Notes: a model not told the origin generated them from the sequence alone. A stretch of DNA of 64,000 bases from Anthoceros angustus (GCA_010909165.1 MU008159.1:2356001-2420000); one strand, 5' to 3'. Counted from the first letter of the stretch, positions 1 to 64,000 are shown. Numbers and translations: made by a program.

Positions 1-1159
1 CAAGAACTCGCATATCATTGTATTACAAATCTTTATATGTAGCGCTAATCAGCTTGTCCTAGTGTATCTCCATTGGAATTGCGGCGCAATCCAAAAGGAA
101 GTACACTAGGATTCTACCTAGATTCGCAGGTTGCTATAAAATTTTTCAACCGTATACTCCTGAGGGTTGAACTCACTACTCCCACTCGCTCTAAAGCTAT
201 CTAATTGCTTTGTGTCTTGACGGATCATCTTGAGGATTGAGGAGGATCTTGTTCCTCTGAAGATTACATGTGCGTGAGGACTCCGATGAAGGCCTCCAGT
301 CCTCCGACTCAGAATCCAAAAGGAAGAGTCCTCCGAGACCCCGAACTGAAATGGGATTAGGTAGCAGGCATGTAGGCTAGTTGGGGTTAGATAGGAAAGT
401 TCCGGACTCTCCTAACCCCGGACCTCGAACATGCTTCTCGTGCGCTCTTTTGAAAGAGCTTTCGTTAATATATCAGGGTTTTCTTGTAGGCACATACTCC
501 GCCTGTTTCACTAACCTTCCGCTTGCGTTTGGGATCTTGTGTTTGAGCTCGTGAAGTGAGATCAAGATTGGAAGTGAGGAGTCAAAGTGTGAGCTCCTCT
601 TCACTCGGAAGGTCACCAGAGGATCCTTCAACCTTAGCTAAGGATCTAAATACTCCTATGTGTTTTTCGGTGGAATCACCTCACCGCCATTACACTAATG
701 ACATTTCGCCCGCAGTCCTTCAACCTCTTCCAGATGGCAAATTGACATTTCAACATTTCAACATGCCTCTACATTTCGGATGTTACGACTAACCATGCTT
801 CGTGAAATCCCTCAGATTGGTTTTTCAGCACGGCATACTATGTAGATTATCAAGTGAAGGCCTATCGAAACTCTATACCTATTGCGTCTATTAGAAATTA
901 GCTCGAGGCCGCTTGGCGTCTGGATTGGCCATTTCATTAGGCGACTTTGCTGCTAATATGCAAGAACTCGCATATCATTGTATTACAAATCTTTATATGT
1001 AGCCTGCCAATCAGGCACTTGTCCTAGTGTATCTCCATTGGAATTGCAGAAGGCTGCAATCCAAAAGGAAGTACACTAGGATTCCTACCTAGATTCGCAG
1101 GTTGCTATAAAATTTTTCAACTGGTATACTCCATGGCCTAGGGTTGAACTCACTACTCC
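1..1159. repeat. Tandem duplication, unit about 980 bp; 1-182 is the tail of a preceding copy of 961-1159
   Basis: caagaactcgcatatcattg occurs at 1 and 961. The junction microhomology ctactcc is at 176-182, 1153-1159 and 5906-5912. Confidence 0.9.
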
Positions 1160-1317
1160 AGCCATGGAGTAGCGAGATTGTATACATGTCCTGACCAGGC
1201 CCTTGATGATTCGGCCAATTTTACCCCCTGCAGTCTACCTAACATGCATATATAGCCCTACATGCAATATCTAGAAAAACGGAATTCCCATGGTTCAAGG
1301 AAGTTGCCTTCCTCGAA

Positions 1318-1585
1318 ATAGGTTTCTATCTACATGCTACTTTTCCCAAGGACCAAGGAACATCCTTCCGAAACCCCGACCAAGGACTAGGTTTCTATCT
1401 ACATACCATTTTCCCAAGGACCAAGGAACATCCTTCCGAACCTCAAGACCAAGGACTCGAAATAGGCTTCTATCTACTTGCTACTTTTCCCAAGGACCAA
1501 GGAACATCATTCAAACCCCAAGACCAAGGACTTGAGTCTGCTTTCCCAAACCCCAAAGACCAAGGACTTGAGTCCTACCTATTTG
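1318..1585. repeat. Tandem array of about 70 bp units (3 full plus partial); copy at 7066-7325
   Basis: Repeating aggtttctatctac...ttttcccaaggaccaaggaacatc...caagaccaaggact. Confidence 0.9.
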
Positions 1586-2099
1586 AATAGATAGGACTAC
1601 GGACTCGGTAGCGGACTTGAGCGGCCACCGCTTCTCGGTGTGACCACACCAAGTAAGTCCTCCCATCACCACTTCCTAGGACTCCCCTCTTGTGCGTGGG
1701 AAACTAGGCGAGGTAAGAGGAGCTCTCGCTCACGACATTCGGTGCAAGGAGTCCGGTGAGGTCCTCGGGTTAAACAACATGTTCAAGCCACTTGTTGGAT
1801 GAGAAGCTTGTTTCTTTGAATATGCGGTGGGTCATTGTGCTTCTCCTTCCAAGTCGAGCTCTCAAGAAAGCTGAGCACAGGAGGTGTGCCGGATTGGATA
1901 TGGGAGTCGTGACACTGTAACCATCGACGTTATGTGAGTAGGGAAAGCTTCGAGGCCGTTGGAGCTCTGTAAAATCGCGTAGATAGACTATTCTATTCCT
2001 CGATCCGCTTATATGTCGTGCTAAAACTTTGTGCGATAAGAAGGACATGGTTGTGGGATGACGCGTTCATGATCTCACAATCAAACTTGGACGAGTCAA

Positions 2100-2745
2100 T
2101 CACATACTTGGGGAACCATATCTTGCGATGTATGTATCCGGAGGTAGGCTGGGGAGGGTGGGCAAACCAAATCCCTTCATGTGGTTTTCAATAATCTCCG
2201 CACATGCTACACATGGGGAGCCTAATGAGGCGATACAACTTTACTATGCGATGTGTCGCTCGGTGTGAAGGCGGATGCCCACATCTTTGTAGCACCCTTC
2301 AAGCTTGTGCATTTTCTTTGTGGACTCGAATCTAGCGAAAAGTGCGGCATGATATGTTGCAGTGACATTCCACCGAACTTGTTTATTGCCAATGTGGTGG
2401 ACATGTACGCAAACCGTGGTGAATCGGAAGAGGCAAACACGGTTTTCGATAGGTTAGCGAAAGGATGTCGTGACATGGACGGCCCCGATAGTTGGGTATG
2501 CAAATCATGGGCTTGGCCAAGAGGCGCTTGCCGTATGGACAAATGGAGAAGGAGGGCTCGATTGTGGGCAACCATGTTACCTTTGCTTGCCTTCCAAGGC
2601 TGCAAACGCAAGTGCCTTAGAAGGGGCGACTGCACTCTGATTGTGGAGAGAGGACTAGATAACACACTTGTGGGCACTTGCAGTGGACATGTAGGCAAAG
2701 TGTGGCGAAGTAGAAGATGCGCATCAAGTTTTTCAATGCTTGAGC
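2100..2745 (+). pseudogene. PLS-class pentatricopeptide repeat (PPR) gene fragment, frameshifted and truncated
   Basis: Same sequence as the 7800-8730 copy (LFIANVVDMYAN, DNTLVGTC). It switches to unrelated sequence after 2745. Confidence 0.85.
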
Positions 2746-4963
2746 ATTCTCGTCTTGCAAACGTGCGACGTTGCAACTTTGTTGTCCACTCGCATTTTCT
2801 CATGGCTTCAACATCCGATCCTGCATAATTGCCACACTACATCTCTTTCACATTTCACATGGATGCACACCGCAGGGGAAAGTAGAACATCAACACGGGC
2901 GTCCCGGATAGCAACAACCAAAGAGCGAGGAGAAGAGGGCTGGCGATGGAAGCGAGATCGGTAGAATACCCAAGTCGCTTTAATGGCTCGGTACTCCTTA
3001 GTGTATTCATGGATGCTAGTTCATATGGCTTCTCGCATCAAGAAATCACGCTCGAAAGCTGATGTCCAATTTTTGGTGGAAGTTGTTTGACTAAATGACA
3101 CATGAAGAGGACTGCATGTCTCTTGCACGAAGGTGGTGCATGTCTCTTGCTTGAAGGTGGTGCATCTCTCTTGCCCGAGGGTGTTGTGGAGTCTTGGTTG
3201 CGCCGCCCGCTTCTGTGCCGTTCCTAACTCTTGCTATGATTTATGTGAGAGCACGAAAGCAAGTGGTACATTTTGGGGAACCGTGGCTTGTGTCTCTCTC
3301 GCGCCGGGCCCGTGAATTTGTCAATGGCACTACGCTTACAATGTGAATTTGTCAATGGCACTGGAAGCCCGAGAGGCGTATAACGTGCAAGATCGCTTTG
3401 CAATGGACCTTGTATATGAGACTACGTTGTGAATTTGGTGTAAACGTGCGAGGCTGATCCGGCCTTGTCATACATTTTACAACATACAAGTGCGCTTTGA
3501 CGGGCTGTTGTAAATTAGACTATGTTGTAAAATTGTGGGAGGCCTATCTTGGCCTCTCTTAAACGCTTTACAATGTACGGTGAGGTTTGCAATGGATCGT
3601 GTTGTAAATTAGATTAGGTTATGCGATGTGTCGCTCGGTGTGAAGGCGGATGCCCACATCTTTGTAGCAGCCCTTCAAGCTTGTGCATTTGTGGACTCGA
3701 ATCTAGCGAAAAGTGCAAGATGATATGTTGCATGCTGACATTCCACCGAACTTGTTTATTGCCAATCGTCGGTGGACATGTACGCAAACCGTGGTGAATC
3801 GGAAGAGGCAAACACGGTTTTCGATAGGTTAGCGTAAAGGATGTCGTGACATGGACGGCCTGATAGTTGGGTATGCAAATCATGGGCTTGGCCAAGAGGC
3901 GCTTGTTCATGGACAAATGGAGAAGGAGGGTTGTGGGCAACCATGTTACCTTTGCTTGCCTTAAGGCTGCAAACGCAAGTGCCTTATGAGGGCATGACTC
4001 TGCATTGGAGAGAGGACTAGATAACACTTGTGGGCACTTGCCCGGTGGACATGTAGGCAAAGTGTGTAGAAGATGCGCATCAAGTTTTTCAATGCTTGAG
4101 CATTCTCGTCTTGCAAACGTGCGACGCTTGCAACTTTGTTGTCCACTGCATTTTCTCATGGCTTCAACATCCGATCCTGCATAATTGCCACACTACATCT
4201 CTTTCACATTTCACATGGATGCAACTGCAGTGGGGAAAGTAGAACATCAACACGGGCGTCCCGGATAGCGACAACCAAAGAGCGAGGAGAAGAGGGGCTC
4301 GATGGAAGCGAGATCGAGAATACCCAAGTTTAATGGCTCTGTACTCCTTAGTGTATTCATGGATGCTAGTTCATATGGCTTCTCGCATCAAGAAATCACG
4401 CCTGAAAAGGTCCAATTTTGGTGGAAGTTGTTTGACTAAATGACACATGAAGAGGACGCATGTCTCTTGCTCAAGGTGGTGCATGTCTCTTGCTTGAAGG
4501 TGGTGCATCTCTCTTGCCCGAGGGTGTTGTGGAGTCTTGGTTGCGCCGCCTCCGCTTCTGTGCCGTTCCTAACTCTTGCTATGATTTATGTGAGAGCCGA
4601 AAGCAAGTGGTACTTTTGGGGAACCGTGGCTTGTGTCTCTACGCGCCGGTGGCTCGTGAATTTGTCAATGGCACTACGCTTACAATGTGAATTTGTCAAT
4701 GGCACCGAAGCCCGAGAGGCGTATACAACGTGCAAGATCGCTTTGCAATGGACCTTGTATATGAGACTACGTTGAATTTGGTGTAAACGTGCAGGCTGAT
4801 CCGGCCTTGTCATACATTTTACAACATACAAGTGCGCTTTGCAATGTTGTAAATTAGACTATGTTGTAAAATTGTGGAGGCCTATCTTGGCCTCTCTTAA
4901 ACGCTTTACAATGTACGGTGAGGTTTGCAATGGATCGTGTTGTAAATTAGATTAGGTTATGCG
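2245..4963. repeat. Tandem duplication 2245-3619 / 3620-4963 (PPR piece plus downstream block)
   Basis: Junction microhomology tatgcg at 2245-2250, 3620-3625 and 4958-4963, with colinear copies. Confidence 0.92.
3620..4101 (+). pseudogene. Second partial PPR copy
   Basis: Duplicate of 2245-2745. Confidence 0.8.
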
Positions 4964-5075
4964 TATGTTGTAAAACATGAGAGAGGCCGATCCGCCGTCT
5001 CAAACATTTTACAACGTACAATTGGGCTTTACAGCGGACCGTGTTGTAAAACACGGTCCGTAAAGCCCAATTGAA
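4730..5075. repeat. Array of gttgtaaa/tttacaac motifs in both orientations (TE subterminal-like), ending in a long hairpin; partial copy at 3380-3620
   Basis: Many ttgtaaa and tttacaa(c) motifs. The same motif dominates 8770-9920. Confidence 0.6.
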
Positions 5076-5559
5076 TGCTTTGTCTTGCCGAGGAGGTGAG
5101 GAGGAGAAGCGGGAGGAGGATGACAGAGGTGTGTTTGGGTATACCTCTTCACTCCCACTTGTTGATCATTTTGGAAAGTGATGCTCCAACAACCGGATCA
5201 TCTCCGGTCCTTGTAGGATGGAGTCGGGTGAAAGCTGCAGATGCATTGCGTTCGCCCCCTCGCTCTATATATTCGAGCGTGCGGTGAGAAACCAGTCCTC
5301 ACCAGTGCGTTATATTCCTCTTCTTCATCTTCACGCCTGCAATTGGAGAAGGGGTTGTGGAGCGTAACACGGTCGAGATGTCGCCCTCCTCTAAGGATGC
5401 GAACCCCGCCACCAAGAAGAGACTCCCTAGGCCGCTGCGCAAGCAAGGCGGCTAGGACAACGCCTGCCGCAAGGGACCCGACACTGCCGCTGGGGAAGCT
5501 CGAGCCGACCAAGAAACGGAGCGCCCTCGCACAACGCTGTGTGGCCGAGGACTAGGCGC

Positions 5560-7060
5560 GAGGCCATAATCGGGAGGACATGGGAGGTCCTCCATTGCGG
5601 CGCTTAGCTTCCACAATTTCTCCCACGCTGCCCCTACGCCACCGCCAAAAGAGGGAGCCTGGCCTACATGTGGGCCCGAGGCTATGTCTGACGGAGGAGG
5701 TGAGGCCCTCACGGCCTCGAATTTCCCTCGAGGTAACCCCGATAAGGATGTGAAGATTGTGAGCCTAGGCCTGCAGCCAGCTCTCCTATCTCGTATCGAT
5801 GCAAGCATCTTGTCGGTCATGAAGCGGATCAGTGCGTGAGTTCTGCCGCTGTCGGTCATGTTGTAAGTCGCCATGAAGTGACCGGGTTTTGCTTCATCTC
5901 TGCTCCTACTCCCACTCGCTCTAAAGCTATCTAATTGCTTTGTGTCTTGACAGGATCTCTTGAGGATTGAGGAGGATCTTGTTCCTCGAAGATTACATGT
6001 GCGTGAGGACTCGATGAAGGCCTCCAGATCCCTCCGACTCGGAGAATCCAAAGGAAGAGTCCTCCAGACCGACTTAACAGCCGGGATTAGGTAGCAGGGC
6101 ATGTAGGCTAGTTGGGGTTAGATAGGAAAGTTCCGCACTCTCTAACCCCGGACCTCGAACATGCTTCTCGTGCAGCTCTTTTGAAAGAGCTTTAATATAT
6201 CCGGGTTTTCTTGTGTAGGCACATACTCCAGTTGCTTGACTAACCTTCCGCTTGCGTTTGGGATCGTGTTTGAGCTCGGAAGTGAGATCAAGATTCGGAA
6301 GTGAGATGAGGAGTCAAAGTGTGAGCTCCTCTTCACTCGAAGGTCACCGGAGGATCCTTCAACCTTAGCACTAAGGATCTAAATACTCCTATGTGTTTTT
6401 CGTGGAATCACCTCAATGCGCCATTACACTAATGACATTTCGTCCCGACAGGTCCTTCAACCTCTTCCAGATCTGCGGTGACATTTCAACATTTCAACAT
6501 GCCTCTACATTTCGGATGTTACGACTAACCATGCTTCGTGAAATCCCTCAGATTGGTTTTTCAGACTCGCATACTATGTAGATTATCAGCAAGTGAAGGC
6601 CTATCAGAAACTCTATACCTATTGCGTCTATTAGAAATTAGCTCAGCAGGGCGAGGCTGCCACTGCTGGCGCTTTGGATTGGCCATTTCATTAGGCCTGA
6701 CTTTGTGCTGCTAATATGCAAGAACTCTGCATATCATTGTATTACAAATCTTTATATGTAGCCTGCCAATCAGGCAGTTGTCCTAGTGTATCTCCATTGG
6801 AATTGCGTATACGCAATCCAAAAGGAAGTACACTAGGATTCCTAGATTCGCAGTTGCTATAAAATTTTCAACCGTATACTCCACGGCCTAGGTTGAACTC
6901 ACTACTCCACCATGGAGTAGCGAGATTGTATACATGTCGACGGCCCTTGATGAGTCGGCCAATTTTACCCCTGCCTACCTAACATGCATATATAGCCCTA
7001 CATGCAATATCTAGAAAAGCGAATTCCCATGGTTCAAGGAAGTTGCCTTCCTCGGCCCTC
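5560..7060 (-). mobile_element. Degenerate LTR-retrotransposon-like (gag/pol-type) coding relic; second copy at about 1-1300
   Basis: Broken minus-strand frames (ORF 5452-6102; LKNFIATCESR; a possible decayed CCHC knuckle near 6420-6450) lie next to a leader-like tandem array. No diagnostic motif is intact. Confidence 0.3.
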
Positions 7061-7799
7061 GAAATAGGTTTCTATCTACATGCTACTTTTCCCAAGGACC
7101 AAGGAACATCCTTCCAAACCCGAAGACCAAGGACTAGGTTTCTATCTACATACCATTTTCCCAAGGACCAAGGAACATCCTTCCAACCCAAGACCAAGGA
7201 CTCGAAATAGGCTTCTATCTACTTGCTACTTTTCCCAAGGACCAAGGAACATCATTCAACCTCAAGACCAAGGACTTGAGTCCTTCCCAAACCCCAAAGA
7301 CCAAGGACTTGAGTCCTACCTATTTGAATAGATAGGACTACGGACTCGGGTAGCGGACTTGAGCGGCCACCGCTTCTCGGTGTGACCACACCAAGTAATC
7401 CTCCCATCACCACTTCCTAGGACTCCCCTCTTGTGCGTGGGAAACTAGGCGAGGTAAGAGGAGCTCGCTCACCGATCTGCAAGGAGTCCGGTGAGGTCCT
7501 CGGGTTAAACAACATGTTCAAGCCACTTGTTGGATGAGAAGCTTGTTTCTTTGAATATGCAGTGGGTCATTGTGCTTCTCCTTCCAAGTCGAGCTCCCAA
7601 GCCCGAGCTGGGAGGTGTGCGGATTGGATATGGGAGTCGTGACACTGTAACCATCGACGTTATGTGAGTAGGGAAAGCTTCGAGGCCGTTGGAGCTCAAA
7701 ATCAGCGAGATAGACTATTCTATTCCTCACCATCTTATATGTCGTGCTAAAACTTTGTGCGATAAGAAGGACATGGTTGTGGGATGACGCTCATGATCT

Positions 7800-8730
7800 C
7801 ACATCAAACTTGGGTACGAGTCAATCACATACTTGGGGAACCATATCTTGCGATGTATGTATCCGGAGGTAGGCTACGGAGGGTGGGCAAACCAAATCCC
7901 TTCATGTGGTTTTCAATAATCTCCGCACATGCTACACATGGGGAGCCTAATGAGGCGATACAACTTTACTATGCGATGTGTCGCTCGGTGAAGGCGGATG
8001 CCCACATCTTTGTAGCAGCCCTTCAAGCTTGTGCATTTGTGGACACGAATCTAGCGAGAAAAGTGCGATGATATGTTGCATGTGACATTCCACCGAACTT
8101 GTTTATTGCCAATCGGTGGACATGTACGCAAACCGTGGTGAATGGAAGAGGCACACACGGTTTTCGATAGGTTAGGCAGAAAGGATGTTGTGACATGGAC
8201 GGCCCTGATAGTTGGGTATGCAAATCATGGGCTTGGCCAAGAGGCGCTTGTTCTGTATGGACAAATGGAGAAGGAGGGCATGATTGTGGGCAACCATGTT
8301 ACCTTTGCTTGCCTTCCGAAGGCCTGTGCAAACGCAAGTGCCTTACAGAAGGGCAGGCAGCTGCACTCACAGATTGTGGAGAGAGGACAGCTAGATAACA
8401 CACTTGTGGGCACTTGCCTGGTGGACATGTAGGCAAAGTGTGGCGAAGTAGAAGATGCGCATCAAGTTTTTGAATGCTTGAGCCCAAAGGATGTGGTGAC
8501 TTGGAATGCCACGATTCTTTGGGTATGGATGAAAGGGCTTGGTCAAGAGGCGCTATTTTTGTATGGACGAATGCAACAGGAGGGCCCGCTTGTGGTGATG
8601 AGGTTACTTTTGCTTGCCTTTTGAAGGCATGTGCAAGCATTGGTGCCTTCTGAGGCGGCCGCACTCACGCTTGTGCAAAGAGGACATTTGGATAACGACT
8701 TGTGGGCGCTCGGTGGACTGATGCCAAGAT
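7800..8730 (+). pseudogene. PLS-class PPR protein gene relic (longest copy)
   Basis: Joined frames read KPNPFMWFSIISAHATHGEPNEAIQLY...VKADAHIFVAALQACA, KDVVTWTALIVGYANHGLGQEALVLYGQMEKEG, HVTFACL.KACA...ALQKGRQLHSQIVERG, VGTCLVDM*AKCGEVEDAHQVF and KDVVTWNA. It contains a stop codon and frameshifts. Confidence 0.92.
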
Positions 8731-8769
8731 GCATGCCTCGTTTTGATTATTAGGAAAATTCTTACACCG

Positions 8770-9921
8770 ACATTTACAATGCTGGCACTATTTATAAATC
8801 GATAAATTTGTATAACATTTTACAATGTATTTGCAATGAACATGCACATCGCAATTTCACTAATATATAGCCTCATAAATGACATAAATCGGAAAAGGTC
8901 TCTTCCACATATTTACAACTGATAAAGCATGCCACATCTTCTTACTAATATATAACCTCATAAATTACATAAATAAGGAAAAGGCATGCCACATCGAATC
9001 TTACTAATATATAACCTCATAAATTACATAAATAAGGAAAAGGCATGCCACATCAATCTTACTAATATATAACCTCATAAATTACATAAATAAGGAAAAG
9101 GTCTCTTCCAAAATTTTACAACGGCATTTTGACAAACATGCCACATCAGCAAATAATATATTTATTCATGGATATTGGCTTGTGCATTTTACAACCATAG
9201 TTACGACGCATGTGCCACGTCAAGAATATACAATAAAATGAATAATCCAATAATATAACATAAATTGGAGAAACCATTTTACAATGATATTTGCAATGAG
9301 CTTGCCATGTCAGCAAATAATAAATTTATTTATAGATATTTATATAAATGGTTTTCATGCGTTTTACAACCATAGCTACAATGCATGTGACACGTCAAGA
9401 ATACAAAAAAAAAGATAATCCCATAACTAACATAAATCCAGAGAAACATATTTACAACATCATTTGCAACGAACTTGCCACATCAGCAAATAATAAATCT
9501 ATTCATAGATATTCCAATAAATGGTATTATTCCAAAAATCAAGTCTTGCACAATTTACAACCACATCTACAACAAACATGGTTTACAACGTCTTTTACAA
9601 GTAATTTTACAACATCCTTTATGCCACGTCATTATAAATTCAACAAAATGTAGTTTTATTAACAAATAACCCCCATAGTTTTCTAAATCAAAAGAGTTTA
9701 TGCACAATTAACAACGTCATGTACAACGAGCAAGCCATGTCAACAAACCCCGTTGTAAAATTTGTGTCAACATGCCATGTCAACAAATCCCGTTGTAAAA
9801 TTCGTCAACATGCCATGTCAACAAACCCTTGTAAAATCCATGCCACATCATATTAGTTAGGAACCCTTGTTGTAAATGTTCAAAAACTTACAGGCTTTGA
9901 GTCAGTAAGAGTGTTGTAGTT
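8770..9921. mobile_element. Probable CACTA-type terminal region with hierarchical subterminal repeats
   Basis: About 58-bp units x4 (8843-9100), about 165-bp units x3 (9130-9520) and about 37-bp units x3 (9730-9850), plus many tttacaac motifs. It ends gtgttgtagtt (9911-9921), one base off a reverse-complement CACTACAAC terminus. Confidence 0.5.
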
Positions 9922-9959
9922 TCCTCTAACTAAACTTAGACCCATTTGTAAAAGGTAGC

Positions 9960-10370
9960 CCCTCCTGAGCATGTGGTGAGGGGAGGCCGTGGCCACGGCT
10001 GGGGAGGATGCCTACGGCCGGCGCCCATGGGCGGTGTTAGGGGAGGGCGGCCACCGGGCCCTCCCACGCGCGAACCACCCGTAGGGTGGGCAAACCAGTG
10101 GTGCGCGCGAGGGCGCGCCGGCCGGCCTCCGCCTCTCGCACACACCCGAGGCCCACCGATGGTGGCGCGTGGAGGGGCGCCACCGGCCGCCTCCCACGCT
10201 GAACCACCCGTAGGGTGGGCCTACTGGTGGTGCTTAGGCGCAGGGTGGCCCGGGCCACGGCTCACCCCCACCACCACCGTGATGTCCCGATGGGTGGATG
10301 ACAGGCCGCCCGGCCGGGCCCCGCCCCATTGTGGCCCTCCCTTCCACGCACCCCTGAGTGGCACTTCCAT
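9960..10370. repeat. GC-rich segment with a 20-bp direct repeat containing a small hairpin
   Basis: gaaccacccgtagggtgggc at 10072 and 10201 (stem ccaccc/gggtgg). Confidence 0.6.
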
Positions 10371-10439
10371 CGAAAATTCAATAGGCTAACCTTAGAAGCA
10401 ACCTTAGAATGAAGGCCAACCTTAGAAGCAAATGTCTCA

Positions 10440-11013
10440 AATCGAGCTGGATCCGCTCTCCGAGTGTAGAGGGTACTCCGAAAACATCCTGTATGCGGTG
10501 GACAAAAAGCGATAAGGGATAAGCTCATGAGTTGCATGGCTTCATACAACCCACGGTCCAAAGTGTCAAAGATAGCGATGACAATGCAGGAGAAGTCGGA
10601 CCAAGTGATGACGAAGGATTGAACTCAGGGATGAGTGAAACTGAAATCTCGCTTTTTCCGGGTCCCGAGTTAATGTTGTAAGTCTCAGTCAGCATGTTAC
10701 TCAGGAAATACCACATCCGTGGCTTTGTGGTGTCATAACAAAACCACATTTTCCTCCCAAACCGAGTTCTGATCGTCCCTTCCCTAGAACGGCCTTCTCA
10801 CTGCCTTCTACTTTGCATTATTCCCTAGGTTTGAGTTTCGACCACCATTCGACACAAACATTGCCGGATGGAAAGTAGTAACTTTCTTGGGTGACACCCT
10901 TTTTTTGGAGTTGTTTTTCGAATGCCTTCAAAACTGCTTTAGGGCCCATCAAAACCCCTTCAGATTATTTGGAAAACCCCTTGAGATTATTCACCCTTCA
11001 AAATTATCATGTT
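10440..11013 (+). mobile_element. Sola-like element fragment: transposase C-terminal tail plus terminal inverted repeat end
   Basis: 10480-10570 aligns with 40867-40950 (KH..VDKKAI.DKL.EL.GFIQP). The end cccttcaaaattatcatgtt matches the termini at 21424 and 45794. Confidence 0.7.
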
Positions 11014-11512
11014 AGAACCTATACTTGCTTTGAAGGGAGATAAATTCATACCGTGGCCCTATATGTCGATGACTGCATCATATTTACCAATGATCCACGA
11101 AAGCTACTTGTAGACGTAAAGGAGATGCTTGCTGCCAAGTTTAAAATGAGAGATCTTGGACCCCTGGAATTCTGCCTTGGTGTGCAGATTTGACGGGATA
11201 CAGAAGCAGGCATGTTGACTCTCCTTCAGTCCAAGTACGTCCTCGAAATTGTGGACAAGTTCAAGCTATCAGATGCTCGTCCTGCTCCGACTCCGCTTCC
11301 AACTGGAGTGAAGCTTAGAGCTAACGACTGCCCCACTACCGAAGTCGAAAAAGAGGACATGGCCAAGATGCCATACCCGAGTGCCGTTGGTAACCTCATT
11401 TACCTCCATAGTTGGACACGTTACGACATCTCCTATGCCACTTCCGCTGTTGCACAATTTATGTCTAACCCTGGCAGGGCACACTGGATGTGCGTAAAGA
11501 GGACGTGCTACT
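11014..11512 (+). mobile_element. Ty1/copia reverse transcriptase fragment
   Basis: ALYVDDCIIF...KEMLAAKFKMRDLGPLEFCLGVQI*RD...LLQSKYVLEIVDKFKLSDARPAPTPL...YPSAVGNLIYL...TRYDISYATSAVAQFMSNPGRAHW. Confidence 0.93.
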
Positions 11513-11519
11513 CCCTTTA

Positions 11520-11985
11520 GTTTACAGTGTAAAAAAATGGGACTTTTCCCTAAATGCTAATTGAGACCTTTTGAAACATACATTCATGTTAGTTTCATCT
11601 CCCTAAATGGGATTTTCAATTTATTTTACTAAATTAAAAAAAGAAAAGAAAAAGGAATCGATTATTTCATAGCACAATAGACTTTTAGGTGTGATTGAAG
11701 ACTCTTAAGCTAAGCTTTTTCCTTTATGAGAGGTAGAGGTTTTTTAATGCTGCTTAGAGAGAGTGCTAGCTTTTAGGCAACTATATAGAGAAGTGGTAAA
11801 AGTTATTTTTAGTGAAACCTATCAATCAAAATTTAAATTTTCTTTTTTTTTGAGCATTTTTTGATTTTTGAAAAATTTATAATATGTTCATTATTTTTTA
11901 AATAGGGAAAATGTAATCGAGATACCTCCCTTAATGGGACCTCTAAAGGCACTCCGAACCAGTCCCAATTAGGGGGTGGACTGTA
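11520..11985. mobile_element. End of a pogo/Tigger-like (Tc1/mariner) element
   Basis: gtcccaattagggggtggactg-ta (11962-11985) is the reverse complement of ta-cagtccaccccctaattgggac, close to the left TIR at 51796-51821. The subterminal aaatggga motif is shared. Confidence 0.7.
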
Positions 11986-12089
11986 TATAAGAGTACGACA
12001 AAGATGTATATGTACCTATATAAGAGTACGATCCACGTTTGTACACATTACCCGATCCGACCAGTCGTATTTTCGCTAATCACAGCACT

Positions 12090-12375
12090 CACACGTACTT
12101 AGGCTTGAACTTCCTCTCCTTCTGAATGTTCTCCAAGTGGTAGAAGATACTTCCATCAAAAACCCCACGAACGGCGTCTTCCGTTACAAAACCGTCTGAA
12201 TCCTTCACCGAAGCACGAACACACAAACAATGCCCATGACCAGCCTTCATCAACTTGGCAACACCGTAGTACTCTCCTTGTTTGATCCGTGAAGTCCTCA
12301 CATATGTACTTGGAAGCATAAGAGGCTTTTCCATTCTTGATCCGCACTATATGAATCATTGCACTAGCCACTTAT
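12090..12375 (-). pseudogene. CCD1-like: Carotenoid cleavage dioxygenase (CCD1-like) exon fragment(s)
   Basis: Joining ORFs 12156-12371 and 12089-12334 gives [37 protein letters not shown]. This matches the conserved CCD1 segment GMIH.VRIKDGKA.YVSRYV.TSRLKQEE.FG.AKFMK. Confidence 0.8.
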
Positions 12376-12899
12376 CATACGAATGAGAGGAGAACGGCCG
12401 CAGCGACTCGTGACCCGCAGACCCTTGAGGTTGTCACGTTATGGGCAGGTAACCACGACAAGTACATGCGCGGGTGGAGGCTACGGCGAAGGCTAGAGTG
12501 CACACGCATGCAAGACTCAAGCGATTCTGGGTAGTGAAAGGCGTCCTCGCCGCCATTTTTGACGCTTCTCCGACCGTGAGAGAAGGCCATTCTCTCGACC
12601 GACTTCCGTAGCTGCACATTGCGCTGTGCATCCCGCTCTGGGCGCCTCTTCCGACCCCCAAGCGCACCTACGAGCGGTCATCGCCTCCAAACTAAGCGCT
12701 CATCAGCGTGAACTTAGCGGAAGTATTCGCCCACCACCTCCTGACATACCATGGTGCTGGGACCCAAGAAGGCGGCGGAGGTGCAGGAGCCTGACGCCTA
12801 GTGGAAAAAACATTGTCACCAGCGCTACTAGATTTCGGACCGGCCAAGGAGGTAGAAGAGTCGCGAATAGCACTGTACATCTTCGTGTGTGGACCTGCC

Positions 12900-13540
12900 A
12901 GCGGACGCTGGTCCGGAGTACGCCAAGATCTTGGCGATGGCCAACAAAAGCTGCCCAAGAGCGTGAGGAAGACCGAGGATGGACCGTGGAGGTCTGAGGG
13001 CTGGCCTACAAGCCTGAGGAGATCGGGGGCGTAGTTCCGGAGCCCCTTAAGATGAAAGGGAAGGTGGAGGCGGCGAAGGCGGCACTCCTGAGGCCGGGGA
13101 CGCAGCGGTCCTCCAACGGGTGGTTGATGTCGGACCTGCTGGACCGACGGGTGAAAGTGGTGGCGAAGATCATCGTTCACTGGAACATGCTCACCAAGGT
13201 GGACCACCTTGGTGACAATCTGCTTGTGGTCATCCACGCCCTGCAGAGAGGAAAGAGAGTGGACTGGGGGCGGATCATCTTCACCCGTGTTACCCAGGAG
13301 GCCAGGAAATTGCGAAACGAGCGGCCGCCCCCATCGGCGCTGTCCCCATTTATCGTCCACGTGTGGGGACACCTTAACCTCCTGAAAGAAGGAGAAGAGG
13401 AGCGAGCGCTCCGGAAGGGGCTGGTGACCCTGCCCGAGACGGAGCGAGAGGGAAGAGCACAGGAGCCAGAGGGTCGCCCACCCAAGCCTGTGGGCTGGAG
13501 GGACGAGCGCCACGCTTCCATACCACCAAGAATTTGATTC
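12900..13540 (+). mobile_element. Ty3/gypsy accessory-ORF relic (Athila/Tat-type extra ORF); partial duplicate at 14846-15000
   Basis: ORF 13052-13537 (VDWGRIIFTRVTQEARKL...LSPFIVHVWGHLNLL) is similar to the post-integrase ORF at 35367-35567 (DWGTIMYEAY...YLSTYLVHLWEKGLL). Confidence 0.55.
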
Positions 13541-16217
13541 TTCAATGCGGCTTTTGACAATTGTTACATGAAGACGAGATCGAATCATTCTCATCCCGTC
13601 GAACTCGTGCATCAAAACGTATTTTAGCGATCCGCGAATGTCTGCATGTGGTGCACCTCACAATAAAGGTCACCTGCGACCTCCCAAAAACATATCACGG
13701 ATATGTGACGGCTAAACAACAAGCAAGAAGCACTAGCACATTGTAAATGAAGTGGACCGTAAACCACACCATTAATAGTTGCCGAAAGGTTCAAACTTGG
13801 GATCTCGTGAAATTTTCCGTCAGAGCCTGCAAGAAACCACGCAATGCAATGTCATCCCATCAAGAAAGCATCGGAAGAAATCTCCAGATCCGAGGCCCAC
13901 TTGTACTGGCCGATGATTGCTTCATAAACATTCGATCATGTCAAAGGTTTCTCAAGGGAAATCGGTAGAAGTCTACCATAGTTGCTTTCACTTTGGTTAT
14001 TCCCGAGGATTTGTTGACTCAAGTTGCGGTCCTTTGGGGTCATTGCGTTTCCCTTTCTTCCAACCTTATATAGTGCTGCCATGATCCCTCTCTATGTGTT
14101 CAAACATTTCAGGAGAGTTCAAGCAAGTGAGCTTGCAACAAGCTATTGCTGTGGGATTCAAAGCTATGCACATTTTTGATCGTGACAAGGTAGTGCTAGA
14201 GATCGAAAGGCGAGGAGGAAGCACTGGGATCATCAGACCACCATGATAATGCCTCGTCACATCCGCTCCAAAGCTCTGATTACGTGAAGGCGATGATGAA
14301 ATTGCAAGAGGAGAAGGATTTGGAGAAAATGAGGAAGGAGGACTGGTACCTTGTACACGCAGATCAACAAGCGATGCGCATACAACCTCCGCCCTATGTT
14401 GGTTGCAATTGCAAGCACACGCTTGAACATAGGTAGTAAGGAGGTTAATATATGCACCATGGGGGTTTTCCGCTTTTTTATTCGCAATGAGGGTTTCCAA
14501 TGGGTCTCCATTTAGGGTTTTGAATCGTGTGGTCCAAAATGCCTCAAAATAGGGTGTTCATCTGCGTGCACACAAATTTCGTGTATCGATGTAGGAGGCA
14601 AAGGGTTTTGATAACCCCTCATACATCCATTTGGCTCCATTTCGGACCCGGATGGGACGACCGCTTGTGTGTGATGATGAAGACCGATGAGCAAAACCAG
14701 CAACTCGAAAAACATGGTGCGGTCCTTTTCCATTAAGTACAACTCTCGCCGTAGTACAATGGTCGAGGGTCAATGTCGGGCCCTCTCGGAAAACACAACG
14801 TTGTCGCTGGCGCCGCCGACCGCGCCTTCTTCACTCCTCGTCCATGGACACCTTAACCTCTGAAAGAAGGAGAAAGGCGGCGCTCGGAAGAGTGATGCAG
14901 GAGCGGGCGAGAGGAAAACAGAGCAGTGGCCCACCCAAGCCTGTGTGGGCTCGGGAGAAGCGCCTGCGCTTCCATACCACAATGTCGAATTTGATTCTTC
15001 AATGCGGCTTGACAATTGTTACATGAAGACGAGATCGAATCATTCTCATCCCGTCGAACTGCATCAACGAAGCGCGGCTTAGCGATCCGCGATATGTCTG
15101 CAGGTGCACCTCACAATAAAGGTCACCGTACCTCCGTCAAAAACATATCACGGATATGTGTGACGAAACAACAAGCAAGAAGCTAGCACATTGTAAATGA
15201 AGTGGACCGTAAACCACACCATTAATAGTTGCCGAAAGGTTCAAACTTGGGATCTCGTGAAATTTTCCGTTCAGCGATCCGCAAGAAACCACGCAACTTA
15301 AATATCCCATCGATAAAGCATCGGAAGAAATCTCACCATCCTAGGCCCACTTGTACTGGCCGATGATTGCTTCATAAACATTCGATCATGTCAAAGGTTT
15401 CCGTCAAGGGAAATCGGTGAAGTCTACCATAGTTGCTTTCACTTTGGTTGTCCCGAGGATTTGTTGACTCAAGTTGCGGTCCTTTGGGGTCATTGCGTTT
15501 CCCTTTCTTCCAACCTTATATAGTGCCATGATCCCTCTCTGTGTTCAAACATTTCAGGAGAGTTCAAGCAAGTGAGCTTGCAACAAGCTATTGCTGTGGG
15601 ATTCAAAGCTATGCACATTTTTGATCGTGACAAGGTAGTGCTAGAGATCGAAGGCGGAGGAGGAAGCACAGGGATCATCAGACCACCATGATAATGCCTC
15701 GTCACATCCGCTCCAAAGCTCGGATTACGTGAAGGCGATGATGAAATTGCAAGAGGAGAAGGATTTGGAGAAAATGAGGAAGGAGGACTGGTACCTTGTA
15801 CATTGCAGATCAACAAGCGATGCGCATACAACCTCCGCCCTATGTTGGTTGCAATTGCAAGCACACGCTTGAACATGGTATACGTAAGGAGGTTAATATA
15901 TGCACCATGGGGGTTTTCTGCCTTTTATTGTTATTGATGAGGGTTTCCAATGGGTCTCCATTTAGGGTTTTGAATCGTGTGGTCAAAAATGCCTCAATAG
16001 GGTGTTCATCACCCGTGCACACAAATTTCGTGTATCGATGTAGGAGGCAAAGGGTTTTGATAACCCCTCATACATCCATTTCGGACCCGGATGGGACGAC
16101 CGTTTGTCGGTGATGATGAAGACCGATGAGCAAAACCAGCAACTTCGTAAAAAACATGGTGCGCGGTCAATGTCGCCGCTCGGCCGGCGCCCTGTTTCAC
16201 TCTCGTCCATGGACACC
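13367..16217. repeat. Tandem duplication 13367-14845 / 14846-16217
   Basis: Junction microhomology ggacacc at 13367, 14846 and 16211. It duplicates the lipase 5' part and the left end of the Sola-like element (TIR copy at 14426). Confidence 0.9.
15200..15871 (+). pseudogene. 5' part of the interrupted lipase-locus gene; duplicate at 13750-14425
   Basis: Colinear with 53200-53850 up to ...gcttg, where the TIR element starts. Confidence 0.85.
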
Positions 16218-16649
16218 CTTGGCCGTGTGTAATTGTGGCCCCATTGTACACGGAAGAGAAATAGTGTTCCCCACTTGCCGGGTGAACCGTAACATGCAAA
16301 GAAGTCATACATCGAGACAGCCGTTGAGGATCGCCTATGGACATACAAACAACGTTATGGTTTGGTTAACGCTTCGTCTGCAATGCGTCTTGCACATGAA
16401 CACCATCTTCTGTCGATGTCTGGTCGTATGGATTTGTCGCTATGCTTAGGAAGGCTGGTTTCCACGCTGGTCTTTGTAACTGCATAATAATGACAAAACT
16501 TGGTGGAAGACAACGGTTTTCTGGTTAAGTGCGGGCTGGGAAAAATAGCCTTCCACAGACAATAACAGAATTTGGAGAATCTATTGAAACTTATTGAGAG
16601 GAAGGGAAGAAAAAACGTGTCCACATAAGACAAAACATCTTGGCACAGA

Positions 16650-17520
16650 TGTTCATGAACTCTCGTCTTACTCATCATCGCAAGGCTCGCATCACCACCA
16701 CTATCTTCACTATCTTGGGCCACTTTGGCTAGGTCAGATGAAGCCGCAATTCATTTAATTTTAGTCCGATCGCCTTCTTGTCCACAGATATAAATGTTTG
16801 CGAGCATTCAAGTTGAAACCATAATATATGATCACGTTTTGTTCACAAAAACCTTTTATGCGTTTTGTGCAAATTAGCTTTCCTCCTTTTTCCCCGATCA
16901 CACCGGGTCCCTTCATGTCGGATTATAAATTCTTCAACATACCTTCCTTCATACGCATCCGTGTGCTCGGTCATGTACCAATGAGCGACAAAGTGAGGAT
17001 CCGTGCATCTAAGTGAACATCAATGACCCCGCCAATCCAAAACGCGGCTCGCTCTGGTGGTGGGACCGCAATGAACATGTCTTTCCTTATTTCCAAATGT
17101 CACCATTCAACTGCGCAGCTTTCTTGTTGTCTAACAACGGTTTGATATGCACCAAGGTACATATCCTGGGGAAGGTCCCGAGTAAAGCCTCCTCTAGCAA
17201 CGCCTCATCACGTGAAGAACCTTGTTTCTTCAACTTCATCGCGAAACCACTTCCATGCGTCTTGGAGTGCGAGCCCTATATTATTCTCCACAATAACAGC
17301 GATCTCCTCTTGGTCCACCCAAAATTCTTCCCACCATTTATATTCCTTTGCAGTGACATATGGTCTAAGCGCCGAGAGGCCCTCCTTCAAGTGAGCCACA
17401 CCCTCGGTTGGGGATAACCCTGACGATGTGCCTTTCTTATCACGGGCACGAAGGGATGTCAGCCGTGTGGCGGTTACGTCGCTGGATGGGACAAACTTCA
17501 AAAACTCCAAACCGGCTTCC
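16650..17520 (-). pseudogene. C-terminal half of the Sola-like transposase (catalytic core absent)
   Basis: ORF 17208-17657 (LEFLKFVPS...LRARDKKG...VAHLKEGLSALRPYVTAKEYKWWEEFWVDQEEIAVIVENNIGL) is closely similar to ORF 40142-40405. Confidence 0.85.
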
Positions 17521-17729
17521 GTTTCCCATTGTGGCGATGTCGAATATTGTTTGCTTCTAATGACTGTCACAAGGGTGGAAAGAGGGGGAGCTGGAGTGGA
17601 GAAGTCACAGAAGCCCCAGAAGCAGCCTGTGCCAGCGCCGATTCCTTCGCCCTTCACCTACGAGGAGACTGTGATCATTCCAATGCTCGGATGGATCCTC
17701 GCTAATGTTCTTGAGAAAGATTGGATGGT

Positions 17730-20700
17730 GACACAGAGGTGAGCCGAGGATGAGAACGCTCGACTCCACTATTGAAATTGTGGATCATGGGTTTGTGAGC
17801 ATTGCCTAACCAAAGAGCGAGGCTGATGGGTAGTATGGGCGCCCCGGACATGGACGAAGAACCTTGTTCACGTTGTTTTGCACAACAAGGCCTCGTGGAG
17901 TTTGACGCAGTTGATTCAAGACCTCAAATGTATAGGGCGTATGAGCTCGGCGTCCTTGGGTTTCATGCTAAGAAATGTGGTCCTCCCGAGCTTGTCGAGG
18001 TATTTCGAAGCAATGCAGAACCGAGTGTAAGATATGCCATGACATGTAAATTTTGTTTTGTTCGTGTCACCGCGATGTGCTTCTCCTCCGATTTGCATCA
18101 TGTTTGCCGCAGCCACCCTGTAGGAAGAGCTCTTATCGACTGCTGTGTGGAAAGGTGTTTGAGATCTGTGGCACAGCAGTATTGTCTATGAGGAGAGCGA
18201 GAGAGCACCGAGGAATGAGGATGATGGAGATAGCCTGCATCAGATGCGATAGTGAATCGGGACCATCCGACGAGGATGATGGCCCGATCCCGTATGTGCT
18301 GGGTCATTCAGATGGAGAAGGGTCAGACCAAGACGAGGATAGGGATGCAGGACATCATGAACTTTGACCTTGTTCCACCGTCCGCATCGATGCGATGACA
18401 TCGCGCCGCCGGCCCCGACTGGCGGATGGGGAAGACTCGATGACCAAACCCAAACCGTTTGGGCCTGCTGGGGAGATGGACTAGGCCGGGCCGCCTCGGC
18501 GCCCACGCACTCGCCAAGAAGGAGGGAGATCGCCGCCGGGCCTGTGGCGGAAGAGGAGCCAGGCGATGTGGTGGAGCGAGGTGGAAACGAAGAGAGCACT
18601 ACGGATGTCTCGCCGCCATGGACGGACGAGCGATGATGTGCAGTAGTGGGAAGAAGAAGTCAAGAGAGATGAAGGGGGGGGACCATCCGGAAAATTGCCA
18701 CTGCTCATGTTCGCATGCATTTAGGAAAGGCCGGAGGATGCTATCCGAGATGCACTTTGACACGAATTCGGGACTCTTACTCCAAGAAGGTGGTTCGTGC
18801 AGATGTGAAGCCGAGAATTTGAAACCAAAGATCCCATATTACACCGTATGCGCAGATAGGAGAGTGGACGAGGCATGGGCAAATTATTTGGCTCGTGTAA
18901 TATCAAGGGAAGGATTGAGGAGGGCGGTTCCTCTCCTTTGCATGATCGACCGACGAGTGTGACAACCTCGAAGTTGGACCGGAAAGGTTCGTGTAAGAAA
19001 TATGTTATGGGCGTTCTTGGTGGAACCATATTTGCACCATGAAACATTTGGCGATATATCTCGGGGAAAACACGCCCAATATGTGGAAGCTCATCATGTA
19101 CACGGCGAAATGCAGCATCGCAATGTACTACAATACGATGTCGATAAAAGGAAGAAGATGTCCTTCATTGAGGTGTCGTACTTGAGGGACGAACTACTTA
19201 TTGCCAAGATGATGTCCAGATGACCATGAATTGGAAATTCAACCTATACCGTGTATTGGGCTTGATTGAGGACGACGGAGGTGGAAGACGATGTTTACAA
19301 GCGTAATAAGGTGGACAATCGGACCCACATCTTATGCATTGCGAAACAGAGGGAAGGTTTGGGACAACGTGGATCGAATATTTTCAAAATGGGAGGCTGA
19401 GAATTGCCGAGTAGAAAACATGTTCCCGAACAAGTAAGAAGGGCAAAGGCAAAAGGAAGGCAAGAGGAGGCTCGTTGTTGACAACGTGAAGTCAAGGATA
19501 TGCTAGCAAAGCCGTGGAAATCGCTCCAAGGATTCCACTGAGAGTGCACGGATACTCATCACGAGAAGGTGTTGATGTATTATCGACCTAAAAGGTATGG
19601 ATGAGGAGATTACCTTACTAAGAAGTTTCATGTTATACAAGTGGCTATGGTAAAACACTTGGGCTGCTCATCATTCAAGAGGTTAGGCTGGAATATCCTT
19701 TGCATTCGATCGAAAATGATAGCTCGGTTCCCAGACGGCATTCACTGGAAGGTGTGCCATACTACCCATCGCTTTCTAATTCTCTCATCGTCACGTTTCA
19801 AACCCTAACGTTCTTGCAGGCGCTGGCCGAGGCCACTTCCACATGTGATGTGGGGACCGGATTGTTCAGGCCACCCGGCTCAGATCCACTCCATAGAACT
19901 CAGGCTTGAGGCGCCGGCCGGCCGCGCCTCACCATGCCTTGAGATCTACGGGTGCATAATGTTTCAGCATGATATGCACTTATCGCTTTTGCCCTGCAAA
20001 GAATTGAAGGATATAGACAACTTGCGTAAAATGCCGAGGACTTTAAGAATTTCATTTGAGATCAATAATTGGAAGAGTTTGGAAGGCGGTACATGGCGGT
20101 CTGATCTTCATGAAGGGCTGCACATTTTACTGCTCCTGTGGATCGAAGGAGGTTCATTACCAAGTGGAGAAGCGAGATATTTTGAGATGCGGGGCTACCT
20201 TGGTGAGGAGGTACACTCATTAGTCATGGATGTGCCCAGAGGCTTTGATATTGGGCCTATGGACAAACGGATGGATGCCACTATGTTGAGTATAGTCAGG
20301 CCATGAGAAAACTACAAGCGAAGACTTCCGCATGATTGTCATGCATGGAGTGGAGGAAGCCCACACAGAGAATCGGCGCGCAGTGGTGTAAGAAGGGTGG
20401 CCCGTGTCTTCGTGGGATAAAACTAACATGAGCAATGATAGCGGATTTGAAACGGGAGTATGTGACCGCTTGATGGGGCTTGAAGATGGGTGTTCAAAGA
20501 TCGAGCTCGATGATGCCGAATGCCATGCATGGCACTTTAACAATGGGAGGTCCGTCAGGACCATGACATGGTAAAGAAGGTGTACTTGTCCCATGACAAG
20601 TTGGTGGTATGCCCATACCAAAGGCCTCTGATGATGAAATTGATCAAGACCTTCTCAAAAGAAGGAGATCGGGTGGTGGACGATGCTCGGTGGCAACGGT

Positions 20701-21110
20701 ATTAGCCTTGCTGGAAGAAATACGCCATCGGCACTTACGGTGTCTGGATACATCCCAACGCATCCACACACGAGGTTCTCCTGAAGAAGAGCTTACCTTC
20801 GAGCCCCATCGCAAAGGCCCTTCGCAGCCTGGGCAAAGGAGGTTTGTATAAGTGAAAAGGATTGTTCAAAGGCCCAAGTTGTTTCTTTGAGTGCCGGAGG
20901 ATGAAGACCAACGGCTAATTGTTGGAGGAAGGACAAAGCTGGATACCATATGGCAACCTCCCACGCCAAGCGCGGAGGTGAACAACGATGACAACGCTTT
21001 GGGTGAGAATGACAGTTTTGACGAAGAAGAACTGGAGCGTATGCGAAACCTAACTGTAGTTTTAGATTCCGCTTCTGTTCAGGGCCCATTTGAGACCCAA
21101 AATAGCCCGC
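17730..21110 (+). pseudogene. Cargo gene copy 1: Cys-rich region, ParB/Srx-like domain and N4C/N6A DNA methyltransferase-like domain (frameshifted)
   Basis: RVDEAWANYLARVISREGLRR.VPLLCMID (about 18860-18950), VLGG.H (about 19015), MDVPRGFDIGPMDKR (20226-20270) and PYQRP...IKTFSKEGDRVVD (about 20610-20685). Colinear with 41880-45430. Confidence 0.75.
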
Positions 21111-21424
21111 ATGAGTAACCGGATCCAATGTATTAGGATTCCAGACATAAACTTCATTATGCCATGTGTCTATCGGTGCCATTTTGCGAAGTGCACATTT
21201 AAAAACGTCCCTCTTCCACTTCATGAGCATCCAGCGCCAGCTGCGCCGCAGACCGTTGTCTCACTGTGTATGCCTCAATTGTGTTGTTCATGACTTAGTG
21301 GGCCAAGAATGGTCCATTGTCGAGATCGTGATGGCTTTATGTGATTTAGATAATGAGTGATTTTCGCCAAAGGTTGCAACAAAAGAGGGTTCGTATATTA
21401 ACCTCCTTACAGAATTACCATGTT

Positions 21425-21560
21425 CTTGCCAAGATGATGATATTGAACATCTAAGCCCATGGACATGGCTGACTGACTCAGAGTTTTGTTGTGGGTAGGT
21501 TTCCAGAGGCTCAAGAAGACGTAGAGGTGTGACAAGTGATGGCTCTGACGGTGAATGCCG
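21425..21560 (+). pseudogene. Middle piece of the lipase gene, between the two insertions
   Basis: Matches 53850-53982 (gccaagatgatgatattgaacatctaagccc...tgccg). Confidence 0.9.
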
Positions 21561-21764
21561 TGTTAAAACGAATAGCATGCTAGCCCTTAGGGCTCGTTTG
21601 GATTTTAAGTAATAGGACCCGAAAGGGTATTCAGCAAAACGTCATGAACATGCGGTTACGTTTTAGCATAACGTTACAGCCTCATGCTCATACAACATTC
21701 TGTAGAGCATGAACTTCTAATCTACTCGCCACTATGATTTTGTCTCGGTCCATCCAGCGCAGCA
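21561..21764 (+). repeat. copia 5' LTR
   Basis: tgttaaaacgaatagc...cgcagca (TG...CA), homologous to 47372-47578. Confidence 0.92.
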
Positions 21765-21778
21765 TGGTATCCGAAAGC
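21765..21778 (+). promoter_or_regulatory. Primer binding site (tRNA-iMet-like, imperfect)
   Basis: tggtatccgaaagc directly follows the LTR; the canonical form is tggtatcagagc. Confidence 0.7.
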
Positions 21779-22043
21779 GACTGCCACACAATCATCCAGC
21801 CAAATCATAAAGCCACATCTGCCATATCTCCATGCCAGGAGACAGAAGGCGTCAGTGCCTTGAAAGAAGAGCACGGTGACAAGCCGAACACCTAGAAAAT
21901 CTAAGATCCTGCAGAGAGCAGCGAAATCTAAAAGAAGTAAGGCAGAATTTATGGCATTATGGCTGGAACATTACCTGCAGCGTCCTATTGCTGATTGGAG
22001 AAGAACTTTCCCTCAGGGGATACGTGGACGCAAGTGAATATGA

Positions 22044-22370
22044 TTGGGCTTACCTTCAAGTGGAATTCCTCTTCCACCAATCATGAAGAAGGAATTTAGC
22101 ACCACACTGGACATCATTGCCCCCATTTCTCTACCAGATGTCAGAGAGAAGATCACCTCCTGTCTTGGATACCTAAGCCGCCAGCACGGCCTCTTTAGAC
22201 TTCCATCTGCACAAGAAATTGCAGATCTCCACAATTCCATGATAGATAAACTAATCAAATTAGACCAACCATACGCACACATCAAATTTCCCCAATGGAC
22301 ATACAGGATTCTCATCACTATGCAACTAGAAATTACCAGCATAATCAGAAACACTATGTTCAGTGTTTAA
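22044..22370 (+). CDS. Unassigned 108-aa ORF in the copia leader, upstream of gag
   Basis: Open frame from the ORF track; no recognisable motif. Confidence 0.25.
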   Translation: MGLPSSGIPLPPIMKKEFSTTLDIIAPISLPDVREKITSCLGYLSRQHGLFRLPSAQEIADLHNSMIDKLIKLDQPYAHIKFPQWTYRILITMQLEITSIIRNTMFSV

Positions 22371-22406
22371 ACACCTACACAAAACATAAACCAAAAACAA
22401 GACAAA

Positions 22407-22604
22407 ATGAGCTCCTCCATCAGCCTCTCCAAAGAAGACCGCTTCGATGGTCAGCGGCATAATTTTGCTGTATGGAAATTCAGAATTACCGATATATTGA
22501 AGGAACGTAAATTATGGGCCTACGTCGGGGACATTGGAAGCCCACCTTGGCCACACACACCTGGCCGAACATGTGAGCGTAAAAGGAGGCATGGGAAGAC
22601 AAGA
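22407..22604 (+). pseudogene. gag: copia gag N-terminus, cut off by the CACTA insertion
   Basis: RFDGQRHNFAVWKFRITDILKERKLWAYV is a typical copia gag start. Confidence 0.85.
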
Positions 22605-22900
22605 CACTACTACGAAAGAGAACATGTTAAGATGTGGTAAATAGGACGCGGGCAGGTTCATCTTAGCCTCGTATTTCGGTTATGACGACAACCAAAGTAT
22701 AAGACGGAGACGGGCACCCACTTCCAACCATCTTATTTTTTGAAAGACGTCAACGGGTCCCATCTTTCATGCCGTCTTAATCTCCGCTCCTCGCTTGTCA
22801 CTCGCGCGGGTGCCGTTGCAAATACGGGTTGGCAGGAGTTTTGCCCGTTGATGGTCCAACGGAAACCTGAATAAGAACGGGCCCATTGGACCGTTGCGTG
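22605..22900 (+). mobile_element. CACTA (En/Spm) left terminus
   Basis: cactactacgaaagag starts at 22605, exactly where the gag frame loses similarity, and a CACTA transposase follows. Confidence 0.8.
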
Positions 22901-23299
22901 CAACGGGCCTATCTTTGGCTTAAGGCCGAGGACACACCATCCCGTCGGATGGTGTGTCCTCGGCCAACTCTCTACGCTGCGAGCACCTCTTTCGAACCGC
23001 AAAGTGTGGTTGGGGCTTGGGTTTCGTCTGGAAACCTCCATTGGCAACCGCACAACATGGATGGGCCCCGCTCAAACCGCGAGATTGGAGACATAGCTTG
23101 TCCCTGCCCTGATTGTGCGCCCGCCAACAAACAAATTCGGGCAGATATTTCGCGGCGATATGTCCGCGCTTGGTTGCGCATACAAAATGCGGTGAGCGCC
23201 CACTGCCTACAGTCCACTTTGACGGGTGTGCCATGGATTTGTATTTGCATCTAATCCGTCCTTCGGTGCAGAGGAATCGTCGCCAAATTGATGCTTTGC

Positions 23300-25923
23300 G
23301 GGAGAGGCCGCCTCCAGCCTATGTCCAAGAATTGGCTGCCCCTGTGCAGCCAATCCCCCATGCACCTGCAATAGTAGCAAATGCCGGTGGCGTTCTCCCC
23401 CAATCCCATTCCAGCAGCGACACAGATGTTGAGTCCCCAAGAGACTCCACACTAATGTCGGATTCGTCAAGTGAGGCCGCCGTTGATGGAGGCCGCTCAT
23501 CAGACCAGGAAGATGGCGATGAATCTGATGCTGGGATTTTCCCTGATAATGGGATTGAAGTGACTTACGATCATGGCCCAATGTTTCCCGGTCTTCCTCC
23601 ACGTGCTACTGCCGCACTTGAGCTTGCTGGTCAGACTCCTCTCTGGAATGTCAGCGAACCCGAGAAGTCCTCCCACACTCGCCTTTCTGCCACTGTTTCT
23701 TTACTATTCATCCAAGACCGCTTCAAAATTTCCGACTCAGGCATGAGCGCCATCTTCGACATTATAGCAACTGGATTCCTCCCCAAGAAGAATTCCCTCC
23801 CCGACAGCCGGGAGGAGTCTCGCGTTATAATGATGGAGATTGGTCAGTCATCCGCCCGCATTCATGCGTTCCAGTTCGTATTCGATATGGCCTGTTCTCC
23901 TTATTATTCATAACTTGCCCCTAGCTTTGGCTACCAAAAAACACAGGCTCCTCATGCCCATTATCATTCCTGGGCCAAGGCAAGTGCAGAATATGGACGT
24001 GTATTTGGAGCCGTTGCTGACAGAGCTTGCAACCCTGTTCACGGGTGTCCCGGCTTTTGATTATTCCAAACCCCTAGGGAGCCCGGATCGGGCTTTCACT
24101 CTCCGGGCTGGTCTTTTGAATGCGACATGCGACTATCCTGGATTGGGAGCCCTTCTAGGGCTGCAGGTCCGAGGCTACATGTGTTGCATTGAGTGCGGCT
24201 CAAACCTCCAGCCAAGGTGGTCACGGGCATTGGATAAGCTAGTGTGTGATGGCCACTGCTCAAGTTTTAGCCGATTACGATAATCGGGAGTTCTTCAATA
24301 ATGAAATGGAGCATCGCATCATGCCACCCTCTGCGTCTGTCCGGGAGGTGTTTTCGGAAATGCAAAGGTGGGAAGGTGCTTTGGCCCAATCCGCATAGCG
24401 ATGCGTGGGTGTGCGGATGTCGATTTTCACATTTACCGTACCTCCACGGATATTCATAAAAATATGGTTAAGGACATCATGCATGTCGAACTGAACAACT
24501 GTCAAGCCCTTTGGAATGTCTTTACTGGTCAATGGGACACGCATAATGCTCGAGTTGATATGGAAAATGCAGACTCAAAGCCTTGGCTGTGGCTAGTTTA
24601 TGACAAGGATGAAGCTCACCTCCCCCCTGCATCATACTGCTTATCAAGAGAGGCTTTAGATGCTGTTAAAGATGAGATCTGCAGGATGAGACCACCAACA
24701 GGCTTCGGATCGAATCTGGCATCGTGCTTCAAGGGACCAAAAGTCAGACCTTAAAAGCCATGGTGGCATTTACTAATGCAATATTACCTTCCGATTGCCT
24801 TGCGAAGTCGTCTTAAAGACCCGGAGTATTCGGCTTTGTGTGAGCTCGCACTATAGTTGGATGTGTCGAAGTGCATATGTGTTGCGACATCCCGAATGAA
24901 GTCAAAGTTATAGACATCATGATTGAGCTTGAAAAATGCTGCCGCCACTTTTGGAACCCGATGCAGCACATGATCATCCATCTTATTGACTAAGTCGAGT
25001 CCCATGGTACTGTACATAGCAGATGGATGTATCCACTCGAAAGGCATATGCATGTACTCAAGCGATGCAAAAAAAGCCGGAGGGTAGCCTCGCAACGGGT
25101 TACTTATCAATGGAAAGCATGTTTTTGGCAGCTGATTATCTAGCCGCGTACGGCCATCAATTCAAGTACAGGACCCTTGACCCGGCGGGCCCATTGGAAG
25201 GCCCGGACCCTTCACTCTAAGCAAGGGGCGACCACAAGCGATTACATTGGTATACGGTGCAACATTCGGATGCATTCTGATCCTCGGATCGAGTTCAATA
25301 GGCGTATGATGGCGGTCTAAATTACCTTCAATGGCTTGAGGTGCATTCGATGGACAAATCTGCCACTATACTCGGATATTCGGGCATTGGTGGCTGGCCC
25401 GCGAATGACATTGGATGCATATCGTGCTTTAGAGGTCCGAGGCTATCATTTTAGAACAAAGGTAGCAGACCAGCACCGTCGTGCAACACAAGACTCTTGG
25501 GTGCATGGGCGTTTTGACATGGATGAAGGCTCAAGGGAATTCTCTGGCCAAATTGAAGAAATCCTGGAAGCAATAACTGACGACGGGACAGTGCGTACAA
25601 TTGTATTAAATGTGAAGTGGTTTGACTGTGACACTGCACGCGTGCCACCATCAATGCAGGTGGATATGAGTGGGTTCATGACTGTGGATACACGAAGGCC
25701 ATACCGGTATCACCGCGACATCCGAACTGGGCCGTTCACATTCCCTCGACATGTGACTCAAGCATTTGCGCATCCAGATTGGAGAGAGGGAAAACGGCAT
25801 TGGTACATCTCCGTTCCACGATGCATTGCAAGATGTCTCTGGAAGTCCGGTCACGTTGACACAAAATGTGTGCCAAACAACATAGGAGTGAATTCAAACC
25901 AGAACTTGAACTGTTTCTCATGA
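23300..25923 (+). pseudogene. CACTA/En-Spm TnpD-type transposase, copy 1 (frameshifted)
   Basis: FLPKKNSLPDSREES; IIIPGPRQVQNMDVYLEPLLTEL...FTLRAGLLNATCDYPG...GYMCCIECG; KDIMHVELN; RWMYPLER; ATQDSWV...FSGQIEEIL...IVLNVKWFD. Confidence 0.92.
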
Positions 25924-26682
25924 TCACAAAGGTCGAAGTGTTTGCTCACACAACAAGAAGTGTTCCAAAGTGAACCTACATCTAAACCACGAGCATGTCT
26001 TCCAACTCAAAACAGTGAACGTTCCCCCTCGGGCCAATGCCAAAAGATGTGTCCAAATGGCTTGTGAGCTACCCAAACAGGAAGTCTGAGCGTGTAAGCC
26101 CTCGCATCACCTCAACTCTCAAAGGCACATCGAAGGTTCTCAGTGCAAATAGGAAGGCATAGGTGCCCCCCACAGGCATATCCTACTTGTGACCGGTGCA
26201 ATGACAGTTGTGGTTTGGGAAGACCGGGGCACTCAGGGTCCTCCCCACCTCAGCGCACACTTATCACTTTGTCGTTTAAATGCGTTGGGTTTCGTCCCAT
26301 GAGACTTGTGTGAAAATTCGAGGCCTTGTGATCACCGATCGCTACCTGCAGCGACACAACTTCTCAGCCTTCTAAACAAGCAAGGCGCCACTACTCTCCC
26401 TCTCACTTGCACCACCGCTTGCCTGCTCGAAAAATGACCAATCCTCGACCTACAGCGACACAAAACAATTGCGAGTCTGCCTCGGCGAGGAGCCTATCAC
26501 GGGCGCCGGGGACCCCCCGTCCCACACGCGATTTCGTCCCTACTTAAGACCCTCTTCTCCACTCGGGGCGCTCTTTTACTTGCAGTTGGGATTAGTCCCT
26601 TAGGCTCTGCTTTGTGGCCTTCCACTAACACCTATACCTCTAATCCTCTACTCATCTTCTCATCTCCTCATCCTCTTCCTCC

Positions 26683-27630
26683 ACGTTACTCACGCCGCGC
26701 CAGGCTTCTTGGTCGAGACTCCTCTACGGAATGTCAGTGAACCGAAGTCCTCCCCACACTCGCCTTTCGCCCTTTGTTTTCTTTACTATTCATCAAGACT
26801 TCAAAATTTCCACTCGAGCATGAGCGCCATCTTCGACATTATAACTGGATTCCTCCCAAGAATTCCCTCACAAGCCGGTAGGGAGGAGTCTCGCGTTATA
26901 ATGATGGAGATTGGTCGATCATCATCGCATTCATGGTTGATTCGTTCGATGTAGCTGTTCTCCTTATTATTCATAACACTAGCTTTGGCTACCAAAACAC
27001 AGGCTCCTCATGCCCATTATCATTCTGGGCCAAGGCAAGTCTAGAATATGGATGATTGTTGGGAGTTCTTGTGAGCTTGCAACCACATTCACAGGTGTCA
27101 TCCTTTTGATTATTCAAACCCCTAGGAGCCGGATCGGGCTTTCACTCTCAGCTGAGTCTTTTAGATCGACATCGACTATCTGGATTGGGAGCCCTTCTAG
27201 GGCTCTGGTCCGAGGCTACATGTGTTGCATTGAGTGCGGCTCAAACCTCCAGCCAAGGTGGTCACGGGCATTGGATAAGCTAGTGTGTGATGGCCACGCC
27301 GTTGGGCACCATCGATTGATAGCGGCCCGCATTCGATAATCGGGAGTTCTTCAATAATGAAATGGAGCATCGCATCATGCCACCCTCTGCGTCGTCATGA
27401 GGTGTTTTGAAATGCAAGGTGGGAAGGTGCTTTGGCCCAATCACATAGCGATGCTGGCGTCAGGTGGGGTGTGAGCGGATATCATTTTTCTGCATTTACC
27501 GTACCTCCACGGATATTCATAAAAATATGGTTAAGGACATCATGCATGTCTTGTTGAACAATGTCAAGCCCTTTGGAATGTCTTTCTTGGTCAATGGGAC
27601 ACGCATAATGCTCGAGTTGATATGGAAAAT
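26683..27630 (+). pseudogene. CACTA transposase copy 2 (partial, internally deleted at about 27630)
   Basis: Duplicate of 23600-24570 that then jumps to sequence matching about 25900. Confidence 0.85.
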
Positions 27631-29113
27631 CAGACCGAACTTGAGGCTTCTCATGATCAAAGGTGTGTTTGCTCACACAACAAGAAGTGTTCCAAAGTGA
27701 ACCTACATCTAAACCACGAGCATGTCTTCCAACTCAAAACAGTGAACGTTCCCCCTCGGGCCAATGCCAAAAGATGTGTCCAAATGGCTTGTGAGCTACC
27801 CAAACAGGAAGTCTGAGCGTGTAAGCCCTCGCATCACCTCAACTCTCAAAGGCACATCGAAGGTTCTCAGTGCAAATAGGAAGGCATAGGTGCCCCCCAC
27901 AGGCATATCCTACTTGTGACCGGTGCAATGACAGTTGTGGTTTGGGAAGACCGGGGCACTCAGGGTCCTCCCCACCTCAGCGCACACTTATCACTTTGTC
28001 GTTTAAATGCGTTGGGTTTCGTCCCATGAGACTTGTGTGAAAATTCGAGGCCTTGTGATCACCGATCGCTGCAGCGACAACTTCTGCCTTCCTAAACAAG
28101 CAAGGCGCCACTACTCTCCCTCTCACTTGCACCACCGCTTGCCTGCTCGAAAAATGACCAATCCTCGACCTACAGCGACACAAAACAATTGCGAGTCTGC
28201 CTCGGCGAGGAGCCTATCACGGGCGCCGGGGACCCCCCGTCCCACACGCGATTTCGTCCCTACTTAAGACCCTCTTCTCCACTCGGGGCGCTCTTTTACT
28301 TGCAGTTGGGATTAGTCCCTTAGGCTCTGCTTTGTGGCCTTCCACTAACACCTATACCTCTAATCCTCTACTCATCTTCTCATCTCCTCATCCTCTTCCT
28401 CCTATTCTAACCTCGATTCGGGCTTCTTGGCCGACTGCCCTTACAGCTGGCGCACAGGGTCGGCCTCCACCAGCAAGTTCTTCCTTGGGCGGTTGCTATG
28501 AGTTTGACACCACTCGGCAGGCGCCACAGTCTTTCCACTGGTCTCCAGTGTTCCTGGGCATTTGCCCACACCCAAAGCAAAGCAATTTCACAACAACCAT
28601 TCACAAGAGCAACTCGTTTAGGCACTTGCGAGAGCAAGTCCTCCACCAAACACTCAGACCACCATGACTTCCTCTCTACGAATATGCGTTGGCTCACGGT
28701 AAACACGAAATTCCTCTGTAATGGCAAAGGACTCGATGAGGGTGGGCGCAAGACATGATACTTTACTTTGTGAAATCCTCCTCCTCTTATAGGAGGCCTT
28801 CCATACAACCTCCCTTGGTGACCCTGCGGTCACCTTTTCCAATTTCTATTATTTTCCTTGACATTTAATGGCACCTAATCTTATGGATTGGTAAATTCTA
28901 TTAACTTCACTAAGATCATCCTTAAAGGATGTCGATCTACACCCTATCCTTCCTATTCCTCCAAAAGCTCATTTATGGTCATTAGTCCTTATCTTCTTGG
29001 GGTGGTGACATGTCCCTTGTGGATTGGCTCCCTCGCCCTCCTTTGCTCTGTCCCTTCCCCGGATCTTGTCGCCTTCCTAATGTGTGGGGCAAGTACAATC
29101 CACCCCTTCCTCC

Positions 29114-31454
29114 ACGTTACTCACGCCGCGCCAGGCTTCTTTGGTCGAGACTCCTCTCTGGAATGTCAGCGAACCCGAGAAGTCCTCCCACACTCGCCTT
29201 TACGCCCTTTGTTTTCTTTACTATTCATCCAAGACCGCTTCAAAATTTCCGACTCAGGCATGAGCGCCATCTTCGACATTATAGCAACTGGATTCCTCCC
29301 CAAGAAGAATTCCCTCCCCGACAGCCGGGAGGAGTCTCGCGTTATAATGATGGAGATTGGTCGATCATCATCGCATTCATGGTTGATTCGTTCGATGTAG
29401 CTGTTCTCCTTATTATTCATAACACTAGCTTTGGCTACCAAAACACAGGCTCCTCATGCCCATTATCATTCTGGGCCAAGGCAAGTCTAGAATATGGATG
29501 ATTGTTGGGAGTTCTTGTGAGCTTGCAACCACATTCACAGGTGTCATCCTTTTGATTATTCAAACCCCTAGGAGCCGGATCGGGCTTTCACTCTCAGCTG
29601 AGTCTTTTAGATCGACATCGACTATCTGGATTGGGAGCCCTTCTAGGGCTCTGGTCCGAGGCTACATGTGTTGCATTGAGTGCGGCTCAAACCTCCAGCC
29701 AAGGTGGTCACGGGCATTGGATAAGCTAGTGTGTGATGGCCACCGCCGTTGGGCACCATCAGTTGATGACAGCCGCCGTTACGATAATCGGGAGTTCTTC
29801 AATAATGAAATGGAGCATCGCATCATGCCACCCTCTGCGTCTGTCCGGGAGGTGTTTTCGGAAATGCAAAGGTGGGAAGGTGCTTTGGCCCAATCACGCA
29901 ACGATGCGCGTCAGTGGGGTGTGAAGCGGATGTCAGCATTTTTCCTGCATTTACCGTACCTCCTGGATATTCATAAAATATGGTTAAAGGACATCATGCA
30001 TGTCGAACTGAACAACTGTCAAGCCCTTTGGAATGTCTTTACTGGTCAATGGGACACGCATAATGCTCGAGTTGATATGGAAAATGCAGACTCAAAGCCT
30101 TGGTACAGTTAGTTATGACAAGGATGAAGCTCACCTCCCCCCTGCATCATACTGCTTATCAAGAGAGGCTTTAGATGCTGTTAAAGATGAGATCTGCAGG
30201 ATGAGACCACCAACAGGCTTCGGATCGAATCTGGCATCGTGCTTCAAGGGACCAAAAGTCACCGGCCTTAAAAGCCATGACTGGCATTTACTAATGCAAT
30301 ATTACCTTCCGATTGCCTTGCGAAGTCGTCTTAAAGACCCGGAGTATTCGGCTTTGTGTGAGCTCAGTGCACTATACCGTTGGATGTGTCAGAAGTGCAT
30401 ATGTGTTGCCGACATCCCCCGAATGAAGTCCAAAGTTATAGACATCATGATTGAGCTTGAAAAATGCTTGCCGCCCACTTTTTGGAACCCGATGCAGCAC
30501 ATGATCATCCATCTTATTGACGAAGTCGAGTCCCATGGTACTGTACATAGCAGATGGATGTATCCACTCGAAAGGCATATGCATGTACTCAAACAGTCTG
30601 TACGGCAAAAAGCAAAGCCGGAGGGTAGCCTCGCAACGGGTTACTTATCAATGGAAAGCATGTTTTTGGCAGCAGATTATCTAGCCGCGTACGGCCATCA
30701 ATTCAAGTACAGGACCCTTGACCACGGTACGGAGCGGCCCATTGGAAGGCCCAGACCCTTCACTCTAAGCAAGGACGACCACAAACGATTACATTGGTAT
30801 CTGGTGCAACATTCAGATGCATTACAGTCCCTCCGGATCGAGTTCAATGAAGCGTATGATGGCAGTCTAAATTACCTTCAATGGCTTCAGGCAGGAATTG
30901 CCGCCTTCCGATGGACAAATCTGCCACTATACTCGGATATTCGGGCATTGGTGGCTGGCCCGCGAATGACATTGGATGCATATCGTGCTTTAGAGGTCCG
31001 AGGCTATCATTTTAGAACAAAGGTAGCGAGACCACGCGTGCAACACAAGACTCTTGGGTGCATGGGCGTTTTGACATGGATGAAGGCTCAAGGGAATTCT
31101 CTGGCCAAATTGAAGAAATCCTGGAAGCAATAGGCCGTGGCGGTCATTACAATTGTATTAAATGTGAAGTGGTTTGACTGTGACACTGCACGCGTGCCAC
31201 CATCAATGCAGGTGGATATGAGTGGGTTCATGACTGTGGATACACGAAGGCCATACCGGTATCACCGCGACATCCGAACTGGGCCGTTCACATTCCCTCG
31301 ACATGTGACTCAAGCATTTGCGCATCCAGATTGGAGAGAGGGAAAACGGCATTGGTACATCTGCACAGCCGTTCCATCTACCTGGGATGCATTGCAAGAT
31401 GTCTACAGACTAGTCCGGGTCACGTTGACACAAAATGTGTGCCAAACAACATAG
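29114..31454 (+). pseudogene. CACTA transposase copy 3; best frame 30033-31133 (DUF4218-type region)
   Basis: PPTGFGSNLASCFKGPKVTGLKSHDWHLLMQYYLPIALR...LEKCLPPTFWNPMQHMIIHLIDEVESHGTVHSRWMYPLERHMHVLKQSVRQKAKPEGSLATGY. Confidence 0.95.
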
Positions 31455-33039
31455 GAGTGAATTCAAACCAGAACTTGAACTGTTTCTCATGATCACAAAG
31501 GTCGAAGTGTTTGCTCACACAACAAGAAGTGTTCCAAAGTGAACCTACATCTAAACCACGAGCATGTCTTCCAACTCAAAGCGATTGACGCGTTCTCTGG
31601 GCCAATGCCAAAGATGTGTCCAAATGGCTTGTGAGCTACCCAAGCGGGAAGTCGGCGTATGGCCCTCGTATCACCTCAACTCTCAAAGGCACATCGAAGG
31701 TTCTCGATGGCAAATAGGAAGGCATAGGTGCCCCCACAGCAATGAGCATATCCTCGCCTGACCGGTGCAATGAGCGGGTTGTGGTTTGGGAAGACCAGGG
31801 GCACTCGAGGTCCTCCCACTATAGCCACACTTATCCGTGACCTTTGTCGTTTCAGACGTTGGGTTTCGTCCCATGAGACTTGTGTGAAAGTTCGAGGCCT
31901 TGTGATCACGATCGCCACTGCAGACACAACTTCTCAAAACAAGGCGCCCACTACTCCTCTCTGCAGTGCACCACTTGCACTCGAAAAATCACCAATCCTC
32001 GACCTAACGACAAAACAATTGCGGTGTCCCCGCCTCGTGAGGAGCCTATCACGGGCGCCTGTGGACCCCATCCACACCGCGATTTCGTCCCTACTTCTAA
32101 GACCACTCTTCTCCACCTGTGGAGCTCTTTTACTTGATTTGGGATTCGTCCCTTAGGCTCGCCTGTGGCCTTCCACTAACACCTACACCTCTAATCCTCT
32201 ACTCATCTTCTCATCTCCTCATCCTCTTCCTCCTATTCTAACCTCGTTCGGGTTTCTGCTCGACTCGCCTTACGGCACAACCGGGTCGGCCTCCACCGAA
32301 GTTCTTCCTTGGGCCGGCTATGAGTTTGACACCACTGACGAGCGCCACCTGGAGTCTTCCCTGGTCTCAGGAGTTCCCTGGCACACACACCCAAAGCAAA
32401 GCAATTTCACACAACCATTCACAAGGGGAGCAACTGCTTAGGCACTTGCAAGGAGCAAGTCCTCCACCAAGCACTCCGACCACCGCGACTTCTACTGACG
32501 TGTTGGCTCACAAAACAAATTCCTCAGAATGGCAAAGGACTTGAGGGTGGAAGCGCAAGACATGATACTTTACTTTGTGAAATCCTCCTCCTCTTATAGG
32601 AGGCCTTCCACATACAACCTCCTTGGGTGACCCTACCGCAGTCACCTTTTCCAATTCTATTATTTCCTACATGACATTTAATGTCGGCACCTAAGTCTAT
32701 TATGGTCCTTGGTAAATTCTATTCTAACTTCACCTAAGATCATCGAAGGATGTCGGGTCTACACCTATCCTTCTATTCCCCAAAGCTCATTTATGGTCAT
32801 TGACCATTCTAGTCCTTATCTTGGGGTGGTGACATGTCCTTGTGGATTGGCTCCCTCGCCCTCCTTTTGCTCCTGTCCCTTCCCCGGATCTTGTCGCCTT
32901 CCTAATGTGTGGGGCAAGTACAATCTGCCCCTTCCTCCATCTCGGGGCGCACCCCTCCCCTCCGCCCGCGCACCTAGGCGCCTTTTCTCCATCCCGCCTG
33001 GTCACTGCTCATCCGCACACCGTGTAGTCCGCGATCACT

Positions 33040-36000
33040 GATACCTACCATGGTAGTCTTCCATCTCCTTCCTTCCTTCCTTCTCCGCTTGAGGGTTTCT
33101 GGTCAAGATCTCCATTGCTCTTTGCCTCGCTTGATTTGTCCATACCTACCATAGAGCATCTTAAAGAGTCTTCATCCCCATTTGCCCCACCATGGATCTC
33201 CTTCCTAATCTCTCCGGCCTTTTCGTGGACTCCTCTCGGTCCCTTCCTCCTTACGAGGGAATTCTCACCCTTCCCCCTCCGACGGTCGGACCCCGCCCGT
33301 TCCTCCGGTGGGTTGTCTCCACCGCCTGCCTCCTCCGGTGTGGACCCCCCTTCATCTCCACCAGCCTCCCTCCGACTAACAGCTCGCATGCTGCCCACCC
33401 TAGTCCGCGATCACCCGAGTGGTGGCCTCCACGGTAGTCCGGCAGACTACTGGTAGGGTGGTCACCACCGTGGTAGGTGACCGTGAGGGTGGGCTGTCCC
33501 CTCCTTCTCCGCGCCTCCCACCTTGGTGGCCGCTCTCCGCCTCCCGACTCCTCGATTCCTGAGTCCATTTCGATGGCCTCATCAAAATCCCGAGGCCGCA
33601 CTTGTTGCGCCTCCTTATCATCATCATGAGGACCCAATGTCCTCCTCTTGGCCAAACGCAAGACTCATTGTTGGCCTTCAAGATCTTGTGGAGGTGAGCC
33701 CCAAGCTATATTGCATTTGGAGATCATCAATCTCCGTGGGCCACTCTCCATCTTCACACCTACCTTGTAGGCATCTCTTGAGGTGGTTAATTCCCCACCT
33801 TGACATGGAGGTTACATTCTCCTCCCTCACTTCCCACCGGGTTGGCTAATTCACTGAAGGGCATAGCCAAAATCTTCCTTCCTCACCACTAAGATTCTGC
33901 ACCACCTTCTTGTGGTGCTCCTCCTCTTGGAACCTCCTTGCCCAGTCGCTAATTCTTGGCAAGCCCCTCCTTCTCCTTGCCAAGCATTCTTTTCGCAGCC
34001 TTGGTCTTGAGCTTCTCCAGCCTCCTCCAAATTATAAGGGTCCTTCTCAATTCCTCTCCCATGTCCCGGATTTTGATGGCTTAGTAGCCATCACTGCTCT
34101 TGTGCCACTTGCGAGTCGCCCTTCTCCTTCCTAGTGCCTCCTTGCCCTCTTTCTTGCTCTAATTGGGCAAAATGCTCTTCCTTTTGCCTCCAAGAGTCCT
34201 TTTGGTTGGCCAATTTTGCGAAGGGCATAATCGCCAAAATCTTCCTTCCTCACCACATCATGCACCACCTTCTTGTGGTGCTCCTCCTCTTGGAACCTCC
34301 TTTGTTCCAGTCGCTAATTCTTGGCAAGCCCCTCCTTCTCTTGCCAAGCATTCTTTTCTCGCTCCAATTCTTGGTCTTGAGCTTCTTGCTCCGCGCTTCT
34401 CCTCCAAATTATCGGGTCCTTCTCAATTCCTCTCCCATGTCCCCGGTTTGATGGCTTAGTAGCCATCACACTCTGTCTTGTCACTTGGAGACTTCTCCTT
34501 CCTAGTGCCTCTGCCCTTTCTTTCTTGCTCTAATTGGGCAAAATGCTTCCTTTTGCCTCCATAATCCGTTGGGTTGTTGCCCGAATGGCTCTTTCTTGTG
34601 CGACAACTTCCCTTCGGGACCTTTCCGCCGTTGTTCTCACATGTGGAGCTTCTCCACCTTTCAACTTGGCTGCCTTTTCATCGGACTCCATGGCCTCCAA
34701 TTGCCACTTAGTCCCCGCTTCCTCCGGCCATGTCTTGAGATTTTCCTCTTGGCATGCCCACAAGGAGGCTAGGTCCCTAGCCCCTTCAAATCCACAGTGA
34801 GTGCTTCACAAGCACCCAAAGAATTCTCCTAGGGGTCCTAATTCCACCCCTCTGTCTTCTTGAAATTTCCAGCTCTCCGCCGCCGCCATCGGGCGCGGGT
34901 CCCTTCACCGCCGCTCCATCCGCTCTCCCACAGTGAGATGTGGCGCCACTCGCGCGCACCGCTTCCTTCCCTTCCCCGCCAGAGGGCTGCCCGCCACCGG
35001 CGGTGTGCCACTGCGTAGGGTGCTCCCTACGCGTAGTTTGCCTACCCACTAGGCCGATTACCTCACTGAGTCCGCCCACCCCTTGGGTAGGCCGCCTCCC
35101 ACCGGTAGGTGCCGGTGCCTCTTCGTAGGCACAAATGAGATGGTGGGGACTCCCCACCCTTGGGGCATCACCCCTCTGTGGTGGTTCTCCTCTCATACAC
35201 CACCATTCGGCCTTCTCGGCCTTCTTGTTCTTCTCTCTCCTTCCCTTGCCCCAAAAGATTCCCACTCCAACTTTGTTGCCCACATCTCCTCTTGCCTGCA
35301 GCTTGTGGAGTCGACCTCCCACCGCCTTCCAATGCAAAGGCAAGGCCTTTCCAACCCGGAGATGGATTATCTCAAAGGGATGCCATGCATCTTCAACTCC
35401 TTGCTTGTGAGAAGCCCCTTTTCCCACAAATGCACCAAATAGGTGCTAAGGTAGCAAGGCCGGCCTTCCTCATCCACGAATTTGGCTTGAGGAGCTTCTC
35501 GGTGGATGTAGGCCTCATACATGATAGTGCCCCAATCGGCTTGGCTCCCCTTGAAAATCTTCCACAAAATTGGAGGAAGTTGGTGAAATAAGAGGTCGTT
35601 GGTAATTTACCAACCCCAACACAATCTTTGCAAGAGCCTCCACTTGACTCCTTGATGCTCTCGGTCTTCCAGCCATTCTTGGCGTGGGCTTTCACTCCTC
35701 CATCCATCATGTCGAGGACTCTTGTGGATGTCGAGAGGGCAATCCTCTTCCCTTGCCTTCCTCTCGAGAGCAATTCGAGCTCTCTCCTTCCCTTCCATAC
35801 ACTGCGAATGCTCCTTACCAGGGATCCGTTCGAGCATTTCTCTGTAACGCAAGGGCTGCCTCGATTGATGGAGATTGATGAAACTCCTCAATCAATTCCA
35901 AATTGGTGTAGGCCATTGGCGGCCATACACCCATCCCAATTGGATGTTATCCTCCTCGCCCACCGAAAATCAACCAAATCCAGGGTTAAGCTGCCCGCAA

Positions 36001-36596
36001 AGCAAGTGAATTGGGGCATCTCGACCTCGCCTCCCGGCGCAGCCTCCGCTTCTTCCTTTCCTCCTCGCGAGGAAGAGCCCTTGCGGCTCCTTCCCTTCCC
36101 TTCCCTCGAGGCATGGTGCCTTCTCCCAAATGCTTCAAAGGAAGGAATTACTCTCCAATTTGTCTGAGGCTTGCTCTCAAGCTCCTTCTCCTTGTGCCAA
36201 ACCCCTCACGGGCACAATTCCCATTGGCTTGATGCGCTCACCTGCTGCCAATTTTCCTTCGATTCCTCTCTTTGGGCGGTGCCGATGGGTGGTCAGTCTC
36301 CTCCTTCACTCAATTTCTTCAACCTTGCGCGCTTCGCGTCCCTTTCGCTCGTCTCCTTCCAATGCTCGCGTTGGAGCTCCCTCCTCGGTGGCGCCACGCG
36401 TTTTCTTCTCTCTCCTTCCACCTGGGGTTTCGCCACGGCCTGCCTTCGCCCTCTTGTGGTGCTGAGGCGATGGCGCTTCTCCTTCTCCTCTTGTGTTTAC
36501 GCCCTCCACTCGTGGAGTCGCCCAAGAAGTTGGGGCCAAAAGCGCTTTGCCTCCTTTTGGATGTCCACCAGGCCCAACCCTAGATTGGTTCATCAT
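33040..36596 (-). mobile_element. Ty3/gypsy region 3' of integrase: degenerate extra ORF with coiled-coil repeats
   Basis: Lies directly after the integrase on the same strand. It has a DWGTIM...YLVHLW motif and an E/K/R-rich duplicated unit of about 365 bp (33855-34530). Confidence 0.55.
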
Positions 36597-36892
36597 TTCA
36601 AAATCCTATCTATCTAATTACCTACCCGCTATTACTCCCTAATTAGCTCTAATTATCCTATTTATATATTTCCCTATTGGTGAGCATATATAGTGGATAT
36701 CCCCTATTCTAATTTCCTTTAGCCGAGATCAACCTACCGCGGTAGTCCGCCACCACCGCTGGTCCGCTCCTTCTCACCATCGGTGTGTGGCAGCCTACGG
36801 CGGTAGTCCGCCACTACCAACCTTCTTGACCGCCTCCCGCCTCGTCCGGGGTCATTTTGACCCGTTCTTCTTCGGGATATCCTTTTCACTTC

Positions 36893-38240
36893 CTAACAAT
36901 ATTTTACAACTCCGACTTCAAGATTCTCGAATTTCTTGGCATGCTCCTCTTCAATCGTTCTAGCCAAAAAATCAAACTTGTTCGTCTTTGGCTCTTTTTG
37001 GTTGCCCAAACTTTTCGTTCCACATACTCCCCACCTCACTGTTTGCGTCCTCGCAAACAGTACTGGGTGGAGGTACTTCTTGACCTTCCACCCATTCACT
37101 GCGAATTCCGCCCGACGGAGTTGCATGATCCATTCTCGTATACTGTGACTACCTCGTAAGGTCCCATCCATCTCAATCTAAGCTTCCCTGGAAAGTCTAG
37201 GTACCGACTATCATATAGAAGAACCAAATCCCCGTCCACGATAGTCTCCTGCTTCCTTAACCTCCCATCATGCCGATCTTTTCTGAGTTCCTGAATCCGC
37301 TGAGTCTCCTCTAAAGCATCCTCCCTACGTTCCTCCTGCTCTATGAACGATTCTAGTCTAGCTACCTGACTATCCTCTACAGTCATGCGTTCATCCTCCA
37401 TGATTCTGTAGGTAGGTACTTCAAATTCCACGGGCATCACAGGTGACATGCCATATGTTAGATAATAAGGGGTCTTCTTGGTGGTTATCTTCTCCGCGGT
37501 CCTGTAAGCCCACAATGCTGAGTGCAACTTGGCATCCCAATCATACATGTGCGTCACAGTTACCTTGGTGAGGATTGTGCACAACAACCCATTTGTCTTC
37601 TCCGTCAATCCATTCGCTTTGGGGTTGTAGGGAGTCGTCTTCCGATGCCGAATGTTGAAGTAGGTGGTCAGGGATTCAACGACCGAGTTGAGAAAATGTG
37701 TCCCCCGATCGCTGACCAACTCTAAAGGACATCCGTACAGTTATGATGTTCTCGAATAAAAACTTTTGCTACCGCAGCGCTCCCTTCCTTGCCGCCTCCA
37801 CCATCTTAGTACAATAATCCGTAGCCACCAAATGTCTGCTTCCTCGTCCATTGCGTTGGTGGTTTGATTGGTCCACGAATCGATTCCCCACTTCTCGAGC
37901 AGTGCTAGCGGTAAGATGTAGGTAAGAGGCCATTGTGTCGACAACGTAGGCCGCCCAACCCTCGACACGCATCACACCTTGGTGAATTCCCCACACATCC
38001 TTTTGCATCGTGAGCCCACCAACCCTCGCATTGAATCTTCTTAACGGTCACTGCGAATAGTGTCCACTCCCTCCGCATGTAGCGCCTCCCGTGGCGAGTG
38101 TAGCCTCCTCGGCTTCGAGACACCGTCGGATCTTCTCGCCCCATGGTGTGATCCCGTTGAATATTCGGACATTGCTCTTGCAGACGTGACAAGCTGACAG
38201 TTGTCGCCGGCCAAATATCCCATGTAGGTGTTCTCGAACA
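36893..38240 (-). mobile_element. Ty3/gypsy integrase (H2C2, rve and GPY/F modules), frameshifted, 5'-truncated
   Basis: SDRGTHFLN...RKTTPYNPKANGLTEKTNG...WDAKLHSALWAYRTA...TPYYLTYG; GKLRLRWMGPYEV; LPLALLEKWGID; CDAC. Confidence 0.95.
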
Positions 38241-38399
38241 CCTAGGAATTTACATCGCTATCTTTGGAGAAGCCCATCAAGCGTTCTCTTTCCCTTCCCA
38301 TTATGCATGACCTTCCCTCGAGAGCAGACCGATGGTTCCACGCCGTGGTTTGTTTCATGAGGATATTGTTGCTCGCCTCCACTCACCGGATGATGGCAG

Positions 38400-40997
38400 C
38401 CCGGTGGGGGCACGAATGATTGCCACTTCCGGACACGATGCCTCTCAATCCTTCCATCCGAAGCCTCGGTGACACTTTGAAGGCCCCGACAACCGCAAAT
38501 ACTCTATCATGCGAGAGCAGCGCGGGATCGTTGACGTTGACAAAAAGTGAAGGGGAGACAATGCTTGCAGATTTCAAGAAGCCTTGTTGCAACAAAATGT
38601 GTTTGCTAAAGCTGACCAAAGAGCGATTTCAGGAGCAGCGATACCGCTTTCTTCGGATGGGAAGGCAGGAACAGGAGACATTTCCGATCTCTTGTTTGAT
38701 CGGATGGAGTGCAGGATAGAAGGAAAGCGGTCACACATCTCATGGGAGGCGACTCTTATCAGCTTGAAGGCTTTCAAAAGAGTGTATTGCCTTGGGCACA
38801 AGAGGTATGAGGAGCTAAAGAGCAGAGTCTTTCTGGAATCACCTTGGGATGGATTCGGACCAAACCCAAAGGCACAATCTACTTATGCGCTTGATGCCAT
38901 TTCTTGGATGGACAATGCTTTTATGTTTATGGCCCACCGATGTGTCTTTCATGTGCTTGTTCCTCTGGTTGTTGAATGCTCTGCCTATCATCTGGCACCG
39001 GATGTACCCTTCTTCTGTCTTCTTCTGTCATGATCGATTCATGTGCTTGCAATGCCCAATACTTACATTGGATTGGCTTTCCCCGGGAGGCGTCCTCCTG
39101 CGGGCGCCTCGTGGGCGCCGGCCGGCGCCGAGAGGGTTGGACGGCTGAGGGGCCGCGGCCGGCCGCGCCTTCCTGTCACTGCTTATGATGATTCGAGACC
39201 CCTCCCAAATCATCCGTCCAAAAGGAAGGGGTGGCGCCACCGACGCCGCCCTTCCCCCTGCTTGTCACCGCATGAATGTTTGGTAAGAGCCCGAAAACGC
39301 TTTTGTATAGGTTGGATGGTTCTCTACAAAGCCCAAAGGTGGATGGTGAGGATGGGGGTCTTTTTATTCTGATTATGATGTTCGTTTTGGAGAAATACCG
39401 GTTGCCTTGGAAGCACATCGTGTGCGGCTCCACCAGAATGAAATGGCTAAACACAGGAGCAAGAGCTATGTGGAGCCACATAAGTATATCTGCTATCAAT
39501 TGATGGAATGGACCAAAAAGAGATACCTCATCTTCTCCGGTGGCGAAAAACCTCAGAGGAGTGTCGATTTCACCACGTGGTTGGGTGCATGATTCACAAC
39601 TATACGCTTAAAGCTAGAGCCTATTTGCATTATGCGAATCTGGAACGACGCGAATCTTACGATCACCATTATTCAGGACGTTATACATAACTACGAGGGT
39701 GTCCTGCCAAGAGTTTTGTACTTGCGGTTGGACAACACATGCGGGGAGAATAAGAACCACCGCTTTTATCCGAACATGCTTGTTGATATGGGTACTTTTG
39801 AAAAGTGAAAGTGGGATTCCTTTTGGTCGGACATACTCATGATCAAATCGACGGATGTTTTCTTGCTTCTCCAAAAGCTTGAAACATAAAGAAGCTCACA
39901 CGCTTCCGCATTGTCGAGATCTGGTACACGCCGCTACGAGGTCAAGGTATTGATCATGTAATACTTCCGGCCATATGTGTGGCCCATTACACAAGGCCGA
40001 GAGGACTCGATTATGGGGCGGTTAAGAAACCGAACAACCTATCGCTCCAAAGTCCAAAATAACACGTGAAGAAAAAGCGGCCCGTGGGTTTGTGACGATC
40101 GAGAAGCAAGATTCGACCTCGCCTCGGGGAAATCAAGGGGTTTGGAGTTTTTGAAATTCGTGCCTTCGGACACTATAACAGCTGCGCCCTTGACTGCACT
40201 GCGGTCGAGGGATAAAAAAGGAAGCCACATGATATTATCTCCAACTGCAGCCGTTGCTCATCTAAAGGCTGGTCTTGCAGAACTTAGGCCGTATGTGACA
40301 TCCAGGGAGTTTTTATGGTGGGAAGCTTTCTGGGTGGACCAGGAGGAGATTGCTGTTATTGTGGAAAACAACATTGGCCTTGTGCTACACAAACCTTGGA
40401 GGTGAGACTGTGCGTGCACAACCAACCTCTGCATGTTCCGGATGAAGCACTGCTGGAGGAGGCATTGCTGAGGGAGCTCCCACAACGAGATATGTATTTG
40501 GGAGCATACCAAAATCTGGGGAGGCAACAACAAGAAATGTCACGGTTGAATGGTGATATCGCAGAAATAAAGGCAGGAATGTTAGTTGCAGTTCCCGCGG
40601 GCACCGACACGCAAAATAGGCCCTTTTGGATTGGCAAGGTGACTTGTGTTGAACTACATGCACCAGAGCCTCACTTCCTTGTTCATTGGTACAGAACTGA
40701 ACACACAGATGCGTATGAAGGGAGGTACGTGGAAGAATATATAATCGAGGGATGGCCGCAGTGAAGCAACTCGGGAGACGGGGGCTAAGGCTATCCGTCA
40801 AGAATATCCAACAAGTTTTTGTTCACCAAGCAGTCATCCTCTATTATGGGTTCAGCCTCGCTGGAAAACATTTGTCTGTTGTGGATAAGAAGGCCATAAA
40901 AGATAAGTTAATTGAATTGCGAGGGTTTATTCAACCAGAGTCAAAGTGCAACCGAGGACAACAAGAGGATGGTGTGATGCGGGCCCAAATAAGATGA
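38400..40997 (+). pseudogene. Sola-type (DUF7869-like) DDD transposase with C-terminal SH3/Tudor-like barrel; introns and frameshifts
   Basis: KPCCNKMCL N-terminal Cys motif; SIDGMDQK (about 39497); LYLRLDNTCGENKN (about 39715); VKVGFLLVGHTHDQID (about 39805-39850); GMLVAVP...PFWIGKV...FLVHWY (40575-40690). Confidence 0.8.
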
Positions 40998-41879
40998 AGG
41001 CGTGGAGTCGGCAAGAGTAGGAAACACTCGAATGATCATCATTTTCGGCAATTGATGAGGTTATCGTCATGCTCTATTCTCGTAGTTTGCGGTGCACAAT
41101 TCTATGTCGGTGCACATTTGAATAGTATCTACGCCCATGCTAGGCTTTTGGTTGTGGCTATCCTCTATGAAGTTGTAGACTGCTATAGATATTATCTTCC
41201 ATTTTTCAAGAGTTTGTGCTTACCATAGAGAAGGACACGTGGGACTGTAGGTAGGGCCGACATCGGCATTGCGGCATAATGTAAGGCATCATCGTTGAGC
41301 CGTGCGGGCATGTTCCTCTGTGCGTCATGACGGCGGGAACTAGTTTCACGATCGCTTTAAGTTCATCGATTGCGATCGGGGGCTGGTGAATATATTTGCG
41401 ACCACAATTGAGACCTGAAGCCATCCCCACCCAATCCAAGTCTTTTCAAACCAAATCCGAGTTAAGGCACGCAACTCCCGCCATTCGCAAGGGATCATCG
41501 GCATGGCGGAAGGGCGCCGGCCGGCGTCCTTCCTCTCAAACCGCATACCGCCGCCACGGGGTCACCGTCCTCAAAGTTCATCACCCTTCTTTTTGTAGAT
41601 TTCATTTTGCTCCACGGAAAAGACCGGCAATTACCGCAAAGAATGGCCTTTGTCATGGGTCTTAAATGCGGACCAATTGAGGTTAACTCTAACACCATAA
41701 CCCTTCGTGGCGTTGAATGGATCTTCTATCACCGGGTTCTACTTTAATTGTCACCCTTCTTTTCTCATCAGAATTGACCCATACCCCAAAAGTGGGAGTT
41801 CAATGCCCATGTGAAACCCCCTTCAGAGGATATATGTCACAAAACCCTCTTCGTGAATATTCACCCCCTTCGAAAGATA

Positions 41880-44800
41880 TCGCGTTTTGGATGGTTGTTC
41901 AGGATCCGGAACCAGAAGACGAGAGCATGTTTTGGACTCCGTTGTACAAGCTGTGGATTATGGGTTACAAGGATGCACTGCCAAATCAACGGGCAAGGGT
42001 AGGGTGGCTAGTGTGGGCAACATTGGACATGTCCAATGGGGATCCTGTAGCACAGTTGCTGTGCATTACAAGGCCCCAAGAATTTGATGCGGTGCCACGG
42101 TCCCGGTATACAGGCGTTCGAGATCGGGTTCAACAATCTTGTGATCAAGAAATGCGAACTGTGCTTTTGTCGGAATGTAGGCGGAGCAATCGTATTCGCA
42201 AACCTTATCCAATTTCCGCTTTCCAATGTTTATGCTTTACCGTCTGCCTCTAACAGTGAGCATTGTTCATTGTGCAGGGCTCTGTGATGGGGAATGCATT
42301 CATCAGGACGTTGTGTGCGGAAATCACACAAATGCGGGCAAGATGAGGGTCATGTATGCGCAAGAGCCGAGGTGCGTGATGAGGAGGAAGAGAATGACAG
42401 TGAGAATGAGGAGGGCACAGAGTTTGGCCGAGGATGAAGACTATGGCCCGATACGATATCTGGACATCGAAGAAAATTCGGACGCAGCAGACGAGGATGC
42501 GGGGTTTTCATGCCTTATGAAACCCTCGGGGTTGCACTGGAAAATGGGAGAGGCGCTGGCGCACCGGCGTCGGATCGAGGAAGGGTCTTGGAAGTTGGAG
42601 AGGAACCAGGCGCCGGCCGCGCCTCACGCCAGGAGGGGCACAAGGCTCCAGCGCATGAGAGGGAGGCGGCGCCGGCCGGCGCCTCTCATGACACAACAGA
42701 GGAGAGGCGGTAGGGACTAAGGGAAAGGAAGGCGGGATCTGCTTGAAGGAGATCGGAGAAGAGGGAATGACGAGAGGACCATCCTAAGGCAAAAGCAAAG
42801 AGGAAAGGAACAACCGCAGAGGGTGGAAAATGTGGTGACATTCCCACATGTGACAACAGACCGAGGAGAGGATTGCGGAAGCTATCCGGATGAAGACCCC
42901 GACACGGGTCGAGAAGCGACATATCACGAAGAAGGTAGTATTGGAAACAAAGCTTGGTGAAATTGGAGAACCTTCGACCGATCGCACTTACGCCCGATGC
43001 GATGAGCACGTGGGTGGATGAAGCATGGGCCAATTATTTGGCGCGTGTTATATCAAAGGAGGATTGAAGAGGGCGTTTTGCCTTTATTATGTATGATTGA
43101 TCCGGAGTGTGATGACATGGAAAAGCTAGATGGCGTAGATTCATAAAAAATATGTCATGGGAGTACTTGGAGGAAACCACACTTATATGAATGAAGCATC
43201 TTGCGACATCTCCGCAAAAGCGGTTTCAGTATGTGGAGGCTCATGTGTACTGTGGTCTCAACGTATAGGAGATGCGAGTCCTCGCCACGACCATAATACT
43301 ATGTCCCAAGAAGATGAATTTTATAGAGGTGAGGTATTTGCGTGATGAATTGATTATTGCGAAACGGATGCTATGTATGACCATGACATGGAAATTCAAC
43401 TGTATAAGGTGTTGGGGCTTATTGAGGATGATGAAGCACGAAGATGATGTTTATAAATGTAACAAGGTTGACAACAGACCACATTTTATGCATCGCTAAA
43501 CAAGAGGGTAGGGTATGGGAAAATGTAGACAAGATATTTACCAAGTGGGAAGCAGGGGAGTTGCCAGAGCAGAAGAAGCATGTGATAGCAGGGACAAGCA
43601 AGAAGAGCAAGGTGAAGCGGAAAGTGGCCGAGGAGGCCAACAAAATAGACTCTGTTTATGTGAAGCCAAAAGATATGCTTGCAAAGCCTTGGAAATCATT
43701 TCAAGGGATTCCAGCGGGGGAGTGTGGGCAGCAGATACTTATCACCGCTACAGAGAAAGTGTTGGCAGGTCTCATTGACCTGAAAGGAATGGATGACGAT
43801 ATATCTCTTCGGAAGAAATTTCATATTATTCAAGTGGCGATGGCAAAACACCTTGGTTGCTCGTCTTTTGAAGAGGTTCGGCAGGAGTATCCCCAGCACT
43901 CAACTGATGAAATGCTTTCGCGATTCCAAACGGCATTTGCGGGAAAGGTAAGCCATTTTCCCAGACCTTCTTTCCATGTTCAATTCGCCTGGGGGCGCCG
44001 GCCGGCGCCCCCTGATCATTGTTTTGGGGGCGCCGGCCGGCCGCCGGCGCCCCCTCTGGTCTCCATGCGGAGCAGGGCAGGGCGCCGGCCGGCGCCGGCC
44101 GGCGCGCCGGCGGCGGCGCCCTCACGATGATCACCGGTGTTGATCGGGCGAGCGCCCCCACTAGTTGTGAGGTGCTTGAGCCAGTCTACGCATTCTAACA
44201 GGTTGTTTTTTTGGCAGCAACTGAAGGACGTGGAGGTCTTGACAAAGCTGCCCGACGACTTCCGGCATTTTATTTTCGAGATCAATAATTGGAAGGGCCT
44301 AGAGAATGAGCAGCGGGCTTTGGCGGACAAGGACTTGGAAGAAGGACTCCATGTATTCAATGTTCCGTCGACTGAGAAACAGGTCCAGTACCTGGTGGAA
44401 GCCCGCAACGTTCTGGACATGCGTGGGTTTTTGAGGGGAAGGAAATACACCCTTCTTGTCATGGATGTTCCCCGTGGATTTGACATCGGGCCAATGGACA
44501 AACGAATGGATTTATCAATGATGGGTGCTGTGTTTCAAAGTTTCGGAGAAAGCGGAAAATGACGACTTCAATTATCGTCATGCATGGTGTTGAAGAAGCC
44601 CATACGGTAAGGGAGGGAGGCGGAAGTGGTGTGCCAAAGGCGGCTTGGTGTCATTCATCGGGATAAGACTAACATGAACAACGTGAGGCGATTTGAGACG
44701 TGGAATACGTTACAGTTGGATGGGGTGTGAAAGATGGATGTTCAAGGAGCCATGATGCCAAATGTGATGCACGGGACCTTCAACAATGGAAGATCTGTTA

Positions 44801-45430
44801 TTGGACACCCTACTGTCGTCAAGAAACATGTTTACCTGTCTCATGACAAGTTGGTAGTGTGCCCATACCAGAGACCATTGGGTCTTATGATGAAACTCGT
44901 GAGGACATTCTCCAAGGAGGGAGGCGGGTTATTGATGCATGCTCGAGGCGGTGGACTCGACACACTAGCCGGCTGGTCAGTGTGGCCGGAACTGTATTGC
45001 AATAGAGGCGGACTTGAGATGCGCAGGTTACATTGCACAGCGCATACACGGTGTTGATGTCCCGCCTGCGGCATTTAGGAGCCGACTTTTGAGCCGCACG
45101 AGGACCATCTCGTGGGCCAAAAGAGGTTTGTAGTAGTGAGAAAGACTGCTTGAAAGCCCAAGTCGTGGCATTGAGTGCGAAGAGGTTAAAGACGACAACC
45201 GGCGAACTTATGGATGATGGACAGCAGACATTGGATGCTGTATGGCAGTCGACCCCGACAAACGACGACACCCAAAATGATATCAATGAAGACCAGCAGG
45301 CTTTAGGTGCGAATGATAGCTTTGACGCACAGGAGATGGAGCGCATGCGGAATTTGGCACTTGTAGAGGATTCAGTTCCGGTGGATGCAATGGTGGACTC
45401 ACATACAAGCCCTCACGATAAAACACTGTA
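41880..45430 (+). pseudogene. Cargo gene copy 2: Cys-rich region, ParB/Srx-like domain and beta-class N4C/N6A DNA methyltransferase-like domain
   Basis: WVDEAWANYLARVISKE...LPLLCMID...GVLGGNHT...YVEAHVYCGLN..MRVLA.DHN (43010-43300); LLVMDVPRGFDIG (44452-44490); PYQRPLGLMMKLVRTFSKEG..VIDACS...GRNCIAIEAD (44863-45013). There is a GT-AG intron at about 43948-44215. Confidence 0.8.
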
Positions 45431-45798
45431 GACGCTGATTAGCAAATTCTCCCTATGCAGTTAGCGGGTGTAGGTGTTTAGTTTTGCTAGTTTTGCTACT
45501 ACGAGAACATGCATGTTCCGGATGTTTCCGAACCCTTTTAAATTTAACAATGGGACTTTTCTCTAATTTTGTTGTTACATGCTTTGTTTAGTAAGTGTTG
45601 CCGGCGCATGGGGTTCGTGTGGGGGATGTCCTGTTCAGTTTGATTTTCCGCTATGGATATGCATACACGGATGGTGTCTGTATTCTGAAACCAGCCGTTT
45701 TCCGCAATTTGAGGATGGTGTCTTTTCCGTCAAAGGGGTTATTTTTTCCTTGAAGGGGGTTTGTATATTCCCCCCCTTCAAAATTTATGGTGTTAACA

Positions 45799-47327
45799 CT
45801 GAAAACAGGCAATCAGGTCAGAACTAGAATCCCTACAAGCGAATAATACTTGGACCTTAACTTCTTTACCTAAGGATAGAAAACGAGTAGGTTGTAAGTG
45901 GACTTTTAAGATTAAGTTAAATGCTGATGGGAGCATAGAAAGATACAAAGCTAGATTAGTAGCAAAGGGATCTCAAAAATATGGTTTTGACTACGACGAA
46001 ACCTTTAGCCCTGTACTTAAAATAACCTCACTCAGGATCCTCTTAGTCTTAGCATCTCACCATGACTATGAGCTAATGCAACTTGATATCAAGACAACTT
46101 TTCTATATGGAGACTTTAACCACACCATCTACATGGAGATCCTTGAAGGAATACATGTCAAGGATAGGGCAAAATACAATGCCTGCCTACTACTAAAGTC
46201 CTTATATGGACTTAAGCAAAGTGCTATGAAATGGTTTTTAAGCTAGATGTTAGCATTAAGGAATTAGGGTTTACTAAGCTAAATTCCGATAGTAATATTT
46301 ACATTAAAAGATCAGGTGGCCACTTTATTGTCTTAGGAGTATATGTGGAAGACATAGTCCTTATGTCCAACTCTAAGGCCATATTAGAAGACACCAGGTC
46401 TATGCTAGCTAAACGTTTCTCTATGACCACTTGTAGAGAACTTTCTTTTTGTCTAGGCATTCAGGTTCTAAGGGATAGAAATGCGAGAAGCATTCTCATT
46501 CACCAATCCAAGTATATTCAAGAGATTTTAACCAAGTTTAAGATGTTAGATGCTAGACCTATCTCTACACCCATGGAAATGAACCTTAAGCTTAGCAAAG
46601 AACCGGATCAACTGGATGACACCTCAGATACTACTCTTCCTCCTTACTCTTCAGCCGTAGGTAGTCTTATGTACCTCATGGTTTGTACTACACCAAACCT
46701 ATCCTATTCAGTTGGAGCTCTATCACAGTTTCTATCAGCTCCTACTCAAGCTCATTGGAAGGCAGTCAAGAGGATATTCCGATACCTAAGAGCAACCCCG
46801 GACTTAGGGCTGCTTTACCAGTCACACAGCCTCTACAACTTGAAGGCTTTAGCGATGCTGACTGGGCCGGCAACATTGACGACAGAAAGAGCACAAGTAG
46901 TTATGTATACCTATTTGGAGGCACAGCAACAAGCTGGAGTAGTAAGCGGCAACAAGTAGTCGCACTCAGCTCAACCGAGGCCGAGTATTGCTCCTTAACT
47001 CATGCTTGCAAAGATGGACTTTGGCAACTCCTCCAACTTTCGGAGTTAGGCGAGACCCAGAGGATTCATAGGCTGCTTTATTGCGACAATCAAAGTGCTA
47101 TTGCACTCACATACAACCCGAAGTTCTATGCACGGACGAAGCACCTGGAAGTACAATTCCACTTCATAAGGCAAGTAGTTGATGAAGGCAAATTTATAGT
47201 TCTTTATTGCCCAACAGAACAAATGACGGTGGACGTGCTTATGAAAGCACTCAGCTCTATCAAACACCAAGAACACACGACAAGTATGGGACTAAGAAGA
47301 GTCTCAGAAATCAACTTTAATACTTAG
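45799..47327 (+). mobile_element. pol: copia reverse transcriptase plus RNase H (frameshifted)
   Basis: ELESLQANNTWTL...VGCKWTFKIK...ERYKARLVAKG; QLDIKTTFLYG; KSLYGLKQS; LGVYVEDIV; YSSAVGSLMYL; FSDADWAGNIDDRKSTS; ALSSTEAEY; CDNQSAI; RTKHLEVQFHFIR. Confidence 0.97.
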
Positions 47328-47362
47328 TAAAATTGAAATATAAAGCCTAAGGACTAGATGGT

Positions 47363-47578
47363 AAGTGGGAATGTTAAAACGAATAGCACGCTAGCCCTTA
47401 GGGCTCGTTTGGATTTTAAGTTTTAGGACCCGAAAGGGTATTCAGCGAAACGTCATGAACATGCGGTTACGTTTTAGCATAACGTTTGGGCAGAGCCCCA
47501 TGCTCACAACATTCGTAGCACATGAACTTCTAAATCTATACGCCACTCGATTTCGGTCTCGGTCCATCGACCGCAACA
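47363..47578 (+). repeat. Polypurine tract (aagtgggaa) plus copia 3' LTR (47372-47578)
   Basis: tgttaaaacgaatagc...ccgcaaca, homologous to the 5' LTR. Confidence 0.92.
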
Positions 47579-49764
47579 TGCTCTATGATTTTGAGGCATC
47601 CCGGCCATGCAGCACTCAAAAGCGCACAAGGAAGAGGCACGATATGAAAAGTGTGATTGACAACCTCGCGGACTTTACGGGATCTCTGAAACACATGATG
47701 AAGAGCCGACCATATCCCAGGAGAAGGTGGTGGCAAAGTTAGAGAGGCGGGTTCGGTTGAAAGGATCGAAAGACCATCGGCGGGCCGGGGGCCCTACAAG
47801 ATATGGGTCCTCGCCTTTGTCAAAGACTCTTGCAAAGTGCATATGTCGAGGCGCGGTTGTGGTTCTTGTTCGCGGGACCATGAAATCCGTGGATTGCGGG
47901 TCGGTTGAAAGTCTTTGCGGCCAGGAGCTATGATTTTGATGGAAGGTACGAGACGCTGTTCCAGGTGGTGGAAAACGAAGTGCTCCTGTATGGGCACGAA
48001 AATGTGTGCATCACAGGGTACTCTCTGCAGGATGCAGTGGTTACTTGACATTCACACCAAATTCTGGAGGGTGAGCACCTGGACGCCGCACCTCTACCTC
48101 AACAAAAGCGACCCCATCAGCAGTGGCTACATCAACTTCTTCCAGGGCATCCAGGGCATCAATCCTCACTTGAATTCTGCCTTTCTCAACTTGGCCGGTG
48201 GCGCACCTTACCCTCTCGTCGCTCATGAACAAAGAAGCTTCCCGACGACCTGCTTCCTTACCGTCTCGCCGCCCCCTCGTCGGACTAGGTTCAGTATAAG
48301 AGGTGGAGCATTCTCGTCCTGCACCAAAAACTCGCTCACTGCACCACTCACTTTAGTCCTCATCAGGAGCTGTGTCAAACTTCATGATTTCAAAGGTCCG
48401 GTGGGGCTTCTTTTTCTTTTTATCGAGGGCACTACGACGTTTGTAGTGGACATTATTTCATATCTCAACAATTGGTTCCCTCCCCTTTTCAGCTTCTAAG
48501 TGGCCCGGCCGGGGGCAAAGGTTCCCAGCGGTCATGTGCCGCCCTCCGAGTTGTCCTCGGCGCAAGAAGCGTTTCGATCATTGAAAACAAAGACGATAGT
48601 CTCTAAGTTTGGATTTTAAGTTTTAGGACCCGAAAGGGTATTCAGCGAAACGTCATGAACATGCGGTTACGTTTTAGCATAACGTTTGGGCAGAGCCCCA
48701 TGCTCACAACATTCTGTAGCACATGAACTTCTAAATCTATCTGCCACTACGATTTCGTCTCTCGGTCCATCTGACCGCAACATGCCGTCTATGATTTTGA
48801 GGCATCCCGACGACTGCAGCAGCTCAAAAACGGCACAAGGAAGAGGCACGATATGAAAAGTGTGATTGACAACCTCGCGGACTTTACGGGATCTCAAACA
48901 CGATGAAGAGCCGACCATATCGAGAAGGTGGTGGCAAAGTTGCGAGCCGGGTTCGATTGAAAGGATCGAAAGACACATCCGCCGGGGGCCCCATAAGATA
49001 TGGGTCCTCGCCTTTGTCAAAGACTCGCAAAGTGCACATGTCGAGGCGCCCGGTTGTGGTTCTTTGTCGGGACCATGAAATCCGTGATCCGAGCTACGGA
49101 TTTGAAAGTGCCTGCAGGGAGCTACATGACGATGGAAGGTGCGAGACCTGTGTGGTGGAAAGCGAAGTGCTCTGTGGAGCACGAAAATGTGTGCATCACA
49201 GGTACTCTGCGGGATGCAAAGGTTATTGCTTGACATTCACCTGGAGGGTGAGCACCTGAGCACACGCGCGCACCTCTACCTCAACAAAGCGACCCCATCG
49301 GCGGTGGCTACATCAACTTCTTCCAGGCATCCAGGCATCAATCCTCGCAGATTCCGCCTTTCTCAACTTGGCGGTGGCGCACCACCTCTCGTCGCTCATG
49401 AACAAGAAGCTTCCGACGACACCTTCCTCTTACCGTCTCGCCCCTCGTCGGACTAGGTTCGATAAGAGGTGGAGCATTCTCGCACACCAAAAACTCGCTC
49501 AGCACCACTCACTTTAGTCCTCATGAGGTGTCAAACTTCATGATTTCAAGGTCCGGCTGGGGCTTCTTTTTCTTTTTATCGGGGCACTGCCACGACGTTT
49601 GTAGTGGACATTATTTCATATCTCAACAAGCTGGTTCCCTCCCCTTTCGCCTTCTAAGTGGCCCGGTTCGGGCAAAGGTTCCCAGCGGTCATGTGCCGCC
49701 TTAGTTGTCCCACGCGCAAGAACGCTTTCGATCATTGAAAACAAAGACGATAGTCTCTAAGTTT
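47407..49764. repeat. Tandem duplication 47407-48606 / 48607-49764 (3' LTR remainder plus lipase 3' part)
   Basis: Junction microhomology gttt at 47407, 48607 and 49761. A second LTR copy lies at 48607-48782, followed by tgccg. Confidence 0.9.
47579..48290 (+). pseudogene. 3' part of the interrupted lipase gene; further copies at 48783-49450 and 50311-50745
   Basis: Matches 53980-54925 (VRGTMKS, HENVCITG, WTPHLYLNKSDPISSGYINFFQG), with internal deletions. Confidence 0.88.
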
Positions 49765-51587
49765 CAGTTGGATCTTTCTCCGTGACTAATTCAAGGGTGG
49801 ATCCCTTGCCACGAAGATTTGAAATTGTTGACTATCGTGCAGCAGCTGTGGGAAGGTGGATGAAACCCTTGGTGGCGTGGATTAATTGCTTGGCACCAAG
49901 TTGAACATAGCACTTCATGCACCTTTCCATCCATGCACCAACGATGGTTCTCCTCTTCCGGATCGGTATGGAATGTACTCCAATGAGCCGTGACACTCAC
50001 ACTTTCACGAGCCAAAGAAAGGAACATTTCGATCAAACAATACAACGATACATGGTTACCTCGGAATCCACATTCTTTGTAGGATGACAAGAGTGAAGCT
50101 AGCTCACTTGCTCCAACCATCAATGGGATTGACCAAGGCTCGGAGATGGTCACCGCTAGGCGTCGACGCCTTGAGCCATCCTCGAGCGAGCGAAGTTTGT
50201 GAGGATGCGGTTCCCCAAAATATTACACCCCGACCTTGTCCTTTTCTTTTTATATGTACAACAATTTAATTACGGACCATATATGAAGCGTGGGCGTCAC
50301 GCAATGGATAACATGTCGAGGCGCTGAGAAGTTGTGGTTTGTTCGCGGGACCATGAAATCCGTGAGCGGTCGGTTGCGGAAAGTGCGACGAAGGAGCTAC
50401 ATGACGATGGAAGGCACGAGACTGCTCTGGTGGTGGAAAGCGAAGTGCTCATATGGGCACGAAAATGTGTGCATCACAGGTACTCTCTGCGGATCGGTGG
50501 TTATGACATTCACACCAAGTGCGGAGGGTGAGCACACGGGCGCGCACCTCTACCTCAACAAAGCGACCCCATCGGCGTGGCTACATCAACTTCTTCCAGG
50601 CATCCAGGCATCAATCCTCACTTGAATTGCCTTTCTCAACTTGGCGGTGGCGCACCTTACCCTCTCGTCGCTCATGAACAAAGAAGCTTCCGACGACACC
50701 TTCCTTACTGCCCGCCGCCCCTCGTCGGACTAGGTTCGATAAGAGGTGGAGCATTCTCGTCACACCAAAAACTCGCTCAGCACCACTCACTTTAGTCCTC
50801 ATGTGAGCATGTCAAACTTCATGATTTCTGGGGGCTGGGGCTTTTTTTCTGTGGGCAGCTACGGACGTTTGTAGTGGACATTATTTCATATCTCAACAAG
50901 CTGGTTCCCTCCCCCCCTAAGTGGCCCGGCCGGGGGCAAAGGTTCTGACGGTCATGTGCGACCCTTCCGAGTTGTCCACAGAAGAGCGTTTCGATCATTG
51001 AAAACAAAGGCGATAGTCTCTAAGTTTGATTGGATCTTTCTCCGTGACCAATTCCGAAGGTGGATCCCGCTTGCACCCGAAGATTTGAAATTGTTGACTA
51101 TCGTGCGGCGCTGAGCACAGGGAAGGTGGATGAAACCCTTGGTGGCGTGGATTAATTGCTTGGCACCAAGTTGAACATAGCACTTCATGCACCTTTCCAT
51201 CCACGGCACCAACGATGGTTCTCCTCTTTCGGATCGGTATGGAATGTACTCCAATGAGCACACTCACACTTTCACCGGAGCCAAAGAAAGGAACATGGAC
51301 TTACAACAAGAGACATGGTTACCTCGGAATCCACATTCTTTGTGGGATGACAAGAGTGAAGCTAGCTCACTTGCTCCAACCATCTCAATGTAGGATTGAC
51401 CAAGGCTCGGAGATGGTCACCGCTAGGCGTACGACACTTGAGCCATCCTCGAGCAGACGAAGTTTGTGAGGATGCCAGTGCTCCCAAAATATTACACCCC
51501 CCGACCTTGTCCTTTTCTTTTTATATGTACAACAATTTAATTACGGACCATATATGAAGCGTGGACGTCACGCAATGGATAACATGT
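49036..51587. repeat. Tandem duplication 49036-50310 / 50311-51587
   Basis: Junction microhomology acatgt at 49036, 50311 and 51582. Confidence 0.9.
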
Positions 51588-51797
51588 GCGCGAACGTGGT
51601 GTGGCTCCCCATTGTGAACGTGTGAAGTGGGCCACTGACAGAATTAGAGGAGATAGAAGGATAGAGAGAGGAGAGCAAAGGGGATGTATCTGCTCCTGGT
51701 GGAAAGCAGACCATCTTTCTCATTTTCGCTCACGATCTGCGTTGCAACGTGGCGTGCAACATCGGGAACCGAAAGAACGGCCGGCAAAGCCATGATA

Positions 51798-52975
51798 CAG
51801 TCAAACCCCTCTAATTGGGACCCCTATAAATGGGAACCCCTTTAAATGGGACGCCCGGGCTTACTCCCTTGAATGTGCTACATGCTAAATGGGAAACCCT
51901 CTAATTTGTAAATGGGAACATGTCTCCCAAACATTCAATGCAAGTACACCTTTGTAAAAGGGAAAATATTTTTTTTAAAATAATAGAAAAATTGAGGAAA
52001 TCGTGATTGAAGTTAAAGGCTATCGAGATTAAATCATGAGTTATTGAGATTATGTCAAGTTAAAGGCTATCGAGATTATATCATAAAACATAGACAGTCA
52101 TCGAGATTGGGCCTATATATGTAGTAGTTACACATACACTATGCTTTGTGATCGAAGCATTGTTCCTAGTACATAAGTTGTTTCATTGTACAAGTTGTCT
52201 TATGGTGTTGTAAGTTGTGTTATGGTGTTGTAAGTTGTGTTATGGTGTTGTAAGTTGTTGTCTTCTTTGTGAGATATTTTGTATGTGTTCCTTACCGATT
52301 CTCTTTGACGTGTAGGAACAATGCATCAGCGGCGCAAGCATGCTACCCTAACAAAGCAACAAAAGAAAGAGGTTTGCGAATATTATGTCCAACACTCTTG
52401 CACACTTAAGGAGTTGACTAGATGGACAACAAAGAAGTTTTCAATAGCAGCTTCTAAAAGTGCATTGTCTAGGATTGTGAATGACAAAGACAAATGGTTG
52501 GACCTTGCCATTGGTCCAACAACTAATATGGCAGGAATGAGGGATAGACCAGTCGTATGCCCACAGGTTGACCACGCAGTACACGTTTGGGCTCTTGCAA
52601 TCCAAGCTCAAGGTGCCACAATTTCAGATGACTTGCTTCGTGAGATGGCTTCCAAATTCCATGAGAGGATTCCTGAAGATGAGAGATCAAAAATGACATA
52701 CCATAGAGGTTGGGTTGCTCGCTGGAAGAAAAGGTATAATTTTAAATCAGTTGTCAGACATGGAGGCGGGGAGTGTTGACATCTGAGCGATGAAGGCGGC
52801 TATTAGAGAGCTGCAACTTCAAGTTCTTGATTATGGAGCTGCAAATGTTTTTAATATGGATGAGACTGGTCTTTTCTTCAGAGCACCGCCGAACAGGACA
52901 CTTGCAACAATGCGTTGCAGGACGGAAGCAGTTTAAGGACCGGTTGACAATTGGACTGACATACAACGGATAATG
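51798..52975 (+). mobile_element. pogo/Tigger-like (Tc1/mariner) transposon, 3'-truncated; transposase HTH domains and start of the DDE domain
   Basis: TA followed by cagtcaaacccctctaattgggac (left TIR). ORF 52321-52779 has CENP-B-like HTHs (LTKQQKKEVC...; ISDDLLREMA...GWVARWKKRY), followed by VFNMDETGLFFR at about 52846-52880. Confidence 0.9.
52201..52260. repeat. 20-bp tandem repeat x3
   Basis: tatggtgttgtaagttgtgt repeated. Confidence 0.95.
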
Positions 52976-53009
52976 ACTCTAGTCCGCCCTGATGCAACCA
53001 TCCTTTGTT

Positions 53010-53185
53010 GCAACTTATGTACTAGGAACAATGCTTCTGATCACAAAGCATAGTGTACAGAACTACTACATATATAGGCCCAATCTCGATGACTGTCTAT
53101 GTTTTATGATATAATCTCGATAGCCTTTAACTTGACATAATCTCAAAAGAGAATGGGTAAGGAACACATACAAAATCTTGGTTCA
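53010..53185 (-). repeat. Inverted copy of pogo 5' sequences (about 52043-52180 and about 52272-52305)
   Basis: Reverse-complement identity, e.g. gggcctatatatgtagtag at about 52110 and ctactacatatataggccc at about 53063. Confidence 0.85.
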
Positions 53186-53869
53186 AGACATGACTCCGAA
53201 AGGATCAAACTTGGGATCTCGTAGAAATTCTCCGGTCAGGCAGTCCTACAAGAAACGCAACAGCAATGTCAGTCCCATGCGCGTGTCGTGTCCCGCGGAC
53301 TTTTTCCCATCGTTCCAGCCCCATAAATAAAGTGCTTTGGCATGTCAGAGATTTCCGTCCGGGGGAAATCGGTGAGAAGTCTACAATAATCGCTTCCGCT
53401 TTGGTTATTCGAAGGATTTGTTGACTCAAGTTGCGGTCACTGGGGGATCGACCACGTCTCCCTTTCTTCCAACCTTATCTAGTCCTGCCATGATCCCTCT
53501 CTATGTGTTCAAACATTTCCGGAGAGTTCAAGCAAGTGAGCATGCAACAAGCTCTTGCCCAGGGGATCCACAGCTGTGCTCAAATTTTGTGATCTTGACG
53601 AGGTAGGGCTAGAGATGGAAAGGCGCAGAAGGGGAAGCCTGGGGATCATCAGGACCACCATGATAATGCCTCGTCAGGTCTGTCCCAAAGGTCGGATTCC
53701 GACACGGAAGGCGACGATGAATTGGCAAGAGGAGAAGGATCTGGAGAAAATGAGGAAGGAGGACCGGTACCTTGTACAGCTGCAGATCAACAACTGATGC
53801 GCATACAACCTCTGGCCATGTACGTTGGTTGCAATTGCAAGCGCAAGCTTGCCAAGATGATGATATTGA

Positions 53870-55030
53870 ACATCTAAGCCCATGACATGGCTGACTGACT
53901 CAGAGTATTGTTGTGGGCAGGGTTCCAGAGGCTCAAGAAGTCGTAGAGGTGCAACATTTAATGGCTCAGATGGTGCATGCCGTCTATGATTTTGAGGCAT
54001 ACCGACGACTGCAGCAGCGCGAAAACGGCACAAGGAAGAGGGACAAGATGAAAAGGGCGATCCACAAGTTCGCGGACTTTCTGGGATCTGAAACCTTTGA
54101 TGAAGACCCGACCATATCCTAGGAGGAGGTGGTGGCAAAGTTGCAGAGAGCGGGGTTCCAGTTGAAAACAGCTGAGCACTGTCAGCCAGGCCAGGGGCCC
54201 TACAAGATATGGTTCCTCGTCTTCGTCAAAGACTCTGCAAAGTGCACATGTCGAGGCGCGCCCAAAGTTGTGGTTGCTGTTCGCGGGACCATGAAATCCG
54301 TGAAAGACCTGCTGTCGGATTTGAACGTGCTGCGACAGAAGCTACATATGGACGAAAGGTACGAGAAGCTGTTGCAGGTGGTGGAAAACGAAGTGCAACA
54401 GAATGGGCACGAAAATGTGTGCATCACGGGTCACTCTCTGGGTGCGGCTTTGGGACTCCTGGTGGGCAAGGCTATGGCGACCAAGCACACGCCTGTGGAC
54501 GGCCATTTCTTCAACCCGCCTTTTGCCTCCTTCACCTGGTTCGACAGCAACCTGCTGCGGCGGCTGGAAAGGGACTGCAAGCTTCTTCTGCTGGCATCTC
54601 ATATGGTGATGAACTCTTTTCATGACGACTACAAGGGCACGAGTCGGTGGTTGCTTGACAGTCACACCAAATTCTGGAGCGTGACGACTTGGACGCCGCA
54701 CCTCTACCTCAACTAAACCGACCCCATCAGCAGTGGCTACATCAACTTCTTCCAGGACATCCAGGGCATCAATGCTCACTTCAATTCTGCGTTTCTCAAT
54801 TGGCAGGCAGAACTGGCTCGGCCGGTGGTGCACCTTACCCTCTCGTCGCTGATGAACACCAAGAAGCTTCCCAACCACCTGCTTCCTTCCGCTATAATCA
54901 CCGTCTCGCCGCCTCCTCGTCGGAGTAAGTCCAAGATGAAGACGTGGGTGTGGTCCCACACAGTCTCGCAGTGGCTCAATTTTCCTTGTCCTCTTGAACG
55001 GGCGGTTATCCAAGTGCGTCGGCCTGAGTG
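53870..55030 (+). pseudogene. Lipase class 3 / alpha-beta hydrolase, At4g10955-like; uninterrupted by TEs but carries in-frame stops
   Basis: HLMAQMVHAVYDFE, VVAVRGT, VCITGHSLGAALGLL (nucleophile elbow), FFNPPF and WTPHLYLN*TDPISSGYINFF. Stops at about 54120 and 54714; the other copies have AAA at the latter position. Confidence 0.85.
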
Positions 55031-56132
55031 AGCAATGCATGCTCACACCCCAATCTTCTAGTTGCTTGCAGCTGTGATGGATTCTATCTCTGCACCGGAA
55101 GCGTTTGTGATTTGACCTGCTTTGTCCTGCTTCTGCTAGATTTGGATGCTTTCTTGCATTCTATATATTGATTCCTCTCCTGTGGAATAGTAGCCTGGCA
55201 ATCTCCACCTTGCAAATCTTTTGCAAATCTTCGGAGGAGACGGATACTGTGCCTACCATACTGATTTTTTAAAAGGTGATGAATGCATTCTGCTCTTACA
55301 AGCTTCCATGGTTGGCAACTCCGTAAAGTCGCGGCCCGGTCTGGGGCCTCGACGCGCCCAGTTGATTTTTTTTCGGGGTAGTGCAGGTAAAATTTTAGAG
55401 AGAGAATCGACCTTTTGGTCATTATTTTACCTAATACAGTAAAATTCATTATAATATAGTAGAAAACATGCCAAGTGGGATGAATATGATCTACCATCAA
55501 GGTGGAAAATAGAGCACTAGAGTAGAAAATATGACGACCAAGTGAATACCAGGTGCGTCTAGTAGAAGCTCGTTCTAGATATCCCACCGAAATCGCTAAT
55601 CTGACAAAAACATTTTCTGTTAAATAATATTCATACGGATCCAGGATATACAAAAAACCAACAAAGAAACCTTTTCTTTGCAGAGTTTCCTGTATATCCA
55701 GAATGGCATGAAATACGAATTCAACTAATGAAGAGTAAATACCAGTATAGAGTGAACTCTGCTTCAACAAGAAACCTACAAACAAAACCAAAATTAGCAC
55801 CCAAACCGTAATTACGCTGCTACTAGTAAACACTAAGAATAAAAAATATTGATACTCACCTTATTTTGGGAAATTTACTGTACAATTATACAGATTGAAA
55901 ATGTAATTTTCACGACCACTTGGCTTGATTGGTACTTGTACAGCATTATCATAATTGGCAACCAATTGATGAAGCTGAGGACTTGGACGAAATTGACCGT
56001 CTTCCTGCAAGGTCACAACCTAATACAACACAACCATTAATTTTCAATCTAGTAAAACCGATTAATAAAAGCATAAGCTTACGATCCCGACGGATTTTCG
56101 AGATAGCGATTGAAATATCTCGAGGCACATTC

Positions 56133-56507
56133 TTACACTCCTGTCTTTCCCACTAATCTCCAACCTCTTGCTGCTCTTCTGCTTGATTTCTCTTGATGCT
56201 TAATATGCTCTTGTCTCCTCTCCGCATTTCTCCGCCTCTGAATCTCAAGGGCTTTCTCTCTTTGCTTAGAGACTCGTAATTCAACTGCTTTTCGCCTCTG
56301 TCTCTCTATAAGTGCCTCCAAATCCTTTTGCCGCTGAAACTCCATTTCCTGTTTCAATTTGTCATTCTCCAATTCCCGTTCTCGGGAGATCTGGGCAAGC
56401 CGCTGCTCAAAGCCACTTACATTTCCATTTGCAACACAGCCGCAATATATCGAGGTGCTACCACCACATTTACATCTGGTTAACGGATGATCACACTCAC
56501 TGCACAA
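56133..56507 (-). CDS. Unassigned ORF: Cys-rich start plus coiled coil
   Basis: CSECDHPLTRCKCG...YCGC followed by an E/R/K/Q-rich helix. Confidence 0.3.
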   Translation of the reverse strand: MCSECDHPLTRCKCGGSTSIYCGCVANGNVSGFEQRLAQISRERELENDKLKQEMEFQRQKDLEALIERQRRKAVELRVSKQREKALEIQRRRNAERRQEHIKHQEKSSRRAARGWRLVGKTGV

Positions 56508-57220
56508 TGCCCTCCAACAGGGGCCACCGTGATCACTTCGGTCAGATCAATGTTGAAATGAGGGAAAGAGTGCTTACACTAGTCGAAGGATTCACAATCC
56601 AAGAAGAACACAATCGAAACTCCAAAATGAAAACAACAAACAAATGACAAAGAATCAACCTTGTCAACATATGGAATTTCACTAGAACACCCGTTGGTCC
56701 GCTAGTATCCATCTGGATGCCTTGGCAATCGCTTTCAAGGTGCCAAAAACAAAGATGATTAAAAAACTAACATGGCGACTACAACAAAGCAACTTCACAA
56801 TACCAACGAACTTCAAGACACGTGGACCACATGGTGCGGAAAAACTCGATTCGGTCCAACATTGTTGTTGCTTTCATGATGAATAATGAGTGGCAGGAAG
56901 ACCCGACAAATCAAAAACAAGTCGACACGGATTTTGACACAAGTCCCTACATACTTGATACAAATCTCAAACACTTACATTACTAACGTGTTGCACTTGC
57001 AAGGGACCGATCTTCAGTCGACTGAAAATACTATTTCGTGAGTTACATTCAACATCTGACGAAGAACACCCTTAAATCATCCCGCATCCGATTGAGTTCT
57101 TCATTTATAAGATCGCTCACCGTGAACAAGAACTCTTGCTGTACTTTTTGTTTTTGACCAACAAAACATCTAACGTTAGAAGGATACAAAGACTCAAATG
57201 TCACAAGCTTTCACAACATA

Positions 57221-58592
57221 TTACCTTGAAAATCCAGCATCCGTTTTATGGCGGTCACACTTCTCCCAAAGATCGAGGGCACGAGCCATCACAAACGTGT
57301 AATCATCGCTATACTTTCTTGGTGTAGCCAACAAGCCCACCGCTACCATGGTCTTCATAAACCTTGACAACATTCCTTTTGAAACACGAAGTTTTGCATA
57401 CCAAGCCCAATAAACAAAAACAAAGCTTAGTAAATACAAACCACAAAAACTCAAGCCCAATAAACAAAAACTTACATTTGATCTTGGGTTATCAATGGTT
57501 GAATTGAAGAGAAACCCCGAATTGACAAATTTGTCATGTGCACCACTTGGGAGAGTGATCAATAACAAAAGTTTAAGTTTTTCAGATCTTGACCTTTTGA
57601 CTAAATGCTCACTCTGGTAATTCTTCATGTCCACTTTGTAATTTTTCGAAAGCCGTTCTTCATACCTGCAAATGAAGACGAGCTCAATACAGTACATCAA
57701 AACATCAAAACAAAAACAAAAGACTAAACCCTCGAACAAAAGGTCCACCTGAATCTGATGCAAATGAGAAGTCCCTAATGAGCAGGTTATGTAACTCTTC
57801 ACCACCTCGAACCCCGAACCCCGAACCTGGTCATGCAAAAATATGCACACCTACAAACAATATAGGCATAAGGGCTCCAGGTTTAACACCATAAATGAAC
57901 ATTCAAAGTGCACCCCCAAAACCAACAATATTACCTTTTCTGAGCCCCCCGCCCAAATGAGCATTGATGATCCCTGTGTGAAAGAATCCGTCGCTCATCA
58001 TCATCAGAAATCAACTTCACCTCTTTTCGACATGACACAATCCCAAGGTCCTTGCTGATTTTCATGGACGCAACCAGCGCTGCCTGGGACCCATGGAAAA
58101 TTCCATGAAACATGTTGATCACCGGAACATCAGAACCAAGCCGGCTTTGGTTCAGGATGCACTTCCTTGTTAAAATTCGGTTAAACCCACGAAAGAAAGA
58201 CATCAGCCTGCACAAGTGAAGATCAGCAATCAGTCATGTGAAAGGAAAGTCAGAACTATCAAAATCAACAAGTAAGAAAACATCACTACTTACGTTTCTG
58301 GAGAAAATCTGCTGTTGTCCTTCAGATTCCGAACTTGATGGAAAAAGGATATCAGAATAAGATTCAGATCCTTGTGAGGGATATCCTCAGCAGTATCCCA
58401 TCCCCGACCCCACTCACTTTCATAAAGGCCACAGGCGACTTGACACCGCTTATTCCGCCGCTTTGACCTATCCTCCCCACCACTCAAAGCATCATTCACA
58501 GCCCTCCGGGACCGAGGGTCAAATCCGCCTCCGAAAATTGCTTCATCATCAATTTCCTCCATACCCATGGCAAAGTCATCTTGGGACCACAC
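57221..58592 (-). pseudogene. Crypton-like tyrosine recombinase (DUF3504-type), intron-containing, frameshifted
   Basis: Spliced reading gives DIPHKDLNLILISFFHQVRNLKDNSRFSPET|LMSFFRGFNR...ISDDDERRIL...AQKR|CAYFCMTRFGVRGGEELHNLLIRDF...|YEERLSKNYK...WYAKLRVSKGMLSRFMKTM...ITRL...T(G)HK. GT-AG introns 58208-58293 and 57851-57934 are in phase. Confidence 0.72.
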
Positions 58593-59199
58593 ACTTTAGC
58601 CTCTCAAACATATCGAGCACTTCTTGATCGGGGATGACTCGGTCGGGGAACCACAACAGTATGGAAACCGCCACCAGAAAGCATCTGCTCAACGGCAGAC
58701 ACAAATCTCTAGACTCAGCTTTGACTCTCACAACCATGGGATCGTCGGTTATCAAGAAATCATTCTCCCCACAACCGGACCCCTCTCTCGATTAATCGGG
58801 ACATAGTTAGTAATCTCGCAAGAGGACCTTCAACCAATGCCACAGTCGAGTGTCCACCCTTCTCCTCTCGCACAAAACTCACCGCACGCCGAGCATCCTT
58901 CTTGGATGAGAAGTGCCTTGGCGGTTTAGGAATGTCTTTTGGGAACTAAATAAGTTCCTTCACTGCACCAAGACACCATCAACTTTACCATCATCCTGCG
59001 GTGGATGAGTTGCGATGAAGAACGGATTTGACATTGCCTTGTGTACGCTTAGCCATGACTTCACCAGGACCCTTGCTTTTTCCAGTCCAAGGCCCAGTGG
59101 GTTTCTTTTAGGAGCCATCGCAAAGCCAAAAAAGCATTAGAGTGGACAAGGAACACCAACATCCTAAAGGAGAACTTCACAAACAAAACAAAACCAAAA

Positions 59200-61300
59200 A
59201 ACACTTACGTGGTGTTGAACTTCCAAAACGAACTTCCTATGAAGGGTCTAACAGATGATTATAAAACAATCCAAGACAAAGAGAGGGGTGTGGGGACATG
59301 AATTCATTGAATCTACACATTGTTAAATTTAGTGATCCTCCACTTTATGTTAGTGAGAGAAGAGCACTCCTTTCCCAAAAATACCCACATACTTCGTAAT
59401 TAGACCTATTTGCCAAATAATAAGAAAACAAAAAAATGTTAGCCCCAAAATATACAAAACAAACAAACAACGATCAAGATTCAATCGTGACTAATCAAGC
59501 AAGAAGAGGTTATCCTGATTCACAGCAGACTAATCGCGTTGCCAACCCTTCACACGATGAGCAAGCCTACACACAAATTTCGAATTAAATAACTTATAAG
59601 TGGTACCAAAGCAAACTCTTACCAGACAGAACAAACAATGACGAAAATGACAAAGACCATCGTCAATACATAAGAATCATACCATATCAAGGATAACACC
59701 ATAAACAAAATTTCAACCGTCTGCACAAAGCTTGTCCAAGAAAGCTTGTCCGCACCAAGAAAACCAATAAGAAAGAGAAAGCACGTTTTGCGACACAAAC
59801 AAACAAACAAACAAACGATGAATTATAATCAGTTGAAAAGAGCTGAAAAAGTAAACCACAGACAAATGTAACTCAAGTCACACATCTGTTACCAACACTC
59901 TCTTACATTAAAAATCTTGAATTACGCCTCGATAAGAATACAAAACAATTAAAAATCTTGCTCAACATAAAGAACAATGCAAGATAAAACAAGATAATCG
60001 ATAGCATTTTTCAACAACAACATATGCGTAAAGCCAGAGTAACAAATGACACAAAAGACGTTTCCTGACGTACCAAACAAGGTCCCAAACTGTGTCCGCC
60101 ACTATAACTAAAACCTTGACTGCATCAAAACAGCGGGAGAGAGTAAGATCACACGAGGAAGGCGAACGCTGTCCGAGAAAGAACAAAAAGGCAAGCTTTG
60201 CGACACAAACAAACAAACGACATAACCATGACAATGATAAATGTAAATCGCTGTCACTTGCAAAAGGCATTAACCAACCTCTACGTCCAACAACCTCTTG
60301 CGATTACTCCCTGCGTTTCAAAAGGAATAGAAGACAATAAGAACAAAATAGCCCAACATTATGAACAATGCAAGCTATTGAAGAGAAGATAACTGACAGC
60401 ATTTTCCAACAGCAACATATGCGTAAACAGAGCTTGACACAAAAGACATTTGATGACTTACCAAAGTGGTCCCGATCTATGACCGCCACTAAACGAAAAC
60501 TTGATCGCATCAAAACAATGGAGAGGGTTACAACACACGAGCAAAGCGAAGTCAGTCCGAGAAAAAGATTTGTATCTAAACACACATTTTAAACCAACAA
60601 AGAACAAAACTACGAAGACACACGAATCAAAACCTAAATAACAAAATCGATCAGGTAACGCGATAGAGACAAGAAGACGGGCAAGACAAAAGAAATGATA
60701 CCAAGCCATGGAACCACAACGACAACAAGCGACAGATAAAGGGGACACTTCCAACAAACAAACAAACAAGCAATACGAGATTTTGCAGAAGAGAAAGAAC
60801 ACAAGTATCACACATGCAACAGGACTGAACAAAAGTAAGCCTAGCTACAACCACGTGCTCAAGCTCCAAGTCGAAGACAGACTGGTCGCTTACATGAGAA
60901 GTAACACCATCGACGTGGTAATAAAACAAGATCGAAATCAGAACTACAAAGAGAAATGATAGAAACAAAGAGCACTAGGGACATACAAATCGGATAACAT
61001 CTTAGCGGGTCTTTCCTAAGAATATAAACAATCACGCACAGAAAGAACAACATCAACAATGACATAAATACACAAAACATCCTCGATATATATAGAAACT
61101 TGAATACACTACCACCATAGCGGTAGACAAACACCAAAGCGCCAAATACACAAAACAACAAGACAAAAGAAATGGACAAAGCGCCAAATACACTCCCCGT
61201 AGTAACAACAACAACAAAACCGCACAAAACAACAAGAGACAAAACAACAGACATCAAGGAAAAAACAACGTGAACGCAGATGGACAACTTCAAATAGCAA
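59200..61300. other. Strongly strand-biased A/C-rich low-complexity region
   Basis: Repeated acaaacaaac/aaacaa runs. The ORFs here are compositional (F/L/V/C-rich on the minus strand). Confidence 0.8.
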
Positions 61301-61730
61301 AAGGCCTTAACCTTTAAGCAACAGAAACCTTGGCCTTCAAACAACAACCTTGGCCTTCGGACTAAGCAAGCACTGGACCTTAGAGGCAAAGACACCTTGG
61401 CCTTCGAACATGGAACCCCTTGGCCTTCAAAAGAACCTTCAAAGCAGCAAAACCTTGGCCTTCAAACAACAGAGACCTTGGCCTTCAACGAGAGGTGAAA
61501 GGCCTTAACCATTGGAAAGGGCACGAAAGAAACCTTGGCCCAAAACTTAAAGACCTTAGCCTAGCGAACCTAGAACACCTTGGCCTTGAATGAGCTACAA
61601 AAGCACCTTAGCCTTCTGAGCTAACCGTAAAGACGCTGCTAAACTAGAACTAGGCACTCCTTCCCAAAGCAGGAGGAAGGAAGACCTTGGCCTTCAAACA
61701 AACAAAGAACAAAACACCTAAGCCTTCGCG
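61300..61730. repeat. Array of about 10-11 ccttggccttc motifs with variable spacers
   Basis: Exact or near-exact copies at about 61328, 61348, 61395, 61418, 61453, 61476, 61535, 61578, 61607, 61685 and 61717. Confidence 0.9.
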
Positions 61731-64000
61731 CCAGACTAGACCACCTCGGACTTGAAAAGGCAGAATGACAAAAGAACTCGCTGAGAAGCCATTTATATAG
61801 GCCAGCAAACCTAACATTCTCACCGGCGCCGCCCGTTCTCTCTCTACCAAAGCCGGTTTGAATTTACCGAACCTAACATTCCGAGCCCAATTCCAAACCA
61901 ACGTAGGTTTGCCATTGCTACCGCTACTGCTCAACCAAACCTAGATTCTTTTCCAAACCTAGCCTAACCACAAAACCTAATCTCCGAACCCCGATGCAGA
62001 ACTCGGCTACCGCCAACCACATCGCCACGCACACCATCGAACCATCTAGAACCCTAACTTTCAAGATTTAAACAAAGATGCACATAGGGTTATCACACTC
62101 CAACACGCGCCAGCCGCCGGGGGCGGTCGGCGGTCCCACGATCACTGGCCGAGTGACCTCTTGCTCGCTTTGGCTGGTGTCCTCGGAGAAGGTCGCAATC
62201 GGCTCCACTTTCCTTCATCTTGGTACGCCCACTACGATGCACTTCTTTCTTCACGCCGCTTAGTTCTCGATGTAGGTGGGTACACCTGCCTCCTCTCGCC
62301 GCAAAACCATCGATCCGTCCTTGCAGCCCACACCGTGGTCCAACGCTCTCCTCGCCACCGCCATAAGACAACAAGAAGTCTCGATGGCGTCCTCGTGACG
62401 ACGTCAAGCACACACGCCGTGTCGGTTCTCTTTGTTTTGAGCCCCTGCCAACGCCCACCGCCTCGGGCTTTGCTTCGCCTTTTGCTCGGATAGCCTATAA
62501 TCGCTCGTGAGTTTGCTATGAGAACCGCCTTGCTTATCAAGTGATTTATTGTGCGAAGTCTCGAGATAGTTGCACAAAACCCCTTCAGTCCAACTGCGAA
62601 GTTCGTGCTTTGCTGTGTCGACAAACCGACCTTATTCCATTTGGTTGTTCCTTTCAAAGTCCACCATCTTCAAGAATAAGCAGGTCCTCGATAGTGTTTG
62701 ATCCGGACGCTTTTGCATCGTTTAATCTTTTGTTGCCTTGCACCTAGATCACGACACAAAACACGCGGGCTATAGAGTGGTGTCTGCAGGTCCACCACAA
62801 AACCACAACCGTAAGTCACCCCTTCACCTTTGAAGCTTGTATCACGCATGCGAGTTATGCATGCCTCCTTGTGTCGGGCTTGTTTGCGAACATGCACTTA
62901 CCTTGTTGAGTTGAGACTGCGCACGATGGCTCACCGCCGTTCGCCAACATCTTGCTCGACAAGCGCTTATCTCGACCTTTCTGCGTCTTCGCAATCTTTG
63001 CCATCGCCGCCAACGTTCTCTGCTTTAATCTCGATTCAATCGCTAATCCGTCAATCTCGATGCATGAATAGGCATGCCAAACATGCGGTTTGAGCATCAT
63101 CGCGTTGTCGATCACGCCCAACTCACCGTTCCGCATGCATAAACCTTTCTTATCGGCGTCTACCCTTCTATTGTTGGTCACATCGCGTATCCGCGCTCTA
63201 AATAACATCTCACATTACCGAGTTAAAGCCGAAAGCGAGGCCTGCATGCATGGACTGCGCCTCTTGATATTCTCACCCACGGTCAAGTCCTTAAACATGT
63301 TTTACTTAACCGTTTTCTTATTGGTGGAGTATATCAATATCTTAAGGTGCACAAAACCGGTGGCGTAAGTCATATCGCTTTGTGTTGCCGTAGTATATTT
63401 TCATGCGGTGGTATGCATAGCATGCCGCAGCATGCAGCAACTGCAGCATGTAGCACTCCGTGATTTTCAAAAGTTCAAGTTTGAGCATTCTTTTGTGGCC
63501 GACCGATGCTTTTATTTGTAATGGCATCCGAGAATGAGAGCAACGATGAAATGGTCGACATCCAAGAAGGTAATGATCATTTCGCCACACCCAAATCCAT
63601 TTTAGGTTGATGAATCCATGGCTAAAATGATTTTCCGAGCGACACAATAGTAGACCCAACAAACCTTAACTGGCGATCAACAACAATGTTCCCACCCATG
63701 GGGATCCAGGATATGATGACAGTCAAGTTCAAATCCTCTCATTGAGATACGAAGATAGTTGAGAAAGGTAGTACATTACAATTATCTGAATTGAATCTCG
63801 TCAACATTTCTAACTCGATACTTGTTACAGTACTTACGGAGCACACTATGTTCACATCAATGGACAAAAGGACTTGCGCTCCTTTGCAGTGCACCCAAGG
63901 AAAAAATTAAAAAGGTAAAGACTTGGTTCGCAACTTTCTAGAACTATAGAACAAAATATAGGTCTCTCGCAACTTACTATGGTTGTATATGGTATATGAT

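Follow-up and report, generated by a model that had tools for sequence, protein, structure and literature searches.

The segment between 41.9 and 45.8 kb of the window (the whole 64-kb stretch of Anthoceros angustus DNA that was analysed) is very probably a methylase arm, now decayed, from a Sola1-type (DUF7869) cut-and-paste transposon, in a copy that is dead (copy 1; Table 1). Judging from the sequences of its homologues, the accessory gene of this arm belongs to the beta-class amino-methyltransferase family (N6_N4_Mtase). Intact relatives would encode, in this order: (i) an N-terminal ParB/sulfiredoxin-like segment; (ii) a helical ParB/Noc-like DNA-binding domain; and (iii) a beta-class N6_N4_Mtase methylase. 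In the intact arrangement, seen in an element of the liverwort Riccia and in a second element of the window (copy 2), the methylase gene is divergent from the transposase, with AACA...TGTT inverted ends and a 4-bp TSD. Since a 2025 paper already describes this pairing in a brown alga (PMC12477816), the window is a new host record and not a new kind of element, and the novelty claimed in an earlier note on this DNA was overstated. As both copies are, in addition, dead, the window alone adds little.

Table 1. Features of copies 1 and 2, in positions of the window
Feature	Position	Strand	Basis or remark
Copy 2, internally deleted element, TIRs AACATGGTA.../...TACCATGTT, TSD CTTG	15872..21424	+	
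Transposase tail, copy 2	16764-17657	-	Stretch compared with copy 1: 17552-16921
Methylase pseudogene, copy 2	17763-20904	+	
Equivalent of the Cys-rich region, copy 2	17901-18190		
Motif IV (DVPRG), copy 2	20229-20243		
DUF7869/Sola1-type DDE transposase pseudogene, copy 1, frameshifted	38420..40997	+	Three-frame reading
16-bp palindrome in transposase region, copy 1	39114..39129	.	
Further 16-bp palindromes, copy 1	41513-41528; 42668-42683		
Terminus-like sequence between transposase and methylase gene, copy 1	41854..41886	.	Local alignment
Putative ParB-like + beta-class DNA amino-methyltransferase pseudogene, copy 1	41936..45431	+	Three-frame reading, tblastn, phmmer
Cys-rich N-terminal region, copy 1	42059..42400	+	11 Cys/123 residues
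ParB/Srx-N-like segment, copy 1 (GGNHT box, DHN)	43011..43349	+	Frame reading; aligns to P0001 residues 26-114
Helical region, predicted DNA-binding, copy 1 (longest intact piece)	43444..43950	+	phmmer E 7.8e-24 to P0001
Cluster of 16-bp palindromes GGCGCCGGCCGGCGCC, probable intron between DNA-binding and methylase exons, copy 1	43994..44106	.	
Methyltransferase motif IV (DVPRG), copy 1	44464..44478	+	Frame reading
Motif X/I region, copy 1 (PYQRPL..., VIDACS, GGG, GRNCIAIEAD)	44854..45016	+	Split over three frames; tblastn
Right terminal repeat, copy 1, ending ...TATGGTGTT, flank AACA	45735..45794	.	Aligns to copy 2 right TIR

All the peptide strings quoted in the earlier note were located in copy 1, over the three forward frames: WVDEAWANYLARVISKED followed by a stop (43011-43067), EGVLPLLCMID (43069), VLGGNHT (43145-43183), AHVYCGL (43230), DHN (43280), LLVMDVPRG (44440-44478), PYQRPLGLMMKLVRTFSKEG (44854-44928), VIDACS (44922) and GRNCIAIEAD (44984-45016). 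Family proteins cover 43224-45079 of the gene by tblastn, and a splice donor (AAAG/GTAAGC) lies directly 3' of the helical region. The gene had been described as frameshifted, and it contains at least 13 frame changes, 13 of them where no intron would fit, together with at least two in-frame stops within conserved blocks (TAG 43266-43268 and TGA 44728-44730). Five frame changes and the TAG at 43266 fall in the ParB/Srx-N-like segment, and the glycine-rich SAM loop of motif I (44922-44982) is spread over three frames, with no continuous reading. The Cys-rich N-terminus is likewise present as claimed, in both window copies; no Pfam match was found for that of copy 1, and the Riccia protein has no such region. 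Since both copies are pseudogenes and their motif IV (DVPRG) is non-canonical, no DNA methylation is possible from either of them.

A Pfam search with ten ORF pieces of the window gave zero matches and, hence, the domain calls rest on homologues. With phmmer, 43444-43983 gave 10 matches, including proteins of Riccia, Adiantum (a fern) and Ginkgo; word-indexed homologue searches yielded Riccia paralogues alone, which are multiple. Relatives from Riccia and Ginkgo pass the PF01555 (N6_N4_Mtase) cut-off of 26.7 bits (P0003, 28.1 bits; P0008, 28.8 bits). Furthermore, one Riccia exon (L002:13667-14353) matches: (i) PF01555 (E 1.9e-8, 35 bits); (ii) phrog_67 'DNA methyltransferase' (E 4.7e-11) as well as phage methylases; and (iii) a Nitrospirales ParB_N+N6_N4_Mtase fusion (L007; 32% identity over 97 residues in the C-terminal half of the methylase, E 1e-7). 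Motif IV is found upstream of motifs X/I both in the window (DVPRG at 44464, then PYQRPL...VIDACS...GRNCIAIEAD at 44854-45016) and in Riccia (DIPYGF at about 13310, then CAGSGTT at about 13960, in a motif I that reads DLCAGSGTT). The Riccia gene is putatively of four exons, and the one with motif IV is missing from its current gene models. The proposal that the gene is a beta-class amino-methyltransferase is upheld by this motif order and by the PF01555 matches of the homologues.

The canonical motif IV of amino-methyltransferases is (D/S)-P-P-(Y/F/W). Throughout the family, the second proline of DPPY is replaced by I, A or V, and in the window copies the aromatic residue is replaced by R: both copies have DVPRG, and the relatives have DIPYG, DAPYG or DIPHG (the latter in Ginkgo). 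It is possible, if rather unlikely, that the methylase of this plant lineage lost catalysis before the copies decayed and that the protein served merely to bind DNA or to regulate, as an accessory factor; a similar role has been proposed for the inactive methylase domain of DIRS1 elements, which is a precedent. Both window copies share DVPRG at a DNA identity of about 69%, which argues that the aromatic residue was lost before they split, and the Ginkgo DIPHG and the family-wide lack of the second proline of DPPY point in the same direction. Nevertheless, Riccia and Adiantum retain D-x-P-Y-G-F and an intact CAGSGTT motif I, and the methylase region is conserved between the copies equally with the rest of the gene. 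If active elements do encode a working methylase, N6-methyladenine would be its likelier product, ahead of N4-methylcytosine, given a motif IV that starts with D and not with S.

The neighbouring transposase pseudogene, which had been called Sola-like, is by its sequence of the DUF7869/Sola1 type. One piece of it (39593-39805) matches PF25273 (DUF7869) with an E of 2.1e-10, and it carries the motifs DGMDQ, DNTCGENKN and VGHTHDQID. In a comparison by eye, unscored, its SIDGMDQ, LDNTCGENKN and VGHTHDQID resemble three catalytic-region motifs (MMDGANQ, VDNTVAENKN and VGHTHIQID) of the curated transposase of Sola1-1_Ec32, from the brown alga Ectocarpus. That algal element has AACCG-CGGTT termini and a 4-bp TSD (PMC12477816). 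The termini of copy 2 are AACATGG.../...CCATGTT, with the 4-bp TSD CTTG. In Riccia sorocarpa, DUF7869 (-) and the methylase gene (+) are divergent inside one 10.9-kb element (L001), whose TIRs lie at 2883 and 13813 (termini AACACCC.../...CGATGTT; 4-bp TSD TAGA). Since this gene pair is contained in a single TIR/TSD-bounded element, the methylase gene is cargo of the family and not a chance capture; the family trait proposed from the two window copies is supported, and the pairing is also published for Ectocarpus.

Copy 2, for which an empty site is found at 53848-53851, has its methylase gene (+) opposite in strand to the transposase (-), within the TIRs. Its methylase gene has about 69% DNA identity to that of copy 1 and is broken to the same degree. 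Among sequencing runs, a 2.5-kb query had none listed, and a 557-bp query had one DNA run, with 3% of its words. Homology with a diverged second element is, in consequence, confirmed, but the same architecture is not: the transposase tail is on the + strand in copy 1 (40104-40746), as is the methylase gene, and on the - strand in copy 2. Similarly, the description of a TIR-bounded element holds for copy 2 and for the Riccia element but not for copy 1, in which the right end (45794) is the sole recognisable one. This end lies as far from the stop codon as expected; an inverted left TIR was found neither within 37.7-38.7 kb nor across the whole window. The calls of ends in copy 1 rest on marginal alignment scores.

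Copy 1 is rearranged, its transposase arm being inverted relative to the methylase arm. A quite possible alternative, with somewhat less than an even chance, is that two truncated elements lie side by side: a reversed transposase arm and a forward methylase arm. The terminus-like sequence at 41854-41886 bears on this. It aligns both with the copy 1 right end and with the left end of copy 2 taken as reverse complement (score 31, which is marginal against shuffle maxima of 22-35), and it is oriented like the right end of copy 1. It lies about 0.9 kb past the 3' end of the transposase, as in copy 2 (about 1.3 kb in Riccia), the conserved N-terminus of the methylase begins within about 50 bp of it, and an LTR-retrotransposon integrase (37096-37719) abuts the far side of the transposase, all as two juxtaposed elements would have it. 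However, a single inversion of the left arm of one element gives an identical picture in the window.

It is hardly credible that the gene instead belongs to the host, or is a 4mC/6mA writer domesticated like DN4MT1 or N4CMT, and merely lies near transposon debris. UniRef does list the homologues from Riccia under an ordinary protein name, 'DNA methylase N-4/N-6 domain-containing', but two decayed copies occur within 64 kb, the Riccia paralogues are multiple and the gene is found inside TIR/TSD boundaries. N4CMT of bdelloid rotifers and MpDN4MT1 of Marchantia are likewise bacterial-type beta-class amino-methyltransferases in eukaryotes. They are, however, host genes whose motif IV is of the SPPY type and whose 4mC activity has been demonstrated, whereas the window family has D-x-P-Y/H/R, is transposon-borne and is a predicted methylase. 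The link with N4CMT and DN4MT1 drawn in the earlier note finds no support, the motif being TSPPY in DN4MT1.

Among known systems, the transposon reading has its closest counterpart in Sola1-1_Ec32, which carries a 1104-aa ParB-like + N4C/N6A methyltransferase accessory gene (Genome Biol 2025, PMC12477816). Motifs of the catalytic region, AAC...GTT termini and the length of the TSD (4 bp) are common to it and the window family, and its accessory gene and transposase are on opposite strands, which is also so in copy 2 and Riccia (copy 1 differs). The two-domain description of its accessory protein also matches, a likeness by description, since the transposase alone was compared in sequence. The differences concern the host (a land plant here, a brown alga there), the size of the element (about 5.5-11 kb in plants vs 21.5 kb) and the window copies themselves, which have an extra Cys-rich N-terminus and DVPRG as motif IV and are both dead.

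Other systems combine similar parts in other ways. Plavaka (EnSpm-like) elements of the red alga Bostrychia moritziana carry the accessory genes PAG2 and PAG3, for an N6-adenine methylase and for a protein whose N-terminal domain is ParB-like (bioRxiv 10.1101/2025.02.11.637652); they belong to another superfamily, with the ParB part joined to a 2OG oxygenase and the methylase to a SET domain, while in the window family the ParB-like and methylase parts are in a single protein. The 'ParB-HTH + Dam' proteins of chlorophytes and chytrids and the methylases of phage ParB-Tls loci (Iyer, Zhang, Aravind 2016, PMC4738411) resemble the window family in that a eukaryotic amino-methyltransferase of phage/prokaryotic origin is fused to a ParB-type module (PMC4738411), but they are group-2 (EcoKI/TaqI/Dam-like) enzymes, and the window family is N6_N4_Mtase (PF01555), with its motifs in beta-class order. 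Bacterial and phage ParB_N-N6_N4_Mtase fusions, such as the 443-aa L007 from a Nitrospirales MAG, have the domain order of the plant family. These prokaryotic proteins have a canonical DPPF/Y and a recognisable ParB_N, whereas neither HMMs nor hhalign yield a match for the N-domain of the plant family, whose gene is spliced and transposon-borne. Finally, basidiomycete KDZ transposons associated with TET/JBP genes (Iyer et al. 2014) are likewise eukaryotic DNA transposons that carry the gene of a base-modifying enzyme, although with a transposase of another superfamily and for 5mC oxidation instead of amino-methylation.

Transposons with their own DNA-modifying enzyme bear on self-marking and protection, as well as on the origin of eukaryotic 6mA/4mC writers. 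With its liverwort, fern and gymnosperm relatives, the Sola1 ParB-methylase module extends to land plants, and bench tests are feasible, since Riccia has apparently intact genes in a complete element.

The assignment of the N-terminal module to ParB is weakly supported. The conserved ParB_N box is G-x-x-R/DGHHR. In the family, the box reads GGNH(T/S) or DGHHT, the position of the arginine being taken by T or S, and in the bacterial L007 it reads AGHGR. No match of family members to ParB_N (PF02195) was obtained in Pfam, PHROGs or PDB sequences, nor by hhalign of the family against the bacterial ParB_N-methylase; a profile of the module against PDB sequences gave no ParB, the best hits being non-significant (HABP4_PAI-RBP1, E 0.018; MarR, E 0.1). 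The helical region of Riccia (the equivalent of 43444-43950) was modelled with a pLDDT of 85-94. With this first model, ParB/Noc/Spo0J chains were 12 of the 15 top Foldseek matches in the PDB, at E 0.3-1, and VIA-align placed residues 109-250 against the ParB/Noc DNA-binding domain with Z 4-4.9 over about 100 residues; these fold matches sit below usual significance (E > 0.1, Z < 5). The N domain had a pLDDT below 50 in both models. A second AlphaFold model, with an upstream strand added, was of low confidence and its Foldseek matches, none of them ParB, are meaningless; a shape search of the ESM Atlas gave TM values that were all below 0.3. The nearest protein-language-model neighbour of the module is DUF3723, whose models resemble ParB_N+HTH_ParB. 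As for the ParB/Sulfiredoxin-like label of the earlier note, the weak fold matches to ParB/Noc/Spo0J speak for it and the missing arginine and HMM/profile matches speak against it. An SH3-like match of the AFRxGExW stretch was weak and was judged to be due to chance.

A perfect 16-bp palindrome, GGCGCCGGCCGGCGCC, occurs six times in the 64-kb window with at most one mismatch, always between 39114 and 44106. Copy 2 has degenerate palindromes at the homologous intron position (19819 and 19910), and the Riccia element has a 16-bp palindrome of its own, TGTATGCGCGCATACA, unlike GGCGCCGGCCGGCGCC in sequence. Both GGCGCCGGCCGGCGCC and TGTATGCGCGCATACA are located in introns, in the divergent-promoter region and in subterminal regions. 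In active elements, the ParB-like module might direct the methylase to the element's own DNA, possibly through the palindromes in introns, intergenic and subterminal regions; such self-marking is what we infer from the sequences. It is a doubtful proposal, with clearly more against it than for it, that the palindromes are candidate parS-like sites to which the ParB-like module of the same element binds, and that they serve self-targeted adenine (or N4-cytosine) methylation; if it holds, intact land-plant Sola1 elements (e.g., that of Riccia) would be a sequence-addressed, transposon-encoded source of non-5mC methylation in embryophytes. Binding of the transposase, or insertion of small foldback repeats, would explain the palindromes equally well.

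An unlikely variant of the latter would make the N-terminal module some other helix-turn-helix and the palindromes transposase-binding subterminal repeats or foldback insertions, unrelated to the accessory protein. It would fit the lack of ParB_N HMM/profile matches, the weak match to a MarR-type wHTH (E 0.1), the palindromes that are also found in the transposase gene, and the fact that each palindrome is extended by its own, differing complementary flanks, as foldback insertions are. A comparable GC-rich core at 10010-10129, outside all recognised copies, fits it too. Against it, ParB/Noc/Spo0J chains dominate the top structural matches, the language-model neighbour is DUF3723 with its ParB_N+HTH_ParB-like models, and the curated algal homologues were named ParB-like by their authors (PMC12477816). 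Moreover, the two diverged copies have the palindromes in homologous introns, as does Riccia with another sequence. For the ParB-like reading, the lineage's own, element-specific 16-bp palindromes are concrete candidate binding sites.

Inverted-repeat arrays beside the ParB-bearing gene of Bostrychia Plavaka have been proposed to be its own binding sites (bioRxiv 10.1101/2025.02.11.637652) and are comparable to the palindromes of the window. In form, the element-specific perfect 16-bp palindromes look parS-like.

The copy under study (copy 1) is an inert relic. All the peptide strings quoted in the earlier note were located by three-frame translation within 41,700-45,600, in different frames, and by the same translation the copy 1 gene changes reading frame 14 times. 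Thirteen of these changes cannot be introns, since the adjoining conserved blocks overlap or lie <50 nt apart; in addition, two in-frame stops fall within conserved blocks. One gap that keeps the frame, after the block ending at 43947, is probably a genuine intron: a splice donor (AAAG/GTAAGC) follows that block, and the Riccia sorocarpa gene is interrupted by an intron at the corresponding position. Copy 2, the second element of the window, shares ~69% DNA identity with copy 1 across the conserved parts and is independently broken (at least 11 frame changes and at least four stops).

No ORF piece of the window itself matched Pfam and, in consequence, domain assignments were tested through relatives. 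An exhaustive phmmer search of 1.8 billion cluster representatives with the longest intact piece (43444-43983) returned ten matches, including Riccia sorocarpa, Adiantum nelumboides and Ginkgo biloba proteins and assembly contigs; of these ten, Ginkgo P0003 and Riccia P0008 exceed the gathering score of Pfam N6_N4_Mtase by a small margin. Read directly, the Riccia locus comprises four exons, one of them omitted by public gene models: the third carries motif IV within ...LAIADIPYGF..., and the fourth reads NIYQKPQRLI...DWVLDLCAGSGTT...RNCGAVELD. The models without the motif IV exon are KAL3696720 and R1sor_003872 (GCA_046195345.1, loci L001 and L002), and the Riccia copy at locus L001 has an in-frame stop directly after motif I. 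Alone, the fourth exon matches (i) PF01555 (E 1.9e-8); (ii) the phage family phrog_67 'DNA methyltransferase' (E 4.7e-11); (iii) several phage methylases by tblastn; and (iv) a 443-aa Nitrospirales protein (32% identity over 97 residues, E 1e-7), which is a ParB_N + N6_N4_Mtase fusion. When family proteins were aligned to the window by tblastn, copy 1 was covered at its ParB-like and helical blocks, at motif IV and at the block following motif I. Because of these matches and this coverage, the methylase proposed in the earlier note, with its beta-class order (motif IV before motif I), is sound. Another bacterial relative of the methylase domain (L006, Bacterium UASB270) belongs to an EcoO109I-type restriction-modification pair, as its modification enzyme, and lacks a ParB domain.

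The catalytic motif IV is non-canonical: D-(I/A/V)-P-(Y/H)-G is the family form, and in the two window copies the motif is D-V-P-R-G. Since copies 1 and 2, which share DVPRG, are old relatives, the aromatic residue was lost before they decayed. Between DPPY and SPPY enzymes, a leading D goes with adenine-N6, not with cytosine-N4, and the leading D of the family points to adenine-N6 as the likelier target. A link to the 4mC writers N4CMT and DN4MT1, also suggested beforehand, found no support, because the family leads with D whereas motif IV of the Marchantia writer (DN4MT1) is TSPPY.

Regarding the transposon itself, three catalytic-region motifs of the window transposase match the curated transposase of the Ectocarpus element Sola1-1_Ec32 (Ectocarpus supplement): SIDGMDQ resembles MMDGANQ, LDNTCGENKN resembles VDNTVAENKN, and VGHTHDQID resembles VGHTHIQID. 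Sola1-1_Ec32 has termini AACCG...CGGTT and 4-bp target site duplications (TSDs) (PMC12477816). Copy 2 ends in AACATGGTA... and ...TACCATGTT, with TSD CTTG. In Riccia L001, one 10.9-kb element (termini AACACCCGC.../...GGCGATGTT, TSD TAGA) encloses a DUF7869 gene (-) and, divergently oriented beside it, the methylase gene (+). The same right end is retained at a second Riccia locus. The earlier note would have been contradicted by a gene not consistently inside Sola terminal inverted repeats (TIRs); this was not seen, the gene lying inside TIRs and TSD in L001. As that pattern did not appear, the methylase gene is family cargo of the transposon. The left flank and first ~290 bp of copy 2 are duplicated (92.6% identity) and, hence, an orphan second left end of the copy 2 type is present.

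Coordinates of features in the window and, where stated, in Riccia loci
Feature	Position	Strand	Remark
DDE transposase, frameshifted	38,420-40,997	+	one piece vs Pfam DUF7869, E 2.1e-10
Copy 1 methylase gene	41,936-45,431	+	
Copy 1 in-frame stops	43266-43268; 44728-44730		TAG; TGA
Copy 1 terminus-like sequence	41,854-41,886		
Copy 1 right end	45,794		
Copy 2 methylase gene	17,763-20,904		
Copy 2 empty-site counterpart	53,848-53,851		
Duplication, copy 2 left part	13800-14721; 15250-16163		
Orphan left end	14426-14721		
Third copy of copy 2 left flank	53341-53983		empty site
GGCGCCGGCCGGCGCC sites	39,114-44,106		all six inside copy 1
Degenerate GGCGCCGGCCGGCGCC	19819-19834; 19910-19925		copy 2 homologous intron
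Weaker palindrome-core matches	10,010-10,129		two, 3 mismatches
GC-rich tract	10010-10233		
64-bp direct repeat in tract	10042-10104; 10171-10233		
TGTATGCGCGCATACA matches, L001	3,246-13,545		
TGTATGCGCGCATACA matches, L002	10132-14580		
Motif IV exon, L002	12985-13530		
LTR-retrotransposon integrase-like relic	37096-37719	-	by eye
Copia-type reverse transcriptase or RNase H-like relic	46076-47327	+	by eye
CACTA/TNP2-like ORF relic	29456-31454	+	by eye
~200-bp repeat	21561-21766; 47372-47580; 48607-48784		

The transposase lies on the strand opposite to the methylase gene in copy 2 and Riccia, and on the same strand in copy 1. The right end of copy 1 was placed by similarity to the copy 2 right TIR; a terminus-like sequence in the same orientation lies ~0.9 kb past the 3' end of the transposase, with the conserved part of the methylase gene beginning ~50 bp further on, and no inverted left partner for the copy 1 end was found in the window. 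Both an inverted transposase arm and two truncated elements abutting each other fit this arrangement. In any case, the end anatomy of copy 1 is provisional, since its terminus alignments score marginally above shuffled controls (31 vs 22-35).

The N-terminal module is probably ParB-like, in agreement with the wording of the algal-element authors, and constitutes the weakest leg of the reading. The ParB assignment of the earlier note was not recovered by searches for ParB_N in all family members (Pfam, PHROGs, PDB sequences) or by hhalign of the family against bacterial ParB_N-methylase, and the family box, GGNH(T/S), lacks the arginine typical of ParB/Srx; what persists is a weak resemblance of fold. 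With an AlphaFold model of the Riccia exon (18-row alignment, confident only at residues 110-290), ParB, Noc or Spo0J made up 12 of the 15 top Foldseek PDB matches, but at E 0.3-1; VIA-align ranked the same chains top (Z 4-4.9), aligned to the DNA-binding domain. A language-model search put the exon next to fungal DUF3723 clusters; the models of these clusters are similar to ParB_N+HTH_ParB proteins. A second model of the Riccia module, including the upstream strand, was again of low confidence and was uninformative. In a Logan contig (L004, SRR8128906; P0009, P0013), an intron-less ORF of 549 aa has the same ParB-like box (here DGHHT) and helical module, preceded at the N-terminus by a fused sterile alpha motif (SAM) domain.

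The perfect 16-bp palindrome GGCGCCGGCCGGCGCC occurs six times at <=1 mismatch in the 64-kb window, against a chance expectation of none. The 16-bp palindrome of Riccia is a different one, TGTATGCGCGCATACA; at <=3 mismatches it matches 22 times in L001, always inside the element, and 12 times in L002, always in or directly beside the methylase gene. In both species the palindromes lie away from exons and cluster in three places: (i) the intron separating the DNA-binding and methylase exons; (ii) the divergent intergenic region; and (iii) the stretch from the transposase 3' end to the terminus. The bacterial parS site is also a 16-bp palindrome. For this reason, and because inverted-repeat arrays were described beside the ParB-bearing accessory gene by the Bostrychia authors (bioRxiv 10.1101/2025.02.11.637652), the palindromes, parS-like in form, are candidate targets of the putative ParB-like module. 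They could equally be transposase-binding sites or foldback insertions, since the complementary flanks that extend the palindrome differ from one window site to the next. No recognised Sola1 copy includes the GC-rich tract with the weaker matches.

The paper on the Ectocarpus Sola1 element, which carries a ParB-like plus methyltransferase accessory gene, notes comparable proteins in transposons of green and red algae and proposes that they bind and modify their own element (PMC12477816); ParB-HTH-Dam fusions were reported in chlorophytes and chytrids by Iyer et al. (PMC4738411). Possibly new are the occurrence in embryophytes (Riccia, Adiantum, Ginkgo and the Anthoceros angustus genome), the non-canonical motif IV and the lineage-specific palindromes.

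Apart from the relics of other elements listed in the table, the window holds a ~200-bp repeat family (86-88% identical), found once just outside the copy 2 right end and twice downstream of copy 1.
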